Shown here: positions 1 to 64,000 of the stretch, piece by piece | Position numbering within the stretch: the stretch's first letter is position 1 | How the letters are laid out: every line of letters starts with the position of its first letter | From: Gemmatimonadota bacterium | GTDB taxonomy: Bacteria > JAAXHH01 | Reading direction: 5' to 3' | Assembly (NCBI GenBank): GCA_009838645.1 | Contig: VXRC01000005.1 | Coordinates: forward strand, 26,858 to 90,857 | DNA: 64,000 nt | Notes under the pieces: model-generated | The model's input: the letters and a program-made list of their open reading frames with translations, nothing else | What the model was told of the DNA's origin: nothing | Databases searched by the model: none | Program-made: the position numbers and the translations under genes

Positions 1-1
1 C

Positions 2-574
2 GTGCTGGTCAACAACGCGGGTATCGGCCTGCTGAGCCCGGTGGACGGGATGGATCCGGAGGAATTGAAGCGGATCTTCGAGGTGAATTTCTTCGGCCTG
101 ATCTGGTGCACGCAGGCGGTACTGCCCCACATGATCAGACAGAAAAGCGGCCGGATCGTCAATGTCTCATCCGTCGCCGGCAAGCGGGCGCTGCCCCACA
201 TCTCGGCCTACAGCGCAAGCAAATTCGCTGTGCAGGCCTTTTCGGACAGCCTGCGCATGGAAGTGGCCGAACACGGCATCACCATTACGGTCCTGTGTCC
301 GCCCCGGGTCGACACGACGTTCCACGACACGCCCCTGATGAGACAGAAGGGGCAGCGGATGAGCGCCCCTTCGATCTCCGCCGAATACGTGGCCACGGCC
401 ATTGTCCGCGCCGCCCGCCGGGGAAGCCGGGAAGTCGTGGTGTCCTTCTACGGCAAGTTCTTCGTCTTCTTCCACTGGTTGTCGCCCCGCCTCCTGGAAT
501 GGATCATGAAGCACCTCTGGATGCGGCTTGACACGAAGAAGACCGAAAGGACGGGCAGCGACGAGCAACCTTGA
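2..574 (+). CDS. Short-chain dehydrogenase/reductase (SDR), C-terminal fragment; the 5' end lies outside the window
   Basis: The translation shows SDR hallmarks: NNAG, the catalytic S...YSASK motif and the PGxxxT region. The ORF is open to the window edge and its stop is at 572-574. Confidence 0.7.
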   Translation: MLVNNAGIGLLSPVDGMDPEELKRIFEVNFFGLIWCTQAVLPHMIRQKSGRIVNVSSVAGKRALPHISAYSASKFAVQAFSDSLRMEVAEHGITITVLCPPRVDTTFHDTPLMRQKGQRMSAPSISAEYVATAIVRAARRGSREVVVSFYGKFFVFFHWLSPRLLEWIMKHLWMRLDTKKTERTGSDEQP

Positions 575-611
575 AGTCCGCCATGAAGCCCCGCGCTGAA
601 GTCCGTCCCGG

Positions 612-2036
612 CTATCCGTTCACCGATTTCGAAATCTCTTCGACCGCGCCGAGGAGTCTATCCACCTCGGCCGCCGTGACCATGATGTGCATCGAAGCGC
701 GGTTGGCGTCCCAGCCGACCTGCAGGTGGGTCACGCTGCGGATGTAGATGTTGTAATTTTCCATCAGCTTCATATTCAGATCCCGCGTCGGCACGCCCTT
801 GATCCTGAAGGGGACCAGTCCGGCGTGTAACCGTGGATCCTCGGAAGCGAACACCTCCACGCCGCCGATATTGCGGAGTCCGTTGGCCAGCTTGCCGGCC
901 AGGTAGCGGATGCGGGCCTCGATCCCTTCAGGGGTCAGGTGGTTGTGGAAATCGAGCGCCGCGTTCACGGCCGTCCACTTCGCATAGCAACTGGAACCCC
1001 GGCGTGTGTACTGGCCGGCAGAACTCATCCGCTCGAGCCAGCGCTCGTTCGAGGAGAGGTCTTCGCCGTACATGTTCTTCCCCGCGAAGGGCGTGGTCGA
1101 GGTGACGGGCTGGATCCGGTCGAACATGTCCTCTTTCACATAGAAGAAACCGGACTGCATGGAGGCCAGCATCCACTTGTGCGACGGACCGGCGTACATG
1201 TCGCATGCCAGGTCGTGCATGTCGAGCTTGACCATGCCCGGAGGCTGGGCGCCGTCGACCAGTGTGATGACGCCCTTTGATCTCGCCATCTCGCAGATCT
1301 CCTTGACCGGCATGAACAGTCCGTCCGTGTAGTTCGTGTGACAGAAGCTGAGCAGCTTGGTCCGTGGCGTGATCGCGGCCTCGAAGGCTTTCAGGAGATC
1401 GTCCGGCGACTTCGGCGGATGAAGTTTCGGGTCGGACAGGTCGATGACGCCTACGTTCAGCTTGTCCCGGTGCGCCCGGTTCAACACGGGGTTCGTGCCG
1501 GCGCCGTGGCAGTGGTTGGTATAGAGGATCTCGTCCCCGGGTTCGAGGACGGGACCGAACGTACCCGTAATCATCCCGTCGGTCGTATTGTTCGCCAGGG
1601 CGAGCTCGTTGGGTTTGCAGCCGACGTACGCGGCGAATTTGGCCATGAACGCGTCGGCATAGTCCATGGTATAATGATTCTGCCTGAAATCCACGTAATC
1701 GTTGTTGATGCGATTCAACGCGTCGATCTGCGCCATGTGGACGCTGCGCGGCGAAGGTCCCCGCGTCCCGGTATTCATGTAGGCGAGGTCCGGGCGGATC
1801 AGGAACTGTTTCGTGACCAGTTTCCAGAACTGTTCGTCATCGGGCGCGGCCGCCGCGCCCATATCGTTCATGTCCACTGCCGCGTGGGCGGTTTTCGCTC
1901 CCAGCGACAGCAGGGCGGCGCCAGCCAGCGTGCCGCCGAGAAAGCGGCCCAGGAAACCCCTGCGGTTGAGTGCCGCAAGTTCCCTGGGATCTTCGAATCT
2001 CGGATCGAAGTTCAGATCCGGCGAGAGGGGATTCAT
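612..2036 (-). CDS. Class V aminotransferase-fold PLP-dependent enzyme (isopenicillin-N epimerase / cysteine desulfurase-like) with a Tat signal peptide
   Basis: The N-terminus carries a twin-arginine motif RRGFLG followed by an h-region and AHA. A PLP-lysine motif AGPSHKW is present and the fold-type I layout is intact. A GGAGG RBS sits 6 nt upstream of the MNPLSPD ATG, so the start was trimmed from the 2078 ORF to about 2036. Confidence 0.7.
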   Translation of the reverse strand: MNPLSPDLNFDPRFEDPRELAALNRRGFLGRFLGGTLAGAALLSLGAKTAHAAVDMNDMGAAAAPDDEQFWKLVTKQFLIRPDLAYMNTGTRGPSPRSVHMAQIDALNRINNDYVDFRQNHYTMDYADAFMAKFAAYVGCKPNELALANNTTDGMITGTFGPVLEPGDEILYTNHCHGAGTNPVLNRAHRDKLNVGVIDLSDPKLHPPKSPDDLLKAFEAAITPRTKLLSFCHTNYTDGLFMPVKEICEMARSKGVITLVDGAQPPGMVKLDMHDLACDMYAGPSHKWMLASMQSGFFYVKEDMFDRIQPVTSTTPFAGKNMYGEDLSSNERWLERMSSAGQYTRRGSSCYAKWTAVNAALDFHNHLTPEGIEARIRYLAGKLANGLRNIGGVEVFASEDPRLHAGLVPFRIKGVPTRDLNMKLMENYNIYIRSVTHLQVGWDANRASMHIMVTAAEVDRLLGAVEEISKSVNG

Positions 2037-2207
2037 GGGAGTACCTCCGATTCGGGCCGACCGCAACCGGTGCCGCACCGGGTGGTTCCTGCACGGTTTT
2101 CATCCGGTTGAAGGCGATCTGGATATAATGGGGAAGAGATACTATTATCAATGCGTCAAAGAGCGATTTTAGGCAACCTGTTTTTGACTCGAAGGCTAAG
2201 AAATCAC

Positions 2208-2235
2208 TTGACAAGACACCCCCTTTCCGTATATT
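2208..2235 (+). promoter_or_regulatory. Sigma70-like promoter (TTGACA, 16-nt spacer, TATATT) for cspA, leaving a roughly 145-nt 5' UTR
   Basis: The hexamers were read directly in the divergent intergenic region. A long 5' UTR is typical of cold-shock cspA mRNAs. Confidence 0.4.
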
Positions 2236-2382
2236 TGCCCGAAGGTGCAAATCTCTTAATCCTCTCCCCAGACAACCCATGCGCGACCGTGACCAGACAT
2301 CCCACCGTCTTTGTCGGTGGCGCGTATTTATTGAGGTTTGTCAGGGAGACTTTTTCTTCCTGAGAAGGGTAGGAGTGTCAGT

Positions 2383-2589
2383 ATGGAACGCGGCACGGTA
2401 AAGTGGTTTAACGAACGCAAGGGGTTCGGATTCATCGCGCGTGACGATGGGGACGATGTGTTCGTACACTATTCAGCGATCGTCGCACAGGGATTCAAGA
2501 CGCTGAATGAAGGCGATGAAGTCACCTTTGACATTACTGAAGGTCCCAAGGGACTCCAGGCCGCTAACGTAACCAAGGTGTCCGGTTAG
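2383..2589 (+). CDS. cspA: Cold-shock protein, CspA family
   Basis: The 68-aa translation carries the RNP1/RNP2 motifs KGFGFI and VFVHY. An AGGAG RBS lies 6 nt upstream of the ATG. Confidence 0.9.
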
Positions 2590-2706
2590 AGACACCGTCA
2601 CAGCACTGTTCACAAGTGTGATAGCCCGTGGACTGATCCGCACAGTACACGGGCTATTGTGTATCAACGGACCCGCCCGAACGCCGGGCGCCCTGGAGAC
2701 GCCAGT

Positions 2707-3603
2707 ATGCCCGGCAGAGAATCGCCTGTTCCGGTAATCGACTTCGACACGCCCGCGCTCGAGTTTGACTTCCCCAGCCTGAAAATCGGATTCGCCGAAT
2801 ACGACGAAGGCCCGACCGGATGCACGGTCTTCCTTTTCGACGAAGGTTTCGTCACGGCCGTCGACGTGCGCGGCGGTATGCCCGGCGTGGTCGAATCCGA
2901 GTACCAGTTCCACCACGCCATCTGCTTCGCAGGGGGTTCGTTGCACGGGCTGGAAGCCGTTTCCGGCGTGCGGGCCGTCCTGACCGCTGCGGCGGCGCCG
3001 AGCAATCCCCCGCCCCTCCCGCTCGTCGCCGGCGCGATCATCTTCGACTGGTTCAACCGGAAGGGTTTCGTGTACCCGGACAAGGCGCTTGGCAAAGCGG
3101 CCGCGGAAGCGGCTGCCCCGGGCCGGTTCTACTTCGGCCGGCGTGGCGCGGGACGCTGGGCCGGCGTCGGCCAGGGAGGCGCTTTTCGCGAGATCGGAGC
3201 GACGAAGATCGCGGTGTTCAGCGTGGTAAACGCCCTGGGTGATATCGTGGACCGCGAAGGCCGGGTCCGCACGCGGGATCATCGCCATCCCTACGACAAG
3301 CTGGAAGCGCGCCTCGCCAGGGGCTCGAAATCCAGGTCCGACCAGGTGGGCAGGCATACCACGCTGACGCTGGTCGTGACCAACCAGAAATGGACCCAGG
3401 GTGAACTGAACCAGATCGGCAGGCAGGTCCACGCGTCCATGGCCCGGGCGATCCAGCCTTTTCACACGACACGGGACGGGGACGTGCTGTTTACGGCGAC
3501 GACAGGCGAGGTGGAGAACAGGCGCCTGAAGAGCACGACCGATTTCGGGTTGATCGCCTCGGAACTGGCCTGGGACGCCGTGCTGAACAGCCTGGGGGAG
3601 TGA
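2707..3603 (+). CDS. P1 (S58, DmpA/L-aminopeptidase D-Ala-esterase-like) family peptidase
   Basis: The translation contains GCTVFLF...VDVRGGMPG and AGGS...G regions characteristic of the DmpA/OAT Ntn-hydrolase family. The ATG at 2707 has a GGAG RBS, whereas the upstream GTG at 2659 lacks one. Confidence 0.55.
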   Translation: MPGRESPVPVIDFDTPALEFDFPSLKIGFAEYDEGPTGCTVFLFDEGFVTAVDVRGGMPGVVESEYQFHHAICFAGGSLHGLEAVSGVRAVLTAAAAPSNPPPLPLVAGAIIFDWFNRKGFVYPDKALGKAAAEAAAPGRFYFGRRGAGRWAGVGQGGAFREIGATKIAVFSVVNALGDIVDREGRVRTRDHRHPYDKLEARLARGSKSRSDQVGRHTTLTLVVTNQKWTQGELNQIGRQVHASMARAIQPFHTTRDGDVLFTATTGEVENRRLKSTTDFGLIASELAWDAVLNSLGE

Positions 3604-3643
3604 CGGCATGTATGCCCGGGTTGTCCCGTCGGAATGTTCCTCC

Positions 3644-6394
3644 CTACGGTTTAGGTAGATTCAGGTCGGGCACAACCCTCCGTGGAGCGATGCGTATCAG
3701 CGAAGCCAGACCTGCCGGCGAGTCTTCGTAGACCTCGAACTGATGGACATCCTCGTCGACGTCCCCGACGGGCGACGCAATCCCGGTCTCCGCGTCCACC
3801 GTATACAGTTTCGCCGTCCAGCCACCGGCCATGTACAATGCGCCTCCGTGTGAAGTCAGTCCGGTCGGCAGATCCTCTCCCACGCCGAACTCGGATGGGT
3901 CACCGACCGGCATCGCCGAGCCCGTCGAAGGATTCAATACGTACAGTCTTCCCGATCCGTAACCGACCATGTACAGGCTGCCTTCGTGAGAAGCCAGGCC
4001 GAAAGGGTGGGGTTCATCGACACCGAACCGGTCGGCATGGCCGACGGGCGTTGCTGCTCCCGTCACGGTATTCAGCGCGTAAAGTCGGGCGTTCGCCCCG
4101 CCGGCCATATACAGCGTTCCTTCGTGGGAAGCCAGTCCCGTCGGCTGGGTCTCGGCGACCCCGAATTCCACCGCGTCGCCGACCCGCATGGCCGCGCCGG
4201 TATCCGGGTCCAGCGTGTACAGCGCCGCGTTCCATCCGCCCGTCATGTACAACACGCCATTATGCGCGGCCAGACCGTGGGGTTCGTACTCGCCGGCGTC
4301 GAATAGCACGGTGTCTCCCACGGGTTGGGCTTCTCCCGTGTGAGGATTCAATCTGTACAGCCGGTCGGTCCCGTTGCCAACCAACAACAGTCCCTCCGAA
4401 AAGCCGGCTTCGTCGCAGCGCGGACCCGCTGGGTTGTCAAGAGCATCGAACCAGGTAAGCAGCTCCGGAGCGCTCGGTAGACACAGACCGTCATTGTCAT
4501 AGAAGAAAAACGCCAGAAGGTCTGTAAGGCCCGTAAAGGATCCTGGTATTTCCCCGGTGAACCGGTTTCCATGGAGAAACATGCCTTCGAGGTCGTCAAG
4601 CTGTCCCAACTCGGATGGGACAGGTCCGGACAGTTCATTATTGAACAGGTACAGCCCTTCGAGATCCTCGAGCCGTCCATACTCGGGCGGGATAGGTCCG
4701 GAAAGCTGGTTGTTGTGCAGCAACAGGTATTCGAGATTGTCCAGACTGCTCAGTTCTACCGGCAACGGTCCCGAGAGTTTGTTTCCATACAGGCTTAGCA
4801 GACGCAACTGGGCAAGATCACCCAGGACGGGGGGGATCTCACCGGAGAGACCGTTACTGTTGAGGAACAGCACCTCGAGATTCGTCAGATGTCCCAGTTC
4901 CTCGGGGATCGGTCCCGTAAACCTGTTTTCATCGAGGTCCAGACGTTCCAGGTTGATCAGTTGACTTAGTTCAATCGGAATGGGGCCGGACAATTCGTTT
5001 TTCCAGAGTATCACACTCTCCAGGTTGGCCAGATCGCCCAATTCCGGGGGGATCGTGCCGCTCAGCTTGTTTCTGTAAAGGTACAGTACTTCCAGGTTGT
5101 GCAGGCGTCCCAGTTCGGCAGGTACAGGTCCAAGCAGTTCGTTACTGTCCAGGGCAAGACGCTCGAGATTGGCGAGTTGACCCAGTTCTGCGGGGACGGT
5201 ACCGGTCAGGCGGTTTCTGCCGAGGTCCAGTCGCTTCAGGCTGGATGCCAGCCCCAGCTCCGGTGGTACGGATCCCGAAAGACCGTTGTTTTCGAGGTCC
5301 AGTACTTCCAGGTTGGGCAGCAGGGCGAGTTCGGCGGGAACCGTACCCGATATCTCGTTCCCGCCGAGATTGAGGATCCTCAGTTCCGCGAACTGAGTTA
5401 ATTCGACGGGGATGCCACCGGATATCTGATTGAACGCCAGGTCCAGTTCCCTCAGCAGGTCGAGATCGACGAGGCTTGCGGGCAATCTGCCCGACAGGCC
5501 GTTCGCTCTCAGCTCCAGGCGGATTACTCTCCCGTTCGCGTCGGTAGTTACGCCGTGCCACTCGCTCAGGGGCACTTCTTCATTCAGCCAGTTTTCATTG
5601 TCTTCCCAGTCTGGACCACTCAAGGCGTGGTAGAATCCGACCAGCGTGGTGCGGTCGTTGACAACGATGGCCACGGTTACGGGCACGCTAGTCGAGACCG
5701 CGCCGGAGGTGGCCGTAACGACCGTACGGCCGCTGCTCACCGAGGTAACCGTTCCAGCGTCGCTTACCGTCGCCACCGTTTCATCGGCACTCACCCATTT
5801 CACCAGCGCGTCTTCGACTATCTGACCGTTCTCGTCCAGGACCGTGGCCGTCAGTCCGGTGGTCTCGCCGGCCACAGTCAGCGACACGGACGCCGGTGCG
5901 ACGGTGATCGTCCCTGCCGACTGGGATACGGTAACCGAAGCAACCGCCTGTTTCTGTCCCACGGTGGCCGCGATGTCGGCCGTACCGTTACTGTGGGCGG
6001 TGACGAGCCCGCCGCCGCTCACGGAGGCTACCGACGGATTCCGGCTCGACCAGACCACCTCGTAGCCCGTCAACGCGTTGCCGGTCTCGTCCTGCACCTG
6101 CGCCGTAAGCTGAACGGACTGACTGATCGCCGTGATGGTAATGGCGCTCGGAGCCACTACGACTTTAGCCGGACCGGTCGGACGTGTGGGACTGTCCTCA
6201 CCGCATGAGACCGCGGCAAACAGGGCGAAAAGGAAGAAGATGGGGATCCGGGTTTTATGGGAGGACGTCTTCGGTGTTTGTAGTATACCGGCAGATGAAA
6301 CCGATTCACGATTGGACCGGCGTTGAAAACACATGTAACGCACCTCCTGGTGGGATGAACTGCGACAGGTGTCGCGTTTGCCCGTGATTCCCAT
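3644..6394 (-). CDS. Surface lipoprotein with three Big_2 Ig-like domains, about 12 plant-type leucine-rich repeats and five C-terminal ~46-aa repeats
   Basis: A lipobox LFAAVSC is followed by three Big_2-like units (VTxxSxxxxVATV...G.A.ITA). The LRRs are 24-residue repeats of the form LxxLxxLxLxxNxLSGxIPxELGxL. Five C-terminal repeats follow the pattern NPxTGxAxPVGDxxxFGVxExxPxGLASHxGxLYMxGG. The exact start is uncertain; the first in-frame ATG is near 6334. Confidence 0.7.
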   Translation of the reverse strand: MGITGKRDTCRSSSHQEVRYMCFQRRSNRESVSSAGILQTPKTSSHKTRIPIFFLFALFAAVSCGEDSPTRPTGPAKVVVAPSAITITAISQSVQLTAQVQDETGNALTGYEVVWSSRNPSVASVSGGGLVTAHSNGTADIAATVGQKQAVASVTVSQSAGTITVAPASVSLTVAGETTGLTATVLDENGQIVEDALVKWVSADETVATVSDAGTVTSVSSGRTVVTATSGAVSTSVPVTVAIVVNDRTTLVGFYHALSGPDWEDNENWLNEEVPLSEWHGVTTDANGRVIRLELRANGLSGRLPASLVDLDLLRELDLAFNQISGGIPVELTQFAELRILNLGGNEISGTVPAELALLPNLEVLDLENNGLSGSVPPELGLASSLKRLDLGRNRLTGTVPAELGQLANLERLALDSNELLGPVPAELGRLHNLEVLYLYRNKLSGTIPPELGDLANLESVILWKNELSGPIPIELSQLINLERLDLDENRFTGPIPEELGHLTNLEVLFLNSNGLSGEIPPVLGDLAQLRLLSLYGNKLSGPLPVELSSLDNLEYLLLHNNQLSGPIPPEYGRLEDLEGLYLFNNELSGPVPSELGQLDDLEGMFLHGNRFTGEIPGSFTGLTDLLAFFFYDNDGLCLPSAPELLTWFDALDNPAGPRCDEAGFSEGLLLVGNGTDRLYRLNPHTGEAQPVGDTVLFDAGEYEPHGLAAHNGVLYMTGGWNAALYTLDPDTGAAMRVGDAVEFGVAETQPTGLASHEGTLYMAGGANARLYALNTVTGAATPVGHADRFGVDEPHPFGLASHEGSLYMVGYGSGRLYVLNPSTGSAMPVGDPSEFGVGEDLPTGLTSHGGALYMAGGWTAKLYTVDAETGIASPVGDVDEDVHQFEVYEDSPAGLASLIRIAPRRVVPDLNLPKP

Positions 6395-6433
6395 GTCTCT
6401 TCGTCGGAGAAGTCTCCCGCGTCCAGCGGGACG

Positions 6434-9400
6434 TCAGAAGCTTATGCGTCCGATGAGACCTATGCGGTGATGGACAGGTCCGCCCCTTTGATCGACACGC
6501 GAGCCTGAAAGCTCCAAGGAACCGGAACGCCGACTTCGGACCGGGGTGCCGACGCGGGTTCCGATCCGCACCTGCCGCCGTTCATCGCCGTAGAGATTCA
6601 TCTCGCCGAAAGAGGTGAACAGCACGCCGGCGGAAGAAGCCAGGCCATACCCCACCTCGGTCCGCAGGGAATGGGCGTCGTTTCTTCCGCGTAAATCGGA
6701 TCCGGCAAGCGGCCGGTCGCGCCACATCATGCCGGAGTCGCCGGCTCCGGCGCCCACGCGCGGGGCCACGGACATCATAAGGCCCCGCCCGTCCGCGTCG
6801 GGATTCATGAAGGCGACCAGGGAGAACCCGTGTTCGCTGTAACCCTGGCCGGTATGGACGGCCAGGAACCTGCCTCGTGCGTGCACGCCGATCCGGTTTC
6901 CGGCCAGCCGCAGGCCGCCCGATACCTCGAGGCCCTGTCCGGTTCGTCCGTCGCCGCCGTCATGGCGTCCGGCCACCTGGACATAGGGGGTTGCCGTGGC
7001 GCCGCCGCCCAGAGATGCCGATCGCGAACCTTCCAATCCGATGCGCATACGCTGGACGCTGGCGACAATATCGCGCAACGCGGCTGATCCACTATCGGAG
7101 GTGGAAACGCGCAGCAGTCCCGCGTCGCCCACCACGTCGATCCCCATGCTTCCGGAGGAGGCCAGCCGCGACCGCAGCCCCGCCATGCCCATTCGCATGT
7201 CCAGATCACTGGCGTCCGTTCCGTCGTCGACGTTACCGGAACCGAGACCCAGGATCGTCCACACTTCGGTGCAGCATCCCTCCCCAGACCAGCGCGCGTA
7301 GGGCAGTACGCTGGCGAGGCTGGCCTCAAGGCTTCCGCTGGCCACGGCGACGTCGTAGTCGGACCGTCCCATGGTGTAGGAGAGGGCGATACCGGCCATC
7401 CAGCGCTGCCGCGCGGCCAGGTCTACGCCGAGATAGGCCGTCGTCGTGTTGCCGTCAAATGAGGCGCCGTCCGCGGGTTCGTTCTTGAAACGCTGCCAGT
7501 CGCCGGCCCCCCATACGCCCCATCGAAGACGGTCGCCGGCGGCCTGGTCGTCGAAGGCGTAGGAGAAGGCGCTGGACCGGAGCAGGTAATCTCCGCGGCC
7601 ACCGTCCCGATGCCGTCCGCCGTCCATCAGCGCCATTTCTCTTGACGAATCCCGGTTTCGGTGCCCAGTCACGTCAGCCAGCGCCGACACGGCGGCCGCG
7701 GGACCGTCGATCCTGCGTCCACCCACGACCACACCCTGGCCGCCGCCGGTGAAACGCCCTCCGACTGTGGTCGAAACGCTCGATAGCATGCCGCGGCCCA
7801 TGGCGGCGAGGATATCGGTATACGTCTCGCGTTCCGCCAGGACGGCCGTGACGGTTACGCCGAAGACGAGGCTGGCCTCACCGGCCGCGTTCCTGGCGGA
7901 GAGGGTCACCGTGGCCGATCCTTTGCGCACACCCGTTACGCTCAGCGTGGCGCCGGAGAGGACCGCTTCGGCCACGCCGTTGTCCGACGAACTCACCGAA
8001 TAGGTCGGCGAGGTGCCGCTGAAGAGCGCGCCCGCATCGATCGTCTCGGAATCCCCCGCTTCCAACGTGACCGGCGGCACGACGCCGGAAACCGCCGGAG
8101 CCTCGAAGGCATCGCTTATCTTGAGCGTCGCGGCGCCGAGATCCCGGCCATTGAAAAGCGCTGTGAAGATGATCGTTTCGTCCCCCAATTCGTACACATA
8201 GTCACGGACGGGCGTGATGGTAAGCCCCGTCGATCCCTCCGTCTCCCCGCCGGGAATCGAGATACTCAGATTTCCGCTCACACTGTAGTCGTCGCCGGCA
8301 GCTGTGCCGGAAAGCGAGAGGGGGATCACAACCGCGACCGGTATGGCCAGACCCGTCCGCGTCGCCGTCACGGTCACGGGCTGCGCGCCGGCGGCCTCCG
8401 ACACGGCGGCCGGACTCACCGTAAGCGTGATGTCGGGCACGTGTTCTGTAACGTCGAAATAGATCCCCGATCCGATGATGTATTCCGTTCCGCCGTAAGT
8501 CGCGGTCTCCGCGTAACTCACCTTCGGCGAGCCGGATGCTTCATCTCCAACTACGTCCGGGTTGTCGAAGTAATACTCGACGAAACCGCCTCCGGCCTGT
8601 GCGGCCATGATGATTTCACGGGTGTAAAAGACCCCGTTGAGGTCCTGGTGATCATAGAGGTTCACGTTTTCCAGCGATGAATTGGCGCCGTGAAACAACA
8701 ACACGCCGTCGTCCCGATAGATAAACAGGTAAACCGCCCCGTGCTTCCAGGGACCGTCTTCTTCTCGGAGCGCTCTTCCTATCTGCGCCGGTGGCGCTTC
8801 CGGACCGGAGCCCGTCAGCGCAAAGGCCTCCTCCGACCAACTGGCCGCGCCCTTCACGAAAGATCTCAGCGTTTCCCGGTCCATAACGTCCCGCGCCCAT
8901 ACCGCGGGTGGTTCCGGCAGTTCCGATTCCTCGCCGCTCGTTATGTACTGATTGAAACCGGCCGCCACCACCCAGGTCTGGCCGGTCTGCGCAAGGGCAT
9001 AGGGGATCGCATAGGCAACCCGGTCCGGAGGAGATGTCGAGGCGATCCGGAGCGGATCGACACCTTCCACATCGGGATCGTCCCACGTGTAATCGACGAA
9101 ACCACCGCCGGCCGCTGCCGTCTCCAGGATCTTTCGGACGACCAACACTCCGTTGTCGTCTTCCAGGTTGCTCGCGTCGATACCGTCCCGGGTAGGGTCG
9201 TCCGCGTGCAGGAACACCGTGCCGTCGGGATGGAACAAGACGAAATACATCATGCCGGGCACTCTCCAGATCCCCTCCGATCGGATATCCGCCTGGAGTC
9301 GGACGGCTTCGTCCGCGGTGTCTATGGTATCCAGGTAATCCCTGAAACCCGTCACGAAGGATCGAAGCGTCTCGCGGTCCACCACGTCGGCCGCCGTTAC

Positions 9401-17872: not shown

Positions 17873-17885
17873 TACCGGAGATATC

Positions 17886-18179
17886 ATGAAAAGCGCACTG
17901 GAAATCGCCATGGAGAAGACCGCCGGCGCACAGCAGGGCGGCAAGCTGACGGACGAGCAGCGTAAGGGGATCGCCGACCTGGAGAAGGAATACCAGGCCA
18001 AGATCGCGGAACAGGAGATCATGATCGAATCGAAAATCAAGGCGCTGGCGGTCCAGGCGCAGGGCCACGAGTTTCAGCAGCAGGTACACGCCCTGCGGGA
18101 ACAACTCGTCCAGGAGCGGGAACGTCTTGAAGCGGAGAAGAATGCGAAAATACAGGCGGTCCGTGACCCATCCGCTTAG
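17886..18179 (+). CDS. Hypothetical small coiled-coil protein (97 aa)
   Basis: A heptad-like, charged EQ/K-rich sequence with a GGAG-like RBS. I recognise no family. Confidence 0.35.
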   Translation: MKSALEIAMEKTAGAQQGGKLTDEQRKGIADLEKEYQAKIAEQEIMIESKIKALAVQAQGHEFQQQVHALREQLVQERERLEAEKNAKIQAVRDPSA

Positions 18180-18259
18180 CGGTACCAAGCTCCCCTTAGC
18201 GATTCCAATCCAGGATCGGATGATTCCACGCGCTCAACTCGGATACAGGAGATCATGAC

Positions 18260-19243
18260 ATGGCAAAGAAGCGTCTGCGCGTCGCCCTGATCGGCTGCGG
18301 AGGCAACATGCGGGGCGCCCACGTGCCGCGCATCCAGGCCGACGGGGCGGTCGAAATCGCGGCGGTTGCGGATACCTCGGAAGAAGCCGCCCAGGCGTTG
18401 ATGGACCGATGGGGCCGCCCGGTGCCCTGCTACGACGACTACCGGGACATGATAGAGGGACACCGGCTCGACGCGGTCATGGTGAGTTCTCCCCACGCCC
18501 TGCACTACGAGCAGGTGGATTACGCCCTGGATCAAGGTCTGCACGCGCTCGTCGAAAAGCCGCTCACCATCTCGTCCAGCCATACGCGCTCACTGATCGG
18601 GAAGGCGGAAGAAAAAAGCCGGATCCTGCTGGTGAGCTACCAGCGCAATTTCATGGCGCCTCATGTCTTTGCCCGGGAGCTGATTCGGAAGGGCGCCATC
18701 GGCGAGCTGCGCGGCGTCGTGGCCTACGTTACGCAGAACTGGGGCGGCACGCGCGGGTGGCGGCTCGATCCGGTCCTTTCGGGCGGCGGCATGTTTCTCG
18801 ACACGGGCAGTCACCTGGTGGCTTCCACGCTGTGGATCACGGATCTCAAGCCCCTCGAGGTGAGCGCTTTCCTGGACAAAGCCGGGAGGGACGTGGATAT
18901 CAACATGGTGGTGGCGGTGCGGTTCAGGGACGGCGCGTACGGCACGCTGAATACCTTCGGAAACGCTTCCCGGCACGACGAACGCATCGCGATCCACGGC
19001 AGCGAAGGAAGCCTGGTCTTCCACCTGCACCAGTGGCAGGTCAAGTCGGTCCTGCTGAACGACGAGCCGCTGAAGATCCCGGCGAGAATCCGGGAGGACA
19101 CGCCGGACGCCGCGTTCTTCCGCATGATCCGCACCGGCGGGAAGGGGTACGAGCCTCCTCACTTCGCCCTGGCCGTTTCCCAGGTCAGCGAGGCGGCATA
19201 CCGGTCGGTGGAAGCAGGAAAACCGGTTCAGGTCGCCGGGTAG
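18260..19243 (+). CDS. Gfo/Idh/MocA family NAD(P)-dependent oxidoreductase
   Basis: An N-terminal Rossmann fold LRVALIGCGGNMRGAH and the EKPL motif over 327 aa. Confidence 0.8.
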   Translation: MAKKRLRVALIGCGGNMRGAHVPRIQADGAVEIAAVADTSEEAAQALMDRWGRPVPCYDDYRDMIEGHRLDAVMVSSPHALHYEQVDYALDQGLHALVEKPLTISSSHTRSLIGKAEEKSRILLVSYQRNFMAPHVFARELIRKGAIGELRGVVAYVTQNWGGTRGWRLDPVLSGGGMFLDTGSHLVASTLWITDLKPLEVSAFLDKAGRDVDINMVVAVRFRDGAYGTLNTFGNASRHDERIAIHGSEGSLVFHLHQWQVKSVLLNDEPLKIPARIREDTPDAAFFRMIRTGGKGYEPPHFALAVSQVSEAAYRSVEAGKPVQVAG

Positions 19244-19267
19244 CCCGGGCGCGCCCGGGCTACCCGG
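19236..19267. other. A 32-nt perfect GC-rich palindrome CCGGGTAGCCCGGGCGCGCCCGGGCTACCCGG overlapping the stop codon of the oxidoreductase gene
   Basis: Reverse-complement identity was checked by eye. There is no downstream T-tract, so it does not look like a classical intrinsic terminator. Confidence 0.6.
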
Positions 19268-19320
19268 GCACAGCCGGGCACCGCCGGAACGAGGAGACCA
19301 GGAGATTCAGGAGACCGAAC

Positions 19321-20112
19321 ATGAGTGCGACAGGGCGTCTGGCGGAGAAGCGGGCGGTCGTCACCGGAGCGGGGCGCGGTATCGGCCGGGCCATCGCGCT
19401 GAGACTCGCGCAGGAAGGCGCGCACGTGGCGGCCGTGGACATCGATCGCGAGAGCGCGGAAGCCACGGCGGACCAGATCCGCGACGACGGCGGCATCGCG
19501 GCGGCATTGACCGCCGACCTGGGCCGCGTCGACCGCATCGTCCCCATGATCGACGAAGCCGTTTCCGCACTGGGCAGGCTGGATATCCTGGTCAACAACG
19601 CGGGACGGGTTGAAATCAAGCCCTTCCTCGATCTGACCGAGACGGAATGGGACCAGGTCATCGATCTCAATCTGAAGGGGACGTACTTCTGCATGCAGGC
19701 GGGGGCCCGACAGATGATCCGTCAGGGTGACGGTGGCCGCATCATCAACATGTCCTCCATCTCGGGCAGACACGGCCGGGCCGATTCGAGCGCATACGCC
19801 GCCAGCAAGATGGCCGTCATCAGCATCACGCAGTCCGCGGCCCTGGCGCTGGCGGATCACGGGATCCTGGTCAACGCGCTGTGCCCGGGCGTCGTGGCCA
19901 CACCCATGTGGGACCACATCGACGAGGACCGCGCCCGCCTGTTCGGATACGAGCCGGGAACGGCCCGCGCACGGTTAGTGGAGAAAATACCCCTCAAGAG
20001 GGTCTCCGAGCCGGAGGAGATCGCCGCCGCGGCGGTCTTCGTCGCATCCGATGAAAACACGCTGATCACCGGCCAGGCGATCAATGTCGACGGCGGCATG
20101 GAAATGAACTGA
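19321..20112 (+). CDS. SDR family oxidoreductase (FabG/glucose-1-dehydrogenase-like)
   Basis: The translation carries TGAGRGIGRA, NNAG and YAASK motifs over 263 aa. It was trimmed from a merged 567-aa ORF to the ATG at 19321. Confidence 0.85.
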   Translation: MSATGRLAEKRAVVTGAGRGIGRAIALRLAQEGAHVAAVDIDRESAEATADQIRDDGGIAAALTADLGRVDRIVPMIDEAVSALGRLDILVNNAGRVEIKPFLDLTETEWDQVIDLNLKGTYFCMQAGARQMIRQGDGGRIINMSSISGRHGRADSSAYAASKMAVISITQSAALALADHGILVNALCPGVVATPMWDHIDEDRARLFGYEPGTARARLVEKIPLKRVSEPEEIAAAAVFVASDENTLITGQAINVDGGMEMN

Positions 20113-20165
20113 AACCGGGGACGGCGCCTGCGGGACGACAGCGAAGCGGCCGTTCGGGTTTGATC

Positions 20166-20194
20166 TTGACAGTGCGCAACGCCCGCCGTATACT
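20166..20194 (+). promoter_or_regulatory. Sigma70-like promoter (TTGACA, 17-nt spacer, TATACT) upstream of kptA
   Basis: The hexamers were read directly. Confidence 0.4.
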
Positions 20195-20328
20195 CGGTAG
20201 GTTCCTTTTCACAACCATTTCTGGTACATCGCATCGGCCGGCATGGCCTGCACAGTCTGCATAGCCTGCACAGCCATCGTGGCCGCCATAGCCCGCTCAG
20301 GCAAGACTCCATCAGAAAGACACCATCA

Positions 20329-20931
20329 ATGGATCCACGAAGACGCGAAAGACTCTCCAAGCTCCTCTCCCTGATTCTCCGCCATAAACCCGAAAGATTC
20401 GACATATCGCTCGACGAAAGGGGATACGCTTCGATCGACGAGATCGTCGAGGCCATCCAGGAGAAGTTCGATCTGCTGACGAGGGATGAAATCCTCGAGA
20501 TCGCCGACGGCGCCGAGAAGAGAAGATTCGAGGTGGAAGAGGACCGCATCCGGGCGCGCTACGGACACAGTTTTCCCATCGACCTGGGGCTGCCTCCCGC
20601 GGATCCGCCCGAGTACCTTTATTACGCGACCGTACCCGCGCGGGCCTCGGTCATCACCAATGGCGGCCTGTCGCCCAGCGACCGCCAGTACGTCCACCTT
20701 TCCCTTTCCGAAGATATCGCCACACAGGTAGCCAGGAACCAGACGGATACGCCGGTCGTTTTCCGCATCAACGCGCGGCAGGCCACCGAAGCCGGCGTGA
20801 ACTTCTACGACCGCTCTCCGGTCATCCTGACCACTGGCGTGCCCTCCGAGTTCATCGATGTGCTGCAGGAGGCCCCGCCGCCTCCCGCCGAGTTCGGCCG
20901 CCGGAAGCGGAAGGCCCCACCGCGCAGATAA
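20329..20931 (+). CDS. kptA: RNA 2'-phosphotransferase (Tpt1/KptA family)
   Basis: The translation contains SKLLSLILRH and RYGHS motifs over 200 aa, with a basic C-terminal tail. Confidence 0.8.
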   Translation: MDPRRRERLSKLLSLILRHKPERFDISLDERGYASIDEIVEAIQEKFDLLTRDEILEIADGAEKRRFEVEEDRIRARYGHSFPIDLGLPPADPPEYLYYATVPARASVITNGGLSPSDRQYVHLSLSEDIATQVARNQTDTPVVFRINARQATEAGVNFYDRSPVILTTGVPSEFIDVLQEAPPPPAEFGRRKRKAPPRR

Positions 20932-20932
20932 C

Positions 20933-22048
20933 ATGCGCCGCCTCGTCCTCCCTCTCCTCGGCCTGTTGCTCGCCGTCTGCCTGCTGTTGTTCGACCTGAC
21001 CATCCTGTGGTCGGGGCGCACCGCCATACGCCCCGTGATGCAGAAGGGCGTCGCCCTGGGAGTTTTCAAGGCCTCGGAGGGGATGTCCTATTACCGGTCC
21101 TCCCTGGAAGACATCGCGGCCCTGGGCGCTTCCCACCTTTCCGTTCCCGTTTTCATCCTGCAGGATTCCGTGGATTCCGTCACCCATTTCACCCGCCCGT
21201 CGGACGGCGCCACTGGGGAACAGCACGAACGCGTGATCCGGGAAGTCATCGACTTCGCCCACCGGATGGGGTTGAAGGTCATGCTGACGCCCATCGTTAA
21301 CCTGGACCGACCCGGCAAGAACGAATGGCGCGGCACCATATCCCCGCACGACTGGGAGGCGTGGTTTGAAAGTTACCGCGGCATGGTCCGTCATTACGCC
21401 CGGCTGGCCACGGAAATGGACGTGGAGTATCTGAGCGTGGGTACCGAGCTCGTTTCGGCCGAAAGGTTCACCGGGCAATGGAGGGAGACCATCGCCGATG
21501 TGCGCGGGATCTTCCCCGGTCAACTCACGTATTCCGCGAATTGGGACCGGTACGACCGGGTCGCGTTCTGGGACGACCTCGACTTCGCGGGGATATCGGC
21601 TTACTACGAACTGTCGGACTACGAGGATCCCACCGTGGAACAACTGGTCGCCGCCTGGCGTCCGGTCAAGGAGGGTTTGCTGAGCTGGCAGGCCCGGTGG
21701 AACAAACCCCTGTTGTTCACCGAGATCGGTTACATGAGCCAGTCCGGTGTCGCCTCCCATCCCTGGAATTACGTCTCGGAGAAGCCCCTCGACCTGGAGG
21801 CGCAGCGGCGTTGTTACGAGGCCCTGCGGCTGGCCTGGGAAGGGGAAGAGCGATTTGCCGGCCTGTACCTATGGATCTGGGAACCGGAAAAGCGGGGTGG
21901 GCAAGACCGGGGGTACAATTTCGCGGGCAAGCCCGCGGAAGCGGTCGTTCGCGACTGGTACCACAGCGTGCCGGATAACGCCAACGTCCTCGACTACGCC
22001 GTCAACGGCATGGAGCGGTTTCTGCGGTCCCTGAGGCAGGGGCTGTAA
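20933..22048 (+). CDS. Membrane-anchored glycoside hydrolase with a GH5-like TIM-barrel (GH113/GH26-like beta-mannanase fold)
   Basis: An N-terminal TM/signal segment LLGLLLAVCLLLF is present. Both the VGTE/FTEIGY catalytic-pair context and a WxxW region are found. The ATG overlaps the kptA stop. Confidence 0.5.
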   Translation: MRRLVLPLLGLLLAVCLLLFDLTILWSGRTAIRPVMQKGVALGVFKASEGMSYYRSSLEDIAALGASHLSVPVFILQDSVDSVTHFTRPSDGATGEQHERVIREVIDFAHRMGLKVMLTPIVNLDRPGKNEWRGTISPHDWEAWFESYRGMVRHYARLATEMDVEYLSVGTELVSAERFTGQWRETIADVRGIFPGQLTYSANWDRYDRVAFWDDLDFAGISAYYELSDYEDPTVEQLVAAWRPVKEGLLSWQARWNKPLLFTEIGYMSQSGVASHPWNYVSEKPLDLEAQRRCYEALRLAWEGEERFAGLYLWIWEPEKRGGQDRGYNFAGKPAEAVVRDWYHSVPDNANVLDYAVNGMERFLRSLRQGL

Positions 22049-22176
22049 GGACACTTGCGCTACGATCTGTAGCGGCGGGTCGGCCTGGCGTGCCGTCCCG
22101 CGACTCGCGCTCCGTCATGCACTCCGCGTATGATGGGGATGTTGCACGGCGCCGACCCGGAGTGCCGGTCCGGCCG

Positions 22177-23184
22177 CTAGGGAACGCCGGATGGATCTGC
22201 GGTCCTGCGCAATTTCATCAGTTCGTCGCGGCTTCCCATGACGATCAGGATGTCTCCGGATTCCAGCTTCCGGTCGCTTCCCGGGTTGAAGACGACGTTT
22301 CCGCCGGACCCCTGGACGGCGATAACGATCACGTCATGGGACGAACCGATGACGCCGCCCCCTACGGATGATCCCGTGAGCCCCGATCCCGGCCCGACCT
22401 CGATCTGGTCGAGTTCCAGGTCGAGCTTGTCCGCCATGGACGCCAGCTCCATGAAGTCGGCCACGGCCGGCTTGAGCAGCATCTGCGCCATCTGCCGGGA
22501 ACCCGTGATGACCGGAGAGACCACCTTGTCCGCCCCGGCGCGGGTCAGCCTGGGGATAACGGACTCCTCGTTGGCCCGGGCCACGATGTGGATATCCGGG
22601 TTCAGGTCCCGCGCCGTCAGGGTAATGTACAGGTTCTCCGGATCGGACGACACGGCGCATACGATGCCCCTCGCCCGTTCGATACCCGCCGACTTCAACA
22701 CATCCTCTTTCGTGGCGTCGCCCTCCAGCACGCGGTAACCGTCCGAATCGAAGGGCTCTGCACCGTCTTTGGTCTCGATGAGCACGCAGTCCAGGCCACG
22801 GGTGGTTATTTCCTGTCCGATTCTCCTGCCGACGCGGCCCGCGCCGCAGACGATATAATGGTCTTTCAGTTCCTGGATTTCATTCATGAGACGCCTCTTC
22901 CCCAGTGAGGAGACGATTTCGAGCGATACGACCGACTGTACGGCGACGGAAAGCGCGTAACCCAGCGTCCCGACGCCCACGACGATCAGGAGCGTGCCGA
23001 AGTAGCGGCCGTTTTCGGTGAGGTCGGCCGGTTCGGTATACCCGATGGTCGTGATAGTGATCAAGGTGAAGTAGAAGCTTTCGAACCAGGTCCACTCCGT
23101 CAGCAGCTTGAATCCCAGGGTACCGAATCCCAGGATGACCACGATGGCGAGGGAGGCCCCTATGAGTTTGTGCTTGGGATTCAT
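22177..23184 (-). CDS. Potassium channel family protein (two-TM pore domain with TrkA-N and TrkA-C RCK domains)
   Basis: A pore helix plus filter TTIGYTE, a Rossmann motif IVCGAGRVGRR and a TrkA-C domain over 335 aa. Confidence 0.75.
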   Translation of the reverse strand: MNPKHKLIGASLAIVVILGFGTLGFKLLTEWTWFESFYFTLITITTIGYTEPADLTENGRYFGTLLIVVGVGTLGYALSVAVQSVVSLEIVSSLGKRRLMNEIQELKDHYIVCGAGRVGRRIGQEITTRGLDCVLIETKDGAEPFDSDGYRVLEGDATKEDVLKSAGIERARGIVCAVSSDPENLYITLTARDLNPDIHIVARANEESVIPRLTRAGADKVVSPVITGSRQMAQMLLKPAVADFMELASMADKLDLELDQIEVGPGSGLTGSSVGGGVIGSSHDVIVIAVQGSGGNVVFNPGSDRKLESGDILIVMGSRDELMKLRRTADPSGVP

Positions 23185-23245
23185 GTATCCGGACCGCCTG
23201 GACCGACTGCCTGGACCGACTGCCTGGACCGCGTGGACCGTCTAG
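23185..23245. repeat. Tandem array of a 13-bp unit GCCTGGACCGACT (about 3 copies) immediately upstream of the K+ channel start
   Basis: Units were read at 23196, 23209 and 23222. Confidence 0.75.
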
Positions 23246-23297
23246 ACGGACGCCGGTGCCGCGTGGCCGACGCTGCCTGGTGCAGTCTCGATGCCGT

Positions 23298-25226
23298 TCA
23301 ACCGGACGCCGGCGCTGCGTGACCCCCGTAACCGAGGGTTTCCACGTCCTGGTGCAGGCGTTCCAGCACCCGGGACCTGACCTCTTCGAAGAGCTCCCGG
23401 GTCAGGAAATGCACGGCGGGCAGGTCGCCCTTGGACTGACCGACGAAGACGTCGGCCGGCATGTCGTATTCGTCCGGAGTGATCCCCTGTTTCTGTTCGA
23501 GGGCGAAACCCAGGATGTGGGCCCGGTAGGTGGCGTCCAGCACCCGATCGGACGAGAAAGGCACCCCGAAAACGGACTCTATGCCTTCGCTGACCTGGTC
23601 CGGCGGGGCCATGGTGAACAGGCAGCCCCCGTGCAGGTCCTTGTTCACCATTTTCCAGCCTTCCTCGGTGATGTTATGGACCCAGTAATCGGCGGAATCG
23701 GGCTTGCAGTCCGGGTCCATAACGTACAGCAGGAAGGTGCGCATGGACATGTGGCCGCCGGCTACGGCGAAGGGATAGCCCGGGTTGGTCTGTCCCAGGT
23801 AGGCGGAGAACTCGACCCCCTTGGCATGCATGGCGAAAGCCTTTCCTCCGATCTCTTCGGCGATCGCCTGGACGCCCTTGCCGAAGAGGGGTTCGCGTCC
23901 GTAGGCGATATCCTCCTTGAGCCGGCGGGTGCCTTCCGCGTCCCCGAAAGTGACGCCGCCCGCGACGGTACCGTTGCCCCGGGCATTGTAATCCATCAGG
24001 AAGGAGATCACGACGTTGGCCGAAATGGTATCGAACCCCAGGTCGTCGTCCAGCCGGGCGAGCTCCAGGTTATCGTGGGGATCCAGGATGCCCAGGTTGG
24101 CGCCGGACAGTTCCATGGGTTCGAACTCGAACCGGCCGAGGTATTCTCCATGGTTCCTCCGGGCCTTGCGCCAGTCCGGATCCTTGCCACCTTCCGGGAC
24201 GTCGTAGAAGTCCTGGTGGCAGGTAATCTGGCAGCCGTAGCAGCTTTTGTCGATGACGATGAAATCTTTCGATTCCCGCATGGTCTCCAGGTGTACCGGG
24301 ACGGCCACGTTCTCGCCGGGCGGCTCGAAGTTCCTGTAGGGCAGCACCCCGAATCCGTCGAGTATCTTGCTGTTCTTGCCCGTGCCGCCCAGTCCGTTCC
24401 GGTTGTGCGGATGGCGGTATCCCCGGCTCTGCTCGCCCCGTCCGATCTCGTTGTTGATGACCTTGAGTCGGTCGTCGCCCTTGCGGTAATAGTCGTTCTC
24501 CGCCCGGGCTACGATGCCGAGGATGTTCTTGGAACCGAGTACGGATCCCATGCCGAGTCGGCCTGCGAAACGCCACTTGTCTTCCCCGCTCATCAACTGT
24601 TCCTGGGTCGAGCCCACCACGGCGGCGTACCAGACCGTTTCCCAGTGCTCGCCGGCCGGTCCGAGGACGGCGAAATGGGCGTGGTAGTTCTTGTCGCCAT
24701 CGTTGTAGCGTTCGTCCAGGTAGACCATCTTTTCCCGGACCCGCGCGCCGATCAGGTAATCCGGGGCTTCGACCAGGGAAAGATCGGGGCCGTCGTCTGT
24801 CTGCCTGATCACCAGGAAGCTGGGAACGGCGGCGCGGCCGGTGAGGATCAGGTCGCCGATGCCGGTGTAGGAGAACTTGCGGCCGAAACTCCCGCTCATG
24901 GCCGACCATACGGGCATGGGCATACCGGCCCGGGTGCGCTTCAGGGGAGAATAGCCGGAAAAATACGCCCGCAGACCGGTCATAAACTGCGTGCCGGTGA
25001 AGCAGCCGGTATTGATGACCAGCGGGACGTCCGGCGCAAAGGGATCGCTTACGTCGTAACCCGAAAGGATCTTGAAGGACCGGCCGATGCCGCCCAGGAA
25101 ATCCATGTCGTCCTGGACGCGGTGGTCCTCGACGCTGACTTTGCGGCCTTCGGCCAGGTCGTATTCGATACGGGTATAGCAATAATCGGTCACGTCTCCC
25201 GGCGTGCCGTTTACGGGTTTCAGCAC
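23298..25226 (-). CDS. Aldehyde:ferredoxin oxidoreductase (AOR) family tungsten/molybdopterin enzyme
   Basis: A 642-aa protein with the AOR N-domain and the CYGCQITC [4Fe-4S] ligand motif. Overall length and order match AOR domains 1-3. Confidence 0.85.
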   Translation of the reverse strand: MLKPVNGTPGDVTDYCYTRIEYDLAEGRKVSVEDHRVQDDMDFLGGIGRSFKILSGYDVSDPFAPDVPLVINTGCFTGTQFMTGLRAYFSGYSPLKRTRAGMPMPVWSAMSGSFGRKFSYTGIGDLILTGRAAVPSFLVIRQTDDGPDLSLVEAPDYLIGARVREKMVYLDERYNDGDKNYHAHFAVLGPAGEHWETVWYAAVVGSTQEQLMSGEDKWRFAGRLGMGSVLGSKNILGIVARAENDYYRKGDDRLKVINNEIGRGEQSRGYRHPHNRNGLGGTGKNSKILDGFGVLPYRNFEPPGENVAVPVHLETMRESKDFIVIDKSCYGCQITCHQDFYDVPEGGKDPDWRKARRNHGEYLGRFEFEPMELSGANLGILDPHDNLELARLDDDLGFDTISANVVISFLMDYNARGNGTVAGGVTFGDAEGTRRLKEDIAYGREPLFGKGVQAIAEEIGGKAFAMHAKGVEFSAYLGQTNPGYPFAVAGGHMSMRTFLLYVMDPDCKPDSADYWVHNITEEGWKMVNKDLHGGCLFTMAPPDQVSEGIESVFGVPFSSDRVLDATYRAHILGFALEQKQGITPDEYDMPADVFVGQSKGDLPAVHFLTRELFEEVRSRVLERLHQDVETLGYGGHAAPASG

Positions 25227-25444
25227 GATATCCCCCTCGCTGTTGGACTCGAATCGTATGTCATCTGAATCGGTTTGGATTTCAAACGGGACCGCGACGG
25301 ATTACCCCGCGGCTTCGTTCGAACGGGACCGCGCAGCATCACCGCGCGGGTACGGTTAATATAAAGGAATGACCGCGCGAAAACAGCAATAATCCCTATG
25401 AGGTGTAATGAGCGGTGAAATTACCCCTGCCGGGCAATGGTCTG

Positions 25445-25474
25445 TTGACAAAACCCCTGCGATTCATTTAGAAT
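25445..25474 (+). promoter_or_regulatory. Sigma70-like promoter (TTGACA, 18-nt spacer, TAGAAT) upstream of a PhyH gene
   Basis: The hexamers were read directly. Confidence 0.35.
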
Positions 25475-25524
25475 AACGCCGGGAACGACTCCGTTCCGCG
25501 CTCGAATCTTCCGTCCTGAACCGT

Positions 25525-26472
25525 ATGTCGCCGAGGCCAGCCATGACCATGACCGACCTTTCCCAGCAGACCGAACCCGCGATCGAAGTCCCACGAATCG
25601 TCGACGATGAGCAGATCCAGTTCTACGTGGACAACGGCTATCTCGTCGTTCCCGACCTGATGACCACCGGGGAACTCCAGGAATTGAAGGACGACCTGGT
25701 GGACGTGGCGCGGGGCAAGTATCCCTGCCGGGGACTCGAACCGCCGAAGCCCGAAGACACCGACGACGACGTGCTGCAGCGCATCCTGTGCATACACCAG
25801 CCTCACTTCGTCAGCGAGGTGATCGAGAAGTACGTGCGCCATCCAAAGATCTGCGGCGTGCTGAGCCAGATTACCGCGGCCCACCTGCCCTACTGGGACG
25901 GGAGCGTCAAGTGCATGCAGTCCATGTACTTCATCAAGCCACCCCGGTTCCAGGGCCAGGCCTGGCACCAGGACGAGATCTTCATCCCCACGCGGGACCG
26001 GTCCCTGATCGGCGCCTGGATCGCCGTGGACGACGCGACGATCGAGAACGGTTGCCTGTACGTTGTACCCGGTTCCCACCGCAACGGCTACCTGTATCCC
26101 CAGCGTGCGCATGAGAACCCTGACGAGTTCGACTTTGCCCCCGAGAGTTACGGCTTCGACGAATCCGTGGAAGTACCGGTCGAAGTCCGCGCCGGCGCCC
26201 TGGTGTTCTTCAACGGCTATCTCCTGCACCGGTCCTACAAGAACCGGAGCGGTCAGACCCGCCGCGTGCTGGTGAACCACTACTGCAACGCGTGGAGCCT
26301 CCTGCCGTGGGGTATCGAAGAGGGCGAGCGCCCCGCCACGGCCGACCGGCGCGTGATCGTTCCGGTTTCCGGTACCGATCCCTACGCCTGGAAGGGCTAC
26401 GAACCCGCGCAGGACAAGATCTGGATTCGAAACTGCAAGGCGGCCGACGAGATGAAGGAGGAGGCGCATTAA
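25525..26472 (+). CDS. Phytanoyl-CoA dioxygenase (PhyH) family Fe(II)/2OG oxygenase
   Basis: The translation carries the WHQDEIF HxD motif and a distal His within a double-stranded beta-helix layout over 315 aa. Confidence 0.75.
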   Translation: MSPRPAMTMTDLSQQTEPAIEVPRIVDDEQIQFYVDNGYLVVPDLMTTGELQELKDDLVDVARGKYPCRGLEPPKPEDTDDDVLQRILCIHQPHFVSEVIEKYVRHPKICGVLSQITAAHLPYWDGSVKCMQSMYFIKPPRFQGQAWHQDEIFIPTRDRSLIGAWIAVDDATIENGCLYVVPGSHRNGYLYPQRAHENPDEFDFAPESYGFDESVEVPVEVRAGALVFFNGYLLHRSYKNRSGQTRRVLVNHYCNAWSLLPWGIEEGERPATADRRVIVPVSGTDPYAWKGYEPAQDKIWIRNCKAADEMKEEAH

Positions 26473-26512
26473 GCGCTGTCTCCTGGACCTCGTCTCCTGG
26501 ACCCCGCAGCAG

Positions 26513-27274
26513 TCACTCCCTGACCGCCGCGAACCCGATGACGGGGGGCGCGGCCATGAATTCGTCCCAGTACTTGTTGTCCCGCTCGCACGGATGCAAC
26601 TGCGGGTCGACCCAGCGAAAACCCTCAAAGCCGGCTTCCTCGAAAACCCGACGATAAGTTCCAGGTAAGAGGTAGTAGTTGTTGAACTCGAACCGCGTGC
26701 CGTCGTCGTTCGTGAACTTGTAGACAATTGGGTCGCCATCGGACGGCGTCGCCCCGGCCGGCGTTCCTTTGTACTCCTTTTCAAATCCGTACCGTGCGTA
26801 GGAGACCGTGCCGCCGGGCACGTTCAGGACATTGTCGTTGAAACCCACGAACCGCCCGCCCGGTTTCAGCGCGCCGTGGGCCGCCTGGACGAAACGAAGG
26901 AGTTCGTCCGGGTCGCGGGCGTAGTTCAGCAGGTACATGGCCACGACGAGATCGACCGGGTCGTCCAGGACCAGGGCCGCCGCGTCCCGGTTCAGGTACC
27001 GGCAACCCGTGGGCCGCGCACGTTCCTCGGCCTCGGCCAGCCGGATCATTTCGGCCGAGACGTCGACGCCGAGCACCTCCCCGGCGCCGGCAAGTTTCAG
27101 CTTGCGCGTGTAGAACCCCTCGCCGCAGGCCAGGTCGAGCGCTTTCTCCCCGCTGATGTCCCCAAGCATTTGGAAAAGCGAGTATTCCTCGATGTACTGA
27201 CGGAAGGACAGTTGCTTGGAGTCTTTGTAGGCCCCGGCAATGGCGTCGTATTCGGATTCGGCTGGTCGCTTCAT
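26513..27274 (-). CDS. Class I SAM-dependent methyltransferase
   Basis: The motif I sequence LDLACGEG is present in a Rossmann-like MTase fold over 253 aa. Confidence 0.8.
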   Translation of the reverse strand: MKRPAESEYDAIAGAYKDSKQLSFRQYIEEYSLFQMLGDISGEKALDLACGEGFYTRKLKLAGAGEVLGVDVSAEMIRLAEAEERARPTGCRYLNRDAAALVLDDPVDLVVAMYLLNYARDPDELLRFVQAAHGALKPGGRFVGFNDNVLNVPGGTVSYARYGFEKEYKGTPAGATPSDGDPIVYKFTNDDGTRFEFNNYYLLPGTYRRVFEEAGFEGFRWVDPQLHPCERDNKYWDEFMAAPPVIGFAAVRE

Positions 27275-27431
27275 ATGGGTTTCCCTTTGCTTTACCTCTC
27301 ACATTATACCTGAACAGAACGGTGATTCAAGTTCCATTGTCCCGTTCGGAAGCGGTTTACACGGTCCGCAGGCCCATGCGCTTCGCCCGCAATTCCGTTG
27401 ACGAAACGGCCTCCTCCGCATAGTTTTCCCA

Positions 27432-28967
27432 TTGATTGCGATTCCGGCATCTAAGTACAAAAATATCGTCCCGTTACCCCACGGAGCCCCCGTGAACGTT
27501 ATCTGTGTCTGCCTGGACACCTTTCGCGCCGACATCATCGGCCCGGGCAGGAAGTACAGCCACGCGCACACGCCCAATCTCGACGCCTTCCACCGCAGCA
27601 GCATCCGGTTCAACCGCGCCTTCGGCGAAGGGCAGCCCACGCTGCAGGTCCGTCGCGCCCTGTTCACCGGGATGCGCAGCTTCCCGTGGCGCTACAACTT
27701 CGACCGGCGCGGCCACTGGCACCATGCGCCTGGCTGGCACAAGATCCCGCCGGAGCAGGATACGATCGCGGAGGTGCTGCTGGAAAGGGAGTACCTGACG
27801 GCCCTCATCGCCGACACGTACCACATGTTCAAGCCCACCATGAACTTCTCCCGGGGGTTCGCTCACCTGGATTTCGTGCGGGGACAGGAATCGGACAACT
27901 GGAAGAGCGGCGATCCGAAACTCGTCGAGGCGCAACTTGCCCGGCACGTGAGGCAGCCCGTGGACATGTTGAAACATACGGGGCTTGTGAACTACCTGCT
28001 CAACCAGCGCCACAGGAAGGACAGGGAAGACTACCAGTGCGCCCGGGTGTTCAACTCGGCCTGCGCGTGGCTTGCCGACAACCATACAGCGGGGCCCTTC
28101 TTCCTGTGGGTCGACAGCTTCGATCCCCACGAGCCCTGGGACCCGCCGCCGGAGTACGCCGACCGGTATTTCGAGCACGACGGCCTCGATTTCATCGTGC
28201 CCGGTCCCGCATACGCCCGTGACGGATCGGGCGGATCAGGCGGGCCAGGTGGAGCAGGCGGGCCATCTGAAGCGGAACTCCGCCGCATCGAGGCGCTGTA
28301 CCTGGGGGAGGTCACCCTGGTGGACGAGTACGTGGGCCGGTTGCTGAATGCGGTGGCGGACCGGAACCTCCTCGATGAAACCCTGATCGTGATCCTGTCG
28401 GACCATGGGACCCAGTTGCTCGACCAGGGGAGCTTCGGCAAGGGGCCGAACGAACTGCATCCCTTCAATACCCAACTCAACCTCATGATGCGCGTACCCG
28501 GCGGTCCGACGGACGTGGACGTGGACGCCTTCGTGCAGAACCACGACCTCATGCCCACGCTGCTCGGCCGGCTCGGGGTACGGGCGGACTGGACGGACGG
28601 CGAGGACCTGTGGCCGCTGGTCACGGGTGAGAAGGCCGCCATCCGTGATCGGATCGTGACCGGGTGGGCGTCCTTCATCACGGGCAACGCCGTGGGCCGG
28701 GCTAGTGTGCGGGACGATCGCTGGAACTTCTGCACGTCGGTGGGCTACGAGGACGAGAACGGCGATGAACTCTTCGAACTGGAGGACGATCCGGAAGAAC
28801 GGCGGAATGTCGCAGGACAGCATCCTGACGTTGTCTCGGAGCGTCGTGGCGACGTGGAAGCGGTCCTGGGTCAGCCCCTTCCCGGCCGGATGGTGGAGGT
28901 ATGTGATCCCGCCCCTGCGCCCATGACGCACTGGCTGGAGCAACGGTTGCGGAGGCGGCAGGATTGA
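27432..28967 (+). CDS. Sulfatase-like hydrolase/transferase (alkaline phosphatase superfamily)
   Basis: The translation contains CLDTFRAD metal-ligand, TPNLD and QPTLQVRRALFTG regions. The position of the sulfatase CxPxR Cys aligns to a Thr here. A Gly-rich insert GSGGSGGPGGAGG is present over 511 aa. Confidence 0.7.
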   Translation: MIAIPASKYKNIVPLPHGAPVNVICVCLDTFRADIIGPGRKYSHAHTPNLDAFHRSSIRFNRAFGEGQPTLQVRRALFTGMRSFPWRYNFDRRGHWHHAPGWHKIPPEQDTIAEVLLEREYLTALIADTYHMFKPTMNFSRGFAHLDFVRGQESDNWKSGDPKLVEAQLARHVRQPVDMLKHTGLVNYLLNQRHRKDREDYQCARVFNSACAWLADNHTAGPFFLWVDSFDPHEPWDPPPEYADRYFEHDGLDFIVPGPAYARDGSGGSGGPGGAGGPSEAELRRIEALYLGEVTLVDEYVGRLLNAVADRNLLDETLIVILSDHGTQLLDQGSFGKGPNELHPFNTQLNLMMRVPGGPTDVDVDAFVQNHDLMPTLLGRLGVRADWTDGEDLWPLVTGEKAAIRDRIVTGWASFITGNAVGRASVRDDRWNFCTSVGYEDENGDELFELEDDPEERRNVAGQHPDVVSERRGDVEAVLGQPLPGRMVEVCDPAPAPMTHWLEQRLRRRQD

Positions 28968-29066
28968 ACCATGGGTGTGTGCGTTGTTATCGTCGTCGGA
29001 ACTGTTTGCGCTGGCCTGAGTAGATGCGATTTTTAAAAGATGCGATCCGTAGAGGTTCAGATACAA

Positions 29067-29082
29067 TTGTACAATTGTACAA
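29067..29082. promoter_or_regulatory. AT-rich 16-bp perfect palindrome TTGTACAATTGTACAA (two overlapping ACAATTGT units) 35 bp upstream of the SDR gene
   Basis: Reverse-complement identity was confirmed. It overlaps a TACAAT -10-like hexamer in an otherwise GC-rich genome. Confidence 0.45.
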
Positions 29083-29116
29083 CTAAAATGCGCATGCCTG
29101 GGATCGCACCTGCGGA

Positions 29117-29905
29117 GTGGCCATGCGACTAGCGGACAAGGCCGCGATCGTGACGGGCGCGGGGGACGGAATAGGACGGGGCATCGCGCTGGCGCTCGCC
29201 CGGGAAGGCGCCGCGGTGGCGGTGTGCGACATCAACGCCCAAACCGTCGCGGAGACCGGCCGCCTGGTCGCGGACACGGGCCGGCCCGTCCTGGCGGAGG
29301 CGCTGGACATCACCGACCATGACCGGGTCCGGTCCTTCGTGGACGACGCGGCCTCCCGGTTCGGCAGAATCGACGTCCTGGTCAACAACGCCGCCATCAT
29401 GCCCGTAAGCCCCATCGAGCACCAGGACGAGGAGACCATGTCCCGCATCCTCTCCGTCAACCTCCTGGCGCCGGCCGTCTTCAGCAAGTACTGCATTCCG
29501 CATATGCGTGCCGCGGGCGGCGGATCGATCATCCACATGGCCAGTGTGACGGGTCATAACGGCCATCCGGGCGTGGCCGTCTACGGGGCGACGAAGGGCG
29601 GGCTGATCGCCCTGGCCCGAGGCCAGGCCATGGAACTGGCCGAGGACCGGATCAGGGTCAACACGGTTTCGCCCGGCACGGTGGATTCGCCCATGCTGCA
29701 CAACTTCGTGAAGGAGAACGCCGGAGACCCGGAGGCGGCGCTCAGGGCTTTCGACCGCCTGCACCCCATCGGCCGGGTCGCTACCATCGGGGAGGTCGCC
29801 AACGTCTTTGTTTTCCTGGCGAGCGACGAATCCAGCGACATCACGGCGACGGACATCCGGTGCGACGGCGGCTACGCGGTCCAGGGACGACAGCCGACCG
29901 AATAG
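29117..29905 (+). CDS. SDR family oxidoreductase
   Basis: The translation carries TGAGDGIGRG, NNAA and YGATK motifs over 262 aa. Confidence 0.85.
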   Translation: MAMRLADKAAIVTGAGDGIGRGIALALAREGAAVAVCDINAQTVAETGRLVADTGRPVLAEALDITDHDRVRSFVDDAASRFGRIDVLVNNAAIMPVSPIEHQDEETMSRILSVNLLAPAVFSKYCIPHMRAAGGGSIIHMASVTGHNGHPGVAVYGATKGGLIALARGQAMELAEDRIRVNTVSPGTVDSPMLHNFVKENAGDPEAALRAFDRLHPIGRVATIGEVANVFVFLASDESSDITATDIRCDGGYAVQGRQPTE

Positions 29906-29949
29906 CAACAGGCAAAGTCGGCAATGAGCACCAGCGGCAAGGAGAATCT

Positions 29950-30996
29950 ATGTCAGTAGGGGTTTGCGCGTACTCGTTCAACACGGGATACGACGCCTTT
30001 CAGCTCATGGACATGGCCGTCCAACACGGCCTCGGCGGCGTGGAGTTTCCTCCCGACGACTGCCTCCCCGATCTGTCCCCGGCCTCGCTGGAGCGGGCCC
30101 GTGCCCGGGCCGAGGAGATCGGGTTGTACGTCGTAGCGGACGGCGGTCAGGTCGAGGGCGAGATGATGCACCGCCTGATCCCCGCGGCCGCGAGCCTCGG
30201 CGCCTCGACGTTGCGCGTGGTCATGAGCGGCGTCCTCGGCGGCGACCGCCGGCCGCTGTCGGGCCGGTGGAACGCCCATCTCGCCGGGTGCAGAGACATC
30301 CTGCGCGAGGCGCTGCCCCTGGCCGAGGAACACGGGGTGACCATCGCGGTGGAGAACCACTCGGACGCCACGTCCCACGACATGCGCTGGCTCTGCGAGG
30401 AACTGGACAGCGCGTACATCGGCATCACGCTCGACGTGGGCAACGTGCTGGCGGTCTGCGAGGAACCCTTCGGATACACGGAACGCATCCTCCCTTACCT
30501 GAAGCATGTCCACCTCAAGGACTACACGATCCATCCCTCCGACGAGGGGTACCGCATCGCGCGGTGTTCACTGGGCAGCGGCGTGGTCGACTACCGCGGC
30601 CTGCTTTCCCTGATCGACGTATACCGGGGCCAGCGCGGCCAGGCGGTCCAGCCCGGCCCGGCGGACCAGCCCAGCCCGGCGGACCAGTCCGGCCCGGCGG
30701 ACCAGCCCGGCCAGATCACGAAAACCATCGAACTGGGCGCCATCTACGCCCGGCACGTGCGCATGCTCATGGATGACTACTGGGCGGAATACCCCGAACG
30801 CGACATCAGGGACATGCTGCCGTTTTTGCGGCTGTACTGGTCCCACGTCCGTCCCGTCGGGGAAGACTGGCGCACGCCCAGGGAGAAGGACGAATCCACC
30901 GAGGCCCTGAAGGCATACGAGACGCGGGAGTTCGAAGAAAGCGTCGCCTATCTGAAAGAAATCGGGGCCGTCCGGGCGGACTCCGGCACATCCTGA
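29950..30996 (+). CDS. Sugar phosphate isomerase/epimerase (xylose-isomerase-like TIM barrel)
   Basis: The translation from MSVGV shows IAVENH and LKD metal-site context. A GGAGAA RBS precedes the ATG at 29950. A QPGPADQP repeat insert is present. Confidence 0.75.
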   Translation: MSVGVCAYSFNTGYDAFQLMDMAVQHGLGGVEFPPDDCLPDLSPASLERARARAEEIGLYVVADGGQVEGEMMHRLIPAAASLGASTLRVVMSGVLGGDRRPLSGRWNAHLAGCRDILREALPLAEEHGVTIAVENHSDATSHDMRWLCEELDSAYIGITLDVGNVLAVCEEPFGYTERILPYLKHVHLKDYTIHPSDEGYRIARCSLGSGVVDYRGLLSLIDVYRGQRGQAVQPGPADQPSPADQSGPADQPGQITKTIELGAIYARHVRMLMDDYWAEYPERDIRDMLPFLRLYWSHVRPVGEDWRTPREKDESTEALKAYETREFEESVAYLKEIGAVRADSGTS

Positions 30997-31013
30997 ACCA
31001 GGCGGGTCGATTC

Positions 31014-32123
31014 ATGAGCTTCTCCTATCAAACCGGCGACCCTATTGAAAAGAAGGCGGCCCTGATGAAGATGGCACGCCTGGACCAATCCGACATGCAT
31101 GGGTCCATCGGATCGATCCCGGACCAGATGGAGGCGGCCTGGGAGGCCATGGCGGGACGCACTTTCCCCGACGCCTGCCGGAACGTCAACCACGTGGTCG
31201 TGGCGGGCATGGGGGGATCGGCCCTGGGCGCCCACCTGATACAGGACGTCTTCCGCGACCGGCTGCGCGTTCCGGTCACTATCGTATCCGATTACGCGGC
31301 CCCTTCGTGGATCGACGAGCGGACCCTCATCGTGCTGTCCAGCTATTCCGGGGGCACAGAGGAAGTGATGGCCGTGGCGGAACACGGCCTGTCCAGGGGA
31401 GTATCGATGATCGCCCTGACCACGGGGGGCGACCTGGAAGCGTTCGCCGGGCGCCATGGGCTGCCGGCCGTGGTGTTCGGCAGCGAGCTCAACACCTGCG
31501 GGCAGCCGCGTATCGGCCTGGGCTACGCGGTCACCTACCTCCTGGCGATGTTCCGTCAACTGGGGTTCGTGGCGCTTGCCGAATCCGAGGTAACGAGCAC
31601 TCTCATGCTGCTCCGGGAGACCAACCCGGATTACGCTGCGCCCGGTGAGGAGAACCCCGCCTATGAGTTGGCCTCGGCCACGGGGGGGAAGTCGATCCTG
31701 ATCATGGCTTCCGAGCATCTCACGGGCAACGCCCACATCCTGGCCAACCAGTGGAACGAGAACGCCAAGAACCTGGCCGTCTGGTTCGCCATACCGGAAC
31801 TGAATCACCATCTGCTCGAAGGGATGACCCACCCCGTGGAGCACCGGGACGGACTCGCCGCCGTGCTGATCCAGTCCGGCCTGTACGATCCGCGCAACCG
31901 GCGCCGCCACGAGATTACCCGCACGCTGCTCGAGCAGCAGGGGATCGCGTGTTCCGTAGTAACGCCCGGGGGAGAGACGGCGCTCGAGCAGGCCTGCGAC
32001 CTGCTCCTGCTCGGTACCTACGCCAGTTTCTACCAGGCAATTATGAACGACGTCGATCCGTCGCCCATACCCTGGGTCGATCAGTTCAAGCGGCTGATGG
32101 CATCAAGAGACGGTAAGGTATGA
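31014..32123 (+). CDS. Bifunctional phosphoglucose/phosphomannose isomerase (SIS domain, archaeal type)
   Basis: Two SIS modules are present, including VVVAGMGGSALG over 369 aa. Confidence 0.8.
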   Translation: MSFSYQTGDPIEKKAALMKMARLDQSDMHGSIGSIPDQMEAAWEAMAGRTFPDACRNVNHVVVAGMGGSALGAHLIQDVFRDRLRVPVTIVSDYAAPSWIDERTLIVLSSYSGGTEEVMAVAEHGLSRGVSMIALTTGGDLEAFAGRHGLPAVVFGSELNTCGQPRIGLGYAVTYLLAMFRQLGFVALAESEVTSTLMLLRETNPDYAAPGEENPAYELASATGGKSILIMASEHLTGNAHILANQWNENAKNLAVWFAIPELNHHLLEGMTHPVEHRDGLAAVLIQSGLYDPRNRRRHEITRTLLEQQGIACSVVTPGGETALEQACDLLLLGTYASFYQAIMNDVDPSPIPWVDQFKRLMASRDGKV

Positions 32124-35100
32124 GTGAAATCGTCACCTACCTGCGGGGAAAGAACCTGCTGATCACCGGCGCCACCGGATTCCTTGCGAAAGCGGTCGTG
32201 GAGAAGATCCTGCGGTGCGCCCCGGAAGTAGGCCGTATCTACCTGGTCGTCCGGGCCCGAAGGAGGAAGGACGGCACCACACTGACGGCGCGGGAACGGG
32301 TGGAGGAAGAGATCCTCCAGTCCGCCGCCTTCGCCCGGCTTCGCGAGACCCACGGCGAACGTTTCGCGGATATCATGCGCGCCAAGGTCCACGCCGTCGA
32401 GGGCGACCTTACCCAGGACCACCTCGGACTGGAACCGGACCTGTACCACCGGCTCGCGGCGGAAGTCGACGTGGTGCTCACCTGCGCGGCATCCGTGACC
32501 TTCGACGAAGAAATCGACGCCGCGCTTCAGCTTAACACCCTCGGTGCGCGGCGCATGATGGAATTTGCCAGATCGTGCGGCGACGCCACGCTGGTCCACG
32601 TCTCGACGGCCTACGTTAACGGCCAGACCAAGGGCCGCATTCCCGAAGCACCGCCCCGTCCGGACTGGTCCATGGCCCAGGAAATGGGGCGAAGCGACGC
32701 GCCTTTCGACCTGGAACGGGAAATCCGGGACATACTCGCCAGGGCGGATGAGATCCACGACGACTCCCGTTCGCCGGGACAGCAGGAGCGTTTCAGGAAG
32801 ATGGCGCTGCAGCAGAACCCGAGCCCCTCGCAGCGCTGGCTCGACGCCCAGATGGAGACCTTTCGCAAGCGCTGGCTCAAGGAACGGCTTATCGAAGAGG
32901 GCATGCGCCGCGGGCAGCAGTGGGGTTGGCACGACAGCTATACCCTGACGAAGGCCATGGGCGAGCAGTTGATCGTCAAGCACCGGGGCGACCTGCCCAC
33001 GGCCATAATAAGGCCGTCCATCGTGGAAAGCGCGCTGGTCGAGCCCGAACCGGGATGGATCGAGGGGCTCAAGGTAGCCGACCCGCTCATCGACGCGGTG
33101 AGCAAGGGGCGCCTGCCGGACTTCCCCGGCCAGAAAGACATGATCGTGGACATCATCCCGGTGGACATCGTGGCCAATACGACCCTGGCGGCCATGGCGC
33201 GCACGGCCCGGGAAGGCGGGATCGGCGTGTACCACGTTTCGACGGGCGACCGGAATCCCGTCCTATTCCACCAGGCCTTCGAGCACTCATACGAGTACTT
33301 TCAAAAGTACCCCCGCCTGAACCGGAACAACGAACCCATACCGATCCAGCGATGGACCTACCCGACCCTTGGCCAGTTCCGGCGCCGGTACAACCTGCGC
33401 TTCGTCTACCCCCTGAACGCCGCGTTGTGGACGCTCAACCGCTTCACCCGGATTACCCTGCTGAACAACCTGAAGCGCAGAATCGCCGTGATGAAGTCGG
33501 CGATCTCGCGCATGCTGTACTACGCCGCGATCTACAGTCCCTACACGTCCCTGGAATGCACCTTCGAGACGGACCGCACGGTCAGGTTGCACGAAAGTCT
33601 GGATCCCGAGGACCGGCTGCTCTTCAACGGCGACGTCTCCAGGATCCTCTGGAAGACCTATTTCCAGGATATCCATATCCCCGGCCTGAAACGCCACGTG
33701 CTGAAGACCGATGAGCCGAAGCCCGCGGTCACGGAAGAAGAGGAGGTGGCGGAGCGATCCGGGTTCGCCCAGGCCGGGGAGGATGCGCTGCCCCATCTCG
33801 ATACGCTGACGGACATACTGGCCAAGAGCGCGGACATGTACGGAGACAAGACCGCGCTGCAGATGCCGCGGGACGATGGCTGGATCCGCTATTCCTTCAA
33901 GGACGTGTTCGCCCTGGCCGGACACATCGGCTGGCAGTGGCGTTCCAGCGGCCTGCATTCGGGTGACCGGGTCTTGCTCTTCTCGGAGAACCGGCCCGAA
34001 TGGGGTATCGCCTGTTTCGCCGGGATGGTGGCCGGGGCCGTGCTCGTGCCTGTGGACCGCCGGTCGACACCCCAGGAAGTATGGCGCATTGCCCGGTTTA
34101 CCGAATCGAGGGCCATCCTCTGCACGGAAAGCGGTCACGCATTACTCACCGCGTCGGCGAAGCCCGGCGGTGAACCGGCGGAGCCCGGCGGCGACGTCAT
34201 GTTCTGGAACATCGAAAACTACGGTCTGCCGTTCGACGCGCCGCGAAGGTCCGCGTCGCCCGTCACACTGAACGAGGAGCCGCCCCCCTGGGCGCCAGTG
34301 GATCCCGATACGCCGGCAGCCATCATGTTTACCCGGGGCATGGCGGCCGAATCCCACGGCGTGGTCCTGACCCATCGGAACTTCGTTTCGAACCTGCTGT
34401 CCCTCGCCGAGATCCTGCGCGCCTACCGGACCGACCATTTCCTGTCCCTGCTGCCCATGAGCCAGGCCCTGGAGTTCACGGGCGGTTTCCTCATGCCGTT
34501 CTACGCGGGGGCGACCATTACCTATACCACGTCGGTAAGGCCGCGGTCCCTGGTCGGCCTGATTGATGAAACCGGGGTCAACTGCCTGATCGCTGCGCCA
34601 CGGTTATTCGGGCTGTTGCACGGGTCGCTGCGACAGACGGCCGAGAAAAACGGCGACAGCGTCGTTTCCCGCATGCGGCTGCTGGTCAGCGGCGGCGGCA
34701 CGCTCGATTCGGACCTGTACCACGCCTACCGGGAGATCGGCCTGACGATCCACGAGGGATACGGGCTCACGGAAGCGGCCCCGGTCGTGACCGTAAATCC
34801 CATGGACCGAAGCAAGCCCTCCTCCGTCGGTGTGGCCCTGCCGGCGGTAGACGTTGAAATCCAGGCCCCCGACAAAGAAGGCAACGGCGAGATTATCGTG
34901 CGCGGGAACAACGTCATGCAAGGGTACTACAGGAACCCTACGGCGACGGAGAACCGTCTCCGCGGCGGGTGGCTTCACACGGGGGACATCGGACGCATCG
35001 ACCGCGACGGCTATCTGTACATCATGGAGCGCCTGGGCCAGGCCACCGGGTCCGCCGGTTCCGCCGGTTCCGCCGGTTCCGCCGGTTCCGCCGGGTCCGT

Positions 35101-35830
35101 GCCAGGAGGTCCGGAAGGAGCGGCCGGTCGACGGGCGGGACGCTTCGTAAACGGCCGGGAACACGCCGCGACGGCCTTCTTCGACGTGGACGGCACCATC
35201 GTGGACGCGACGATCGTACACTACTACGCCTTTTACAGGACCTGGGGATATTCCTCCCTGCGGCGCCTAGTCTGGACCATCGGATTCCTGCCGAAAATCC
35301 TCTATTACATCGTCCTGGACAAGATCAGCAGGAGCCGATTCATCCAGGCGTTCTACCGGCAGTACCGTGGTTTCGGTCGCGGGGAATGCGTTTCGAGGAG
35401 CGAGCAGCTTTTCGAAAAAGTCATGCGTCCACGCATGTACGCCGGGGCCGTCGATCGCATTCGGGCGCACCAGCAACGGGGCGAGCGCGTGGTCCTGGTC
35501 ACCGGGTCCCTGGATTTCGTCATGGAGCCGCTGGCGGAATACACCAAGGCGGACGACCTCATCGCCCTGTCCATGAAGGAAGACGACGGCCAGCTGACCG
35601 GCGAGACGGAAGGGCCGCCCATCGGTGACGAGGCGAAGGCCCGAATCGTCCGGGACTACGCCGAGCGCCGCGGTATCGACCTGGCCCGGTGCTATGCCTA
35701 TGCCGACAGCAGTTCGGACGCGCCCATGTTGGGCGTGGTAGGACACGCCGTCGCCGTGAACCCCGGCGGGAAGCTGAAGAAAGCCGCGGAAGCCGGCGGG
35801 TGGGAAGTCGTGCACTGGACCCATGTATGA
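32120..35830 (+). CDS. Multidomain fatty acyl reductase (NAD_binding_4 plus Sterile) / AMP-dependent acyl ligase / HAD-IB phosphatase fusion
   Basis: Residues 1-530 form the FAR portion (LITGATGFLAK, VHVSTAYVNG, the YTLTK active site and a C-terminal FNGDVSRILWKTYF Sterile-like region). Residues 540-970 form the adenylate-forming domain (GYGLTEAAP, GWLHTGDIGRIDRDGYLYIMER). A (SAG)n linker follows. Residues 990-1236 form the HAD-IB domain (FFDVDGTI, VTGS, AYADSSSDAPML). The ATGA start overlaps the PGI/PMI stop. Confidence 0.8.
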   Translation: MSEIVTYLRGKNLLITGATGFLAKAVVEKILRCAPEVGRIYLVVRARRRKDGTTLTARERVEEEILQSAAFARLRETHGERFADIMRAKVHAVEGDLTQDHLGLEPDLYHRLAAEVDVVLTCAASVTFDEEIDAALQLNTLGARRMMEFARSCGDATLVHVSTAYVNGQTKGRIPEAPPRPDWSMAQEMGRSDAPFDLEREIRDILARADEIHDDSRSPGQQERFRKMALQQNPSPSQRWLDAQMETFRKRWLKERLIEEGMRRGQQWGWHDSYTLTKAMGEQLIVKHRGDLPTAIIRPSIVESALVEPEPGWIEGLKVADPLIDAVSKGRLPDFPGQKDMIVDIIPVDIVANTTLAAMARTAREGGIGVYHVSTGDRNPVLFHQAFEHSYEYFQKYPRLNRNNEPIPIQRWTYPTLGQFRRRYNLRFVYPLNAALWTLNRFTRITLLNNLKRRIAVMKSAISRMLYYAAIYSPYTSLECTFETDRTVRLHESLDPEDRLLFNGDVSRILWKTYFQDIHIPGLKRHVLKTDEPKPAVTEEEEVAERSGFAQAGEDALPHLDTLTDILAKSADMYGDKTALQMPRDDGWIRYSFKDVFALAGHIGWQWRSSGLHSGDRVLLFSENRPEWGIACFAGMVAGAVLVPVDRRSTPQEVWRIARFTESRAILCTESGHALLTASAKPGGEPAEPGGDVMFWNIENYGLPFDAPRRSASPVTLNEEPPPWAPVDPDTPAAIMFTRGMAAESHGVVLTHRNFVSNLLSLAEILRAYRTDHFLSLLPMSQALEFTGGFLMPFYAGATITYTTSVRPRSLVGLIDETGVNCLIAAPRLFGLLHGSLRQTAEKNGDSVVSRMRLLVSGGGTLDSDLYHAYREIGLTIHEGYGLTEAAPVVTVNPMDRSKPSSVGVALPAVDVEIQAPDKEGNGEIIVRGNNVMQGYYRNPTATENRLRGGWLHTGDIGRIDRDGYLYIMERLGQATGSAGSAGSAGSAGSAGSVPGGPEGAAGRRAGRFVNGREHAATAFFDVDGTIVDATIVHYYAFYRTWGYSSLRRLVWTIGFLPKILYYIVLDKISRSRFIQAFYRQYRGFGRGECVSRSEQLFEKVMRPRMYAGAVDRIRAHQQRGERVVLVTGSLDFVMEPLAEYTKADDLIALSMKEDDGQLTGETEGPPIGDEAKARIVRDYAERRGIDLARCYAYADSSSDAPMLGVVGHAVAVNPGGKLKKAAEAGGWEVVHWTHV

Positions 35831-37062
35831 AAGCCGTACAGTACATCAAGAGCGTACCCCGGTACCTGTTCGTCCGCACCCTCGGCCATCGCCGACCCGG
35901 CCCGGCCACCGGCGCGCTGTCGTGCATCCGCATGGCGGACGTCGATCCCCCCGCGCTTCCGACGCCTGAATGGATGCGTGTCAGACCGCTGTTGAGCGGA
36001 ATCTGCGGATCGGACCTTTCCACCATACGGGCGAAGGGCAGCCCCTATTTTTCGCCCCTGATTTCCGCGCCTTTCGTCCTGGGCCACGAAGTGGTGGGCG
36101 AGGTGGAGGAGGCCGGTTCAGGTCCCGGGGAAGTTTCCCGGGGAGACCGCGTGGTGATCGAGCCCGGCCTCTGCTGCGCCGTCCGGGGTATCCACCCACC
36201 GTGCCCGCCGTGCGGGGAAGGCGATTTCGGGCTGTGCGAGATGGTCATGCACGGCGACATTTCCCCGGGGATACAGACCGGGTACTGCAGGGACACGGGT
36301 GGTGGATGGAGTACGTCCCTGGTGGCGCACCCCTTCCAGGTCCACCTGGTGCCCGATCCGCTTTCCGACGAGGAAGCGGTCCTGGTCGAACCCTTCAGCT
36401 GCTGCCTGCACGCCGTGCTGAAGTCCTTTCCCGGTGATGACGAGACCATCCTGGTGATCGGCTGCGGCGCCGTCGGACTACTCACCATCGCGGCCATACG
36501 GGCCCTGGGAGGGAAGTGCCGCATCCTCGCCGCCGCGCGGTATCCCCATCAGCAGGCCCTGGCGCCCGCCCTCGGCGCCGACCGCGTCATCGGCAGGGGC
36601 GAAGACCTCTACGATACGGTCAGCGAAGTGACGGGTGCGGAGATCCATCGGCCCGAGATCGGGCGGCCCGTATTCATCGGCGGCGTGCACCGGACCTTCG
36701 ACTGCGTCGGGTCGTCGCGCACCATCGACGACGCGCTGCGGCTGACCGGCTCCGGCGGCGTCGTCACCGTGGTTGGCATGCCGGGCATTCCATCCGGGAT
36801 CGACTGGACGGCGGTGTGGTACAAGGAATTGAAAGTGCAGGGGGCCTACGCCTACGGGACGGAGGAACACGAAGGTCGGTCCGTCCGGACCTTCGACCTG
36901 GCCATGGATCTGATCGCGTCGGGGGAGGTCGGCCTGAAGCCTCTCGTGACGGACCTCTTCCCCCTTACGGCATACCGGAAGGCCATCGGCCGGGCCCTGG
37001 AAGCCGGCCGGCACGGCGCCGTCAAGGTGGCTTTCGACCTGAGAAACGAACCGGGGCCGTAA
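35827..37062 (+). CDS. Zinc-dependent alcohol dehydrogenase (MDR superfamily)
   Basis: The translation carries GHEVVGEV, a structural Zn Cys cluster CPPCGEGDFGLC and GCGAVGL. The ATGA start overlaps the upstream stop. Confidence 0.85.
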   Translation: MKAVQYIKSVPRYLFVRTLGHRRPGPATGALSCIRMADVDPPALPTPEWMRVRPLLSGICGSDLSTIRAKGSPYFSPLISAPFVLGHEVVGEVEEAGSGPGEVSRGDRVVIEPGLCCAVRGIHPPCPPCGEGDFGLCEMVMHGDISPGIQTGYCRDTGGGWSTSLVAHPFQVHLVPDPLSDEEAVLVEPFSCCLHAVLKSFPGDDETILVIGCGAVGLLTIAAIRALGGKCRILAAARYPHQQALAPALGADRVIGRGEDLYDTVSEVTGAEIHRPEIGRPVFIGGVHRTFDCVGSSRTIDDALRLTGSGGVVTVVGMPGIPSGIDWTAVWYKELKVQGAYAYGTEEHEGRSVRTFDLAMDLIASGEVGLKPLVTDLFPLTAYRKAIGRALEAGRHGAVKVAFDLRNEPGP

Positions 37063-37119
37063 GTCCGATGGGGACCGCACCGAGGTTTCAACGGTAACCG
37101 TGCGAATCGGAGCACACCC

Positions 37120-38760
37120 GTGCCTTACCTGAAGTTGTTGCACGCAAAAGCCCCGCAAGTCCATGTCCTGTCAAGGGATGTCACTACCCTGGGCCGTTCC
37201 GGCGAGGCCGACATCGCCATAGGCGGCGACCGGGGCGTTTCGAAGCTTCATGCGCGTATCGAAACGGAGGCGTCGGGCTACGTGATCGCGGACCTGGGCA
37301 GCCGGAACGGGACTTACGTCAACGATCATCCAATCGGCGACGAGCCCGCCCCGCTGCTGCCGGGTGACCGCATCCGGCTCGGACGATCGGTTTTCGTCTT
37401 CGAGGGGGGAGAACCCGGAGAGCGCGCCGATGATCTGCAGGCGCCGGCCTCCCTCTTCCGGGCGGACCAGTTGCCGTACACGATGGCGGGCGGGACACCC
37501 GCCGTGAAGCCTGAGGATACCGACGGACGGCTGCTGAAACTCACGGAACTGAGCAAGGAAGTCATGACGGCCCGCAGCGAGGCCGAGCTGGGAGACCTCG
37601 TGACGGGGAGCCTGCTGGAATGGCTGGAGGCGGACTGCTGCGCGATCGTCCATCCCGTCGAGACCGGGGATGGCTACGATTTCGAAATCCGGACGCTGGC
37701 CTCCCGGCCCGGTTACGAAGACCGCTCGATTTCGATCAGCACGACGGCGGTGAAACAGGCCCTGGAAAACCGGATGGCCTCTATCACTTCGAACGCCCCG
37801 GGGGACGAGCGGTTCAGGGACCGGCAGAGCGTGATCGTCCGCCGGCTGGTGTCCATACTGTGCGTGCCCCTGTGGCATGAAGACCGGGTGTTCGGCCTGC
37901 TTTACCTGGATTCCGCGGATCCGGCCGTGGAGTTCACCGTGGACCATCTCGGCCTGTCCAGCGCGGTGGCCAACCTGACCGCCATCAAGACCGACAACCT
38001 GCGCCTCTTCGACGCCGCCGTGGCCAAAAGCGCACTGGACAAGGAACTGGCCCTGGCGGGCGAGATCCAGGCCGGGCTGCTGCCGGGAGAAAGCTATGCC
38101 TTCAACACGCTGGCCTGCGCGGGCGCCCATGTGTCCTGCGAGGAGATCGGCGGGGACTATTACGACTTCATTCCTTATGGCGAGGATGTCCTGACGGTGA
38201 CGATCGCCGACGTCACCGGACACGGCCCGTCCAGCGCGTTGCTCATGGTCGCCTGCAAGACCATGCTGACCACCCTCATCGACATCGGCGTGCCACTGGT
38301 GGAACGCGTCGGCAGGCTGAACGATTACATACTCCATCATTCCTCGGTGAGCCAGTTCATCACCTTCTTTCACGCCGATATCGATACCGGGGCGAACACC
38401 CTGCGGTACTGCAACGCCGGGCACAATCCGCCCATGCTTCTTTCGCAGGATGGACCGGTCCAGAAGCTGCATGCAGCCGCGCCGCCGCTGGGGATCGCCG
38501 ACGTTTCCTTTGAGGTGGAATCGGTACGGTTCGAATCCGGGACCAGGCTGGTCATGTATACCGACGGCGTCACCGAGGCGGCCAACGCCGAAGGCGATCT
38601 CTATGAAGAACAACGGCTCGAGTCCCTGCTGACGAAGCACAGGGGCCAGGATGCGGGCGCATTGAAGGACACCGTCATGGCGGCGGTGTTCGGGTTTTCA
38701 TCGGAATCCCGGCAATGTGACGACGTCACCCTGGCCGTGGTGGAGCATACCGGCGCGTAA
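37120..38760 (+). CDS. FHA-GAF-PP2C (SpoIIE/RsbU-like) serine/threonine phosphatase
   Basis: An N-terminal FHA domain (GRS...HARI...DLGSRNGTYVN), a central GAF domain and a C-terminal PP2C domain (ADVTGHG...YTDG) over 546 aa. Confidence 0.8.
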   Translation: MPYLKLLHAKAPQVHVLSRDVTTLGRSGEADIAIGGDRGVSKLHARIETEASGYVIADLGSRNGTYVNDHPIGDEPAPLLPGDRIRLGRSVFVFEGGEPGERADDLQAPASLFRADQLPYTMAGGTPAVKPEDTDGRLLKLTELSKEVMTARSEAELGDLVTGSLLEWLEADCCAIVHPVETGDGYDFEIRTLASRPGYEDRSISISTTAVKQALENRMASITSNAPGDERFRDRQSVIVRRLVSILCVPLWHEDRVFGLLYLDSADPAVEFTVDHLGLSSAVANLTAIKTDNLRLFDAAVAKSALDKELALAGEIQAGLLPGESYAFNTLACAGAHVSCEEIGGDYYDFIPYGEDVLTVTIADVTGHGPSSALLMVACKTMLTTLIDIGVPLVERVGRLNDYILHHSSVSQFITFFHADIDTGANTLRYCNAGHNPPMLLSQDGPVQKLHAAAPPLGIADVSFEVESVRFESGTRLVMYTDGVTEAANAEGDLYEEQRLESLLTKHRGQDAGALKDTVMAAVFGFSSESRQCDDVTLAVVEHTGA

Positions 38761-38784
38761 TACCCGCGCGTCGCCGTGGATCCG

Positions 38785-39837
38785 TCAGATCCAGCCGTGA
38801 TCGATGTTCACCGGCGTGCCGGACTGCTGGTGGGTCCACTGTCCCCCACTGGCCAGCGGCACCTCCCTGCCCGAAATGGAAGAATGCTCCGCGGCGAACA
38901 GGATCTCCATGACGTGGCGGCCCCATTCTCCGGGCGTGGGCGGTTCGATATCCTTGCGGATCGCCTCGACGAACCCCTTCCACTCGTTGTACATGGGATG
39001 AGGCGGGTCGTCGAAGGGCACGTCCTCCCACCGGTTGTCCTTGCCCACCCTGACGTACTTCTCGCCGGACTCGCTGAAGCGCAGCGATCCGTTGGCGCAG
39101 ATCACCTGGCACTCGTGATTGGGGCCGCCGTCGGCGTACCCGACGGCCACCGCCACGCCCGACGTGCCGTTCTTGTAGCGGATGAATGCCGTGGCGGAAT
39201 CGTCCGCGGCCTGGTAGTGGGCCCGGTTGCCGATGGTGGCGGAGACCGAGACCGCCTGCGAGGCCATGACCCAGGAAAGCCGGTCCACCACGTGGACCCC
39301 GTTGGTCATCCACATGCCGCCGCCGTGGAACCGGCTGCGGTACTGGGGTCTGCGGCTGCCGTACCCCCAGTTCTTGGACATGTAGCACACCCCCGTAATG
39401 GCCGGTCCCAGGGCGCCAGAATCCAGGATTTCCTTGGCCTTGATGCTGGTGCCGTAGAAGTGCTGCGTCAGGCCCACCATGAGCTTGACGCCGTTGGCCG
39501 CCGCGGCGGCGATCATGTCGTCGCACTGTTCCAGGCTGATCGCCATGGGCTTTTCCACCAGGACGTGCTTGCCGGCGTTGCAGGCGTCCACGGTCAGCCG
39601 GTGATGCAGCTGGTGGCCTAGGACGATGGCCACCGCTTCGACCTCGTCGTCCTCAAGCAGTTCCGTATGGGTGGCGTAACCCCTGGGGATGTCGTACATG
39701 TCCATGTATTCACGGCGCTTTTCCTCGAGCAGGTCGGCGACCGCCACGATTTCCACGCCGTCCTGGTTCGCAATGGCTTCGCAGTGGGGACGGGCGATGC
39801 CGCCCAGTCCGATGATGCCGACGCGCAGGTTAGACAC
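38785..39837 (-). CDS. Gfo/Idh/MocA family oxidoreductase
   Basis: The translation carries LRVGIIGLGGIARPH and EKPMA motifs over 350 aa. Confidence 0.8.
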   Translation of the reverse strand: MSNLRVGIIGLGGIARPHCEAIANQDGVEIVAVADLLEEKRREYMDMYDIPRGYATHTELLEDDEVEAVAIVLGHQLHHRLTVDACNAGKHVLVEKPMAISLEQCDDMIAAAAANGVKLMVGLTQHFYGTSIKAKEILDSGALGPAITGVCYMSKNWGYGSRRPQYRSRFHGGGMWMTNGVHVVDRLSWVMASQAVSVSATIGNRAHYQAADDSATAFIRYKNGTSGVAVAVGYADGGPNHECQVICANGSLRFSESGEKYVRVGKDNRWEDVPFDDPPHPMYNEWKGFVEAIRKDIEPPTPGEWGRHVMEILFAAEHSSISGREVPLASGGQWTHQQSGTPVNIDHGWI

Positions 39838-39885
39838 GGGTGAGACTCCTTTAGTCGGTTCTGTCTTAATGACTGGCCGTCTGGA

Positions 39886-40092
39886 TCACAATTCATTTTC
39901 CGATATCTGTGCGATCCTCATCAAGTGTGCCTGCAATCCACGTTTGAGCGTTACATTCCCATGGACCGGAACCGAAATGCGCGCGACTTCTCCATCTTTG
40001 GCATAAATATGATGACTGCCACTTATTCGTTTGAGATGCCATCCATGAGATTCAAGCAACCGGCAAAGGCGCTTCCCGGTAATCGCTTTCAC
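39886..40092 (-). CDS. hicA: Type II toxin HicA (mRNA interferase)
   Basis: A 68-aa protein with LESHGW...ISGSHHIY motifs and a GTG start. Confidence 0.85.
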   Translation of the reverse strand: MKAITGKRLCRLLESHGWHLKRISGSHHIYAKDGEVARISVPVHGNVTLKRGLQAHLMRIAQISENEL

Positions 40093-40292
40093 ACGGCCAC
40101 TTCTATGATGCGATCGGTCTCAGAGATTTCGAAGTCACCGACTTCGACGGACAGGCATCCGTCAATCGCCTCAAGGATGTTGCTGCGCAACTCATCCAGC
40201 GAATCACCTTGCGACACGCATCCTGGGATTGCGGGGACTTCGGCCCAATATCCACCTTCTTCGGCTCTATGTACGATGACTTTGAGTTTCAT
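40089..40292 (-). CDS. hicB: Type II antitoxin HicB (UPF0150 family)
   Basis: The translation from MKLKVIVHRAEEGGYWAEVPAIPGCVSQGDSLDEL is about 68 aa. It overlaps hicA by 4 nt. It was trimmed from the 40427 ORF. Confidence 0.7.
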   Translation of the reverse strand: MKLKVIVHRAEEGGYWAEVPAIPGCVSQGDSLDELRSNILEAIDGCLSVEVGDFEISETDRIIEVAV

Positions 40293-40505
40293 TGTTCTCC
40301 TCGGGTTCCGTTTGCGGTAATCAAATTGGTGGTCCAAGTCCTCGAAATCGATCACCATGAGGACCTCCACCAGGAACGTCAGACGCCGGTTTACTGATAT
40401 CAGGCACGGCGTGGCGGTCTTACTCAACTCACCCTGCGTTACGTGTCTTCAGACTGCAGTGGTCAAACGATACGATCATAGTATTACGGTAACTCGTAGC
40501 CTGCT

Positions 40506-40516
40506 GGTTGACAACC
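40506..40516. promoter_or_regulatory. Palindromic motif GGTTGACAACC, copy 1 of 2 (the second is at 40618-40628), in the low-GC divergent region between hicB and the cyclase gene
   Basis: Two identical 11-bp palindromes lie 112 bp apart. Both embed TTGACA. Confidence 0.35.
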
Positions 40517-40617
40517 GTTATTCGCTGTCGACTGTTCCATTGACCACAGGACCGTACTGTATGTCAAGGAGCATCTTTGACATTACTCCCGTCGTACTCT
40601 TCAGGAGGATTTTGACA

Positions 40618-40628
40618 GGTTGACAACC
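40618..40628. promoter_or_regulatory. Palindromic motif GGTTGACAACC, copy 2 of 2
   Basis: Identical to the copy at 40506-40516. Confidence 0.35.
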
Positions 40629-40748
40629 GGGAAAGAAAACACCAAACTTCTATCACTACAAGCAAACAGCCTGACATTAAATGGTTCTCGTTATCCGGTC
40701 GCATTTAACCCCGTGACCTCAAGTTTTGCAGATTCCCGGGAGCACCCC

Positions 40749-42548
40749 ATGTACCATCAACGGAAACACGGACGCATTCGCAGGCTGTCCCTTAGCCTGA
40801 TCCTTGCGACCACGACCCTCTGCCTGCTTGCTACCTCGAACTCCTCCGCCCAGTACACGCCGGTGGGCCCCGGCGACGTAGTCGATCTATCGCCGGTCAT
40901 ATCCGGCCGCCATTACCAGTACTGGCCGGGTGGGCAGATCCATCACCAGCCCCTCGTCGTGCCCTATATCGTCCACGGAGACCGGCCCTGGGCATCGGAC
41001 CTGATCATCCTGGACGAGAACACGGCGACGCAGACGGACACGCCAGCCCACATGATGCCGCCCCAGCACAGCGGGCTGCCGAACGCCCACTACTGGGGTG
41101 ATCTTACGGTGGAAAAAGTCCCGGCCTGGCAACTCGTGGGCGAGGTTTACAAAATCGACGGCCGGTCCATGCTGGACCAGGCCCCGCCGGGCGTGAGTCC
41201 CCTGTTCACCATAGATGTGGTAAAGGCCGCCGAGGCGGCGCACAGGCCCATGGGACCGGGCGACGCCGTCCTGTACTGGAGCGGGTACGACGACCGCCAC
41301 GACCGGCCCGCGCCGGACGACCGCCGCCTGATCGTGGAACCCGTCGGTGGGACGGCGCCTGGATGGCCCGCGCCGGACTACGACGCGGCGGAATACGTGG
41401 GCAGCCGGGGGGTCTGGCTCATGGGCATCGACAGTCCGAGCATGGGTGGACTGGGTCCGCCCCGCTACATCGCGTCGGGTCCCGAGGGCATGTACGTAAA
41501 TCCCCTCGCCCTGGAAAGCCATCTCGGCCATTTCAAGTACGGTGCCGTGCACACGGAGGGACTGATCAACCTGGACAGGACGCCCAACGGATCCCTGTAC
41601 ATCGCCCTGCCGGTCAAGCACGAGAACTCACCCACGGTGGAAACGCGGGCGGTGGCCATAACCAATCCGGACCTGGCTGCACGTCTGCTTGAGGCCGTTA
41701 AGTCGAAACGGGTGGTCGACCTCTCCGTAACGCTGTCAATGGACCGCCCCGTCTGGTGGCCGGGCCGCGGCGTGGGCCGTCACGTCTTCCCCTATTCGAG
41801 GGTGCAGCCGGTGAACTATTTCGATGGTCCCTTCGGCCCCTACTGGGTCAACACCCATATCATGGACGCCCATACCGGGACCCACGTGGATCCGCCCGCG
41901 CACTACGGCCCTCCGCCCGGATTCGACACGGGCAGCTATGACGAAACGGTCCGCGTCGCGCTAAGGGAGTTCGAGGCCGAGCACGGTCCGCTGAAGCACA
42001 CGGAAATGACGACGGAAAAAGTCCCGTTGCACCACTTCATGGGCCCCGCCCGAGTCGTCAACGTGCAGCACCGTGTGGGGACGACCTCGAGGGATGACTG
42101 GCCGGCCTCACCGGCCATCACGCTGGACGATGTCAGGAGACACGAGGAACTGTACGGGGAGATCGAGGGCGGTGAGGTCGTGCTCTTCCATACGGGACAT
42201 ACGGACACCCATTTCCGCCGCTTCATCCGGGTTGTGGTGGAACAGACTGTCAAGGCGCCTCTGGATGGACAGTCCGAGGGATGGCCGGCGCCGGGTGCGG
42301 AAGTTATCGCCTACCTGGCCGGCAAAGGCGTGAAGCACGTGGGCATCGATACGCCCGACATGGGATCGGTGGACCCGGTGGAATCCATGAAGACGCACTG
42401 GACGGCGGTGAACCACGACATGATCTTCACGGAGTATCTGATTGGCGTGGGCCAGCTTCCGCCGAAGGGCGCCTTCTACGTCTTCCTGTGTCCCCGCCTC
42501 GAGAACAACCACGGAGGTCCGGGAAGGGCCATCGCCATACTCCCGTAA
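40749..42548 (+). CDS. Secreted tandem cyclase-family protein (two kynurenine formamidase/putative cyclase-like domains)
   Basis: A signal peptide MYHQRKHGRIRRLSLSLILATTTLCLLATSNSSAQ is present. Two repeats carry the cyclase metal motif (QTDTPAHM and HTGTHVDPPAHY). The start was trimmed from the TTG at 40620. Confidence 0.65.
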   Translation: MYHQRKHGRIRRLSLSLILATTTLCLLATSNSSAQYTPVGPGDVVDLSPVISGRHYQYWPGGQIHHQPLVVPYIVHGDRPWASDLIILDENTATQTDTPAHMMPPQHSGLPNAHYWGDLTVEKVPAWQLVGEVYKIDGRSMLDQAPPGVSPLFTIDVVKAAEAAHRPMGPGDAVLYWSGYDDRHDRPAPDDRRLIVEPVGGTAPGWPAPDYDAAEYVGSRGVWLMGIDSPSMGGLGPPRYIASGPEGMYVNPLALESHLGHFKYGAVHTEGLINLDRTPNGSLYIALPVKHENSPTVETRAVAITNPDLAARLLEAVKSKRVVDLSVTLSMDRPVWWPGRGVGRHVFPYSRVQPVNYFDGPFGPYWVNTHIMDAHTGTHVDPPAHYGPPPGFDTGSYDETVRVALREFEAEHGPLKHTEMTTEKVPLHHFMGPARVVNVQHRVGTTSRDDWPASPAITLDDVRRHEELYGEIEGGEVVLFHTGHTDTHFRRFIRVVVEQTVKAPLDGQSEGWPAPGAEVIAYLAGKGVKHVGIDTPDMGSVDPVESMKTHWTAVNHDMIFTEYLIGVGQLPPKGAFYVFLCPRLENNHGGPGRAIAILP

Positions 42549-42584
42549 GGCGGCGTAACGATCGCCACCCGCCCGGGCGGCCGT

Positions 42585-43163
42585 TTACGAGTCGTCCGCG
42601 TCCCGTCCCACCCCAAGGGCGTCCGCGACGCGGTTGATGTAGTTGAACCACGACGCGATCAGGGTGATCTGGAGGATGGCGACGTCGTCGAACCCCACGG
42701 CCCGCAGTCCTTCGAGATCGCCTTTGCGTATCTGCGTGGCATCCTCGGTAAGCCGGATGGCGAAATCGAGCATCGCCCGGTCCTGCGCGTTCAGCGGCGC
42801 CTTGTCGTAGTCGTACTTGATCGCTTCGACCAGTTCGCTGTCCAACGTGACCCGACGCAGAAACTCTGCGTGCGAATCAATTCAGTATACACACCGGTTT
42901 CTCGACGAGACGATGGTCGAGATCATCTCGTGCTGCCTGCGGCTCAACGGCAGATCCGGCGACAGCAACACCCCGAAGGTGGCGAAGGCGTGATGCAGCG
43001 CCTCCGGGATCAATGAATGGGACGCCACGATGCCGGACGTGCCGTCGTCGGTGGGATGCACCGGCGTGTCGTACTCCGCGGGATAAAGCGCGCGCTGTGC
43101 CTCGAGGGCGGCGAGCAGCCGTTCGTCCCCATCCGACGCGGAGACGGTCTTAATCCATGCCAT
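42585..43163 (-). CDS. Carboxymuconolactone decarboxylase (AhpD-like / peroxidase-related) family protein with an in-frame UGA, a selenocysteine candidate
   Basis: Two ORFs in the same frame (43232-42882 and 42845-42585) are separated only by a TGA at about 42882-42884. The motif reads SxxNRCVY[UGA]IDSH, matching the CMD-family NxCxYCxxxH motif with UGA at the second Cys. A hairpin ACGCAG-AGUUU-CUGCGU begins 10 nt downstream of the UGA. Confidence 0.55.
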
Positions 43164-44505
43164 GGGCTTCTCCTGACGGTCTTTGCTGTGTGGACTGTTT
43201 TCTGAATACGAGAAAGTACACCGGTATCCCAAGGACCGTCACGCCGACGCCGAGCAGGGCCTGCACGGGACTGTTGCCGAAGAGCAGCACGAGCAGGACC
43301 GCGGCGAGGATCAGGAACAGCACCGGGGTGACGGGATAGAAGGGGGTCCGGTAGGGAGGCGTCTCGGACGACCTGCGGCGTACCACGAACAGGCCCGCCA
43401 CGGTGAGCGCGATGAACAGTACGGCCACGAAGATGAAGTAATCCAGGATCTGGCTGAAGGTCCCCAGCCACACCAGCAGCGAGGCCAGTCCGCCCTGGAT
43501 GGCGATCGCACGGTAGGGCGTGCCGAAGGCGGGATGGACCGCGCCGGCGAAGCGGAGGAAGACCCCGTCCCTGGCCATGGCGAAATACACCCTCGGCGCC
43601 ATGAGCAGCAGTCCGGTCAGGCTGCCGACGATGGACAAGATGACCACGGAGGAAAACAGGATGCCGCCGCTGCGTCCGAAGAGCACCTCGCCGGCCTGCG
43701 CCGCGAAGGTCTCGTCGCTGGTGACCTGGGATACGGGTACGAGGTACATGAAGACGGCGCTGGTGGTGATGTAGGTCAACGCGACGATGCCTACGGCCAG
43801 CAGCAGCGCCCGGGGCAGGATGCGCGCTGGGTCCTTGATTTCACCGGCCACCTTGTTCAGGTCCCACCAGCCGGCGAAGGCGAAGAAGGCGCCCACGATG
43901 CCGCCGGCGAGGGCGCCGAACAACGGGCCGGAATCCGCGGGCCGCGCCACGAAGGGCGTGAAGTTCGACCAGTCGCCGAGCCCCAGGCCGAACCCCAGGA
44001 GGGAGATGACCGCGAGCACCCCGACCTTGAACACGGTCAGCAGGACGATGATCCAGGCGCCGATGCGCACGCCGTAGATGTTGACGGCGGTGAGGACGGC
44101 CAGCACGACGATGGCCAGCAACTTCATCGCGACCGGGTCCATCGCGTAGATATGGCCCGCGTAGCTTGCCATACCGGTCGCCAGGGTCGCCGTGATGCCC
44201 GGATCCAGCACCATCAGGGACATCCATCCGTACAGAAAGGCCGTCGGCGTGCCGTAGGCCTCCCGGAGATATACGTATCCGCCGCCCGCGTGGGGATAAC
44301 GGGAAGCCAGTTCCCCGAAACACAGCGAACCGCAGAGGGCCATCCCGGCCATCGTCAGCCAGATGACGAGCAGCAGCAGGGGCGATCCCAGCGACTTGGC
44401 CATCCCGGCGGGCACCAGGAAGATCCCCACGGCGATCATCCCGCTGATCACCATGGCCGTGGTCGGCCAGATACCCAGTTGTCGGCGCAGGTTACCCGTG
44501 GTCAT
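43150..44505 (-). CDS. APC family amino acid/polyamine permease
   Basis: About 12 TM helices over 451 aa with APC-superfamily GxG and aromatic belt features. Confidence 0.85.
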   Translation of the reverse strand: MTTGNLRRQLGIWPTTAMVISGMIAVGIFLVPAGMAKSLGSPLLLLVIWLTMAGMALCGSLCFGELASRYPHAGGGYVYLREAYGTPTAFLYGWMSLMVLDPGITATLATGMASYAGHIYAMDPVAMKLLAIVVLAVLTAVNIYGVRIGAWIIVLLTVFKVGVLAVISLLGFGLGLGDWSNFTPFVARPADSGPLFGALAGGIVGAFFAFAGWWDLNKVAGEIKDPARILPRALLLAVGIVALTYITTSAVFMYLVPVSQVTSDETFAAQAGEVLFGRSGGILFSSVVILSIVGSLTGLLLMAPRVYFAMARDGVFLRFAGAVHPAFGTPYRAIAIQGGLASLLVWLGTFSQILDYFIFVAVLFIALTVAGLFVVRRRSSETPPYRTPFYPVTPVLFLILAAVLLVLLFGNSPVQALLGVGVTVLGIPVYFLVFRKQSTQQRPSGEAHGMD

Positions 44506-44520
44506 GAACGCGTTTTCGTC

Positions 44521-45324
44521 TCACACCAGTTCGGGTTCGTTTTCGATCCGGCTCAGCCAGTAGTGGTTGTCGAACTGGTCGTCACCGGTCAGGAACCGCC
44601 AGAAGTGGATCCGGTTGACATGTTCGATGCGTTCTTCGTTCCCGTGCCACGGCTGGTTCGTGCTCAGGATATGGCTGACTTCCGGATCGTCGATGTCATC
44701 CGTGTTCCAGAGCCTTAGCTGCCGGACCGTGGGGTTGAGTCGCAGCTTGAACATGTACCGCATCTCGTCGGTGCGATTCGGCTGGGCGCAGTGCCACATG
44801 CCGTGATGGAGCACGATCACCGTCCCGGCCTTGCAGATCATCGGCACCTGGCCCACGAAGTTGTGGTACCGGGCGATGTCGGATTCGCTGATGCGTCGGT
44901 AGTGGCTTCCGGGAAGGATCAGCGTTCCTCCCATTTCCCTGGGCGTGTCGTGGGCGAAATACATGAACTGGATGTCGAAGTGCAGCCGCGTGTCTATGAT
45001 CGCGTCCGCGTGCCAGTGCTGTCCGAAATGGTGGCCTGCCGCTACGGTGTGCACGGCGTGGTGGTCGTATAGCGGATCCGGTCCCACGAGGCTGTGGATG
45101 ATGCCTTCGATCTCCGGCAGCCGGAAAACGCGTCCCACGGCCGCTTCCGGCCAGATGACGCTCAGCGGCAATCCCGCCTCTTCCCGGGGGATGGCCTGGT
45201 TGTCCATTTCGGCTTTCACGGACTGGTTGAGATCTTCGGGCACCAGTTCGTCGAAACGGAGATACCCCTCCGCGACGAACCGCGCCATTTGCTTGGAATT
45301 CAACAGATGGGTGCTGTCAGCCAT
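44521..45324 (-). CDS. Phytanoyl-CoA dioxygenase (PhyH) family Fe(II)/2OG oxygenase
   Basis: A 267-aa protein with the HWHAD HxD motif and a distal His (HHGMWH). Confidence 0.75.
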   Translation of the reverse strand: MADSTHLLNSKQMARFVAEGYLRFDELVPEDLNQSVKAEMDNQAIPREEAGLPLSVIWPEAAVGRVFRLPEIEGIIHSLVGPDPLYDHHAVHTVAAGHHFGQHWHADAIIDTRLHFDIQFMYFAHDTPREMGGTLILPGSHYRRISESDIARYHNFVGQVPMICKAGTVIVLHHGMWHCAQPNRTDEMRYMFKLRLNPTVRQLRLWNTDDIDDPEVSHILSTNQPWHGNEERIEHVNRIHFWRFLTGDDQFDNHYWLSRIENEPELV

Positions 45325-45622
45325 CGACCACCTCCATTTTTTCGAGTATGTACTCGTACTTGAGATAGGACACCTGGTATTCCGTACCCGGATAGGCCGG
45401 ATATTGCTGGGGAAACTGGACGACCCGCCAACCGTCCCGCATGGCGTCCACTACCGACGCGTAGGGGGGATTCGTAGCGCCGCCCGAGTCCGCGGCGTCC
45501 CCCGATGTGTGGCGTTCGTCGGCGGCCGAGGTGCCGTCGAATTCGGACCAGGCCACGACGCCGGCGTGAAGGTCGGGGGTCCGCAGGTAAAGCACCAGCA
45601 GTTTCTGGCGTGTTTCAGGCAT
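45317..45622 (-). CDS. Hypothetical small protein (101 aa)
   Basis: The translation begins MPETRQKLLVLYLRT and ends YQVSYLKYEYILEK. Both of its gene boundaries overlap the neighbours. I recognise no family. Confidence 0.4.
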   Translation of the reverse strand: MPETRQKLLVLYLRTPDLHAGVVAWSEFDGTSAADERHTSGDAADSGGATNPPYASVVDAMRDGWRVVQFPQQYPAYPGTEYQVSYLKYEYILEKMEVVDG

Positions 45623-46128
45623 TACGTTCCCTTTCCGGTGATGCGCGCTATCGTGTCGGTGGTCGACATGCCGTCCAGGACGGGCACTCTCTCCACGCGG
45701 CCGCCGTAGGATTCCACCACGTCCCAGCCCACCACTTCCTCGTGGCCGTAGTGACCTCCTTTGACCAGGACGTCCGGCTTGAGCAGGTTGAGCAGCGGGA
45801 TGGGCGTTGGCTCGCCGAAAAGGACCACATGGTCCACGCAGGCCAGGGCGCCGAGCATGTAGGCCCGTTCCGTTTCGCCGTAGATCGGCCGGCCCTCGTC
45901 CTTGATCGCCCGGACGGACGCGTCGGTGTTTATGGCCACGATGAGCAGGTCGCCGAATGATCGCGCGGTCTGCAGGAGATGGACATGGCCCGGATGGAGC
46001 AGATCGAAGCAACCGTTCGTGAACACGACGGTGGCGCCATTCCGGCGCGCGCGCTCCACGACCGATGCAAGTTCATCGCGTTCGAGGAGTTTACCGCGGG
46101 TCTGCTGATCGGGCATAACCGGCCACAA
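45622..46128 (-). CDS. Cytidylyltransferase-like adenylyltransferase (RfaE domain II / HldE C-terminal-like)
   Basis: The translation carries FTNGCFDLLHPGH and nucleotidyltransferase HxGH-class motifs over about 165 aa. Confidence 0.7.
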   Translation of the reverse strand: MWPVMPDQQTRGKLLERDELASVVERARRNGATVVFTNGCFDLLHPGHVHLLQTARSFGDLLIVAINTDASVRAIKDEGRPIYGETERAYMLGALACVDHVVLFGEPTPIPLLNLLKPDVLVKGGHYGHEEVVGWDVVESYGGRVERVPVLDGMSTTDTIARITGKGT

Positions 46129-46228
46129 CGTACGTTTTGACGATTCTAGCGAGTTGTCCTTGATGTAACATCGGGAGAGCGGGGCGTGTCAACCTAAATA
46201 ACCGGGGCAGGCGGTCGGACGGACGAGG

Positions 46229-47344
46229 TCAGGATCTCACGAACATCATGCCCGGCAACTGACGCACCGCGCCTTTCAGTTCGAGCGCCAGCAGGATGCC
46301 GAGCGCCTGGGAGGAAGTAAGGGAAAGGGCGGACGCCAGGTGGTCGATGTGTTTGGGATCCGAGGTTACCTGGCCGTACATGGATTGCTCCTCGGGCGGC
46401 AGTTCCAGGGCCGTGCCGGCCGGTTCCGGTTCCGACCGGATCGGCTCGAAACCCAGCCGGGGCGCCAGTTCGTCGATCACGTCGTCGACCCGCTGGATCA
46501 GCTTGGCCGTACCGTCCTTGATCAGCCGGTTCACCCCCTCGCTGCTCGCCGCGTTCAGCGGTCCGGGCACGGCAAAGACCTCGCGGCCCTGGTCCAGGGC
46601 GAAGCGCGCGGTGATCAGCGCTCCGCTGCGCTTGCCGGCCTCCACCACGATCGTTCCCAGCGTCGATCCGCTGATGATCCGGTTTCGCTGGGGGAAATGG
46701 ACGGCGTCCGGGCCGGTTCCGAAGGGGTGCTCCGTCATCACGGCGCCATGTTCCCGGATGGTCGCCATCAGTTTTCGGTTCTCCGCGGGGTACGGCCGGT
46801 CGAGGCCCGAACCCAGTACTGCCACCGTGCGGCCGTTACCACGCAGTGCGGTCCGGTGGGCGAGCGTGTCCACACCCCGCGCCAGGCCGCTCACGACGGT
46901 GAACCCGTATGCGCTCAGTTCCGCGCTGAAGGACTCGGCCATCTTTCGGCCATAGGCGGAGGTAAACCGCGTACCCACGATGGCGATGGACTGTTCGTCC
47001 TCCGCTTTCCAGCCGCCGGAAACGAAGAGCAGGGGCGGCGGATCGTAGATCTCGCTAAGCCGCTCGGGATAGTCCCGGTCGCGGAAGGTGACGATGCGTG
47101 CGTCGTGCCGATCGAGCAGGCGCAGCTGGCGGTCGACGAAGGCCTGGTCCCGGTGGCCGCGCACCGCCCGGGCGATCTGCGGCCCCACCCCTTCGGTCCG
47201 GGCCAGTTCGTCCACGGAGGCGGACAGGGCCGCGGAGGGCGACCCGAACCGCCGCAACAGCGCGTGGAACCGCGACGCGCCCACGCCCGGTACGCGCGCG
47301 AGGGTCAGCCAGGATGCCAGGTCGGCCATAGACAAGTCCTCCAT
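46229..47344 (-). CDS. dprA: DNA processing protein DprA (Smf)
   Basis: An N-terminal SAM-like domain and a Rossmann-like domain (IVGTR..S.YG, GxARGVD) over 371 aa. Confidence 0.9.
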   Translation of the reverse strand: MEDLSMADLASWLTLARVPGVGASRFHALLRRFGSPSAALSASVDELARTEGVGPQIARAVRGHRDQAFVDRQLRLLDRHDARIVTFRDRDYPERLSEIYDPPPLLFVSGGWKAEDEQSIAIVGTRFTSAYGRKMAESFSAELSAYGFTVVSGLARGVDTLAHRTALRGNGRTVAVLGSGLDRPYPAENRKLMATIREHGAVMTEHPFGTGPDAVHFPQRNRIISGSTLGTIVVEAGKRSGALITARFALDQGREVFAVPGPLNAASSEGVNRLIKDGTAKLIQRVDDVIDELAPRLGFEPIRSEPEPAGTALELPPEEQSMYGQVTSDPKHIDHLASALSLTSSQALGILLALELKGAVRQLPGMMFVRS

Positions 47345-47451
47345 AGCCAGGTCCTCAAGGGACAGGCCATTCGGTGCAGTTGCGGGTTACGGGACTAACC
47401 GGGAACCCGTCGGCGGGTAACGCGTTCCGAATCCGACGCGATTCAATGTGA

Positions 47452-48477
47452 TTAGTCGGGCGAGTCGGTTCCGATCTCGTGAAGAATCTGGCCGATTTCC
47501 CCGAGGAGGTCGGGGATGCCTTCTCCGGTGGCGGATGAGATCGCCAGCACGGGGTTGTTGCGCTGGCCCGCGTGCTTCGCGCGGTCGGGATCCACGACGA
47601 GGCCGTCCAGGGCGGAACGGTCCACGATCAGGTCCAGTTTGGAGAAGACGACCAGGGCGGGGCGGGAGAGGAGTACGGGATTGAACTGGCGGAGTTCGTT
47701 GACGAGCACTTGGTAGTCGTGCACGGGATCGGGCTGGCTTGCGTCGAGCAGGAAGACGAGGATCCGGGTCCGCTCGACGTGGCGGAGGAACTGGTGTCCG
47801 AGTCCCTTGCCCTCGTGGGCGCCCTCGATCAGGCCGGGGATGTCCGCGAGGACGAAGCGGTCGTAGTCTCCCAGCTTGACGATGCCCAGGTTGGGTTCTA
47901 GGGTGGTGAAGGGATAGTCGGCGATCTTGGGTCTCATGGCGGACAGACGCGACAGCAGTGTGGATTTGCCCGCGTTCGGATGACCAACCAGTCCCACGTC
48001 GGCGATCAGCTTCAGTTCGAGTTCCAGCAGGCGTTCCTCGCCCGGATGACCTTCCTCCCATCGCCGGGGCGCCCGGTTGGTGGACGTGGCGAAGGCCGAG
48101 TTGCCGCGGCCCCCATGGCCTCCCCGGGCGATGACCAGGGTCTGGTCATCGCCGACCATGTCGGAAATCACCGAGCCGGACTCCCGGTCCTTGACGATGG
48201 TACCGGGAGGGACGCCGATGACCAGGTCCGGGGCGTTCCGTCCGTGCATGTCCTTGCCCTGTCCGTGCGTGCCGTTCCGGGCACGGTACAGGTGCTGGAA
48301 CTGGAAGTCGAGCAGCGTGCGCTTGCCCGGGTCGACCTGCAGGACGACATGGCCTCCGTCGCCGCCGTGTCCGCCGTCCGGCCCGCCCCGCGGCACGTTC
48401 TTCTCGCGGCGGAAGCTGCAGCAGCCGTTGCCGCCGCGTCCGGCCTTTACGTGGATTTTCGCGAAATCGACGAACAT
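47452..48477 (-). CDS. obg: GTPase Obg/CgtA
   Basis: An N-terminal Obg fold with glycine-rich GGNGG..GGDGG, the G domain GHPNAGKST, DIPGLIEGA and an OCT-type C-terminus over 341 aa. Confidence 0.92.
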   Translation of the reverse strand: MFVDFAKIHVKAGRGGNGCCSFRREKNVPRGGPDGGHGGDGGHVVLQVDPGKRTLLDFQFQHLYRARNGTHGQGKDMHGRNAPDLVIGVPPGTIVKDRESGSVISDMVGDDQTLVIARGGHGGRGNSAFATSTNRAPRRWEEGHPGEERLLELELKLIADVGLVGHPNAGKSTLLSRLSAMRPKIADYPFTTLEPNLGIVKLGDYDRFVLADIPGLIEGAHEGKGLGHQFLRHVERTRILVFLLDASQPDPVHDYQVLVNELRQFNPVLLSRPALVVFSKLDLIVDRSALDGLVVDPDRAKHAGQRNNPVLAISSATGEGIPDLLGEIGQILHEIGTDSPD

Positions 48478-48583
48478 GAGGGATATCCGAAGAGCCGGCC
48501 GCCCGCGATCGCCAAAACGATCGCGCCGTACGAGGACTGCACAGTCACACGCCCCGCTCGATGTCGGCCGCGTTGACCTAGGC

Positions 48584-49813
48584 CTACATCCGCTCGATGA
48601 TGGCGGTGCCGAATTCCGAGCACTTGACTTCCTGCGCGCCGTCCATCAGGCGGGCGAAATCGTACGTCACGATCCGGCCCCCGATGGCCTTTTCTATCCC
48701 CTGGATAATCAGGTCGGCCGCTTCGTCCCAACCAAGATAGCGCAGCATCAGTTCGCCGGAGAGGATGACGGAACCCGGGTTGACCTTGTCCTGGTTGGCG
48801 TATTTCGGCGCCGTGCCGTGGGTCGCTTCGAACACGGCGTGTCCGGTCTTGTAGTTGATGTTGCCGCCCGGCGCGATACCGATACCGCCCACCTGGGCGG
48901 CCAGGGCATCGGAAATGTAATCGCCGTTCAGATTCATGGTGGCGATGACGTCGAACTCGTCGGGACGGGTCAGGATCTGCTGCAGGAAGATGTCGGCGAT
49001 GGCGTCCTTGACCAGGATCTTGCCCTCCGGGACGTCGCCCCCGCATTCGTCCCAGCTGACCAGCCGGTCCGGGTATTCCTCCTTCGCGAGTTCGTATCCC
49101 CATTTCTGGAAGGCGCCTTCCGTGAACTTCTGGATGTTGCCCTTGTGCACCAGGGTGACGCTCTTGCGGTTCCGCGCGATGGCGTACTCGACCGCCGCGC
49201 GGATCAACCGCTTGCTGCCGGTCTCGCTCACCGGCTTTATGGCGATGCCCGAATCGGACCGGATTTCCCACCCGAACTGTTTCCTGCAGAACGCGATCAG
49301 CCTGGCGGCCTCGTCGCTGTAGGCCTCCTGTTCCTTCCCGGCGTACACGTCCTCCGTATTCTCGCGGAAGATGACCATGTCCACCTTCTCGGGATGACGC
49401 ACCGGACTGGGCACGCCGGTAAACCAGCGTACCGGCCGCAGGCATACGTACAGGTCGAGGATCTGGCGCAGCGCCACGTTCAGGCTGCGGATGCCGCCCC
49501 CCACGGGCGTGGTCAGGGGTCCCTTGATGCCCACCAGGTATTCCCGGAAACTGTCTACCGTTTCATCCGGCAGCCAGCTGTCCGTGAGATTGAAGGCTTT
49601 TTCTCCTGCCAGCACCTCGTGCCACATGATGCGCCGGCCTCCGCCATACGCCTTGTCTACGGCGGCGTCGAAAACGCGCTGTGCCGTCCTCCAGATATCC
49701 GGTCCCGTGCCGTCGCCTTCGATAAAAGGGATGACCGGTTGGTCCGGGACGTTGAGCACGCCCCGGTCATCGATGGTTATGTGCTTTCCACCAGCGGGTG
49801 GTTTTGCAGCCAT
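48584..49813 (-). CDS. icd: NADP-dependent isocitrate dehydrogenase
   Basis: The translation carries [14 protein letters not shown], the NVALRQ and GLAPGGNIN regions over 409 aa. Confidence 0.92.
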
Positions 49814-49882
49814 GTCGCTTTCTTCCTCCTCCGTCGGGTTTATTTCATGTTAGATGAAAATCATGTGGAAGTCGTGTGGATG

Positions 49883-50818
49883 CTATATGCCCAGTTCGTC
49901 CAGGCTCTCCTGGTACACCGCGGCGGAAGCACGCAGCGCCGCCCGCTCGTCGTCCGATAGGTCCAGTTCGATCACTTCCTCGATGCCGTCGCTGCCCAGT
50001 TTCACGGGCACCCCCACGCAGACGTCCCGCAGTCCGTACTCGCCTTCCAGCATGACCGAGGCGGGCAGCACGCGGTTCTTGCCCTTCAGGACGGATTCCA
50101 CCATCTGGACGACGGAGGCCGCCGGGGCGTAGTAAGCGCTGCCCGTCTTGAGGTAGTTAACGATCTCCGCGCCGCCGTCGCGGGTCCGCTGCACGATGCG
50201 GTCGATGGCTTCCCGGGACAGCAGCTCGGTGATGGGTATGCCGGAGACCGTGGTGTACCGCGGAATGGGGACCATGGTGTCGCCGTGCCCGCCGAGAATG
50301 ATCGCCTGCGTGTCTTCCATGGATACGCCGAGTTCCATGGCGACGAAGGCGCGGTAACGGGCGCAGTCGAGCACACCGGCCTGTCCGTATACGCGCTTCC
50401 GCCCGTACCCCGATACCTTGAGGGCGACATAGGTCATGACGTCCAGCGGGTTGCTCACCATCAGGATCTGGGAATCCGGCGCGTACTTCACGATGTTTTC
50501 GGTTACGGACGTGATGATTTCCGCGTTCTTCTTAAGCAGATCGAGCCGGTCCATGCCCGGCTTGCGGGCCAGGCCGGCGGTGACCACCACGAGGGCCGCG
50601 CCGTCAAGGGCCGCGAAATCGTTGGAGCCTTCGATCGCCGAATCATAGCCCAGTACCGGTCCGGCTTCCATCATGTCCAGTCCCTTGCCCTGCGGGATAC
50701 CGTCCACCACGTCGATCAGGGCGATATCGCCCAGTTCCTTCTGCGCGGCGTACAGCGCAGCGGTCGCCCCCACGTTTCCCGCACCGACCATGCCGATCTT
50801 TACCATTTGTTCCTCCAT
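49883..50818 (-). CDS. mdh: Malate dehydrogenase (LDH-like, type 3)
   Basis: The translation carries GMVGAGNVG, TAGLARKPGM and NPLD motifs. The true start is probably MVKIG at about 50806. Confidence 0.9.
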   Translation of the reverse strand: MEEQMVKIGMVGAGNVGATAALYAAQKELGDIALIDVVDGIPQGKGLDMMEAGPVLGYDSAIEGSNDFAALDGAALVVVTAGLARKPGMDRLDLLKKNAEIITSVTENIVKYAPDSQILMVSNPLDVMTYVALKVSGYGRKRVYGQAGVLDCARYRAFVAMELGVSMEDTQAIILGGHGDTMVPIPRYTTVSGIPITELLSREAIDRIVQRTRDGGAEIVNYLKTGSAYYAPAASVVQMVESVLKGKNRVLPASVMLEGEYGLRDVCVGVPVKLGSDGIEEVIELDLSDDERAALRASAAVYQESLDELGI

Positions 50819-50849
50819 GTATGAACGATGTATCGAGTTTCCTGAGACT

Positions 50850-52007
50850 TTAGCGGGCCGGATCCATATCGATCAGCAGCGATGCGTCGATGGGATGGTA
50901 ATGGTCCGCGGTTTCCATCAGGTCCCGCGCCGTGTTGTGCGGAAAGGAAAACACCTCCACGCGCGGGCCCAGTTCCTTGAGCAGCTGGATCAGCGACACG
51001 AAATCCCCGTCGCCGCTGGCCAGGATGACCACGTCGACCTTCTCGGCCATTCTGATCATGTCGATGGCCATCTCCATGTCCCAGTCGCCTTTCGCCGAAC
51101 CGTCGCTGCGCCTGCGGAGGTCCTTCCGCTTCACCTCGTAGCTGAACTGTTCCAGCATGGTGACGAATCCGCTCTGGTCCACCTCCGGGGTCTGGATCAC
51201 GTAGGCGTAGGCCCGTATCAGCCGGCGATCGCTCACGGCGGCCTGCATGAGCTTCTCGAAATCCACCCGCGCCGCCATGCCGTGCTGTTGCCGGGCGGCA
51301 TACCACATGTTCTGCACGTCGATGAAGAGGGCGACCCTTTCAGATTCCGCGCCGCTTTCTTCGCTGAACTGTTCGATCCGCCGCTGCATCTCCCTGACGC
51401 GGTCTTCCAGGATCCGATTCCGTTTTTCCAGGTCCGCGCCGTACCGGCGGGCTTCGATCAAGGCCGGGTCGGTATCCTCCATCCGGCGCGCGTCCTCCTG
51501 CCCCTCGTTCAGAACGGGATCGTCCCGCAGGTAGGGGGACGCCGTCTCTTCCGATACGCCGGACCGGGGTTGAAAAGCCGGTATCCGGTTCAGGCGTTCT
51601 ATGGCCGGCGCGTAAACCGCCTCCCGTTCGTCCAGCAACATGGCGAAGGTCATCCGTCCGCACTCCCGGGTATAGGCGTCGGTCCTGTCACTCAACAGGG
51701 AATTTATGCCTTCGGGGGACGACCTCCCGATCTGTTCGATCTCCCGTGAACTGGTCTGAACCAGGGTCCGGATGACCTGTGCGGCCGTGACTTCCCGCTC
51801 GAAGCAGTCCCCGGCGAGCTGCGCGGCGAGCGTATGCATCGCCGTAGTCGCCAGGTCCCGCCCGTCCCGGACCAGTCCGCAGATGTGCAGCAGCTTGACG
51901 ATCAGTTGCCGGTCGAGGGCGAGTTCCAGGACTCGGGCAAGCCCCTTCTCGTCGATCCTGCTGAAAAGATGCCGGTAATCCGCAAGCGCGGTTTTCGAGT
52001 TTTCCAT
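50850..52007 (-). CDS. NYN (LabA-like) domain protein with an N-terminal domain I cannot assign
   Basis: The C-terminal region (VALFIDVQNMWY...DWDMEMAIDMI...VDVVILASGDGDF) matches a PIN-like NYN nuclease fold. The N-terminal ~200 aa match no family I recognise. Confidence 0.6.
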   Translation of the reverse strand: MENSKTALADYRHLFSRIDEKGLARVLELALDRQLIVKLLHICGLVRDGRDLATTAMHTLAAQLAGDCFEREVTAAQVIRTLVQTSSREIEQIGRSSPEGINSLLSDRTDAYTRECGRMTFAMLLDEREAVYAPAIERLNRIPAFQPRSGVSEETASPYLRDDPVLNEGQEDARRMEDTDPALIEARRYGADLEKRNRILEDRVREMQRRIEQFSEESGAESERVALFIDVQNMWYAARQQHGMAARVDFEKLMQAAVSDRRLIRAYAYVIQTPEVDQSGFVTMLEQFSYEVKRKDLRRRSDGSAKGDWDMEMAIDMIRMAEKVDVVILASGDGDFVSLIQLLKELGPRVEVFSFPHNTARDLMETADHYHPIDASLLIDMDPAR

Positions 52008-52053
52008 GGTTCCACCGTGCGTTCGACAGGTTGCCGCGGAGCTTCGCGGCCGG

Positions 52054-53265
52054 TCAACCCGCCAGGGACGACAACCCCTCCTCTACCCGGTCCATGCCCC
52101 TTTCGATCACGTCCAGGGTGGTTGCGTAGGAAAACCTCAGGCAGCCCTCGGACCCGAAGGCGGCGCCCGGCGCCGAAATCACCTGGTACGCCTCGAGCAG
52201 GTACATGGCCAGGTCCAGCGATCCTTCGATGGGGCTGCCGTCGGGCCGCCTGCGGCCCAGATACGCCGACAAGTCGGGAAACACGTAGAACGCGCCGCCG
52301 GGCCGGGCGCACGCCACGCCTTCCATGTTCCGCAGCCTTCCCATGATGTAGTTCCGCCGCCGGTCGAACGCCTTGATCATGGGGGGCAGGAAGTCCTCGG
52401 GGCCGATCAGCGCGGCGATGGCCGCGTGCTGGGTGATGGCGCTCGGATGCAAGACTGTCTGTCCCTGGAATTTCGAGACCAGATCCATCACCTCGGCGGG
52501 ACCGGCGGCGTAACCCAGTCGCCATCCGGTCATGGCGTACGCCTTGGACAGTCCGTTGACCACCAGCGCCTGTTCCTTCATCCGCGGATGGAGGGCCGCG
52601 ATGCTTATGTGGCGATGGCCGTCATACAGGATCTTCTCGTACAGTTCGTCCGTTATGACGTATATCCCCGCATCCATGACCACTTCGGCGATGGCGGCGA
52701 GTTCGTCCCTCGAGTACACCATGCCCGTGGGATTGGAGGGAGAGTTGAGCAGGAGCGCCCTGGTCTTCGGCGTAATCGCGGACCGCACCTGGCCGGCCGT
52801 CGCCTTGAAAGAAGCGTCCGGTCCCGTGTTCAGCACCACCGGAACGGCGCCCGCGAGTTTGACCATCTCGGGATAACTGACCCAGTAGGGCGCCGGGACG
52901 AGTACCTCGTCGCCTTCGTCGCAGATCACGTAGAGCAGGTTGTACAGGGCGTGCTTGCCGCCGGAGGTCGTCGCGATCTGGTTCGGCGCGTATTCGAGCC
53001 CGTTGTCCCTGGCCAGCTTGCGGCAGATCGCTTCCTTGAGGTCCAGGATGCCGGTCGCGGGCGTGTACCGGGTGAGGTTGTCCCGGATCGCCGCCATGCC
53101 GGCTTCCTTGATGTGGTCGGGCGTGGGGAAGTCCGGTTCGCCCACGGCGAAGTTGAAAACCTCGACGCCTTCGCGTTTCATCGCGATGGCCCGCTCGTTG
53201 AGTGCGGTGGTCGCGGAGGGTGCGATGCGATCCAGTTTTCGGGAAAGGGGACGAATAGCGGGCAT
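52054..53265 (-). CDS. Pyridoxal phosphate-dependent aminotransferase, class I (aspartate aminotransferase-like)
   Basis: The translation carries FAVGEPDFPTP, the NSPSNPTG and SKAYAMTGWRLGY PLP-lysine region over 403 aa. Confidence 0.88.
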   Translation of the reverse strand: MPAIRPLSRKLDRIAPSATTALNERAIAMKREGVEVFNFAVGEPDFPTPDHIKEAGMAAIRDNLTRYTPATGILDLKEAICRKLARDNGLEYAPNQIATTSGGKHALYNLLYVICDEGDEVLVPAPYWVSYPEMVKLAGAVPVVLNTGPDASFKATAGQVRSAITPKTRALLLNSPSNPTGMVYSRDELAAIAEVVMDAGIYVITDELYEKILYDGHRHISIAALHPRMKEQALVVNGLSKAYAMTGWRLGYAAGPAEVMDLVSKFQGQTVLHPSAITQHAAIAALIGPEDFLPPMIKAFDRRRNYIMGRLRNMEGVACARPGGAFYVFPDLSAYLGRRRPDGSPIEGSLDLAMYLLEAYQVISAPGAAFGSEGCLRFSYATTLDVIERGMDRVEEGLSSLAG

Positions 53266-53314
53266 GAGAAGGGGGCGGAGGGTGGAGTCGGGCAGTCCTT
53301 GAATAACCTGGGGT

Positions 53315-53800
53315 TCAGCCGATTGAGCCGCGTTTTTCCGACAGTGCCTTTAACACGGGAGGCGGGACCTGATGGCTTACGTCGCCACCGAACCGGAAGA
53401 CTTCTTTGACGAGCGAAGAACTCACGTACACCGATGGTTCACCGGGAAAGAACGATACCGTGGTCACCGACGGGGCCAGGCGCCGGTTCATGAGCGCCAT
53501 CTGGGATTCCGTTTCCAGGTCTCCCGCGGAACGAACGCCGCGGACGATCGCATGGGCGCCGAGCCTTCCGGCCAGTTCGACCGTCAGTCCGTCCGTCGAC
53601 ATCACCTCGACCCCCGTCCAGCCGTCCACTGCCTGCCGGAACAGGTCCACGCGTTCCTCCACCGAAAACATCGGGTGCTTTTCCATGTTGGTCGCAACGG
53701 CCACCACCACCCGGTCGAACACGGTCAGCGCCTGTCTCAGCACATCCAGATGTCCGTTGGTCACAGGATCGAAAGTACCGGGATACACCGCAACTTTCAT
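53315..53800 (-). CDS. coaD: Phosphopantetheine adenylyltransferase
   Basis: The translation contains YPGTFDPVTNGH and a conserved C-terminal region over 161 aa. Confidence 0.9.
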   Translation of the reverse strand: MKVAVYPGTFDPVTNGHLDVLRQALTVFDRVVVAVATNMEKHPMFSVEERVDLFRQAVDGWTGVEVMSTDGLTVELAGRLGAHAIVRGVRSAGDLETESQMALMNRRLAPSVTTVSFFPGEPSVYVSSSLVKEVFRFGGDVSHQVPPPVLKALSEKRGSIG

Positions 53801-54444
53801 CGCCGGGTTCTCGATGAAGGAGGTGGAAGATCGATGGGCAGGACTTCCGGACGGTTCACGGATGCCGCTGCAACGGGTTGATTGGACGAGGTGGGCTGAA
53901 AGAAAGACAGCGCCGTGTCACCGTACGTTCGGCTGCGCACCAGGTCGAGACCTTCGCAGGATTCCGGTTGATCGTCTCCGCGATGCTCCAGGACGAGCAG
54001 GCCGCCCGGAGCCAACACGTTCCGTTCGCCGACGGTCCGGACGATTTTCCGTACGACCGGATCGCCATAGGGCGGATCGGCGAGTATGATGTCCACCGCG
54101 CAGGCATGGTCGGCGAGGTGATCGAGACCCCGAACGGCGTCTGTCATCCAGATCCTGCCGCTTCCGCGAAACCCACAGAGGGCGAGATTGTCTTTTATCG
54201 AACGGGCGGCGCGCCGGTCGCGGTCGACGAACAGGCAGCAGCGCGCACCGCGGCTCAGCGCTTCAATGCCCAGGCTTCCCGTGCCGGCGCACAGGTCCAG
54301 CACTGTACCATCGACGATTCGTGCCGACAGGATGTCGAACAGCGATCCGCGTACGCGGCTGCCGGTGGGACGGATGTCGCCGGTTACGGACTTCAGCCGA
54401 CGGCCCCTGGCGATTCCTGTGCCGATTCGCAGCATGATCCCCAC
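53797..54444 (-). CDS. rsmD: 16S rRNA (guanine966-N2)-methyltransferase RsmD
   Basis: The translation carries LDLCAGTGSLGIEALSRGA and DPPY motifs. It overlaps the coaD start and has an unusual roughly 30-aa C-terminal extension. Confidence 0.8.
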   Translation of the reverse strand: MGIMLRIGTGIARGRRLKSVTGDIRPTGSRVRGSLFDILSARIVDGTVLDLCAGTGSLGIEALSRGARCCLFVDRDRRAARSIKDNLALCGFRGSGRIWMTDAVRGLDHLADHACAVDIILADPPYGDPVVRKIVRTVGERNVLAPGGLLVLEHRGDDQPESCEGLDLVRSRTYGDTALSFFQPTSSNQPVAAASVNRPEVLPIDLPPPSSRTRR

Positions 54445-54658
54445 CTCCGGCCATTACCGTTCGGACCACATCGAAAATAGATTTGCAGGGGGTGCATGTC
54501 AACAAAAAAGGCCGTTGGGAAACCTCGGTTTTCCGGCTGTTTGCGGGGATTTCCGGCACGCCGACCCATGGCTTCCGACCAAGCGCGTCCAGGCGCGACC
54601 TGCACCTGGGCACAGGGGCCATTCGGACGCCTCCGGGCGCGACCAGGCGCGTAGCCAT

Positions 54659-55126
54659 TCACTCCAGCTTCACCAGGGGCCGCATACGGCCGAGTTTGGC
54701 GGGACCGATCCCCTTCACGTCGAGCAGCTGCTCGACCCGCTTAAAAGGTCCGGACCGTGTCCGATATTCGATGATCGCCTCCGCCAGTTTCGGACCGATC
54801 CCCGGCAGTTTCTGAAGTTCGGACGCAGGCGCGGTGTTTACCGGCACGAGCAGGTTGCCGTCGGCCGGTTGTCCCGCGTCCGGTTGTCCCGAGTCCGGTT
54901 GTCCCGAGTCCGCCCTGGTGGACGGGAGGCGTGCGTTCGAATCGTCCACGTCAGTCGTGGCGGATCCCGTCTCGATGCCTGCGTTCAGCCGTCCGTGGAC
55001 CGGAGCCGGTCCCAGATCGGGCAGGAAATCCGAATCGTACTGTTTCACCAGCAGAATAACGGCGCCGGCCAGCATGCTTGCCGCGACGAAGATGACGGCC
55101 TGGATCTCCCCTTTTGTCATAGTCAC
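54659..55126 (-). CDS. comEA: ComEA family helix-hairpin-helix DNA-binding protein
   Basis: An N-terminal TM segment and a C-terminal HhH pair VNTAPASELQKLPGIGPKLAEAIIEYR are present. A DSGQP repeat linker sits between them. Confidence 0.75.
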   Translation of the reverse strand: MTMTKGEIQAVIFVAASMLAGAVILLVKQYDSDFLPDLGPAPVHGRLNAGIETGSATTDVDDSNARLPSTRADSGQPDSGQPDAGQPADGNLLVPVNTAPASELQKLPGIGPKLAEAIIEYRTRSGPFKRVEQLLDVKGIGPAKLGRMRPLVKLE

Positions 55127-55138
55127 CCTCGGAGCAAA

Positions 55139-64000: not shown

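What the first reader, a model, noticed from the sequence alone, without database searches (positions are those of the whole stretch)
3644..6394. Lipoprotein combining Big_2 Ig domains, plant-specific-type LRRs and a five-blade-like repeat, co-oriented directly downstream of the Cache autotransporter
The 24-residue repeats follow the plant-specific LRR consensus LxxLxxLxLxxNxLSGxIPxxLGxL for about 12 units, which is uncommon in bacteria. The repeats are preceded by a lipobox and three Big_2 domains. They are followed by five regular ~46-aa repeats (NPxTGxAxPVGDxxxFGVxExxPxGLASHxGxLYMxGG) that look like propeller blades. The gene starts 40 bp after the autotransporter stop on the same strand. 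This suggests a two-gene cell-surface recognition or adhesion module, with the LRR protein as a binding partner.
Basis: partly seen in the sequence, partly recalled or inferred. Interest (0 to 1): 0.6.

Follow-up and report, generated by a model that had tools for sequence, protein, structure and literature searches.

The report
Sponge-symbiont LRR–propeller surface lipoprotein
This is a real gene for a lipid-anchored, probably adhesive envelope protein of a sponge-associated Gemmatimonadota bacterium, assembled from known parts (two Ig-like domains, 14 plant-type leucine-rich repeats, a five-bladed beta-propeller); it is an ordinary member of the "eukaryote-like repeat" proteins common in sponge symbionts and not a fixed partner of the neighbouring autotransporter.

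Summary
The ORF at 3644-6394 (minus strand) is real and under purifying selection. Its true start is the ATG at 6334, giving 896 aa.

Architecture:
- a signal peptide with a conserved lipobox (LFAAVS|C)
- two Big_2 domains, not three
- a capped array of 14 exact 24-residue plant-specific-type LRRs, not about 12
- a Cys-pair C-cap
- five 46-residue repeats that AlphaFold models (pLDDT 90) as a 20-strand, five-blade beta-propeller of NHL/YWTD-like type

Plant-type LRRs are not rare here. Lipobox–Big_2–LRR proteins number in the thousands in Gemmatimonadota metagenomes. The propeller module has about 1,500 representative clusters and is shuffled onto ankyrin, reprolysin and RHS/Tc-toxin proteins.

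The complete fusion occurs in only about six contigs, at least two of them from a sponge metagenome.

The two-gene module idea is not supported. Only the closest relative keeps autotransporter→LRR. Five other autotransporter orthologues carry PhyH (then, where annotated, a PD40 protein) instead. Two LRR–propeller orthologues sit beside a Na+/H+ exchanger.

Best reading: an anchored host- or matrix-binding adhesin. It is a new member of a known kind, of low to moderate interest.

The parts
3644..6334 (-). Gene for the 896-aa lipoprotein (true start ATG at 6334; stop at 3644-3646)
   Evidence: ORF. Gene caller start and exact match on ENA contig ERZ23491842 scaffold_50. The L008 orthologue is 81% identical over 896 aa with no gaps. 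dN/dS is 0.26.
6343..6348 (-). Shine-Dalgarno AGGAGG, 8 nt before the ATG at 6334
   Evidence: Sequence. Conserved in L008, whereas the upstream ATG at 6394 lies in a 41-nt segment absent from L008.
6203..6334 (-). Signal peptide: long basic n-region, h-region IPIFFLFALFAAV, lipobox A-V-S-C (Cys44 of the 896-aa protein)
   Evidence: Read from the translation. The lipobox is conserved in L008 (LFAAVSCG) and L055 (LFAVVSCG). Lipidation is inferred from the pattern and was not tested.
5666..6166 (-). Two tandem Big_2 Ig-like domains (stalk)
   Evidence: Pfam Big_2 2.9e-19, 69.2 bits against a cut-off of 22.8, 2 stretches.
5528..5665 (-). LRR N-terminal cap (…LVGFYHALSGPDWEDNENWLNEEVPLSEWHGVTTDANGRV…), LRRNT_2-like pattern without the Cys pair
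   Evidence: HMMER aligns it to the N-cap of plant GSO1, but only weakly (6.5 bits). Pfam LRRNT_2 was not reported at E<0.01.
4520..5527 (-). 14 consecutive 24-residue plant-specific-type LRR units
   Evidence: Regular 24-aa register at residues 290-625 of the long ORF. Consensus LExLxLxxNxLSGxIPxELGxLxN. LRR_1 6.8e-41. Plant LRR-RKs are the best PDB matches. 72-nt DNA period.
4397..4519 (-). Partial 15th LRR and C-terminal cap with two conserved Cys (…DNDGLCLP…GPRCDE…)
   Evidence: Translation. Both Cys are conserved in L008 and in P0121/P0123. The disulfide is inferred.
3695..4396 (-). Five-bladed beta-propeller domain (five 46-aa repeats; an N-terminal three-strand segment and the last strand share one blade)
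   Evidence: AF2 with a 43-sequence alignment gives pLDDT 90.1 and pTM 0.87, with 20 strands in a 3+4x4+1 pattern. Foldseek gives probability 1.0 to YWTD/NHL/PknD/Pizza6 propellers. Pfam gives DUF4394, DUF6923 and Kelch_6. It has the lowest dN/dS of any region (0.175).
3647..3694 (-). 16-residue C-terminal tail (RIAPRRVVPDLNLPKP)
   Evidence: Low model confidence. Conserved in L008 but not in L055. No T9SS or other sorting-domain hit.
6415..6431 (-). Small hairpin 3 nt after the autotransporter stop codon (UCCCGC-uggac-GCGGGA)
   Evidence: Alignment with L008 shows one compensatory pair change, CCCGC/GCGGG against CCUGC/GCAGG. It has no U-tract and the terminator scan did not call it. Its role is unknown.
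6434..10777 (-). Upstream neighbour: Cache-domain autotransporter (context, not shown to be a functional partner)
   Evidence: Pfam dCache_2 2.9e-48, sCache_2 2.2e-43, Autotransporter 6.7e-07. It is 100% identical to NCBI MXY48099.1, 'autotransporter domain-containing protein [Gemmatimonadetes bacterium]'.

Best explanation
The gene encodes a Sec/SPII-exported, lipid-anchored envelope protein of an uncultured sponge-associated Gemmatimonadota bacterium. Two Big_2 Ig-like domains form a stalk. The stalk holds out a capped solenoid of 14 plant-type LRRs, whose concave face is conserved and rich in aromatic residues. A compact five-bladed beta-propeller sits at the distal end. The protein most likely acts as an anchored, two-site binding protein (an adhesin or receptor) for a host-, matrix- or neighbour-derived macromolecule. 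It belongs to the 'eukaryote-like repeat' surface proteins that are enriched in sponge symbionts. It is a lineage-specific domain fusion that took over a slot in a conserved gene neighbourhood. Its position behind the Cache autotransporter is incidental or, at most, a recent association.

Shown: gene reality, start codon, domain composition, fold class, purifying selection, distribution and synteny pattern.

Inferred: lipidation, surface exposure, the binding function and the ligand.
For: - Domains and fold.
- Export and anchoring: the lipobox is conserved in three orthologues. Many Big_2-LRR homologues begin the same way, for example P0001 '...LLAACGKDSP'.
- Functional constraint: dN/dS is 0.26 overall and 0.175 in the propeller.
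- Binding face: LRR concave-face x positions vary less than convex ones across three orthologues (31/70 against 57/84, Fisher p=0.005). Units 7-14 carry Y/W/F/H on the concave face.
- Habitat: the autotransporter on the same contig is annotated as a Gemmatimonadetes MAG protein. Relatives come from MAGs named APA_/IRC1_/COS/RHO bins. Those bin prefixes look like abbreviations of sponge species sampled in PMC8163846. Orthologues L053 and L054 are from WGS LXNJ, the Petrosia ficiformis sponge metagenome.
- Modularity: the propeller module is fused elsewhere to ankyrin repeats, to reprolysin plus LRR, and to SpvB/TcdB/RHS proteins. That fits a portable binding domain.
- Not tied to the autotransporter.
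Against: - No ligand, localisation or expression data exist.
- The lipobox Cys is at residue 44, further from the N-terminus than is typical, and no lipoprotein predictor was available.
- Surface exposure versus a periplasmic orientation cannot be decided from sequence in this phylum.
- The sponge origin of the window's own sample rests on the sample code (ENGE20-1) and on relatives, not on metadata I could read.
- Closure of the five-blade ring was inferred from the strand count and pTM, not from inspecting coordinates.
- The concave-versus-convex contrast rests on only three orthologues.
Confidence: 0.6

Rival explanations
1. One reading: the Cache autotransporter and the LRR-propeller lipoprotein form a co-transcribed two-gene surface module. 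The LRR protein binds, or cooperates with, the autotransporter passenger.
For: The genes share a strand, with a gap of 99 nt in the window and 58 nt in L008. No canonical terminator or promoter was detected between them. The adjacency is retained in L008 at dS of about 0.4.
Against: Five further autotransporter-orthologue loci with usable downstream flank (L004, L005, L006, L007, L009) have no LRR gene; L003-L007 carry PhyH instead. LRR-propeller orthologues in L002 and L055 are next to a Na+/H+ exchanger gene with no autotransporter. The whole neighbourhood is conserved between the window and L008, so the adjacency there carries little weight on its own. A conserved hairpin with a compensatory change sits between the two genes.
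Confidence: 0.12
2. A periplasm-facing envelope scaffold. It would be an outer-membrane inner-leaflet lipoprotein with a housekeeping role in envelope assembly or peptidoglycan and outer-membrane maintenance, by analogy with propeller lipoproteins such as BamB.
For: It has a lipobox with Gly at +2, so no Asp inner-membrane retention signal by E. coli rules. It has a propeller domain with a weak PQQ_2/BamB Pfam hit at 5.2e-05, below the cut-off. It replaces a signal-peptide PD40 protein in the same slot.
Against: Its distribution is very patchy, about six contigs, whereas housekeeping genes are widespread. It has two different genomic contexts and a tandem duplication in L002. Its domains (Big_2, plant-type LRR) are typical of surface adhesins. 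The propeller module is shuffled onto toxins and ankyrin proteins.
Confidence: 0.15
3. A released mimic or decoy. The protein would be shed or delivered to sponge cells, where its plant/animal-like LRR surface interferes with host pattern recognition or phagocytosis, as proposed for ankyrin-repeat proteins of sponge symbionts.
For: Eukaryote-like repeat proteins are enriched in sponge MAGs, and ankyrin examples block phagocytosis (PMC8163846). The LRR region is highly similar to eukaryotic receptor ectodomains. The closest named NCBIfam models are Xanthomonas type III effectors XopAC, XopAE and XopL, all far below their cut-offs.
Against: A conserved lipobox argues for anchoring rather than release. 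No T3SS/T4SS signal or T9SS C-terminal domain was found. The Big_2 stalk is typical of anchored adhesins.
Confidence: 0.13

Closest known systems
Lipobox-Big_2-LRR proteins of Gemmatimonadota and related MAGs (e.g. P0001, P0010, P0106 'Ig-like domain-containing protein [Gemmatimonadota bacterium]')
   Same: Same N-terminal plan: a signal peptide with lipobox in many, Big_2 domains, then 24-residue plant-type LRRs. They are 35-52% identical over the Big_2 plus LRR part.
   Different: They are 1,000-1,560 aa with longer LRR arrays and other C-terminal domains. The alignments cover only 38-67% of the query, so none of the best 120 includes the propeller.
Plant LRR receptor-kinase ectodomains (GSO1 6s6q, BRL2, FLS2 4mn8, MIK2, PEPR1)
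   Same: Same 24-residue plant-specific LRR class and a similar N-cap motif (W-x-GV-T-x-D…G-R-V). E-values run down to 1.8e-147.
   Different: No transmembrane helix, kinase or island domain. The N-cap has no Cys pair. The protein is lipid-anchored and bacterial, with Big_2 and propeller partners. Part of the high score comes from repeat multiplicity.
Bacterial plant-type LRR proteins: Xanthomonas effectors XopAC/AvrAC, XopAE and XopL; Leptospira LIC11098/LIC10831/LIC12759 and the LIC_11051 fibronectin-binding protein
   Same: The LRR region matches at 4e-32 to 2e-13 in NCBIfam and at 1.9e-57 to 6e-48 against the solved Leptospira structures.
   Different: All scores are far below the family cut-offs (111 against 450 bits, 100 against 600, 88 against 1000). 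Those proteins carry other effector domains or none, and none has the Big_2 or propeller parts.
DUF6923 / DUF4394 / NHL / YWTD six-bladed beta-propellers (PknD sensor 1rwi, TRIM2 NHL, LRP4/LRP6 YWTD)
   Same: Four-stranded blades with a similar blade motif. Foldseek probability is 1.0 and TM 0.5-0.62. The family profile hits NHLRC2 at 8e-07. The isolated domain scores 31.1 bits for DUF6923 against a cut-off of 27.
   Different: This one has five blades, not six. DUF4394 is matched only as repeated hits to a single blade of its profile. Sequence identity to solved structures is 11-20%.
Eukaryote-like repeat proteins of sponge symbionts (ankyrin, LRR, TPR, HEAT)
   Same: Same ecological setting and protein class. 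LRR proteins are reported as enriched in sponge-associated MAGs (PMC8163846).
   Different: That category is defined by Pfam counts and not by mechanism. Only ankyrin examples have experimental support (phagocytosis evasion). This particular fusion has not been described.
LGI1/epitempin-type LRR + beta-propeller secreted proteins of animals (from my own knowledge, not tested here)
   Same: A capped LRR domain followed directly by a beta-propeller in an extracellular bridging protein.
   Different: LGI1 has a seven-bladed EPTP propeller and only a few LRRs. No sequence relationship was tested, so this is an analogy of architecture only.

Membership tests
Plant-specific (PS) class of LRRs | Repeat length of 23-25 residues | tested here: met
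   14 consecutive units of exactly 24 residues, with a 72-nt DNA period. Class definition from PMC2946307.
Plant-specific (PS) class of LRRs | Consensus LxxLxLxxNxL(t/s)GxIPxxLGxLxx | tested here: met
   Derived consensus LExLxLxxNxLSGxIPxELGxLxN. The best 40 PDB matches are plant LRR-RKs.
Plant-specific (PS) class of LRRs | LRRNT_2-type N-terminal cap | tested here: inconclusive
   The motif resembles the plant cap and aligns to the GSO1 cap at only 6.5 bits. Pfam LRRNT_2 was not reported at E<0.01 and the Cys pair is absent.
Bacterial lipoprotein (SPII substrate) | Hydrophobic h-region followed by a lipobox [LVIA][ASTVI][GAS]-C | tested here: met
   IPIFFLFALFAAV-S-C. Conserved in L008 and L055.
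Bacterial lipoprotein (SPII substrate) | Lipobox Cys within about the first 35 residues; actual lipid modification | tested here: inconclusive
   The Cys is at residue 44 of the 896-aa protein because the basic n-region is 29 residues long. No in-frame ATG/GTG/TTG lies closer. No predictor was available and lipidation cannot be tested here.
Big_2 (PF02368) | Score above the Pfam gathering threshold | tested here: met
   69.2 bits against 22.8, with 2 stretches. There are two domains, not the three claimed.
Beta-propeller fold | Repeated four-stranded antiparallel blades in a closed ring | tested here: met
   AF2 pLDDT 90.1 and pTM 0.87, with 20 strands corresponding to 5 blades. 612 PDB matches at E<=0.001; the 50 listed are all propeller proteins. 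Ring closure was inferred and the coordinates were not inspected.
DUF6923 (PF21959) / DUF4394 (PF14339) | Domain-level match above the gathering threshold | tested here: inconclusive
   DUF6923: 31.1 bits against 27 for the isolated domain, one stretch, but not listed for the full-length protein. DUF4394: 35-48 bits against 29.6, with no single stretch significant and only profile positions 36-67 matched.
Conserved two-gene autotransporter + LRR module | Adjacency conserved across relatives that have either gene | tested here: not met
   Only 1 of 7 autotransporter-orthologue loci (L008) has it. L002 and L055 have the LRR gene beside a Na+/H+ exchanger.
Conserved two-gene autotransporter + LRR module | Co-transcription | not testable with these tools
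   Same strand, 99-nt gap, no consensus promoter or terminator, but a conserved hairpin follows the autotransporter stop. RNA data are needed.
T9SS cargo | C-terminal sorting domain (Por_Secre_tail or similar) | tested here: not met
   No such hit in Pfam or NCBIfam at E<0.01. The tail is not conserved in L055. A SprA_N-like protein is nevertheless encoded in the window.
Xanthomonas XopAC / XopAE / XopL effector families | NCBIfam score above the curated cut-off | tested here: not met
   111.5 against 450, 100 against 600 and 50 against 500 bits. Only the LRR region matches.
Anti-phage defence proteins (PADLOC) | Any model hit | tested here: not met
   0 families for the LRR protein and for the autotransporter.

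The most novel reading that the evidence does not exclude
The LRR-propeller lipoprotein is a dedicated host-recognition factor of sponge-associated Gemmatimonadota. Its five-bladed propeller would represent a large, uncharacterised family of multivalent, lectin-like binding modules. That family has about 1,500 clusters at 50% identity, up to 17 matched stretches in one protein, at least 12 paralogues on one 1.9-Mb contig, and fusions to ankyrin, reprolysin and Tc-toxin/RHS scaffolds. On this reading, symbionts use the module to dock onto sponge cells or matrix and so avoid being eaten.
Probability: 0.15. Interest if true: 0.55.

Novelty: new member of a known kind. Interest (0 to 1): 0.25.

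Why it matters
How sponge symbionts are recognised and spared by a filter-feeding, phagocytic host is an open question. Eukaryote-like repeat proteins are the main candidates, and very few have been dissected. This gene is a clean, conserved example with a defined anchor, stalk and two candidate binding surfaces, so it could be expressed and tested. Its C-terminal module also points to a large uncharacterised propeller family. The architecture itself is domain shuffling among known parts, and the proposed link to the autotransporter does not hold, so the finding is useful but not surprising.

Tried and rejected
- Long ORF start at 6394: rejected in favour of 6334.
- Tat signal: the 'QRRS' motif lies 24 residues before the h-region and lacks the hydrophobic follow-on, so it was rejected by inspection.
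- T9SS, PEP-CTERM or other sorting tails: no hits.
- Anti-phage defence role: no PADLOC hits. PHROG hits reflect only generic Ig and LRR similarity.
- Mobile-element insertion: no flanking inverted or direct repeats beyond the coding repeats, and no GC anomaly.
- Other copies in the window: none.
- Intergenic RNA structure: the overall fold is not better than shuffles (z = -0.9). Only the small hairpin is conserved.
- Single-sequence AF2 gave only pLDDT 66 and was replaced by the alignment-based model.
- Engelberts et al. 2020 (PMC7174397) is not held, so the sample's sponge origin could not be read directly.
- An exact-sequence cluster look-up did not find the LRR protein, although look-up of encoding contigs did.
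Full report
**Observation**

The minus-strand ORF at 3644..6394 exists (916 aa). The base composition of the region matches the rest of the window (about 60-62% GC).

The real start is the ATG at 6334 (M21), for four reasons:
- AGGAGG sits 8 nt upstream.
- The metagenome gene caller used this start, and the 896-aa product is found exactly on ENA contig ERZ23491842 ENGE20-1_SAMN12347676 scaffold_50, 149 kb.
- The orthologue in L008 begins at the same Met (MRFQRRSH… against MCFQRRSN…).
- The upstream ATG at 6394 lies in a 41-nt segment that L008 lacks, while the SD and ATG are conserved.

The gap to the autotransporter stop codon (6434) is therefore 99 nt, not 40.

**Anatomy** (residues in the long-ORF numbering; subtract 20 for the 896-aa protein)

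- *Signal peptide.* A basic n-region is followed by the h-region IPIFFLFALFAAV and the lipobox A-V-S-C64. The lipobox is conserved in L008 and L055.
- *Big_2.* Pfam reports Big_2 at 2.9e-19 with two stretches, so there are two Ig-like domains in residues about 77-243, not three.
- *LRR array.* An N-cap resembling the plant LRRNT_2 motif, but without Cys, leads into 14 units of exactly 24 residues at 290-625. Their consensus is LExLxLxxNxLSGxIPxELGxLxN. This matches the plant-specific class as defined in PMC2946307.
- *Similarity to plant receptors.* By sequence, the 40 best PDB matches are all plant LRR receptor kinases (GSO1 1.8e-147, BRL2, FLS2, MIK2, PEPR1…). The first bacterial structures, Leptospira LIC11098 and others, appear at 1.9e-57.
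- *C-cap.* A partial 15th unit and a cap with two conserved Cys (C638, C660) follow.
- *C-terminal repeats.* The C-terminus has an exact 46-residue period starting at 679, 725, 771, 817 and 863. Units 1-4 are 48-65% identical to each other.
- *DNA level.* The same periods appear as 72-nt and 138-nt direct-repeat families.

**Fold of the C-terminal domain**

A single-sequence AF2 run was mediocre (pLDDT 66). With a 43-sequence alignment (A1) the model reached pLDDT 90.1 and pTM 0.87. It has 20 beta-strands arranged 3 + 4×4 + 1. That corresponds to five four-stranded blades, with the last strand (PAGLASLI) joining the first three, which is the usual 'velcro' closure.

Foldseek against the PDB gave 612 matches at E<=0.001, and the 50 listed are all propeller proteins. 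They include the YWTD propellers of LRP4 and LRP6, nidogen, the NHL domains of TRIM2 and TRIM71, the PknD sensor and the designed Pizza6 proteins. Probability was 1.0 and TM 0.5-0.62, the moderate TM reflecting five blades against six.

A family profile hits NHLRC2 (8e-07) and Kelch proteins in the PDB. Pfam gives DUF4394, DUF6923 and Kelch_6 at or just above threshold.

**The gene is functional**

L008 (CBDBLQ010000002, a 3.5-Mb MAG contig) encodes an orthologue of identical length that is 81% identical with no gaps. Nei-Gojobori dN/dS is 0.26 overall, 0.28 for the LRRs, 0.30 for Big_2 and 0.175 for the propeller, at dS of about 0.41.

A third full-length orthologue (L055, Ga0209021_1003421) allows a positional analysis. 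LRR x-positions on the concave beta-face vary in 31 of 70 unit-positions, against 57 of 84 for x-positions of the convex segment (Fisher p=0.005). Units 7-14 present Y, W, F and H on the concave face. The propeller is the most conserved domain (75-86% identity).

**How common are the parts?**

- *Big_2 plus LRR.* The full-length search returned 6,337 proteins at E<=0.001 among a capped 8,000 candidates. The best 120 are 1,000-1,560-aa Big_2 and/or LRR proteins. Three of the four that carry a source name are labelled Gemmatimonadetes/Gemmatimonadota. They cover only 38-67% of the query, that is, the part without the propeller. They carry a median of 17.5 plant-type motifs, 68% of them spaced at exactly 24 residues, and 36 of the 120 have a lipobox-like N-terminus. 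Plant-type LRRs are therefore common in this lineage.
- *Propeller.* The propeller alone found 45 proteins by the word-indexed search. An exhaustive HMMER scan found 1,546 representative clusters, 198 of them at <=1e-30, including giants with up to 17 matched stretches. The module occurs alone with a lipobox and a Cys-rich segment, with at least 12 paralogues on one 1.88-Mb contig. It is also fused to ankyrin repeats (P0220), RHS repeats (P0183), reprolysin plus LRR (P0221) and SpvB/TcdB/RHS Tc-toxin-like proteins (P0169).
- *The fusion.* Of the 186 best propeller proteins only four contain LRRs. The complete Big_2-LRR-propeller fusion was found in the window, L008, L002 (two tandem, frameshifted copies in a low-coverage long-read contig), L055, L053 and L054.

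**Synteny**

A genome scan with the autotransporter gave 48 loci. tblastn of the three parts of the LRR protein against all of them shows the autotransporter → Big_2-LRR-propeller → PepS58(-) arrangement only in L008.

The wider neighbourhood is conserved and shows what happened:
- L003-L007: AdoHcyase – PLP decarboxylase – autotransporter – PhyH. In L004 and L007 an 845-914-aa ORF follows, then [PepS58] – CSD – aminotransferase V. The 845-aa L004 protein was Pfam-scanned and is PD40/DPPIV_N-type.
- Window and L008: AdoHcyase – PLP decarboxylase – PhyH – autotransporter – LRR-propeller – PepS58 – CSD – aminotransferase V.

The PD40 gene is absent from the whole window. The LRR gene thus occupies a slot that was remodelled in one sub-lineage.

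In L002 and L055 the orthologue instead follows a Na+/H+ exchanger-TrkA_N gene, with no autotransporter in the flanks. The two-gene module is therefore not a conserved unit.

Between the two genes there is a small hairpin with one compensatory change between the window and L008. It has no U-tract, and no consensus promoter or terminator was called. Co-transcription remains untested.

**Source and ecology**

The autotransporter on the same contig is 100% identical to NCBI MXY48099.1, MYG84106.1 and MYJ89437.1, 'autotransporter domain-containing protein [Gemmatimonadetes bacterium]'. Related loci come from MAGs named APA_bin, IRC1_bin, COS and RHO bins. These prefixes look like abbreviations of the sponge species (Aplysina, Ircinia, Coscinoderma, Rhopaloeides) studied in PMC8163846. 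L053 and L054 are from WGS LXNJ, the Petrosia ficiformis sponge metagenome (PMC5099237).

[quoted passage not shown] The sponge origin of the window's own sample is inferred from its code and from these relatives.

**Mechanism**

The most economical reading is a lipid-anchored envelope protein. Its Ig-like stalk presents two binding modules: an LRR solenoid with a conserved, aromatic-rich concave face, and a strongly conserved five-bladed propeller. It would bind a host, matrix or neighbouring-cell ligand. I put this at about 0.6.

The rivals are:
- the autotransporter-partner model (about 0.12)
- a periplasm-facing housekeeping scaffold (about 0.15)
- a released host-mimic or decoy (about 0.13)

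No defence-system, phage, T9SS-cargo or effector-family membership is supported.

**Verdict**

The adhesion-type interpretation is plausible, but the pairing with the autotransporter is not supported. Every part belongs to a known kind and the Big_2-LRR plan is abundant. Only the propeller fusion is rare. This is a new member of a known kind, with interest of about 0.25.

Noticed in passing
window 55139-61447 (-): A 2,102-aa ORF matches Pfam SprA_N (1.1e-15, 57.9 bits against a cut-off of 27). SprA_N is the N-terminal region of the T9SS translocon SprA/Sov. This suggests that this Gemmatimonadota genome has a type IX-like secretion component.
   Followed up: partly
window 6415-6431 (-): A hairpin lies 3 nt after the autotransporter stop. 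Relative to L008 it shows one compensatory base-pair change (CCCGC/GCGGG against CCUGC/GCAGG), followed by a conserved AGACUUCUCC and no U-tract. It could be a terminator or a processing/stability element between the two genes.
   Followed up: partly
L003-L007 versus window 600-14700: The conserved neighbourhood is AdoHcyase, PLP decarboxylase, autotransporter, PhyH, PepS58, CSD, aminotransferase V. In the window/L008 lineage PhyH has moved upstream of the autotransporter. An 845-aa PD40/DPPIV_N protein (L004; a 914-aa counterpart in L007) is replaced by the LRR-propeller gene.
   Followed up: yes
L004 10001-16444; P0310-P0330: The Cache autotransporter family varies in length from about 1,180 to 2,147 aa. 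The variation comes from gain or loss of whole Cache-Cache plus Calx-like-looking modules. The window's protein has two such modules and L004 has three or more.
   Followed up: no
L002 5899-11038: There are two tandem copies of the Big_2-LRR-propeller gene downstream of a Na+/H+ exchanger. They are broken into several ORFs, probably by frameshift errors in an 8x long-read assembly and not by genuine pseudogenisation.
   Followed up: partly
L051 and proteins P0124, P0128, P0130, P0131, P0135, P0138, P0139, P0142-P0144, P0146, P0154: At least 12 paralogous stand-alone propeller lipoproteins sit on one 1.88-Mb contig (ERZ22155170 ctg25965l). The members whose sequences were read have a lipobox, one to three copies of a Cys-rich 'YxCxNGTx…RCxSCNxxYxL' module, and five blades ending in …LRYQ. 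An RCC1-repeat protein is encoded nearby.
   Followed up: no
L052 (P0221), L058 (P0169), L056 (P0220), L057 (P0166): The same propeller module is fused to reprolysin (M12B) plus LRR, to SpvB/TcdB/FG-GAP/RHS Tc-toxin-like proteins, to ankyrin repeats, and into a 3,141-aa protein with 17 matched stretches of the module.
   Followed up: partly

Follow-up and report, generated by a model that had tools for sequence, protein, structure and literature searches.

A conserved six-gene operon encoding a truncated ElbD fused to a HAD phosphatase, a probable reduced form of the elb gene cluster

The ElbD protein of Myxococcus ether-lipid synthesis has the domain arrangement FAR-ACS-ACP-AGPAT, and elbB, a HAD gene, belongs to the M. 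xanthus operon as well (PMC9131029). In sponges, elbD and elbB regularly occur together in elb-like clusters, and matches to elbD and agps occur in sponge Latescibacterota MAGs (bioRxiv 10.64898/2026.06.23.733905). The six genes described here (g1 to g6, Table 1) lie in a stretch of 64,000 nucleotides, which we call the window. ACP and AGPAT, both present in M. xanthus ElbD, are absent from g4, which is fused to a HAD domain instead. This elbB-type HAD lies at the C-terminus of g4; in M. xanthus elbB is a gene of its own. We regard g1-g6 as a likely reduced Latescibacterota form of the elb gene cluster, and this assessment includes the working model of a lipid pathway outlined below. The elb kind of cluster is itself already known; the locus would represent a stripped-down relative of it from a marine symbiont lineage.

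Table 1. Features of the g1-g6 locus and its neighbours (positions in the window)
Feature	Position or spacing	Strand	Basis
Upstream neighbour, sulfatase-family (alkaline-phosphatase superfamily) gene	27432..28967	+	Pfam Sulfatase
Perfect 16-bp palindrome TTGTACAATTGTACAA, two TTGTACAA units	29067-29082	.	sequence reading
g1, SDR	29123-29905	+	Pfam, NCBIfam
g1-g2 junction	44 nt spacing		read from sequence
g2, xylose-isomerase-like TIM barrel	29950-30996	+	Pfam
g2-g3 junction	17 nt spacing		read from sequence
g3, SIS/bact-PGI_C protein	31014-32123	+	Pfam, NCBIfam
g3-g4 junction	ATGA overlap		read from sequence
g4, 1236-aa FAR + AMP-binding + HAD protein	32120-35830	+	Pfam, NCBIfam
g4 FAR domain, residues 1-530 (NAD_binding_4 + Sterile)	32120..33709	+	Pfam 1.1e-66
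g4 ANL ligase N-terminal subdomain, residues 560-971	33797..35032	+	PDB ligase matches
g4 linker, residues 972-1018, low-complexity (GSA)n/Gly-Arg, variable length	35033..35173	+	ortholog alignment
g4 HAD-IB phosphatase domain, elbB-type, residues 1019-1236	35174..35827	+	Pfam PF12710 6.8e-38
g4-g5 junction	ATGA overlap		read from sequence
g5, Zn-ADH	35827-37062	+	Pfam
g5-g6 junction	57 nt spacing		read from sequence
g6, FHA-GAF-PP2C(SpoIIE)	37120-38760	+	Pfam
Downstream neighbour, convergent GFO/IDH/MocA oxidoreductase	38785-39837	-	Pfam

The initial annotation had described a gene order from an SDR to an FHA-GAF-PP2C protein on the + strand, with ATGA overlaps at the g3/g4 and g4/g5 junctions. 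Gene content and order were checked by Pfam and NCBIfam and confirmed, and both overlaps were read in the sequence. The intergenic gaps within g1-g6 never exceed 57 nt, and a scan of the intergenic sequence revealed no terminator-like sites between these genes. The six same-strand genes at 29123-38760 are a genuine, evolutionarily conserved operon, and their co-transcription as a single unit is predicted from this layout. On the 3' side the unit is closed by the convergent GFO/IDH/MocA gene, the synteny of which is limited to the close clade; in L140 an FGGY kinase follows the PP2C gene instead. The sulfatase-family gene, in which a formylglycine motif was not evident, is found upstream in the loci L001-L021, and in L140/L145 a GH3 glycosidase leads the cluster in its place. 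This gene is syntenic only in the close clade and lies outside the conserved unit.

A lack of conservation of the cluster as a unit had been named initially as refuting the operon; the comparison showed the opposite, since L140/L145 carry an ortholog of each of the six genes in unchanged order. These are 49-73% identical, with an ElbD identity of 58%, a GC content of 53% versus 63% here and non-homologous flanks. The order in L140 is SDR, TIM barrel, PGI-like, canonical ElbD, separate HAD, Zn-ADH, FHA-GAF-PP2C. Partial versions occur in L058, L141, L142 and L144, and the sub-clusters PGI-ElbD-HAD-ADH and ElbD-HAD-ADH are still present at 59% and 44% identity, respectively. The PGI-like gene is located immediately 5' of ElbD in four independent lineages, and HAD-ADH immediately 3' of it in four lineages, often with overlapping codons.

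Within the close clade the conservation of g1-g6 says little because about 20 close species share the synteny of the whole 20-kb neighbourhood, from the sulfatase gene to a cyclase gene. This would also suit two or three independent units lying side by side, namely a sugar/polyol catabolic module (SDR, TIM barrel, PGI-like, Zn-ADH, sulfatase-like, GFO) and the lipid gene g4, with an inherited gene order and no shared pathway. The g3/g4 overlap is present in this genome and in L011 only, the spacer measuring 46-173 nt in other orthologs and 335 nt in L140. In most orthologs this spacer carries a conserved GC-rich hairpin-like element, and transcripts may end or be processed there. Separate units would further agree with a 47% identical TIM-barrel homologue with no ElbD nearby (L146), with the 66% identical ElbD of L056/L015, which has no adjoining SDR, TIM, PGI, HAD or ADH genes, and with the generic nature of the enzyme families. 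We nevertheless consider such an arrangement unlikely. Only these six genes stay ordered together across the 10-point GC difference and the non-homologous flanks of L140/L145, both the PGI-like gene and HAD-ADH keep their places beside ElbD in four lineages each, and the g3/g4 and g4/g5 junctions of the window leave no spacer for an independent promoter outside coding sequence. The g4/g5 ATGA overlap is kept in most orthologs and also in L142 and L144.

A perfect palindrome upstream of the first gene had been proposed to overlap a -10 element and to act as a repressor operator. The palindrome itself was found; it ends 41 nt before the ATG of g1 and has no second copy in the window. A perfect 16-nt palindrome is by itself not beyond chance, since the window contains four of them versus a mean of 1.8 in Markov simulations. 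Its significance rests on its conservation across 19 orthologous loci (19 species), where it was found with at most one mismatch, as a single copy per ~23-kb locus and mostly at a fixed distance of 41 nt from the ATG. Column conservation in these loci was 0.98 for the palindrome versus 0.46-0.55 for the flanks. Because it is 98% conserved while the flanks reach only ~50%, the palindrome is probably an operator located where the promoter of g1-g6 is expected. It is a conserved cis-element; no regulator gene for it was found. The claimed overlap with a -10 element was not confirmed by a consensus scan, which detected no sigma-70-type promoter at the palindrome. In the distant relatives L140, L058 and L141 the palindrome was not found.

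The g1 product (260 aa) is a classical short-chain dehydrogenase/reductase with TGxxxGIG and YxxxK motifs (Pfam adh_short_C2, 9.9e-62) and gave generic SDR and glucose 1-dehydrogenase subfamily matches in NCBIfam. Its ATG at 29123 is preceded by GGAG; the listed ORF begins at GTG 29117. The L140 ortholog is 73% identical and occupies the equivalent position. For g2, a 348-aa protein (Pfam AP_endonuc_2), the AlphaFold model (pLDDT 86.5) gave the isomerase Art22, a 3-keto-glucal hydratase and ketose 3-epimerases as best Foldseek matches. The modelled fold is of the metal-dependent keto-sugar epimerase, isomerase or hydratase type. The L140 ortholog is 60% identical, and the identical protein P0241 bears the NCBI title 'sugar phosphate isomerase/epimerase [Gemmatimonadetes bacterium]'. 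The SIS-domain protein g3 (369 aa; Pfam bact-PGI_C 1.3e-31 plus SIS) had been taken for a bifunctional PGI/PMI. The corresponding NCBIfam models aligned with it from end to end, but the scores stayed under the cut-offs (237.7 vs 471; 222.6 vs 295), and by its sequence it is PGI/PMI-like and no certified equivalog. In an alignment to 1TZB, a solved PGI/PMI, an Arg, a Glu and a His of g3 fall on chain positions 135, 203 and 219, which we take to be catalytic. Orthologs with 58-59% identity lie immediately 5' of ElbD in L058, L140 and L141.

The large protein g4, initially annotated as a FAR/ligase/HAD fusion, does contain FAR, AMP-binding and HAD domains, but the ligase is truncated at residue 971 and the protein is best described as an ElbD-derived fusion of FAR, truncated ANL, linker and HAD-IB. 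Residues 4-529 matched PDB 7eoz (fatty acyl-CoA reductase) at 4e-85, and TGxTGFL, S162, Y274 and K278 are invariant among ElbD relatives. Residue 971 marks the end of every PDB ligase match and is equivalent to about position 390-445 in ligases of 500-550 aa. The ligase part thus ends at the hinge, and g4 has neither the C-terminal subdomain nor the ACP and AGPAT of canonical ElbD. Over residues 1-971, g4 is 40-69% identical to relatives with FAR, AMP-binding, PP-binding and Acyltransferase domains. Homology to canonical ElbD ends at ...YLYIMER(971), after which the relatives go on with GR-KDLIV (A8/hinge) and g4 with the variable linker and then FFDVDGT. The P-loop reads FTRGMAAESHG versus FTKGTAVDPRG in canonical relatives. 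Because the C-terminal subdomain is missing and the P-loop is degraded, the ligase part is very likely not a working ligase.

The HAD domain scored 133.7 against TIGR01490 (cut-off 98.3) and holds motif I (D1022-x-D1024-G-T) and motif IV (ADSSSD); neither FAR nor HAD has lost its catalytic motifs. Stand-alone HADs located 3' of canonical ElbD are 56% (L058, L140), 47% (L057) and 41% (L142) identical to it, and those of L058 and L140 directly follow and overlap ElbD. Identity to the HAD of the canonical elbB-C-D-E locus L143 is 37%. This comparison points to g4 as a truncated ElbD joined by deletion to an elbB-type HAD gene. A de novo FAR/ligase/HAD design was rejected since g4 is homologous to canonical ElbD up to residue 971 and the HAD is a separate downstream gene in relatives.

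The losses in g4 might also mark a decaying ElbD relic, a pseudogene in the making without selected function. Besides the missing ligase lid, ACP and acyltransferase and the degraded P-loop, independent truncations in relatives (P0028 without ACP-AT; P0027 without the ligase part) and possible frameshifts in L017 and L021 agree with decay. We consider it extremely improbable, since an open frame of 1191-1255 aa is kept in 18 species, the FAR and HAD catalytic motifs are intact, the g5 overlap is conserved and dN/dS over these species is 0.13 for FAR, 0.17 for the ANL remnant and 0.13 for HAD versus 0.84 for the linker. Purifying selection acts on all three domains, and the linker, which varies in length and sequence among orthologs (mean identity 39%), is neutral. 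In the low-GC lineage L144 the ligase remnant is wholly deleted, which results in FAR::HAD. Lacking ACP and acyltransferase, g4 cannot do what canonical ElbD is thought to do; therefore, it may yield something else (free fatty alcohol, wax or a different lipid).

The g5 product (411 aa) is a Zn-dependent medium-chain dehydrogenase of the polyol/ketose-reductase type (Pfam ADH_N, ADH_zinc_N), in which catalytic and structural Zn motifs were read. Its closest solved relatives are an NADP(H) ketose reductase, a threonine 3-dehydrogenase and a sorbitol dehydrogenase. Orthologs with 65-66% identity in L140/L058 and 53% in L142 are each located immediately 3' of HAD.

We propose that the ancestral order, as in the relatives, was SDR, TIM-barrel isomerase, PGI-like, canonical ElbD, ElbB-type HAD, polyol-type Zn-ADH and FHA-GAF-PP2C, often with an FGGY kinase next, 3' of the regulator. 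A single deletion in the marine-symbiont clade, beginning at the adenylating domain's hinge and reaching as far as the first codons of the following gene, would have taken out ligase lid, ACP and acyltransferase and fused the remainder in frame to HAD. The intact FAR domain would convert acyl-CoA or acyl-ACP supplied in trans to a fatty aldehyde or alcohol, with the ligase remnant as a non-catalytic scaffold. The fused HAD and the translationally coupled ketose-reductase-type ADH would dephosphorylate and reduce the C2-keto or hydroxyl of a lipid backbone (phosphorylated glycerol/DHAP-type or another polyol), a step comparable to the acyl/alkyl-DHAP reductase and lipid phosphatase of the eukaryotic ether-lipid route. 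SDR, TIM barrel and PGI-like isomerase would make or isomerise the keto/phospho backbone. A promoter overlapped by the 16-bp palindrome would drive all six genes, and a putative dimeric repressor would bind to the palindrome. From the gene content we infer a chemistry in which fatty alcohol/aldehyde formation is combined with redox and isomerisation steps on a polyol-phosphate backbone and with its dephosphorylation; the product would be an alkylglycerol-type ether lipid, all substrates being assigned by analogy. Broad sugar and polyol families, in which the lineage is rich, include the accessory enzymes, and these could have a role in carbohydrate metabolism.

A different product had been suggested initially, a glycosylated or phosphorylated alkyl lipid for which hexose-phosphate interconversion feeds a sugar head group to the fatty alcohol made by the fusion. 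The linkage of a PGI/PMI-like isomerase with conserved Arg/Glu/His positions to a FAR-bearing gene, the GH3 glycosidase at the head of the cluster in L140/L145 and the discussion of ether glycoglycerolipids in sponges (bioRxiv 10.64898/2026.06.23.733905) favour such a lipid. However, the cluster and its adjoining genes include no glycosyltransferase, nucleotide-sugar synthase or nucleotidyltransferase, either in the window or in L140, L141, L058 or L142. Furthermore, the phosphatase domain is an elbB homologue, which removes phosphate rather than retaining it, and ADH and TIM barrel indicate keto/polyol chemistry over glycosyl transfer. We consider this glycosylated or phosphorylated alkyl lipid improbable; no locus examined had a glycosyltransferase within or adjoining the cluster, so nothing speaks specifically for a glycosylated product. 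The observations of the initial annotation were confirmed, and its interpretation is partly supported.

HAD-ADH, together with the PGI-like protein and, in relatives, the FGGY kinase, might turn a sugar phosphate into a free polyol or compatible solute in the manner of a ketose-phosphate reductase plus a polyol-phosphate phosphatase, while FAR separately yields fatty alcohol, e.g. for wax esters, and the fusion is a tolerated accident. The similarity of the ADH to ketose and sorbitol reductases and the small-molecule phosphatases within the HAD-IB family fit this proposal, and biosynthetic routes that combine a polyol-phosphate dehydrogenase with a HAD phosphatase are known. We give it little credence, since the HAD is linked to ElbD in L057 and L143, both without ADH and PGI genes, and is tied to elbD in M. 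xanthus (PMC9131029) and in sponge elb clusters (bioRxiv 10.64898/2026.06.23.733905). In addition, no wax synthase was found near the cluster, and the fusion, maintained by purifying selection in at least 18 species, has become still more compact in L144 as FAR::HAD.

The last gene of the unit, g6 (546 aa; Pfam SpoIIE 6.7e-47, FHA 9.4e-19, GAF 4e-10), encodes an FHA-GAF-PP2C(SpoIIE) protein phosphatase and presumed regulator, which would tune the proposed ether-lipid pathway post-translationally. Its membership in the cluster, as first annotated, is borne out by orthologs with 49-51% identity at the equivalent relative position in L140 and L141. An FHA-only protein, 44% identical to the N-terminus of g6, follows ElbD in L056 and L015.

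The six plus-strand genes running from the SDR gene to the FHA-GAF-PP2C gene, referred to as g1 to g6, were compared with Pfam and NCBIfam models and read at sequence level. The gene order, the ATGA overlaps and the palindrome reported in the initial annotation were all confirmed. The successive junctions from g1 to g6 are 44 nt, 17 nt, an ATGA overlap (-4), a second ATGA overlap (-4) and 57 nt. A sulfatase-family gene ends 155 nt 5' of g1, and a convergent GFO/IDH/MocA gene begins 24 nt past g6. A terminator scan revealed no intrinsic terminators between g1 and g6, and terminator-like matches inside coding sequence occurred at chance frequency. The six genes share one strand, short or overlapping junctions and the lack of internal terminators that characterize an operon. 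Rfam and tRNA scans across the window gave no match. The upstream "sulfatase" carries CLDTFRAD and ...GQPTLQVRRALFTG at the place expected for the formylglycine motif, which we take to be C/S-x-P-x-R in type I sulfatases. Its product may be an alkaline-phosphatase-superfamily phosphoesterase instead of a sulfatase.

Locations of the cluster genes and of further features in the window and in homologous loci
Sequence	Feature	Location	Strand	Description
Window	g1	29123-29905	+	classical SDR
Window	g2	29950-30996	+	xylose-isomerase-like TIM barrel
Window	g2 loop	about 30646-30705		PADQ-rich, residues 233-252
Window	g3	31014-32123	+	SIS/bact-PGI_C protein
Window	g3/g4 junction	32090-32123		
Window	g4	32120-35830	+	1236 aa: NAD_binding_4 and Sterile (FAR), AMP-binding, HAD
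Window	g4 linker	35033-35173		
Window	g5	35827-37062	+	Zn-ADH
Window	g6	37120-38760	+	FHA-GAF-SpoIIE/PP2C
Window	operator candidate	29067-29082		palindrome
Window	other palindromes	19244-19259; 54720-54735		
Window	"sulfatase" gene	27432-28967	+	
Window	Cache ORF	6434-10777	-	1447 aa, four Cache domains and autotransporter beta-domain
Window	oxidoreductase	23298-25226	-	aldehyde:ferredoxin oxidoreductase
Window	HicA/HicB-like pair	39886-40092; 40089-40427	-; -	overlapping small ORFs
Window	SprA-type ORF	55139-61447	-	2102 aa, SprA_N domain
L002-L019	g3-g4 spacer	about 9920-10000 per locus		
L017	transposase	5800-6918	-	IS630-like
L141	P0028	2679-6026		1115-aa ElbD
L144	P0027	212-2608		798-aa FAR::HAD

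The junction between g3 and g4 varies among relatives. In most orthologs the two genes are 46-173 nt apart, and in the loci L002-L019 the spacer contains, 5' of the g4 start, a conserved element composed of GATG, a variable GC-rich hairpin and GCATCGAAAGACGGTA. RNAalifold on the ortholog spacers gave a weak consensus of -3.6 kcal/mol, and a structure is not claimed. The window and locus L011 have neither spacer nor hairpin; g3 runs into g4, and the intergenic room at this junction in the window genome is zero. Deletion of the spacer in these two created the ATGA overlap. In the relatives the spacer could serve for processing or harbour an internal start, and this counts against a simple operon picture.

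A homologue search with g4 yielded two groups of proteins. The first comprises 22 clusters, 80-95% identical to g4, with FAR, AMP-binding and HAD domains. The second consists of hundreds of proteins of ~1410-1490 aa which are 40-69% identical across residues 1-971 only and which continue past the equivalent of residue 971 with PP-binding (ACP) and then Acyltransferase (AGPAT) domains. This FAR-ACS-ACP-AGPAT architecture is that of ElbD, the multifunctional ether-lipid enzyme of Myxococcus xanthus. The FAR domain of g4 is present as in ElbD (Pfam NAD_binding_4, 1.1e-66; Sterile, 4.8e-13). As a whole it also matches stand-alone bacterial fatty acyl-CoA reductases such as PDB 7eoz (full-length, 4e-85); in g4, by contrast, a ligase remnant and a phosphatase are joined to the domain, and the gene lies within an elb-type operon. 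The catalytic S/Y/K of the FAR are invariant and the HAD motifs of g4 are intact.

The homology to canonical ElbD ends at ...DGYLYIMER(971). Canonical proteins go on with GR-KDLIVTGAGKNVYP, which spans the hinge and the first part of the ligase C-terminal subdomain, whereas g4 proceeds through a variable-length, low-complexity (GSA)n/Gly-Arg stretch to HAD motif I, FFDVDGT. All alignments with solved ligases stop at the same residue, corresponding to position 390-445 of ligases of 500-550 aa, and AMP-binding_C is absent from g4 according to Pfam. The ligase lid is therefore missing from g4. In ANL enzymes the catalytic lysine is carried by the lid. The P-loop reads FTRGMAAESHG in g4 versus FTKGTAVDPRG in the ElbD family, where it is already atypical, and has degraded further in g4. 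Pfam found neither an ACP (PF00550) nor an AGPAT/PlsC domain (PF01553) in g4, and tblastn with canonical ElbD C-termini detected no remnant anywhere in the window. Thus, FAR is the one ElbD-defining domain that g4 retains, while the other three (complete ANL ligase, ACP and AGPAT) are missing. Therefore, we name g4 an ElbD derivative and not an ElbD. A minus-strand ORF of the window with the length of the ElbD P0023 was considered as a canonical ElbD paralogue and turned out to encode an unrelated Cache/autotransporter protein. A metagenome scan with the ElbD alignment picked generic ANL motifs and returned ordinary acyl-CoA ligases.

Two observations support descent of g4 from ElbD-type genes: its residues 1-971 are 58-69% identical to proteins of full architecture, and the PGI-X-HAD-ADH context is shared with them. 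In the alignment the breakpoint is identical in all members of the fusion clade, which comprises about 20 close species. The most plausible origin of the fusion is one deletion that reached from the ligase hinge to the beginning of a downstream elbB-type gene. An ancestral state appeared to be present in locus L055, where the same upstream genes precede P0023, an ElbD with ACP and AGPAT. It was rejected as ancestral because it is a chimeric scaffold or a recombinant. Residues 1-880 of P0023 are 95-99% identical to the fusion clade, and the left part of L055, from the sulfatase gene to ElbD residue ~880, shows 92% nucleotide identity to L001, the nearest locus of the fusion clade. From ElbD residue ~881 rightward, L055 is 86-90% identical to L143, an unrelated canonical locus of 70% GC with elbB-elbC(Lar_N)-elbD-elbE and genes for a DAG-kinase and a CDP-alcohol-transferase; at the nucleotide level the identity of this right part is 86-89%.

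The initial annotation had made its reading dependent on conservation of the cluster as a unit in related genomes. Among the about 20 close species (L001-L022) conservation spans the whole 20-kb neighbourhood, and this synteny carries little weight by itself. The decisive comparison is with L140/L145 from uncultured organisms, where all six orthologs occur in the order of the window and are 49-73% identical. These loci have 53% GC compared with 63% in the window, and their flanks are not homologous to those of the window. The shared order despite this GC gap and the unrelated flanks indicates that these six genes, and only those, were held together across large divergence; conservation as a unit was thereby borne out. 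L140/L145 differ from the window in a complete ElbD of 1444 aa, a separate 227-aa HAD gene that overlaps the ElbD stop, a flavin monooxygenase gene between the TIM barrel and PGI-like genes, GH3 upstream and FGGY downstream. More distant loci retain parts of the arrangement.

Gene content of homologous loci (ElbD column, ElbD identity; percentages in brackets are identities to the window ortholog)
Locus	ElbD	Genes in order
L140/L145	58%	GH3, SDR (73%), TIM barrel (60%), flavin monooxygenase, PGI-like (59%), canonical ElbD, HAD (56% to g4 HAD), Zn-ADH (65%), FHA-GAF-PP2C (49%), FGGY kinase
L058	59%	aldo-keto reductase, PGI-like (58%), canonical ElbD, HAD (56%), Zn-ADH (66%), FGGY kinase
L142	44%	canonical ElbD, HAD (41%), Zn-ADH (53%), the latter with a 4-nt overlap
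L141	61%	monooxygenase, PGI-like, ElbD (whole ligase, without ACP-AGPAT), FHA-GAF-PP2C, hydrolase, FGGY
L057	42%	HAD (47%) three genes 3' of ElbD
L056/L015	66%	ElbD, 83-aa FHA-only protein (44% to g6 N-terminus), FGGY; other cluster genes missing

Selection on the fusion was estimated as dN/dS by NG86 over the 18 species with intact g4 frames. The values were 0.13 for the FAR, 0.17 for the ligase remnant, 0.13 for the HAD and 0.84 for the linker. Purifying selection acts on the FAR, the ligase remnant and the HAD; the linker drifts. Insertions that are low in complexity and differ in length occur as (GSA)n in this linker and as a PADQ-rich loop in g2, the latter with pLDDT <50. A further reduction was found in L144, a locus of 47% GC. 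Its FAR::HAD protein P0027, in which the ligase remnant is deleted, is encoded between the PGI-like and ADH genes, and the ATGA junction sequence equals that of g4/g5 in the window. The ligase remnant is dispensable in at least one lineage, and the ligase part of g4 is taken to be a structural remnant. The ElbD P0028, with a complete ligase and located directly before FHA-GAF-PP2C, lost ACP and acyltransferase in an independent event. The series from canonical ElbD plus HAD through FAR-ANLn::HAD to FAR::HAD speaks for FAR and HAD as the pair that selection maintains.

Among the accessory genes, g1 encodes a generic NAD-type SDR. The confident structural model of g2 (pLDDT 86.5) resembled metal-dependent keto-sugar isomerases, 3-epimerases and a 3-keto-glucal hydratase in a fold search, which places the protein only in the generic keto-sugar epimerase/isomerase/hydratase class. 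In L146 an SDR adjoins a 47%-identical TIM homologue, but this SDR shares only 35% identity with g1 and does not establish a dedicated SDR-TIM pair. The assignment of g3 as a bifunctional PGI/PMI was upheld in part. A full-length NCBIfam match and the SIS + bact-PGI_C fold (Pfam) support it, but all scores against the PGI/PMI models (PRK08674 / TIGR02128) stayed below the cut-offs (237.7 versus 471, 222.6 versus 295, 150 versus 213.9). Its QPR, WNENAK and NHH motifs align with R135, E203 and H219 of the 1TZB chain, which we take to be catalytic residues. g5 has both zinc sites in its sequence, and its nearest relatives are NADP(H) ketose reductase, threonine 3-dehydrogenase and sorbitol dehydrogenase; it therefore belongs to the polyol/ketose-reductase branch and not to the fatty-alcohol branch. 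In g6 all three domains are present in the order FHA (22-88), GAF (151-290) and SpoIIE (357-543) according to Pfam. Together with the FGGY kinase of the relatives, these enzymes would provide what is needed to phosphorylate a small keto or polyol phosphate, to isomerise it, to oxidise or reduce it and to dephosphorylate it. A glycosyltransferase or nucleotide-sugar enzyme was absent from all loci compared.

The palindrome TTGTACAATTGTACAA ends 41 nt before the g1 ATG. Each of 19 orthologous loci has a single copy that deviates at one position at most and mostly lies exactly 41 nt from the g1 ATG, 5' of a conserved GGAG. Over these 19 loci its column conservation is 0.98, compared with 0.46 upstream and 0.55 downstream. 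It was not found in distant relatives, L140/L145 included. A perfect 16-nt palindrome by itself is not rarer than chance, with four in the window against 1.8 expected; the perfect palindromes at two other sites have no sequence relationship to the operator candidate. In one species, at locus L017, a transposase gene of IS630-like type is inserted between palindrome and g1 and increases their separation to 1.2 kb. Dyad symmetry and above-background conservation near the g1 start, both typical of a repressor operator, are present. Because only ~30 nt remain for a 5' leader, the palindrome most likely overlaps the putative core promoter, which fits a repressor operator. A sigma-70 scan, whose consensus may not fit this phylum, found no consensus at the palindrome and gave results at chance level. 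GntR/AraR-like TTGTAC half-sites and a CRP/FNR-like 5-6-5 layout were considered as pointers to candidate regulator families and are not claimed; no regulator gene was recognised among the scanned neighbour genes. A phosphorylation-dependent control layer is likely, since FHA-GAF-PP2C is a conserved member of the cluster.

Elb-type clusters are already known as a kind. The elbA-E operon of Myxococcus xanthus (MIBiG BGC0000871; Lorenzen et al. 2014, as reviewed in PMC9131029) contains elbB, which encodes a HAD-like phosphohydrolase, and a requirement of ElbD for alkyl/vinyl ether lipid formation is known for M. xanthus only (PMC9131029). The window cluster resembles this operon in the homology of g4 residues 1-971 to the ElbD-type FAR and acyl-CoA-synthetase parts and in an elbB-type HAD phosphohydrolase. 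The g4 HAD is 56% identical to HADs adjoining canonical ElbD and 37% identical to that of L143, whose ElbD is 30-36% identical to the N-terminal part of g4. Unlike the M. xanthus system, g4 has no ligase lid, ACP or AGPAT, and the HAD is fused instead of separate. Pfam identified no Lar_N-type elbC and no NAD-epimerase/dehydratase-type elbA/elbE among the cluster genes and scanned neighbours. In their place are a classical SDR, a TIM-barrel isomerase, a PGI-like isomerase, a Zn-ADH and FHA-GAF-PP2C.

In two studies on sponge symbionts, elb-like families combine a core of elbD and elbB with oxidoreductases that vary (Loureiro et al. 2022, PMC9426513; bioRxiv 10.64898/2026.06.23.733905), the same kind of cluster from the same type of habitat as in the window. 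These studies deal with canonical or Re/A-split elbD from Acidobacteriota and Poribacteria, whereas the window cluster is an extended operon with a fusion. The g4 relatives of the genome collection come from metagenome-assembled genomes, several of which are complete chromosomes of 3.7-4.0 Mb. NCBI lists a protein 100% identical to g2 under "Gemmatimonadetes bacterium". Judging by isolate names (SB0665, IRC1, APA, Plut), the hosts would be sponges and corals, in agreement with elbD in sponge Latescibacterota MAGs, for which the preprint lists "standalone elbD hits", some of them also with agps (bioRxiv 10.64898/2026.06.23.733905). Within the sections of the elb literature compared, three features are not described: the operon SDR, TIM, PGI-like, ElbD, HAD, ADH, FHA-GAF-PP2C; the ElbD::ElbB deletion fusion with the further reduced FAR::HAD; and the conserved candidate operator.

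A chemistry for the cluster can be modelled on the eukaryotic peroxisomal pathway of FAR1, GNPAT, AGPS, acyl/alkyl-DHAP reductase and lipid phosphatase, in which a FAR provides the alcohol, a keto-reductase acts on a DHAP-derived backbone and a phosphatase dephosphorylates (PMC9131029). The FAR domain of g4 would convert acyl thioesters made elsewhere to fatty aldehyde or alcohol. HAD and the coupled ADH would act on a phosphorylated C3 (or other polyol) backbone as counterparts of the lipid phosphatase and the acyl/alkyl-DHAP reductase (PMC9131029), and SDR, TIM barrel and PGI-like protein would supply or isomerise this backbone. Unlike the eukaryotic route, the operon has no AGPS or GNPAT-like domain, and the possible reductases are an MDR and a classical SDR. 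Acyl-DHAP formation and alkyl exchange would have to come from genes elsewhere; agps is reported from some elbD-bearing Latescibacterota MAGs (bioRxiv 10.64898/2026.06.23.733905). The product class would likely be an alkylglycerol-type ether lipid. We rate the proposed chemistry taken alone at well below an even chance and have far more confidence in what concerns evolution and structure. If the accessory genes serve ordinary sugar metabolism, the finding shrinks to an unusual gene fusion.

A further-reaching reading, which we consider improbable, is that the reduction series between the PGI-like gene and the coupled ketose-reductase-type ADH marks the minimal catalytic core of the AGPS-independent bacterial ether-lipid route, in which a fatty aldehyde or alcohol donor is channelled to a phosphatase and a reductase on a keto-polyol-phosphate backbone. 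If so, ACP and acyltransferase would be dispensable, symbiotic Latescibacterota would be producers of sponge monoalkyl glycerol ethers, and production would stand under a Ser/Thr-phosphorylation switch (FHA-GAF-PP2C). 

The locus and its relatives constitute a natural domain-deletion set in which selection keeps FAR, HAD and polyol-type ADH, the PGI-like protein and the PP2C regulator. For the missing steps of the ElbD route, the ether bond and the role of ElbB, the kept parts provide concrete candidates. The "standalone elbD hits" of sponge Latescibacterota now gain a defined operon with a candidate operator, and the operon bears on the question which symbionts produce sponge ether lipids.

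Elsewhere in the window, the translations of two small ORFs resemble, by eye, a HicA/HicB toxin-antitoxin pair; these ORFs occupy a patch of low GC that separates the GFO gene from the cyclase gene. An aldehyde:ferredoxin oxidoreductase gene is also present, and several PhyH dioxygenase genes are dispersed over the window. The SprA_N domain of the SprA-type ORF belongs to type IX secretion, and this ORF fits a Bacteroidota-related (FCB-group) lineage.

What the first reader, a model, noticed from the sequence alone, without database searches (positions are those of the whole stretch)
32120..35830. A 1236-aa fusion of fatty acyl reductase, acyl-AMP ligase and HAD-IB phosphatase in one polypeptide
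The N-terminal 530 aa carry the full FAR architecture. Next comes an adenylate-forming domain with a degenerate P-loop region (FTRGMAAESHG) but intact A5-A8 motifs. A (Ser-Ala-Gly)n linker and a HAD-IB domain (DVDGT...GDSxxDxPML) follow. FAR plus fatty-acid activation in one chain would channel free fatty acid to fatty aldehyde or alcohol. The HAD-IB module is the usual partner of PlsC-type acyltransferases in lipid synthesis. The order differs from the myxobacterial ether-lipid enzyme ElbD (CoL-ACP-FAR-AGPAT), which contains related parts. This suggests an uncharacterised fatty-alcohol, ether-lipid or alkyl-glycolipid route.
Basis: partly seen in the sequence, partly recalled or inferred. Interest (0 to 1): 0.8.

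Follow-up and report, generated by a model that had tools for sequence, protein, structure and literature searches.

The report
ElbD–ElbB ether-lipid enzyme fusion, reduced
This real 1236-aa gene of a Gemmatimonadota bacterium is a cut-down bacterial ether-lipid synthase (ElbD) that lost its carrier and acyltransferase parts, kept a disabled ligase stub, and fused to its partner phosphatase (ElbB), pointing to reductase plus phosphatase as the working core.

Summary
The ORF (32120..35830, +, 1236 aa) is real and not an assembly chimera. At least 22 protein clusters share the architecture, and two independent 3–4 Mb contigs carry it in the same locus. Pfam and NCBIfam confirm the FAR module (NAD_binding_4 + Sterile), the AMP-binding module and the HAD-IB module.

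- ElbD's domain order is FAR–ACS–ACP–AGPAT. The query is collinear with ElbD-like proteins over its first ~970 residues.
- The ligase module is only the N-terminal ANL subdomain. It stops at the A8 hinge, and family-invariant A3 and A4 residues are replaced in all 23 fused proteins.
- No ACP or acyltransferase is present.
- The HAD belongs to the standalone HAD family that flanks elbD in six phyla, which is the elbB position.

Related genomes show a reductive series at this locus: ElbD + HAD, then FAR–ANL(N)–HAD (this gene), then FAR–HAD or FAR + HAD.

Best reading: a bifunctional acyl-thioester reductase and phosphatase, held together by a folded, selected but non-adenylating ANL scaffold. 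It is translationally coupled to a Zn-ADH that also follows the HAD in other phyla.

Verdict: a new variant of a known kind, of moderate interest.

The parts
32120..35830 (+). Whole gene: FAR - ANL(N-subdomain) - linker - HAD-IB, 1236 aa. ATGA overlaps join it to the upstream and the downstream gene.
   Evidence: ORF; domains; same architecture in P0001-P0022; same locus on independent contigs L003 and L004.
32129..33706 (+). FAR module (residues 4-529): NAD_binding_4 (15-354) plus Sterile (447-529). The G17xxG20 Rossmann motif, S162, Y274 and K278 are intact.
   Evidence: Pfam. PDB 7eoz_A 'Fatty acyl-CoA reductase' matches over residues 4-529 at E 1e-84. Catalytic residues are invariant in 23 fused and 93 canonical proteins.
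33707..33814 (+). Linker 1 (residues 530-565), acidic: 'EEEEVAERSGFAQ'. It is retained even in FAR-only relatives.
   Evidence: Alignment and the L007 FAR C-terminus.
33815..35023 (+). ANL (AMP-binding) N-terminal subdomain only (residues 566-968). It ends at the A8 hinge. It is predicted to fold and is under purifying selection, but key catalytic residues are altered.
   Evidence: Pfam and NCBIfam hits stop at profile position ~400-430 of ~500-530. PDB sequence hits stop at chain residue ~397-440. AF2 pLDDT is mostly 85-95. Best target TM-scores are to isolated N-domains of FadD13, FadD5 and PqsA. dN/dS is 0.09-0.22. ANL/FAR divergence ratio is 1.32 in the fused clade versus 0.90 in canonical proteins.
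34328..34360 (+). Degenerate A3 (P-loop) FTRGMAAESHG. The canonical family motif is FTxGT[TA]VD[PA][RK]G.
   Evidence: M741 and H746 occur in 23/23 fused proteins. Thr occurs in 91/93 and Arg/Lys in 93/93 canonical proteins.
34454..34477 (+). A4 region PMSQALEF, where the family-invariant His is replaced by Gln782.
   Evidence: His in 93/93 canonical proteins, Gln in 23/23 fused proteins.
35024..35161 (+). Linker 2 (residues 969-1014), disordered. It contains (SAG)5, encoded by a 9-bp x6 tandem repeat at 35046-35099. This is the fusion junction that replaces ANL-C, ACP and AGPAT.
   Evidence: TRF. pLDDT ~30. dN/dS ~0.7. Length ranges from 11 to 58 aa among relatives. Junction anatomy.
35174..35773 (+). 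HAD-IB phosphatase module (residues 1019-1218), elbB-type. Motifs: I D1022/D1024/T1026; II T1128/S1130; III K1173; IV D1196/D1200. A helical cap lies between motifs I and II.
   Evidence: TIGR01490 at 133.7 bits, cut-off 98.3. Motifs are invariant in 23 fused and nearly invariant in 118 standalone homologs. Standalone homologs lie next to elbD-like genes. Model.
35827..37062 (+). Zn-dependent MDR alcohol dehydrogenase (411 aa). Its ATG overlaps the fusion gene's stop codon. It is a conserved partner of the HAD.
   Evidence: Pfam and NCBIfam below cut-offs, Tdh/IolM/GatD-like. Homologs at 47-75 % identity lie directly after the HAD in L005, L007, L015, L024 and L035.
31014..32123 (+). SIS / bact-PGI_C phosphosugar isomerase-like gene. 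Its stop codon overlaps the fusion gene's start codon.
   Evidence: Conserved upstream of the FAR or elbD gene in L001, L003, L004, L006 and L007-L009.
29860..30996 (+). Xylose-isomerase-like TIM-barrel (AP_endonuc_2) gene. The true start is probably downstream of 29860, because homologs are 323-348 aa.
29117..29905 (+). SDR oxidoreductase, conserved in the locus of close relatives.
37120..38760 (+). FHA-GAF-PP2C (SpoIIE) regulator, conserved downstream.
   Evidence: Also present in L003, L004 and L005.
38785..39837 (-). GFO/IDH/MocA oxidoreductase, conserved next to the locus.
   Evidence: Found at 83-98 % identity in L003, L004 and L007-L009.

Best explanation
The gene is a derived ElbD::ElbB fusion.

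Origin. The ancestral arrangement survives in related Latescibacteria-type and unnamed metagenome contigs. There, an ElbD-like four-domain protein (FAR-ANL-ACP-AGPAT) is followed immediately by a small HAD-IB phosphatase, the elbB-type partner, and then by a Zn-ADH. In one Gemmatimonadota lineage an in-frame deletion removed the ANL C-terminal subdomain, the ACP and the acyltransferase. It joined the ANL N-subdomain, at the A8 hinge, to the start of the HAD gene.

How it most likely works:
1. The intact FAR1-type module reduces acyl-CoA or acyl-ACP from the cell's pool to fatty aldehyde or alcohol, using NAD(P)H. This is inferred from intact motifs.
2. The intact Mg-dependent HAD module dephosphorylates a phosphorylated lipid or backbone intermediate of the same pathway. 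The most plausible substrate is a 1-O-alkyl(-acyl)-glycerol-phosphate-like compound, by analogy with the ACAD10 HAD domain. This is inferred.
3. The ANL stub no longer adenylates fatty acids. It persists as a folded, selected scaffold or ligand-binding spacer.

The anatomy and the loss of catalytic residues are shown here. The absence of adenylation activity is inferred. The Zn-ADH is translationally coupled to the fusion and probably acts in the same route.
For: Architecture and authenticity.

Collinearity with FAR-ANL-ACP-AT proteins at 40-70 % identity over residues 1-970. ElbD's published domain order is FAR-ACS-ACP-AGPAT, and elbB is a HAD: PMC9131029, PMC9426513, PMC13012113.

Three states at one syntenic locus:
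- State A, L005 and L006: SIS - ElbD-like - HAD. L005 continues with Zn-ADH and FHA/GAF/PP2C.
- State B: the window, L003 and L004.
- State C, L007-L009: FAR 560 aa + HAD 223 aa - Zn-ADH, with the same flanking housekeeping genes as the window.
- State D: the P0027 cluster, a direct FAR-HAD fusion that keeps only 'LPHKTALTD' of the ANL domain.

FAR phylogeny: B+C+D are monophyletic at 100/100 bootstrap and sister to canonical state A.

The HAD module is 64-65 % identical to standalone HADs at this locus. It is 38-47 % identical to HADs directly downstream of elbD in Poribacteria, Acidobacteriota and Planctomycetales. It is 40-43 % identical to the HAD in the elbB position of Anaeromyxobacter and Bradymonadaceae, whose layout is HAD - Lar_N - ElbD - epimerase.

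ANL disablement:
- Truncation at the hinge.
- A3 and A4 substitutions fixed in 23/23 fused proteins.
- A8, ACP Asp-Ser and AT NHxSHxD/PEGTRS are invariant in 93 canonical proteins and absent here.
- No ANL-C, ACP or AT homolog anywhere in the 64-kb window.

FAR and HAD catalytic residues are intact.

The stub is still constrained. dN/dS is 0.09-0.22 against 0.7 for the linker. It evolves 1.32x faster than FAR, against 0.90x in canonical proteins. The AF2 model is confident and best matches isolated ANL N-domains.

Precedent for a HAD phosphatase acting on alkyl-glycerol phosphates: PMC13596139.
Against: - No biochemistry exists for this protein or for any locus-1-type ElbD. Even the ElbD/ElbB mechanism in M. 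xanthus is unresolved.
- The ANL stub is under clear purifying selection and keeps A5-A7, so a residual or new ligand-dependent function cannot be excluded.
- The classical A10 Lys is not conserved even in canonical relatives, so this family's ANL chemistry may be atypical.
- I could not scan the complete genomes of the fused clade for a trans-acting ANL-C/ACP/AGPAT.
- The M. xanthus ElbB sequence itself was not available for direct comparison.
- The neighbours (SIS isomerase, TIM barrel, IolG/IolM-like dehydrogenases) suggest a sugar or polyol-phosphate backbone rather than plain glycerol, so the HAD substrate is uncertain.
Confidence: 0.7

Rival explanations
1. First reader's model. The protein is a trifunctional enzyme in which the ligase module activates free fatty acid to acyl-AMP and hands it directly to FAR, with the HAD acting later.
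For: The AMP-binding N-domain is recognised strongly. A5 (YGLTE), A6 and A7 (TGD) are intact. The domain is under purifying selection and is predicted to fold. Isolated ANL N-domains can bind acyl-adenylates in crystals, for example PqsA-N 5oe6, listed.
Against: The whole C-terminal subdomain and the A8 hinge, invariant in 93 canonical relatives, are missing. The A3 Thr and Arg/Lys and the A4 His are replaced in 23/23 proteins. No ACP is present to carry the acyl group. FAR enzymes use thioesters, not adenylates (established knowledge of FAR1-type enzymes). Sister lineages dispense with the ANL stub altogether.
Confidence: 0.07
2. Split-enzyme model. The ANL stub is completed in trans by a separately encoded ANL-C/ACP/AGPAT or ANL-ACP-AT protein, such as the L090/L091-type second elb locus. 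Full ElbD chemistry would then be retained across two polypeptides.
For: FAR-less ANL-ACP-AT proteins and split elbD genes exist (sponge preprint). A mosaic contig, L001, joins the fused-clade gene to such a tail at the A5 region. That hints that both locus types may occur in related organisms.
Against: The fixed A3 and A4 substitutions would still cripple adenylation. The window holds no such gene. L091 has a higher GC content (0.70 versus 0.63) and its host is unknown. Lineages C and D lost the stub entirely.
Confidence: 0.1
3. Different-pathway model. FAR + HAD + Zn-ADH, with the SIS isomerase, TIM-barrel, SDR and GFO enzymes, no longer make glycerol ether lipids. They make another fatty-alcohol- or aldehyde-derived product, for example an alkyl or acyl polyol or sugar lipid, a wax precursor, or a signalling lipid. 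The anatomy would be as in the best explanation, but the end product would differ.
For: The acyltransferase needed for glycerolipid assembly is gone. The conserved neighbours are sugar or polyol-phosphate-type enzymes: bifunctional PGI/PMI-like, IolM/Tdh-like and IolG-like. An FGGY kinase sits in related loci. I found no report of ether lipids or elb genes in Gemmatimonadota.
Against: The locus is the positional ortholog of canonical elbD + HAD loci. The HAD - Zn-ADH pair also follows canonical four-domain ElbD in Acidobacteriota and Planctomycetales. General PlsC enzymes elsewhere in the genome could do the acylation.
Confidence: 0.2
4. Artefact or pseudogene. The long ORF would be a chimeric assembly, or a decaying gene with no function.
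For: One related contig, L001, is a mosaic of two locus types and could be a mis-join. Linker 2 is repeat-rich and hypervariable.
Against: The same frame and architecture occur in at least 22 clusters and 37 members of one cluster, from many samples and sources. These include 3.18 and 3.94 Mb contigs. dN/dS is 0.09-0.24 in all three modules. Catalytic motifs of FAR and HAD are invariant. GC3 is 0.83, typical of genes in this window.
Confidence: 0.01

Closest known systems
ElbD (Myxococcus xanthus MXAN_1528, UniProt Q1DC43) and ElbD-like FAR-ACS-ACP-AGPAT proteins of Poribacteria, Acidobacteriota and Latescibacterota
   Same: The N-terminal FAR1-like module is followed by an acyl-CoA-synthetase-type ANL module in the same order. 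The query is 40-70 % identical to canonical relatives over residues 1-970, and 29-33 % identical to the Anaeromyxobacter and other Myxococcota ElbD. It occupies the same chromosomal slot as canonical elbD in related genomes.
   Different: The query lacks the ANL C-subdomain (A8 onward), the ACP and the AGPAT domain. A3 and A4 catalytic residues are replaced. It carries a C-terminal HAD instead. It occurs in Gemmatimonadota, a phylum for which I found no report of elb genes.
ElbB, the HAD-like phosphohydrolase of the elb operon
   Same: The query's HAD belongs to the same PF12710 / TIGR01490-type family. Homologs (38-47 % identity) lie directly next to elbD in Poribacteria, Acidobacteriota and Planctomycetales. 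In the elbB position of Anaeromyxobacter and Bradymonadaceae they are 40-43 % identical. All four HAD motifs are intact.
   Different: Here it is covalently fused to the ElbD remnant rather than being a separate gene. The M. xanthus ElbB sequence itself was not compared. ElbB's substrate is unknown, and its knockout phenotype was attributed partly to polar effects.
Split elbD variants (FAR gene + ANL-ACP-AT gene) reported in Poribacteria and Acidobacteria
   Same: They also show that the FAR and ANL parts of ElbD are separable evolutionary modules (sponge preprint; L090).
   Different: In those variants nothing is lost. Here the ACP and AT are lost and the ANL domain is truncated.
FARAT (FAR-GNPAT fusion; Tetrahymena, M. 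xanthus MXAN_1675)
   Same: A FAR1-type reductase is fused to another enzyme of ether-lipid assembly (PMC13012113).
   Different: The partner there is an acyltransferase. Here it is a phosphatase, with a dead ANL domain in between.
[quoted passage not shown]
   Same: A Mg-dependent HAD phosphatase embedded in a multidomain protein that acts on ether-lipid phosphates (PMC13596139). This is a functional analogy for what the ElbB-type HAD may do.
   Different: It belongs to a different HAD subfamily (EPHX2-like cap) in a different protein context. No homology beyond the superfamily is claimed or was tested.
Isolated ANL N-terminal domains (FadD13-N 3t5c/5zrn, FadD5-N 8r2r, PqsA-N 5oe6)
   Same: The predicted fold of residues 556-972 matches these best, with target TM 0.79-0.87. 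The boundary at the hinge is the same.
   Different: Those are laboratory truncations of active enzymes with normal P-loops. The query is a natural truncation with altered A3 and A4.

Membership tests
FAR1-type fatty acyl-CoA reductase (PF07993 + PF03015) | N-terminal Rossmann NAD(P)-binding domain with a GxxGxxG motif | tested here: met
   PF07993 at E 1e-66, residues 15-354. G17, T19, G20, F21 and L22 are invariant in 23 fused proteins and nearly so in 93 canonical proteins.
FAR1-type fatty acyl-CoA reductase (PF07993 + PF03015) | Catalytic Ser / Tyr-x-x-x-Lys | tested here: met
   S162, Y274 and K278 are invariant in all 116 sequences.
FAR1-type fatty acyl-CoA reductase (PF07993 + PF03015) | C-terminal 'Sterile' domain and full-length similarity to a solved FAR | tested here: met
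   PF03015 at 49.5 bits, cut-off 35.4. 7eoz_A matches over residues 4-529 at E 1e-84.
FAR1-type fatty acyl-CoA reductase (PF07993 + PF03015) | NAD(P)H-dependent reduction of acyl thioester to aldehyde or alcohol | not testable with these tools
   Needs an enzyme assay.
ANL adenylate-forming enzymes (acyl-CoA/ACP synthetase, FAAL) | N-terminal large subdomain fold | tested here: met
   PF00501 at E 1e-62. AF2 pLDDT is mostly 85-95. Foldseek hits to ANL enzymes at E 1e-31.
ANL adenylate-forming enzymes (acyl-CoA/ACP synthetase, FAAL) | A3 phosphate-binding loop (T/S-G-T-T-G-x-P-K-G; in this family FTxGT[TA]VD[PA][RK]G) | tested here: not met
   The query has FTRGMAAESHG. Thr->Met and Arg/Lys->His occur in 23/23 fused proteins, against 91/93 and 93/93 conservation in canonical proteins.
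ANL adenylate-forming enzymes (acyl-CoA/ACP synthetase, FAAL) | A4 His (invariant in ElbD-like relatives) | tested here: not met
   Gln782 in 23/23 fused proteins. His in 93/93 canonical proteins.
ANL adenylate-forming enzymes (acyl-CoA/ACP synthetase, FAAL) | A5 (YGxTE) and A7 (TGD) | tested here: met
   Both are conserved.
ANL adenylate-forming enzymes (acyl-CoA/ACP synthetase, FAAL) | A8 hinge and the rotating C-terminal subdomain | tested here: not met
   The chain diverges after 'GYLYI'. There is no PF13193 hit. All HMM and PDB matches stop at the hinge. A8 is invariant in 93 canonical proteins.
ANL adenylate-forming enzymes (acyl-CoA/ACP synthetase, FAAL) | Adenylation activity | not testable with these tools
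   Needs an ATP-PPi exchange or acyl-AMP assay.
ElbD (four-domain ether-lipid synthase) | FAR followed by ACS, homologous and collinear | tested here: met
   Domain order from the literature.
ElbD (four-domain ether-lipid synthase) | ACP domain with a phosphopantetheine Ser | tested here: not met
   No PF00550 hit. The Asp-Ser motif, 93/93 in canonical proteins, has no counterpart here.
ElbD (four-domain ether-lipid synthase) | AGPAT/PlsC acyltransferase domain (NHxxxxD, PEGTR) | tested here: not met
   No PF01553 hit. The motifs are absent. No such domain occurs elsewhere in the window.
ElbD (four-domain ether-lipid synthase) | Positional orthology with canonical elbD and association with an elbB-type HAD | tested here: met
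   Synteny with L005 and L006. The FAR clade is sister to canonical proteins. The HAD is fused.
ElbD (four-domain ether-lipid synthase) | Required for alkyl or vinyl ether lipid formation | not testable with these tools
   Needs genetics and lipidomics.
HAD-IB hydrolase (TIGR01490) / ElbB-type | Family HMM above the curated cut-off | tested here: met
   TIGR01490 at 133.7 bits, cut-off 98.3. PF12710 at 131 bits.
HAD-IB hydrolase (TIGR01490) / ElbB-type | Catalytic motifs I-IV (DxDxT, T/S, K, DxxxD) | tested here: met
   D1022, D1024, T1026, T1128, S1130, K1173, D1196 and D1200 are invariant in the fused proteins and nearly invariant in 118 standalone homologs.
HAD-IB hydrolase (TIGR01490) / ElbB-type | Helical cap inserted between motifs I and II (C1 cap) | tested here: met
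   The AF2 model has helices at model residues 477-564, between the motif I and motif II strands, with pLDDT ~90.
HAD-IB hydrolase (TIGR01490) / ElbB-type | Homologs encoded next to elbD (the elbB position) | tested here: met
   Found at 12 canonical ElbD-type loci of Poribacteria (7), Acidobacteriota (2), Planctomycetales, Latescibacteria and one unnamed contig (L005), and in the elbB position of Anaeromyxobacter and Bradymonadaceae.
HAD-IB hydrolase (TIGR01490) / ElbB-type | Direct similarity to M. xanthus ElbB (MXAN_1530) | not tested
   The sequence was not retrievable with these tools. The Anaeromyxobacter elbB-position HAD was used as a surrogate (40 % identity).
HAD-IB hydrolase (TIGR01490) / ElbB-type | Phosphatase activity and substrate | not testable with these tools
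   Needs an assay.

The most novel reading that the evidence does not exclude
FAR + ElbB-type HAD + the coupled Zn-ADH may be the minimal catalytic core of the still-unsolved, AGPS-independent Elb route to bacterial ether or alkyl lipids, with ElbD's ANL-ACP-AGPAT half being an accessory feeder. In this Gemmatimonadota protein the ANL N-domain would have been repurposed as a non-catalytic acyl- or nucleotide-binding or docking module. That module would couple the reductase to the phosphatase. The product might be built on a sugar or polyol-phosphate backbone supplied by the adjacent SIS, TIM-barrel and GFO enzymes rather than on glycerol phosphate.
Probability: 0.2. Interest if true: 0.7.

Novelty: new variant of a known kind. 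Interest (0 to 1): 0.5.

Why it matters
The chemistry of the ElbD pathway is unresolved. It is not known how the ether bond forms or what ElbB does. In M. xanthus the elbB phenotype was ascribed partly to polar effects (PMC9131029).

This gene adds several things:
- **Functional link.** A natural gene fusion of the ElbD reductase half with the ElbB-type phosphatase is Rosetta-stone evidence that the two act together.
- **Dispensable parts.** The reductive series (four-domain ElbD + HAD, then FAR-ANL stub-HAD, then FAR-HAD or FAR + HAD) shows that a whole bacterial lineage can drop the ACS-ACP-AGPAT half while keeping FAR, HAD and a coupled Zn-ADH. That narrows the search for the essential chemistry.
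- **Simpler constructs.** It offers a two-activity protein to test.
- **Wider distribution.** It extends elb-type genes to marine or sponge-associated Gemmatimonadota. Cluster-mining approaches keyed on the A domain, with truncated clusters excluded as in the sponge studies, could overlook them.
- **Pseudo-enzyme example.** It is a clean natural case of an ANL domain becoming a pseudo-enzyme domain that remains under selection.

Tried and rejected
1. **Paralog in the window.** The 1447-aa ORF at 6434..10777 (-) has the same length as P0023, so I tested it as a canonical elbD paralog. It is an unrelated Cache/autotransporter protein.
2. **P0023 as the ancestral state.** P0023 is 89 % identical and has a canonical tail. 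Rejected: its first 880 residues nest inside the fused clade (96 % to P0002) and carry the same degenerate A3. Its tail is 89-90 % identical to FAR-less ANL-ACP-AT proteins of a different locus type. Its contig L001 is a mosaic with a breakpoint near the A5 motif. It is either a real recombinant or a mis-join, and it is a singleton.
3. **Genome-contig scan for taxonomy and paralogs.** The patterns were too generic (YEGYGLTE, HVSTAYV). Taxonomy came instead from nr names of cluster members.
4. **A10 Lys argument.** I planned to argue inactivity from loss of the A10 Lys and dropped it, because that Lys is not conserved even in canonical relatives.
5. **'Vestigial, decaying' reading of the ANL stub.** Rejected: dN/dS is 0.09-0.22 and the AF2 model is confident. 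Constraint is only moderately relaxed.
6. **NCBIfam on the neighbours.** This gave no equivalog-level names.
7. **Literature search for PDB 7EOZ.** Nothing was found.
8. **Literature search for Gemmatimonadota ether lipids or elbD.** Nothing relevant was found.

Full report
**Observation**

A single ORF runs from 32120 to 35830 on the + strand: 1236 aa with an ATG start. Its codon-position GC (GC3 0.83) is typical of genes in this 63 % GC window. Its start overlaps the stop of the upstream SIS-isomerase gene (ATGA), and its stop overlaps the start of a downstream Zn-ADH gene (ATGA).

Pfam finds these domains:
- NAD_binding_4, residues 15-354, E 1e-66
- Sterile, residues 447-529
- AMP-binding, residues 568-937, E 1e-62
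- HAD PF12710, residues 1019-1204, E 7e-38

NCBIfam TIGR01490 (HAD-IB) scores 133.7 bits against a cut-off of 98.3.

The gene is not an assembly artefact. P0001-P0022 (1191-1246 aa, 80-95 % identity, full coverage) have the same domain set. One 90 % cluster alone has 37 members from NCBI, ENA and Logan. Two independent contigs of 3.18 and 3.94 Mb carry it in an identical neighbourhood. NCBI nr names the members only as 'HAD-IB family hydrolase [Gemmatimonadota bacterium]', which also gives the taxonomy of the window.

All ANL-family HMM matches end at profile position ~400-430 of ~500-530. No AMP-binding_C domain is found. PDB sequence matches end at chain residue ~397-440.

Aligned with relatives, the chain follows the ANL fold up to '...DRDGYLYI' and then departs into the linker. 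Relatives continue with 'TGRSKDLIVxGAGKNVYPxEVE'. In 93 canonical relatives this A8 hinge motif is invariant (G, R, K, G-K-N, P and E at 93/93). The query therefore has the N-terminal ANL subdomain only.

Three further positions are replaced in all 23 proteins with the fused architecture:

| Position | Canonical relatives | Fused proteins |
|---|---|---|
| A3 Thr | 91/93 | Met, 23/23 |
| A3 Arg/Lys | 93/93 | His, 23/23 |
| A4 His | 93/93 | Gln, 23/23 |

A5 (YGLTE), A6 and A7 (TGD) are kept. 'Intact A5-A8' is thus wrong for A8.

**What the protein is related to**

Beyond the close clade, essentially all homologs (40-70 % identity over query residues 1-970) are ~1430-1480-aa proteins. They carry NAD_binding_4, Sterile, AMP-binding (with or without AMP-binding_C), PP-binding and a PlsC-type acyltransferase. 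Where named, they come from Latescibacteria, Poribacteria and Acidobacteriota.

This is the ElbD architecture. The literature describes M. xanthus ElbD as an N-terminal FAR1-like domain followed by ACS, ACP and AGPAT-like domains (PMC9131029). The query is collinear with ElbD and simply ends early.

The same papers state that elbB, in the same operon, encodes a HAD-like phosphohydrolase. They also state that elbD + elbB is the conserved core of many elb-like clusters.

**Origin of the HAD module**

A search with residues 1004-1236 alone finds, outside the fused clade, standalone 223-240-aa PF12710 proteins at 45-67 % identity. Their genomic contexts are decisive.

- L005 (unnamed metagenome contig): the gene order is ElbD-like (1429 aa) - HAD (234 aa, its start overlapping the elbD stop by 11 nt) - Zn-ADH - FHA/GAF/PP2C.
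- L006 (Latescibacteria): SDR - TIM barrel - ... - SIS/PGI - ElbD-like (1460 aa) - HAD (230 aa).
- Both share flanking genes with the window.

A tblastn of the query's HAD against all fetched loci gave these results:
- A homolog (38-47 % identity) lies directly downstream of canonical elbD in seven Poribacteria loci, two Acidobacteriota loci and one Planctomycetales locus.
- A homolog (40-43 % identity) lies upstream of elbD in Anaeromyxobacter (L022) and Bradymonadaceae (L023).
- In those two, the layout HAD - Lar_N protein - ElbD (- epimerase in L021) reproduces the published elbB-elbC-elbD-elbE order.

The HAD module is thus the elbB-type partner of elbD. All four HAD catalytic motifs are invariant in the fused proteins and nearly invariant in 118 standalone homologs.

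**A reductive series at one locus**

| State | Loci | Arrangement |
|---|---|---|
| A | L005, L006 | four-domain ElbD + separate HAD |
| B | window, L003, L004 | FAR-ANL(N)-linker-HAD |
| C | L007-L009 | FAR alone (560 aa) followed 36 nt later by a separate 223-aa HAD, then Zn-ADH |
| D | P0027 cluster (798-830 aa, contigs up to 170 kb) | FAR fused directly to HAD |

State C has the same downstream chromosomal synteny as the window: GFO, amino-acid permease, PhyH, cytidylyltransferase, Obg, Icd and Mdh. State D keeps only 'LPHKTALTD', the first residues of the ANL domain.

A neighbour-joining tree of the FAR module places B, C and D in one clade (100/100 bootstraps), sister to the canonical state-A proteins P0024, P0025 and P0026. 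The state-C FAR still ends with the acidic linker 'EEEEVAERSGFAQ' that precedes the ANL domain in the query.

The simplest history is one loss of ANL-C/ACP/AGPAT, with fusion to the HAD, in a Gemmatimonadota ancestor. Later losses of the ANL stub followed in sublineages.

The junction is tight. In the shortest forms only ~12 residues ('ADRIERREHAAT') separate 'GYLYI' from the 'AFFDVDGT' motif I. Standalone HADs have 5-14 residues before that motif. The window's longer linker is a repeat expansion.

**Is the ANL stub junk?**

No. Nei-Gojobori dN/dS between the window and L004 (dS ~0.5) gave:
- ANL stub: 0.20
- FAR: 0.13-0.17
- HAD: 0.13
- Linker 2: 0.73

AlphaFold2 (58-sequence alignment, residues 556-1236) gave a mean pLDDT of 86. 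The ANL part is mostly 85-95, with a dip to ~62 at the altered A3 loop. The linker (residues 973-1014) is disordered at ~30. The HAD is well folded with a helical cap.

Foldseek against the PDB gives the highest target TM-scores to crystal structures of isolated ANL N-domains: FadD13-N at 0.87, and FadD5-N and PqsA-N at 0.79-0.82. Full-length enzymes give 0.62-0.73.

Constraint is nevertheless relaxed. In canonical proteins the ANL N-domain diverges 0.90x as fast as FAR. Inside the fused clade it diverges 1.32x as fast.

The pattern is the one expected of a pseudo-enzyme domain kept for structure or binding: catalytic residues are lost, the fold is retained, selection is moderately relaxed, and some lineages dispense with it.

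**Mechanism proposed**

Shown:
- Intact FAR and HAD catalytic residues.
- Loss of ACP, AGPAT, ANL-C and key ANL residues.
- No replacement of these anywhere in the 64-kb window.
- Tight translational coupling to a Zn-ADH whose homologs (47-75 % identity) also directly follow the HAD in L005, L007, Acidobacteriota L015 and L024, and Planctomycetales L035.

Inferred:
- The FAR module reduces acyl-CoA or acyl-ACP from the general pool to fatty aldehyde or alcohol.
- The HAD dephosphorylates a phospho-intermediate of the same route.
- The ANL stub does not adenylate.

A HAD phosphatase acting on 1-O-alkyl(-2-acetyl)-glycerol-3-phosphate has just been demonstrated for ACAD10 (PMC13596139). It is a functional precedent, not a homolog.

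The other conserved neighbours score below NCBIfam cut-offs, apart from a broad SDR subfamily match. They are a bifunctional PGI/PMI-like SIS protein, a xylose-isomerase-like TIM barrel, an SDR and an IolG-like GFO oxidoreductase. They hint that the backbone may be a sugar or polyol phosphate rather than, or as well as, glycerol phosphate. This is why I keep a 'different product' rival at 0.2.

**Side finding: the P0023 / L001 mosaic**

P0023 is 95 % identical to the query up to about residue 880. Identity then drops to 58 %, and after residue 975 it has a canonical ANL-C/ACP/AT tail. It also has the fused clade's degenerate A3.

Its N-terminal part is 96 % identical to fused-clade P0002. Its tail is only 30-33 % identical to state-A tails, but 89-90 % identical to FAR-less ANL-ACP-AT proteins P0280-P0282.

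Those proteins sit in a second, M. xanthus-like elb locus: HAD - Lar_N - FAR - ANL-ACP-AT - epimerase - DAG kinase - CDP-alcohol phosphatidyltransferase.

Contig L001 matches the window's locus (87-88 % identity) up to position ~12,630, and the L091 locus (86-89 %) from there on. It is either a real recombinant that 're-completed' an ElbD or a metagenomic mis-join. It is a singleton, and I do not use it as the ancestral state.

This argues weakly against an in-trans partner.

**Comparison and novelty**

The protein works like, and descends from, ElbD + ElbB. It fails two defining ElbD features (ACP and AGPAT) and several defining ANL features. It is therefore best filed as a new, reduced and fused variant of the Elb system rather than as an ElbD or an acyl-AMP ligase.

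In the papers I could search, elb-like clusters are attributed to Myxococcota, Acidobacteriota, Poribacteria and Latescibacterota. Neither Gemmatimonadota nor a HAD fusion is mentioned, and truncated clusters were explicitly excluded in the sponge survey.

Interest is moderate. The finding is not a new kind of system. It does give fusion-based evidence that ElbB acts with the ElbD reductase. It also identifies FAR + HAD (+ Zn-ADH) as the part of the pathway that evolution keeps.

**Limits**

- No enzymology is available.
- The genome-contig scan was saturated by generic patterns, so paralog content of complete genomes is unknown.
- The M. xanthus ElbB sequence was not directly compared.
- The full 1236-aa chain exceeds the structure tool's length limit, so FAR-ANL-HAD contacts were not modelled.

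Noticed in passing
L001 10001-14344 (P0023); breakpoint near L001 position 12630: A mosaic elbD-like gene. Its first ~880 residues come from the fused Gemmatimonadota clade (96 % to P0002, same degenerate A3). Its tail and downstream genes come from an L091-type elb locus (86-89 % DNA identity). It is either a real recombinant that re-completed an ElbD or a metagenome mis-join, and it is a singleton contig.
   Followed up: partly
L090 5825-12679; L091 5366-13235; also L021, L022, L023: A second elb locus type: HAD - Lar_N (PF09861) protein - FAR - ANL-ACP-AT (split elbD) - NAD-epimerase - DAG kinase - CDP-OH-P-transferase. The protein in the elbC position carries a LarA-type Lar_N domain and is 57-66 % identical to the gene between the HAD and ElbD in Anaeromyxobacter and Bradymonadaceae. 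The literature I read describes elbC as of unknown function.
   Followed up: partly
window 35827-37062; L005 6823-8055; L007 10669-11919; L015 15013-16200; L024 15029-16216; L035 14883-16133: A 411-aa Zn-dependent MDR dehydrogenase (Tdh/IolM/GatD-like, below NCBIfam cut-offs) directly follows the elbB-type HAD in Gemmatimonadota, Acidobacteriota and Planctomycetales loci. It is an unrecognised conserved member of this elb-type module.
   Followed up: partly
window 35046-35099 and 34155-34191: There are two in-frame tandem repeats inside the gene. One is 9 bp x6, encoding (SAG)n in linker 2. The other has a ~10-bp period in the ANL insertion 'GGEPAEPGG', which is expanded to four copies in P0001. 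Linker 2 varies from 11 to 58 aa among relatives, with DRLDR-type repeats in others.
   Followed up: yes
L030, L031, L033 (Latescibacterota and an unnamed MAG): An independent group of FAR-only homologs (534-540 aa, 48-50 % identity) branches among canonical ElbD-like proteins. This suggests repeated loss or splitting of the ANL-ACP-AT half.
   Followed up: no
window 37120-38760 (+): An FHA-GAF-PP2C (SpoIIE) regulator is conserved immediately downstream of the module in the window, L003, L004 and L005. L002 has an FHA-only gene after its elbD. It may regulate the locus.
   Followed up: no
window 23298-25226 (-), 25525-26472 (+), 10928-12217 (-), 44521-45324 (-): A tungsten-type aldehyde:ferredoxin oxidoreductase (AFOR) and three PhyH-family (phytanoyl-CoA dioxygenase-like) genes lie in the window. 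The AFOR-PhyH pair is syntenic upstream of the FAR locus in L003 and L007. An aldehyde oxidoreductase near an aldehyde-producing reductase may or may not be meaningful.
   Followed up: no
window 55139-61447 (-), 6434-10777 (-), 3644-6394 (-): Three very large surface-type proteins are present: a 2102-aa protein with a weak SprA_N match, a 1447-aa protein with four Cache repeats and an autotransporter beta-domain, and a 916-aa LRR + Big_2 protein. All are unrelated to the finding.
   Followed up: no
window 29860-30996 (+): The mechanical ORF of the TIM-barrel gene (378 aa) overlaps the SDR gene by 46 nt. Homologs are 323-348 aa, so the real start is probably ~90 nt downstream.
   Followed up: no

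Follow-up and report, generated by a model that had tools for sequence, protein, structure and literature searches.

The locus raises the question of whether a reading frame cut by a single TGA belongs to a decaying gene, to two short genes, or to one gene whose UGA is read as selenocysteine (Sec). In the 64-kb window, which is the whole stretch of DNA analysed here, the ORF listing contains two ORFs in the same frame on the minus strand, 42882..43232 and 42585..42845, one on either side of the TGA. The original prediction had recognised this pair of same-frame ORFs split by a single TGA, and both the ORF listing and the translation of window positions 42585-43163 agreed with it. The resulting AhpD-like coding sequence (TIGR01926 / PF02627 CMD; 43163..42585, minus strand) has 192 codons including the Sec codon, opens with ATG at 43163..43161 and closes with the stop codon TAA at 42587..42585. 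Its translation starts with MAWIKTV and finishes with GVGRDADDS, and the TGA is the sole internal stop.

The in-frame UGA is codon 94 (42884..42882, minus strand) and lies in the motif NRC-V-Y-[UGA]-IDSH, where, read as Sec, it takes the place of the second cysteine of a CxxC motif, giving CxxU. On the comparative sequence evidence described below, the gene at 43163..42585 is predicted to be intact and genuinely Sec-decoded, not a pseudogene, with a probability of roughly 0.93. When the 64-kb window was scanned for further genes with an in-frame TGA and coding signal on both sides, only the AhpD-like gene was found. The other in-frame-TGA candidates in the window were adjacent genes sharing a frame by chance.

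Conservation of the UGA codon and of the frame behind it

A protein search returned 884 relatives, and the best 120 of these were taken for comparison. At about 188 aa, they extend across the UGA and cover 97-100% of the query, indicating that the protein does not naturally end at this codon. Among these best 120 of 884 relatives, the residue at the UGA position was given as Trp in 75, Cys in 42 and Leu in one. For the comparison at the DNA level, the best 80 genomic and the best 80 metagenomic relatives were used (160 loci with 161 gene copies), and the aligned codon was TGA in all 161 gene copies of these 160 closest related loci. The MAG labels of the genomic loci included Latescibacterota, Gemmatimonadota, Acidobacteriota (Terriglobia and Blastocatellia), Planctomycetota (Planctomycetales), Verrucomicrobiota (Verrucomicrobiae), KSB1 and others, and the nearest relatives were mostly soil Acidobacteriota and Gemmatimonadota MAGs. 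The DNA of the window itself is 90-93% identical over about 20 kb to three Ca. Latescibacterota MAG loci (L001, L003 and L009), of which L003 lies on the 3.84-Mb contig CBDETH010000008.1 and L009 on the complete chromosome OZ220749.1.

Among the 158 distinct genes, the pairwise amino-acid identity was 75% on average and 63% at minimum. The C-terminal half was conserved as much as the N-terminal half, its synonymous sites were free, and it holds a block of 13 invariant residues. A UGA shared in this way within a conserved frame could therefore not arise from a pseudogene, from an error in sequencing or from a protein that naturally stops at codon 93. The proposal of a selenoprotein gene rather than a pseudogene is thus borne out by the TGA in 161/161 copies together with the conserved frame after the TGA.

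The relationship between the Sec forms and the Cys forms was examined by a nearest-neighbour test in which the Sec/Cys column was masked (75 Sec forms and 42 Cys forms). The nearest neighbour was of the same type for 73 of the 75 Sec forms and for 38 of the 42 Cys forms. The residues after position 94 were I-E/D in the Sec forms and mostly S/T-x in the Cys forms. The original prediction had matched the locus to the motif NxCxYCxxxH with the UGA at the second cysteine, and this correspondence was confirmed by the Cys homologues and the AhpD-like structures, which align a cysteine there: the cysteine was invariant in the 42 Cys forms, and the CxxC motifs of 2PFX, 2OYO and 6K40 were aligned with the UGA-containing motif.

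Two Cys entries, P0062 and P0063, nest among the Sec forms at 87-89% identity, and these may have reverted from Sec to Cys or may be records with C written in place of U. The Trp entry P0019 is encoded in locus L135 with a TGA and was the sole Trp entry traced to a fetched locus; its tryptophan is an annotation artefact, since genetic code 4 had been applied to the contig.

A conserved hairpin directly after the UGA

The RNA 3' of the stop reads UGA AUUGAUUCGC ACGCAG AGUUU CUGCGU. The stem-loop ACGCAG AGUUU CUGCGU, which had been pointed out where bacterial SECIS elements sit, is present at 42871..42855 (minus strand) and begins 10 nt after the UGA. It makes up nearly all of the conserved SECIS core CACGCAGAGUUUCUGCGU (42872..42855, minus strand), which covers codons +4 to +9 after the UGA (CAC, GCA, GAG, UUU, CUG and CGU, encoding HAEFLR) and forms a 6-7 bp stem, ACGCAG[A] / [U]CUGCGU, with an apical loop of GUU or AGUUU that contains a G. 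In the lineage of the window, this stem-loop is the top of a full hairpin at 42879..42848 (minus strand), which begins 2 nt after the UGA and for which RNAfold gave 14 bp, one bulged C and the loop GUU. Loci L001-L009 of Latescibacterota share this full fold. Its lower 7 bp are lineage-specific, and the lower-stem pairs form in only 20-60% of the family members.

The thermodynamic significance of the hairpin is weak: the 66-nt segment folds at -21.3 kcal/mol with a z-score of only -1.66, and 11 of 200 shuffled sequences folded at least as well. No compensatory covariation was found in the conserved stem in the family alignment, because this stem hardly varies. An Rfam scan of the whole window returned no family at gathering score; bacterial SECIS elements are poorly covered by Rfam.

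A codon alignment of the 158 distinct genes served to compare codon usage in the core with that at 99 further conserved codons. The His codon CAC, the Glu codon GAG and the Leu codon CUG were used in all 158 genes, the Phe codon UUU in 157/158, the Ala codon GCA in 154/158 (GCG in 4) and the Arg codon CGU in 144/158 (CGC in 13). The codon entropy was 0-0.41 bits at the six core codons versus 0.44-2.26 bits (median 1.45) at the 99 others, so that each core codon was below all 99 others (Mann-Whitney U = 0, p = 2e-5). The third-position identity between gene pairs was 0.96 in the core versus 0.48 elsewhere, where conserved residues typically use 2-6 codons across the 158 genes. Within the gene, the suppression of synonymous change was seen in the hairpin codons only. 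The rare changes in the core mostly keep the pairing: four genes have GCG for GCA, which turns A-U into G-U, and a single C to U change turns G-C into G-U.

In five Cys homologues, the codons at HAEFLR were CAT/CAC, GCG/GCC, GAA/GAG, TTC/TTT, CTC/CTG and CGG/CGC/AGG/CGA/CGT, and the core Ala varied in the Cys forms to V, L, T, E or M. The nucleotide constraint is tied to the UGA, since the Cys homologues vary freely at the same codons. With this suppression at synonymous sites as support, the hairpin is very probably a SECIS element.

In the proposed mechanism, the mRNA just 3' of the UGA would fold into the SECIS hairpin while the ribosome sits at the UGA, and SelB-GTP-Sec-tRNA(Sec) bound by the hairpin would be handed to the A site, where it would compete with release factor 2, by analogy with E. 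coli fdhF. In E. coli fdhF, SelB requires a mini-helix that stands about 11 nt from the UGA and whose loop has a G and a U. The two elements are alike in lying as a hairpin in the coding region directly 3' of the UGA, in having a conserved mini-helix about 10-11 nt from the UGA with a small apical loop containing G and U, and, in the lineage of the window, in having a bulged nucleotide below the upper stem. They differ in that the sequence of the window hairpin is unrelated to that of fdhF and has no Rfam match, and SelB binding is putative for the window element.

Decoding machinery and alternative readings

In the window, TGA is the commonest stop codon and ends 18 of the 35 likely genes, and because of this the genetic code is not regarded as reassigned. 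The 64-kb window contains no tRNA gene of any kind. Searches by tblastn with E. coli SelA, SelB and SelD gave no match in the window or in the nine Latescibacterota loci (20 kb), and ARAGORN found no tRNA-Sec in the window and 166 loci. The missing Sec genes in the window say little, since 64 kb is a small part of a genome of about 3.9 Mb. When the 166 loci were searched for tRNA-Sec, selA, selB and selD, only one gene was found, a selB in the Longimicrobiales MAG locus L043, which carries the AhpD-like gene 7 kb away (TIGR00475, 365 bits vs 242). From the gene and its hairpin, we infer SelB-dependent decoding in the organism of the window.

Several readings without selenocysteine have to be weighed against this one. 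A pseudogene would have come from a nonsense mutation (TGC/TGT or TGG to TGA) in a Cys-type CMD gene whose 3' half is now decaying. TGA is a single substitution away from TGC, TGT or TGG and no Sec machinery is visible in the window, but the same TGA in every related copy across several phyla effectively refutes this origin; moreover, the frame stays open beyond the TGA and is conserved there to the same degree as ahead of it, with the invariant block in the C-terminal half, and the constraint at the nucleotide level is confined to the Sec forms, leaving a pseudogene with a negligible probability. A sequencing or assembly error at the UGA codon of the window is just as improbable. One wrong base could turn TGC into TGA, and the related contig L163 has TTA at the UGA codon, but TGA was found in nine Latescibacterota genomes that were assembled independently, some of them as complete long-read chromosomes, and in about 150 further contigs, and the window carries the Sec-type signature I-D/E together with the SECIS core.

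The ORF calling, which gives two ORFs, and the presence of a hairpin after the stop would also fit two short genes, or a protein ending at codon 93 with the 18-nt element acting as a terminator, an attenuator or another regulatory hairpin. Against this stands the AhpD-like fold, which needs both halves: the PDB homologues align over residues 48-185, the helices of the P0063 model are continuous across the site, and the CxxC motif would be split midway. In addition, the hairpin has no U-tract behind it, and no conserved start codon with a ribosome-binding context follows the TGA, because the residues right after it (I-E/D-S-H) belong to the motif; a division of the gene into two is thus hardly conceivable. 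Decoding of the UGA without Sec would place Trp, Gly or Cys at this position of the protein, either through a near-cognate Trp or Cys tRNA or under a reassigned code (4 or 25). The W shown by databases in 75 of the best 120 matches and the unconfirmed Sec machinery of the window genome speak for it, but at least one W is artefactual (P0019, with TGA in L135), TGA is the commonest genuine stop, true sense-codon homologues have Cys and not Trp or Gly, and simple read-through would give no reason for a hairpin that is frozen at SECIS distance. This kind of decoding is considered very unlikely, and Sec decoding of the UGA remains the preferred reading.

Family, active site and gene neighbourhood

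For the profile searches, the query protein was written with Cys in place of the stop/U. It matched PF02627 (CMD) with 33.1 bits against a cut-off of 23 and the NCBIfam model TIGR01926 'peroxidase-related enzyme' with 118.3 bits against a cut-off of 81.8 (E = 3.1e-34), the latter alignment spanning profile positions 36-174 of 178. The genuine-AhpD model TIGR00777 was not reached (19.8 bits vs a cut-off of 191.95), and no PcaC model was among the NCBIfam matches of the window protein. As for gamma-carboxymuconolactone decarboxylase (PcaC), the neighbours of the gene are an APC permease, a PhyH-like dioxygenase and a cyclase-domain protein, which do not make up a beta-ketoadipate setting.

The closest solved structures were 2PFX, 2OYO, 2PRR, 3C1L and 6K40, with E-values of 5e-24 to 7e-18. 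They align across the UGA over residues 48-185 and place their NxCxYCxxxH motif on NRCVY[U]IDSH of the query. The fold was examined on an AF2 model of the Cys form P0063, which shares 70% identity with the window protein. The model is all-helical (pLDDT 79), its helices run without a break across the site equivalent to the UGA, and its CxxC motif stands at the start of helix 92-105. Its TM-scores were 0.71-0.73 over the closest structures (0.72 to D. radiodurans AhpD 6K40 and 0.73 to 2PFX), and only about 0.5 to M. tuberculosis AhpD 1KNC. The proteins 2PFX, 2OYO, 2PRR and 3C1L ('uncharacterized peroxidase-related proteins') and 6K40 resemble the window protein in the NxCxYCxxxH motif and in their length (about 190 residues), whereas they are all Cys proteins, 25-30% identical, and none is a selenoprotein. 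From these matches, the window protein is probably an AhpD-like, CMD-fold thiol/selenol oxidoreductase of the TIGR01926 family.

The putative redox centre is the CxxU pair of Cys91 and Sec94, predicted to lie at the N-terminus of a helix. In AhpD, the attacking nucleophile is the second position of the CxxC motif. By the same order, Sec94 would be the residue attacking the substrate (a peroxide, a sulfenate or a disulfide), and Cys91, the presumed resolving thiol (codon at 42893..42891, minus strand; TGC/TGT in 158/158 genes), would resolve the selenenyl intermediate. Glu79, Cys91, Tyr93, Sec94 and His98 are invariant or nearly so among the homologues. The codon of Glu79 (42929..42927, minus strand), a residue invariant in the homologues, lies 12 residues before Cys91, and that of His98 (42872..42870, minus strand; CAC in 158/158 genes) is also the first codon of the SECIS core. 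The proton relay of AhpD consists of Glu118/Cys130/His132/Cys133/His137 in M. tuberculosis AhpD (MtAhpD) and Glu36/Cys48/Tyr50/Cys51/His55 in PA0269, so that His98 has its counterpart in His137 of MtAhpD and the Glu-Cys spacing corresponds to Glu118-Cys130 in MtAhpD and Glu36-Cys48 in PA0269 (PMC3141380). The spacing of E79/C91/Y93/U94/H98 is identical to that of the relay in both proteins (E-x11-C-x-[H/Y]-C-x3-H).

Compared with M. tuberculosis AhpD (1KNC, 1GU9), which is an AhpC-reducing adaptor, the window protein shares the helical CMD/AhpD fold, the relay with identical spacing and a redox-active pair, a dithiol in the former and a thiol-selenol pair in the latter. The two are very distant, however, and the window protein has Tyr for His132 and Sec for Cys133; unlike the AhpC-reducing adaptor, it has no ahpC beside its gene or in the window. 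A tblastn search with E. coli AhpC found nothing in the window, and among the 166 related loci it gave one weak match only, 9 kb away, and none beside the gene. The window protein is AhpD-like by fold and motif, and a role as a partner of AhpC stays putative, since no AhpC-type peroxiredoxin was found in the window or beside the gene in the related loci.

Directly upstream of the selenoprotein gene is a gene for an APC-superfamily amino-acid permease of 451 aa (44505..43150, minus strand; PF13520, 198.5 bits), which resembles L-type amino-acid transporters and scores below the equivalog cut-offs. The permease stop overlaps the selenoprotein start by 14 nt, and because of this overlap the two genes are probably co-transcribed and translationally coupled. 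The same permease gene was directly upstream in 33 of the 111 related loci with enough upstream DNA, and also upstream in 2 of the 5 Cys-homologue loci (L161 and L165). This recurrent, overlapping permease points towards a small, imported compound as the substrate and away from AhpC. A PhyH-like gene of the Fe(II)/2-oxoglutarate dioxygenase family (45324..44521, minus strand; 267 aa; PF05721, 44.2 bits) lies 15 nt upstream of the permease gene and was found by tblastn in only 10 of the searched sequences, the window included. The local unit probably consists of the PhyH-like gene, which comes first, the APC permease gene and the selenoprotein gene. A gene for a cyclase-domain protein is also among the neighbours.

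The original prediction had made the selenoprotein gene the last member of a tightly overlapping five-gene cassette, and this was not supported: only the permease and selenoprotein genes overlap, by 14 nt. The 231-aa ORF at 45317..46012 has no family match and was rejected as a cassette member; it is probably spurious, because an overlapping frame (45622..46128) encodes an RfaE domain II adenylyltransferase (TIGR02199, 183 bits). Further upstream are genes for DprA, Obg, ICDH and MDH, which are unrelated housekeeping genes.

The original prediction had stated that Sec-containing AhpD-like proteins are reported from marine metagenomes, and three publications (PMC1088965, PMC2398784 and PMC13188914) agree with this. 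An 'AhpD-like protein' (COG2128, CxxU) was described as a new selenoprotein family of the Sargasso Sea with 27 sequences and a figure of the predicted SECIS (Zhang, Fomenko & Gladyshev 2005, PMC1088965); 'AhpD-like 1' (COG2128, CxxU), with 299 sequences, ranked fourth in abundance among the selenoprotein families of GOS (PMC2398784); and a 2026 review has the entry 'AhpD-like protein, TIGR01926, CxxU' (PMC13188914). BSepDB has a family page for the AhpD-like selenoprotein.

The window gene agrees with this family in its TIGR01926 match above the cut-off, in CxxU with Sec at the second Cys, in its many Cys-containing homologues and in a SECIS-like hairpin directly after the UGA with a small, G-containing apical loop. 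The published sets are mainly marine, whereas the window copy is from Latescibacterota, and nothing essential differs. Since it agrees with the AhpD-like family in every sequence-level feature by which that family is defined, the window gene is a routine member of a selenoprotein family known since 2005. That the 18-nt SECIS core hardly varies between phyla and that an APC permease often lies upstream are results of the present analysis and do not appear in the available text of PMC1088965, PMC2398784 and PMC13188914.

A more specific proposal, which is doubtful and set out here only tentatively, is that the selenoprotein may be the redox part of an uptake module made up of the PhyH-like dioxygenase, the APC permease and the AhpD-like Sec enzyme, with a SECIS core of single origin. 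If so, the permease and Sec genes would be translationally coupled, and the target of the module would be a compound resembling an amino acid that the cell takes up; one conceivable reaction is the reduction of an amino acid whose sulfur or selenium is oxidised. On the same proposal, the 18-nt core, which does not differ between Acidobacteriota and Latescibacterota, would indicate that the Sec form arose once and afterwards either spread laterally or was held by a very strong dual constraint from coding and RNA.

In annotations, a single selenoprotein gene should replace the two ORF fragments, and the same correction applies to many database entries with Trp at the Sec site (75 of the best 120). 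The 18-nt sequence CACGCAGAGTTTCTGCGT, located 12 nt after the TGA, would serve as a very specific marker for AhpD-like selenoproteins in metagenomes. For the organism, the gene implies Sec decoding by the Latescibacterota lineage of the window, and for the family, the recurrent permease neighbour is the sole lead to the substrate of TIGR01926 proteins.

Residues at the selenocysteine position

Among the 120 best database proteins (P0001-P0120, out of 884 relatives), 75 have tryptophan where the selenocysteine (Sec) codon lies; most of these entries stem from JGI/IMG gene calling on contigs roughly 1 kb long. The only tryptophan case traceable to a fetched locus was P0019, for which the underlying codon in locus L135 is TGA, which points to systematic mistranslation of the tryptophan entries with genetic code 4.

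In one relative (P0061; locus L163, ENA contig k141_3915912), TGA is replaced by the leucine codon TTA (L163:2598-2600), but the complete 18-nt SECIS core CACGCAGAGTTTCTGCGT and the Sec-type I-E-S-H signature are retained. The TTA could reflect either a mutation of recent date or an error in base calling. Two cysteine entries, P0062 and P0063, carry the Sec-type signature as C-I-E-S-H and share 87-89% identity with Sec forms. Possible explanations are a reversion from Sec to Cys and the replacement of U by C in the database record.

Other genes and frames of the window

Downstream of the selenoprotein gene (42585..43163, minus strand), a convergent gene (40620..42548, plus strand) ends 37 nt from the selenoprotein stop; its product, 642 aa long, matches the "putative cyclase" domain (PF04199) over two stretches.

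On the upstream side, the minus-strand region 45317..46188 covers two overlapping frames. The 231-aa ORF (45317..46012) had no family match and is probably spurious, and the frame 45622..46128 encodes RfaE domain II, D-glycero-beta-D-manno-heptose 1-phosphate adenylyltransferase (TIGR02199, 183 bits versus 181.5), separated by a 297-nt gap from the PhyH-like gene (44521..45324, minus strand).

Two very long minus-strand ORFs, of 2102 aa (55139..61447, GC3 0.79) and 1447 aa (6434..10777, GC3 0.75), both showed good coding signal. Across window positions 1..64000, no tRNA genes were found by ARAGORN and no RNA family reached the gathering score by Rfam.

Gene copies, selB and conserved neighbours in other carriers

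In L034, a locus from a MAG labelled "uncultured Deferribacteres", the selenoprotein gene is present twice, at positions about 3.2 kb apart (10280 and 13477), and both copies have the TGA and the SECIS core. In L043, from a Longimicrobiales MAG, the AhpD-like selenoprotein gene is followed about 7 kb downstream by a genuine selB (L043:11402-13279, minus strand; TIGR00475, 365 bits); selA and selD were not detected within this locus.

In 51 loci among L010-L160, apparently mostly Terriglobia going by their labels, a gene for a protein of about 840 aa lies on the same strand about 0.4-1 kb 3' of the selenoprotein gene. From its sequence, this conserved neighbour looks like an AMP-binding acyl-CoA synthetase, and it differs from the permease neighbour (APC permease, 43150..44505, minus strand) of the window's lineage. 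Downstream of the Cys-type homologue of Paludisphaera mucosa (L162), two Cys/Met-metabolism PLP enzymes (PF01053) are encoded. This suggests a possible connection of the family with the metabolism of sulfur amino acids, which would agree with the amino-acid permease neighbour at other loci.
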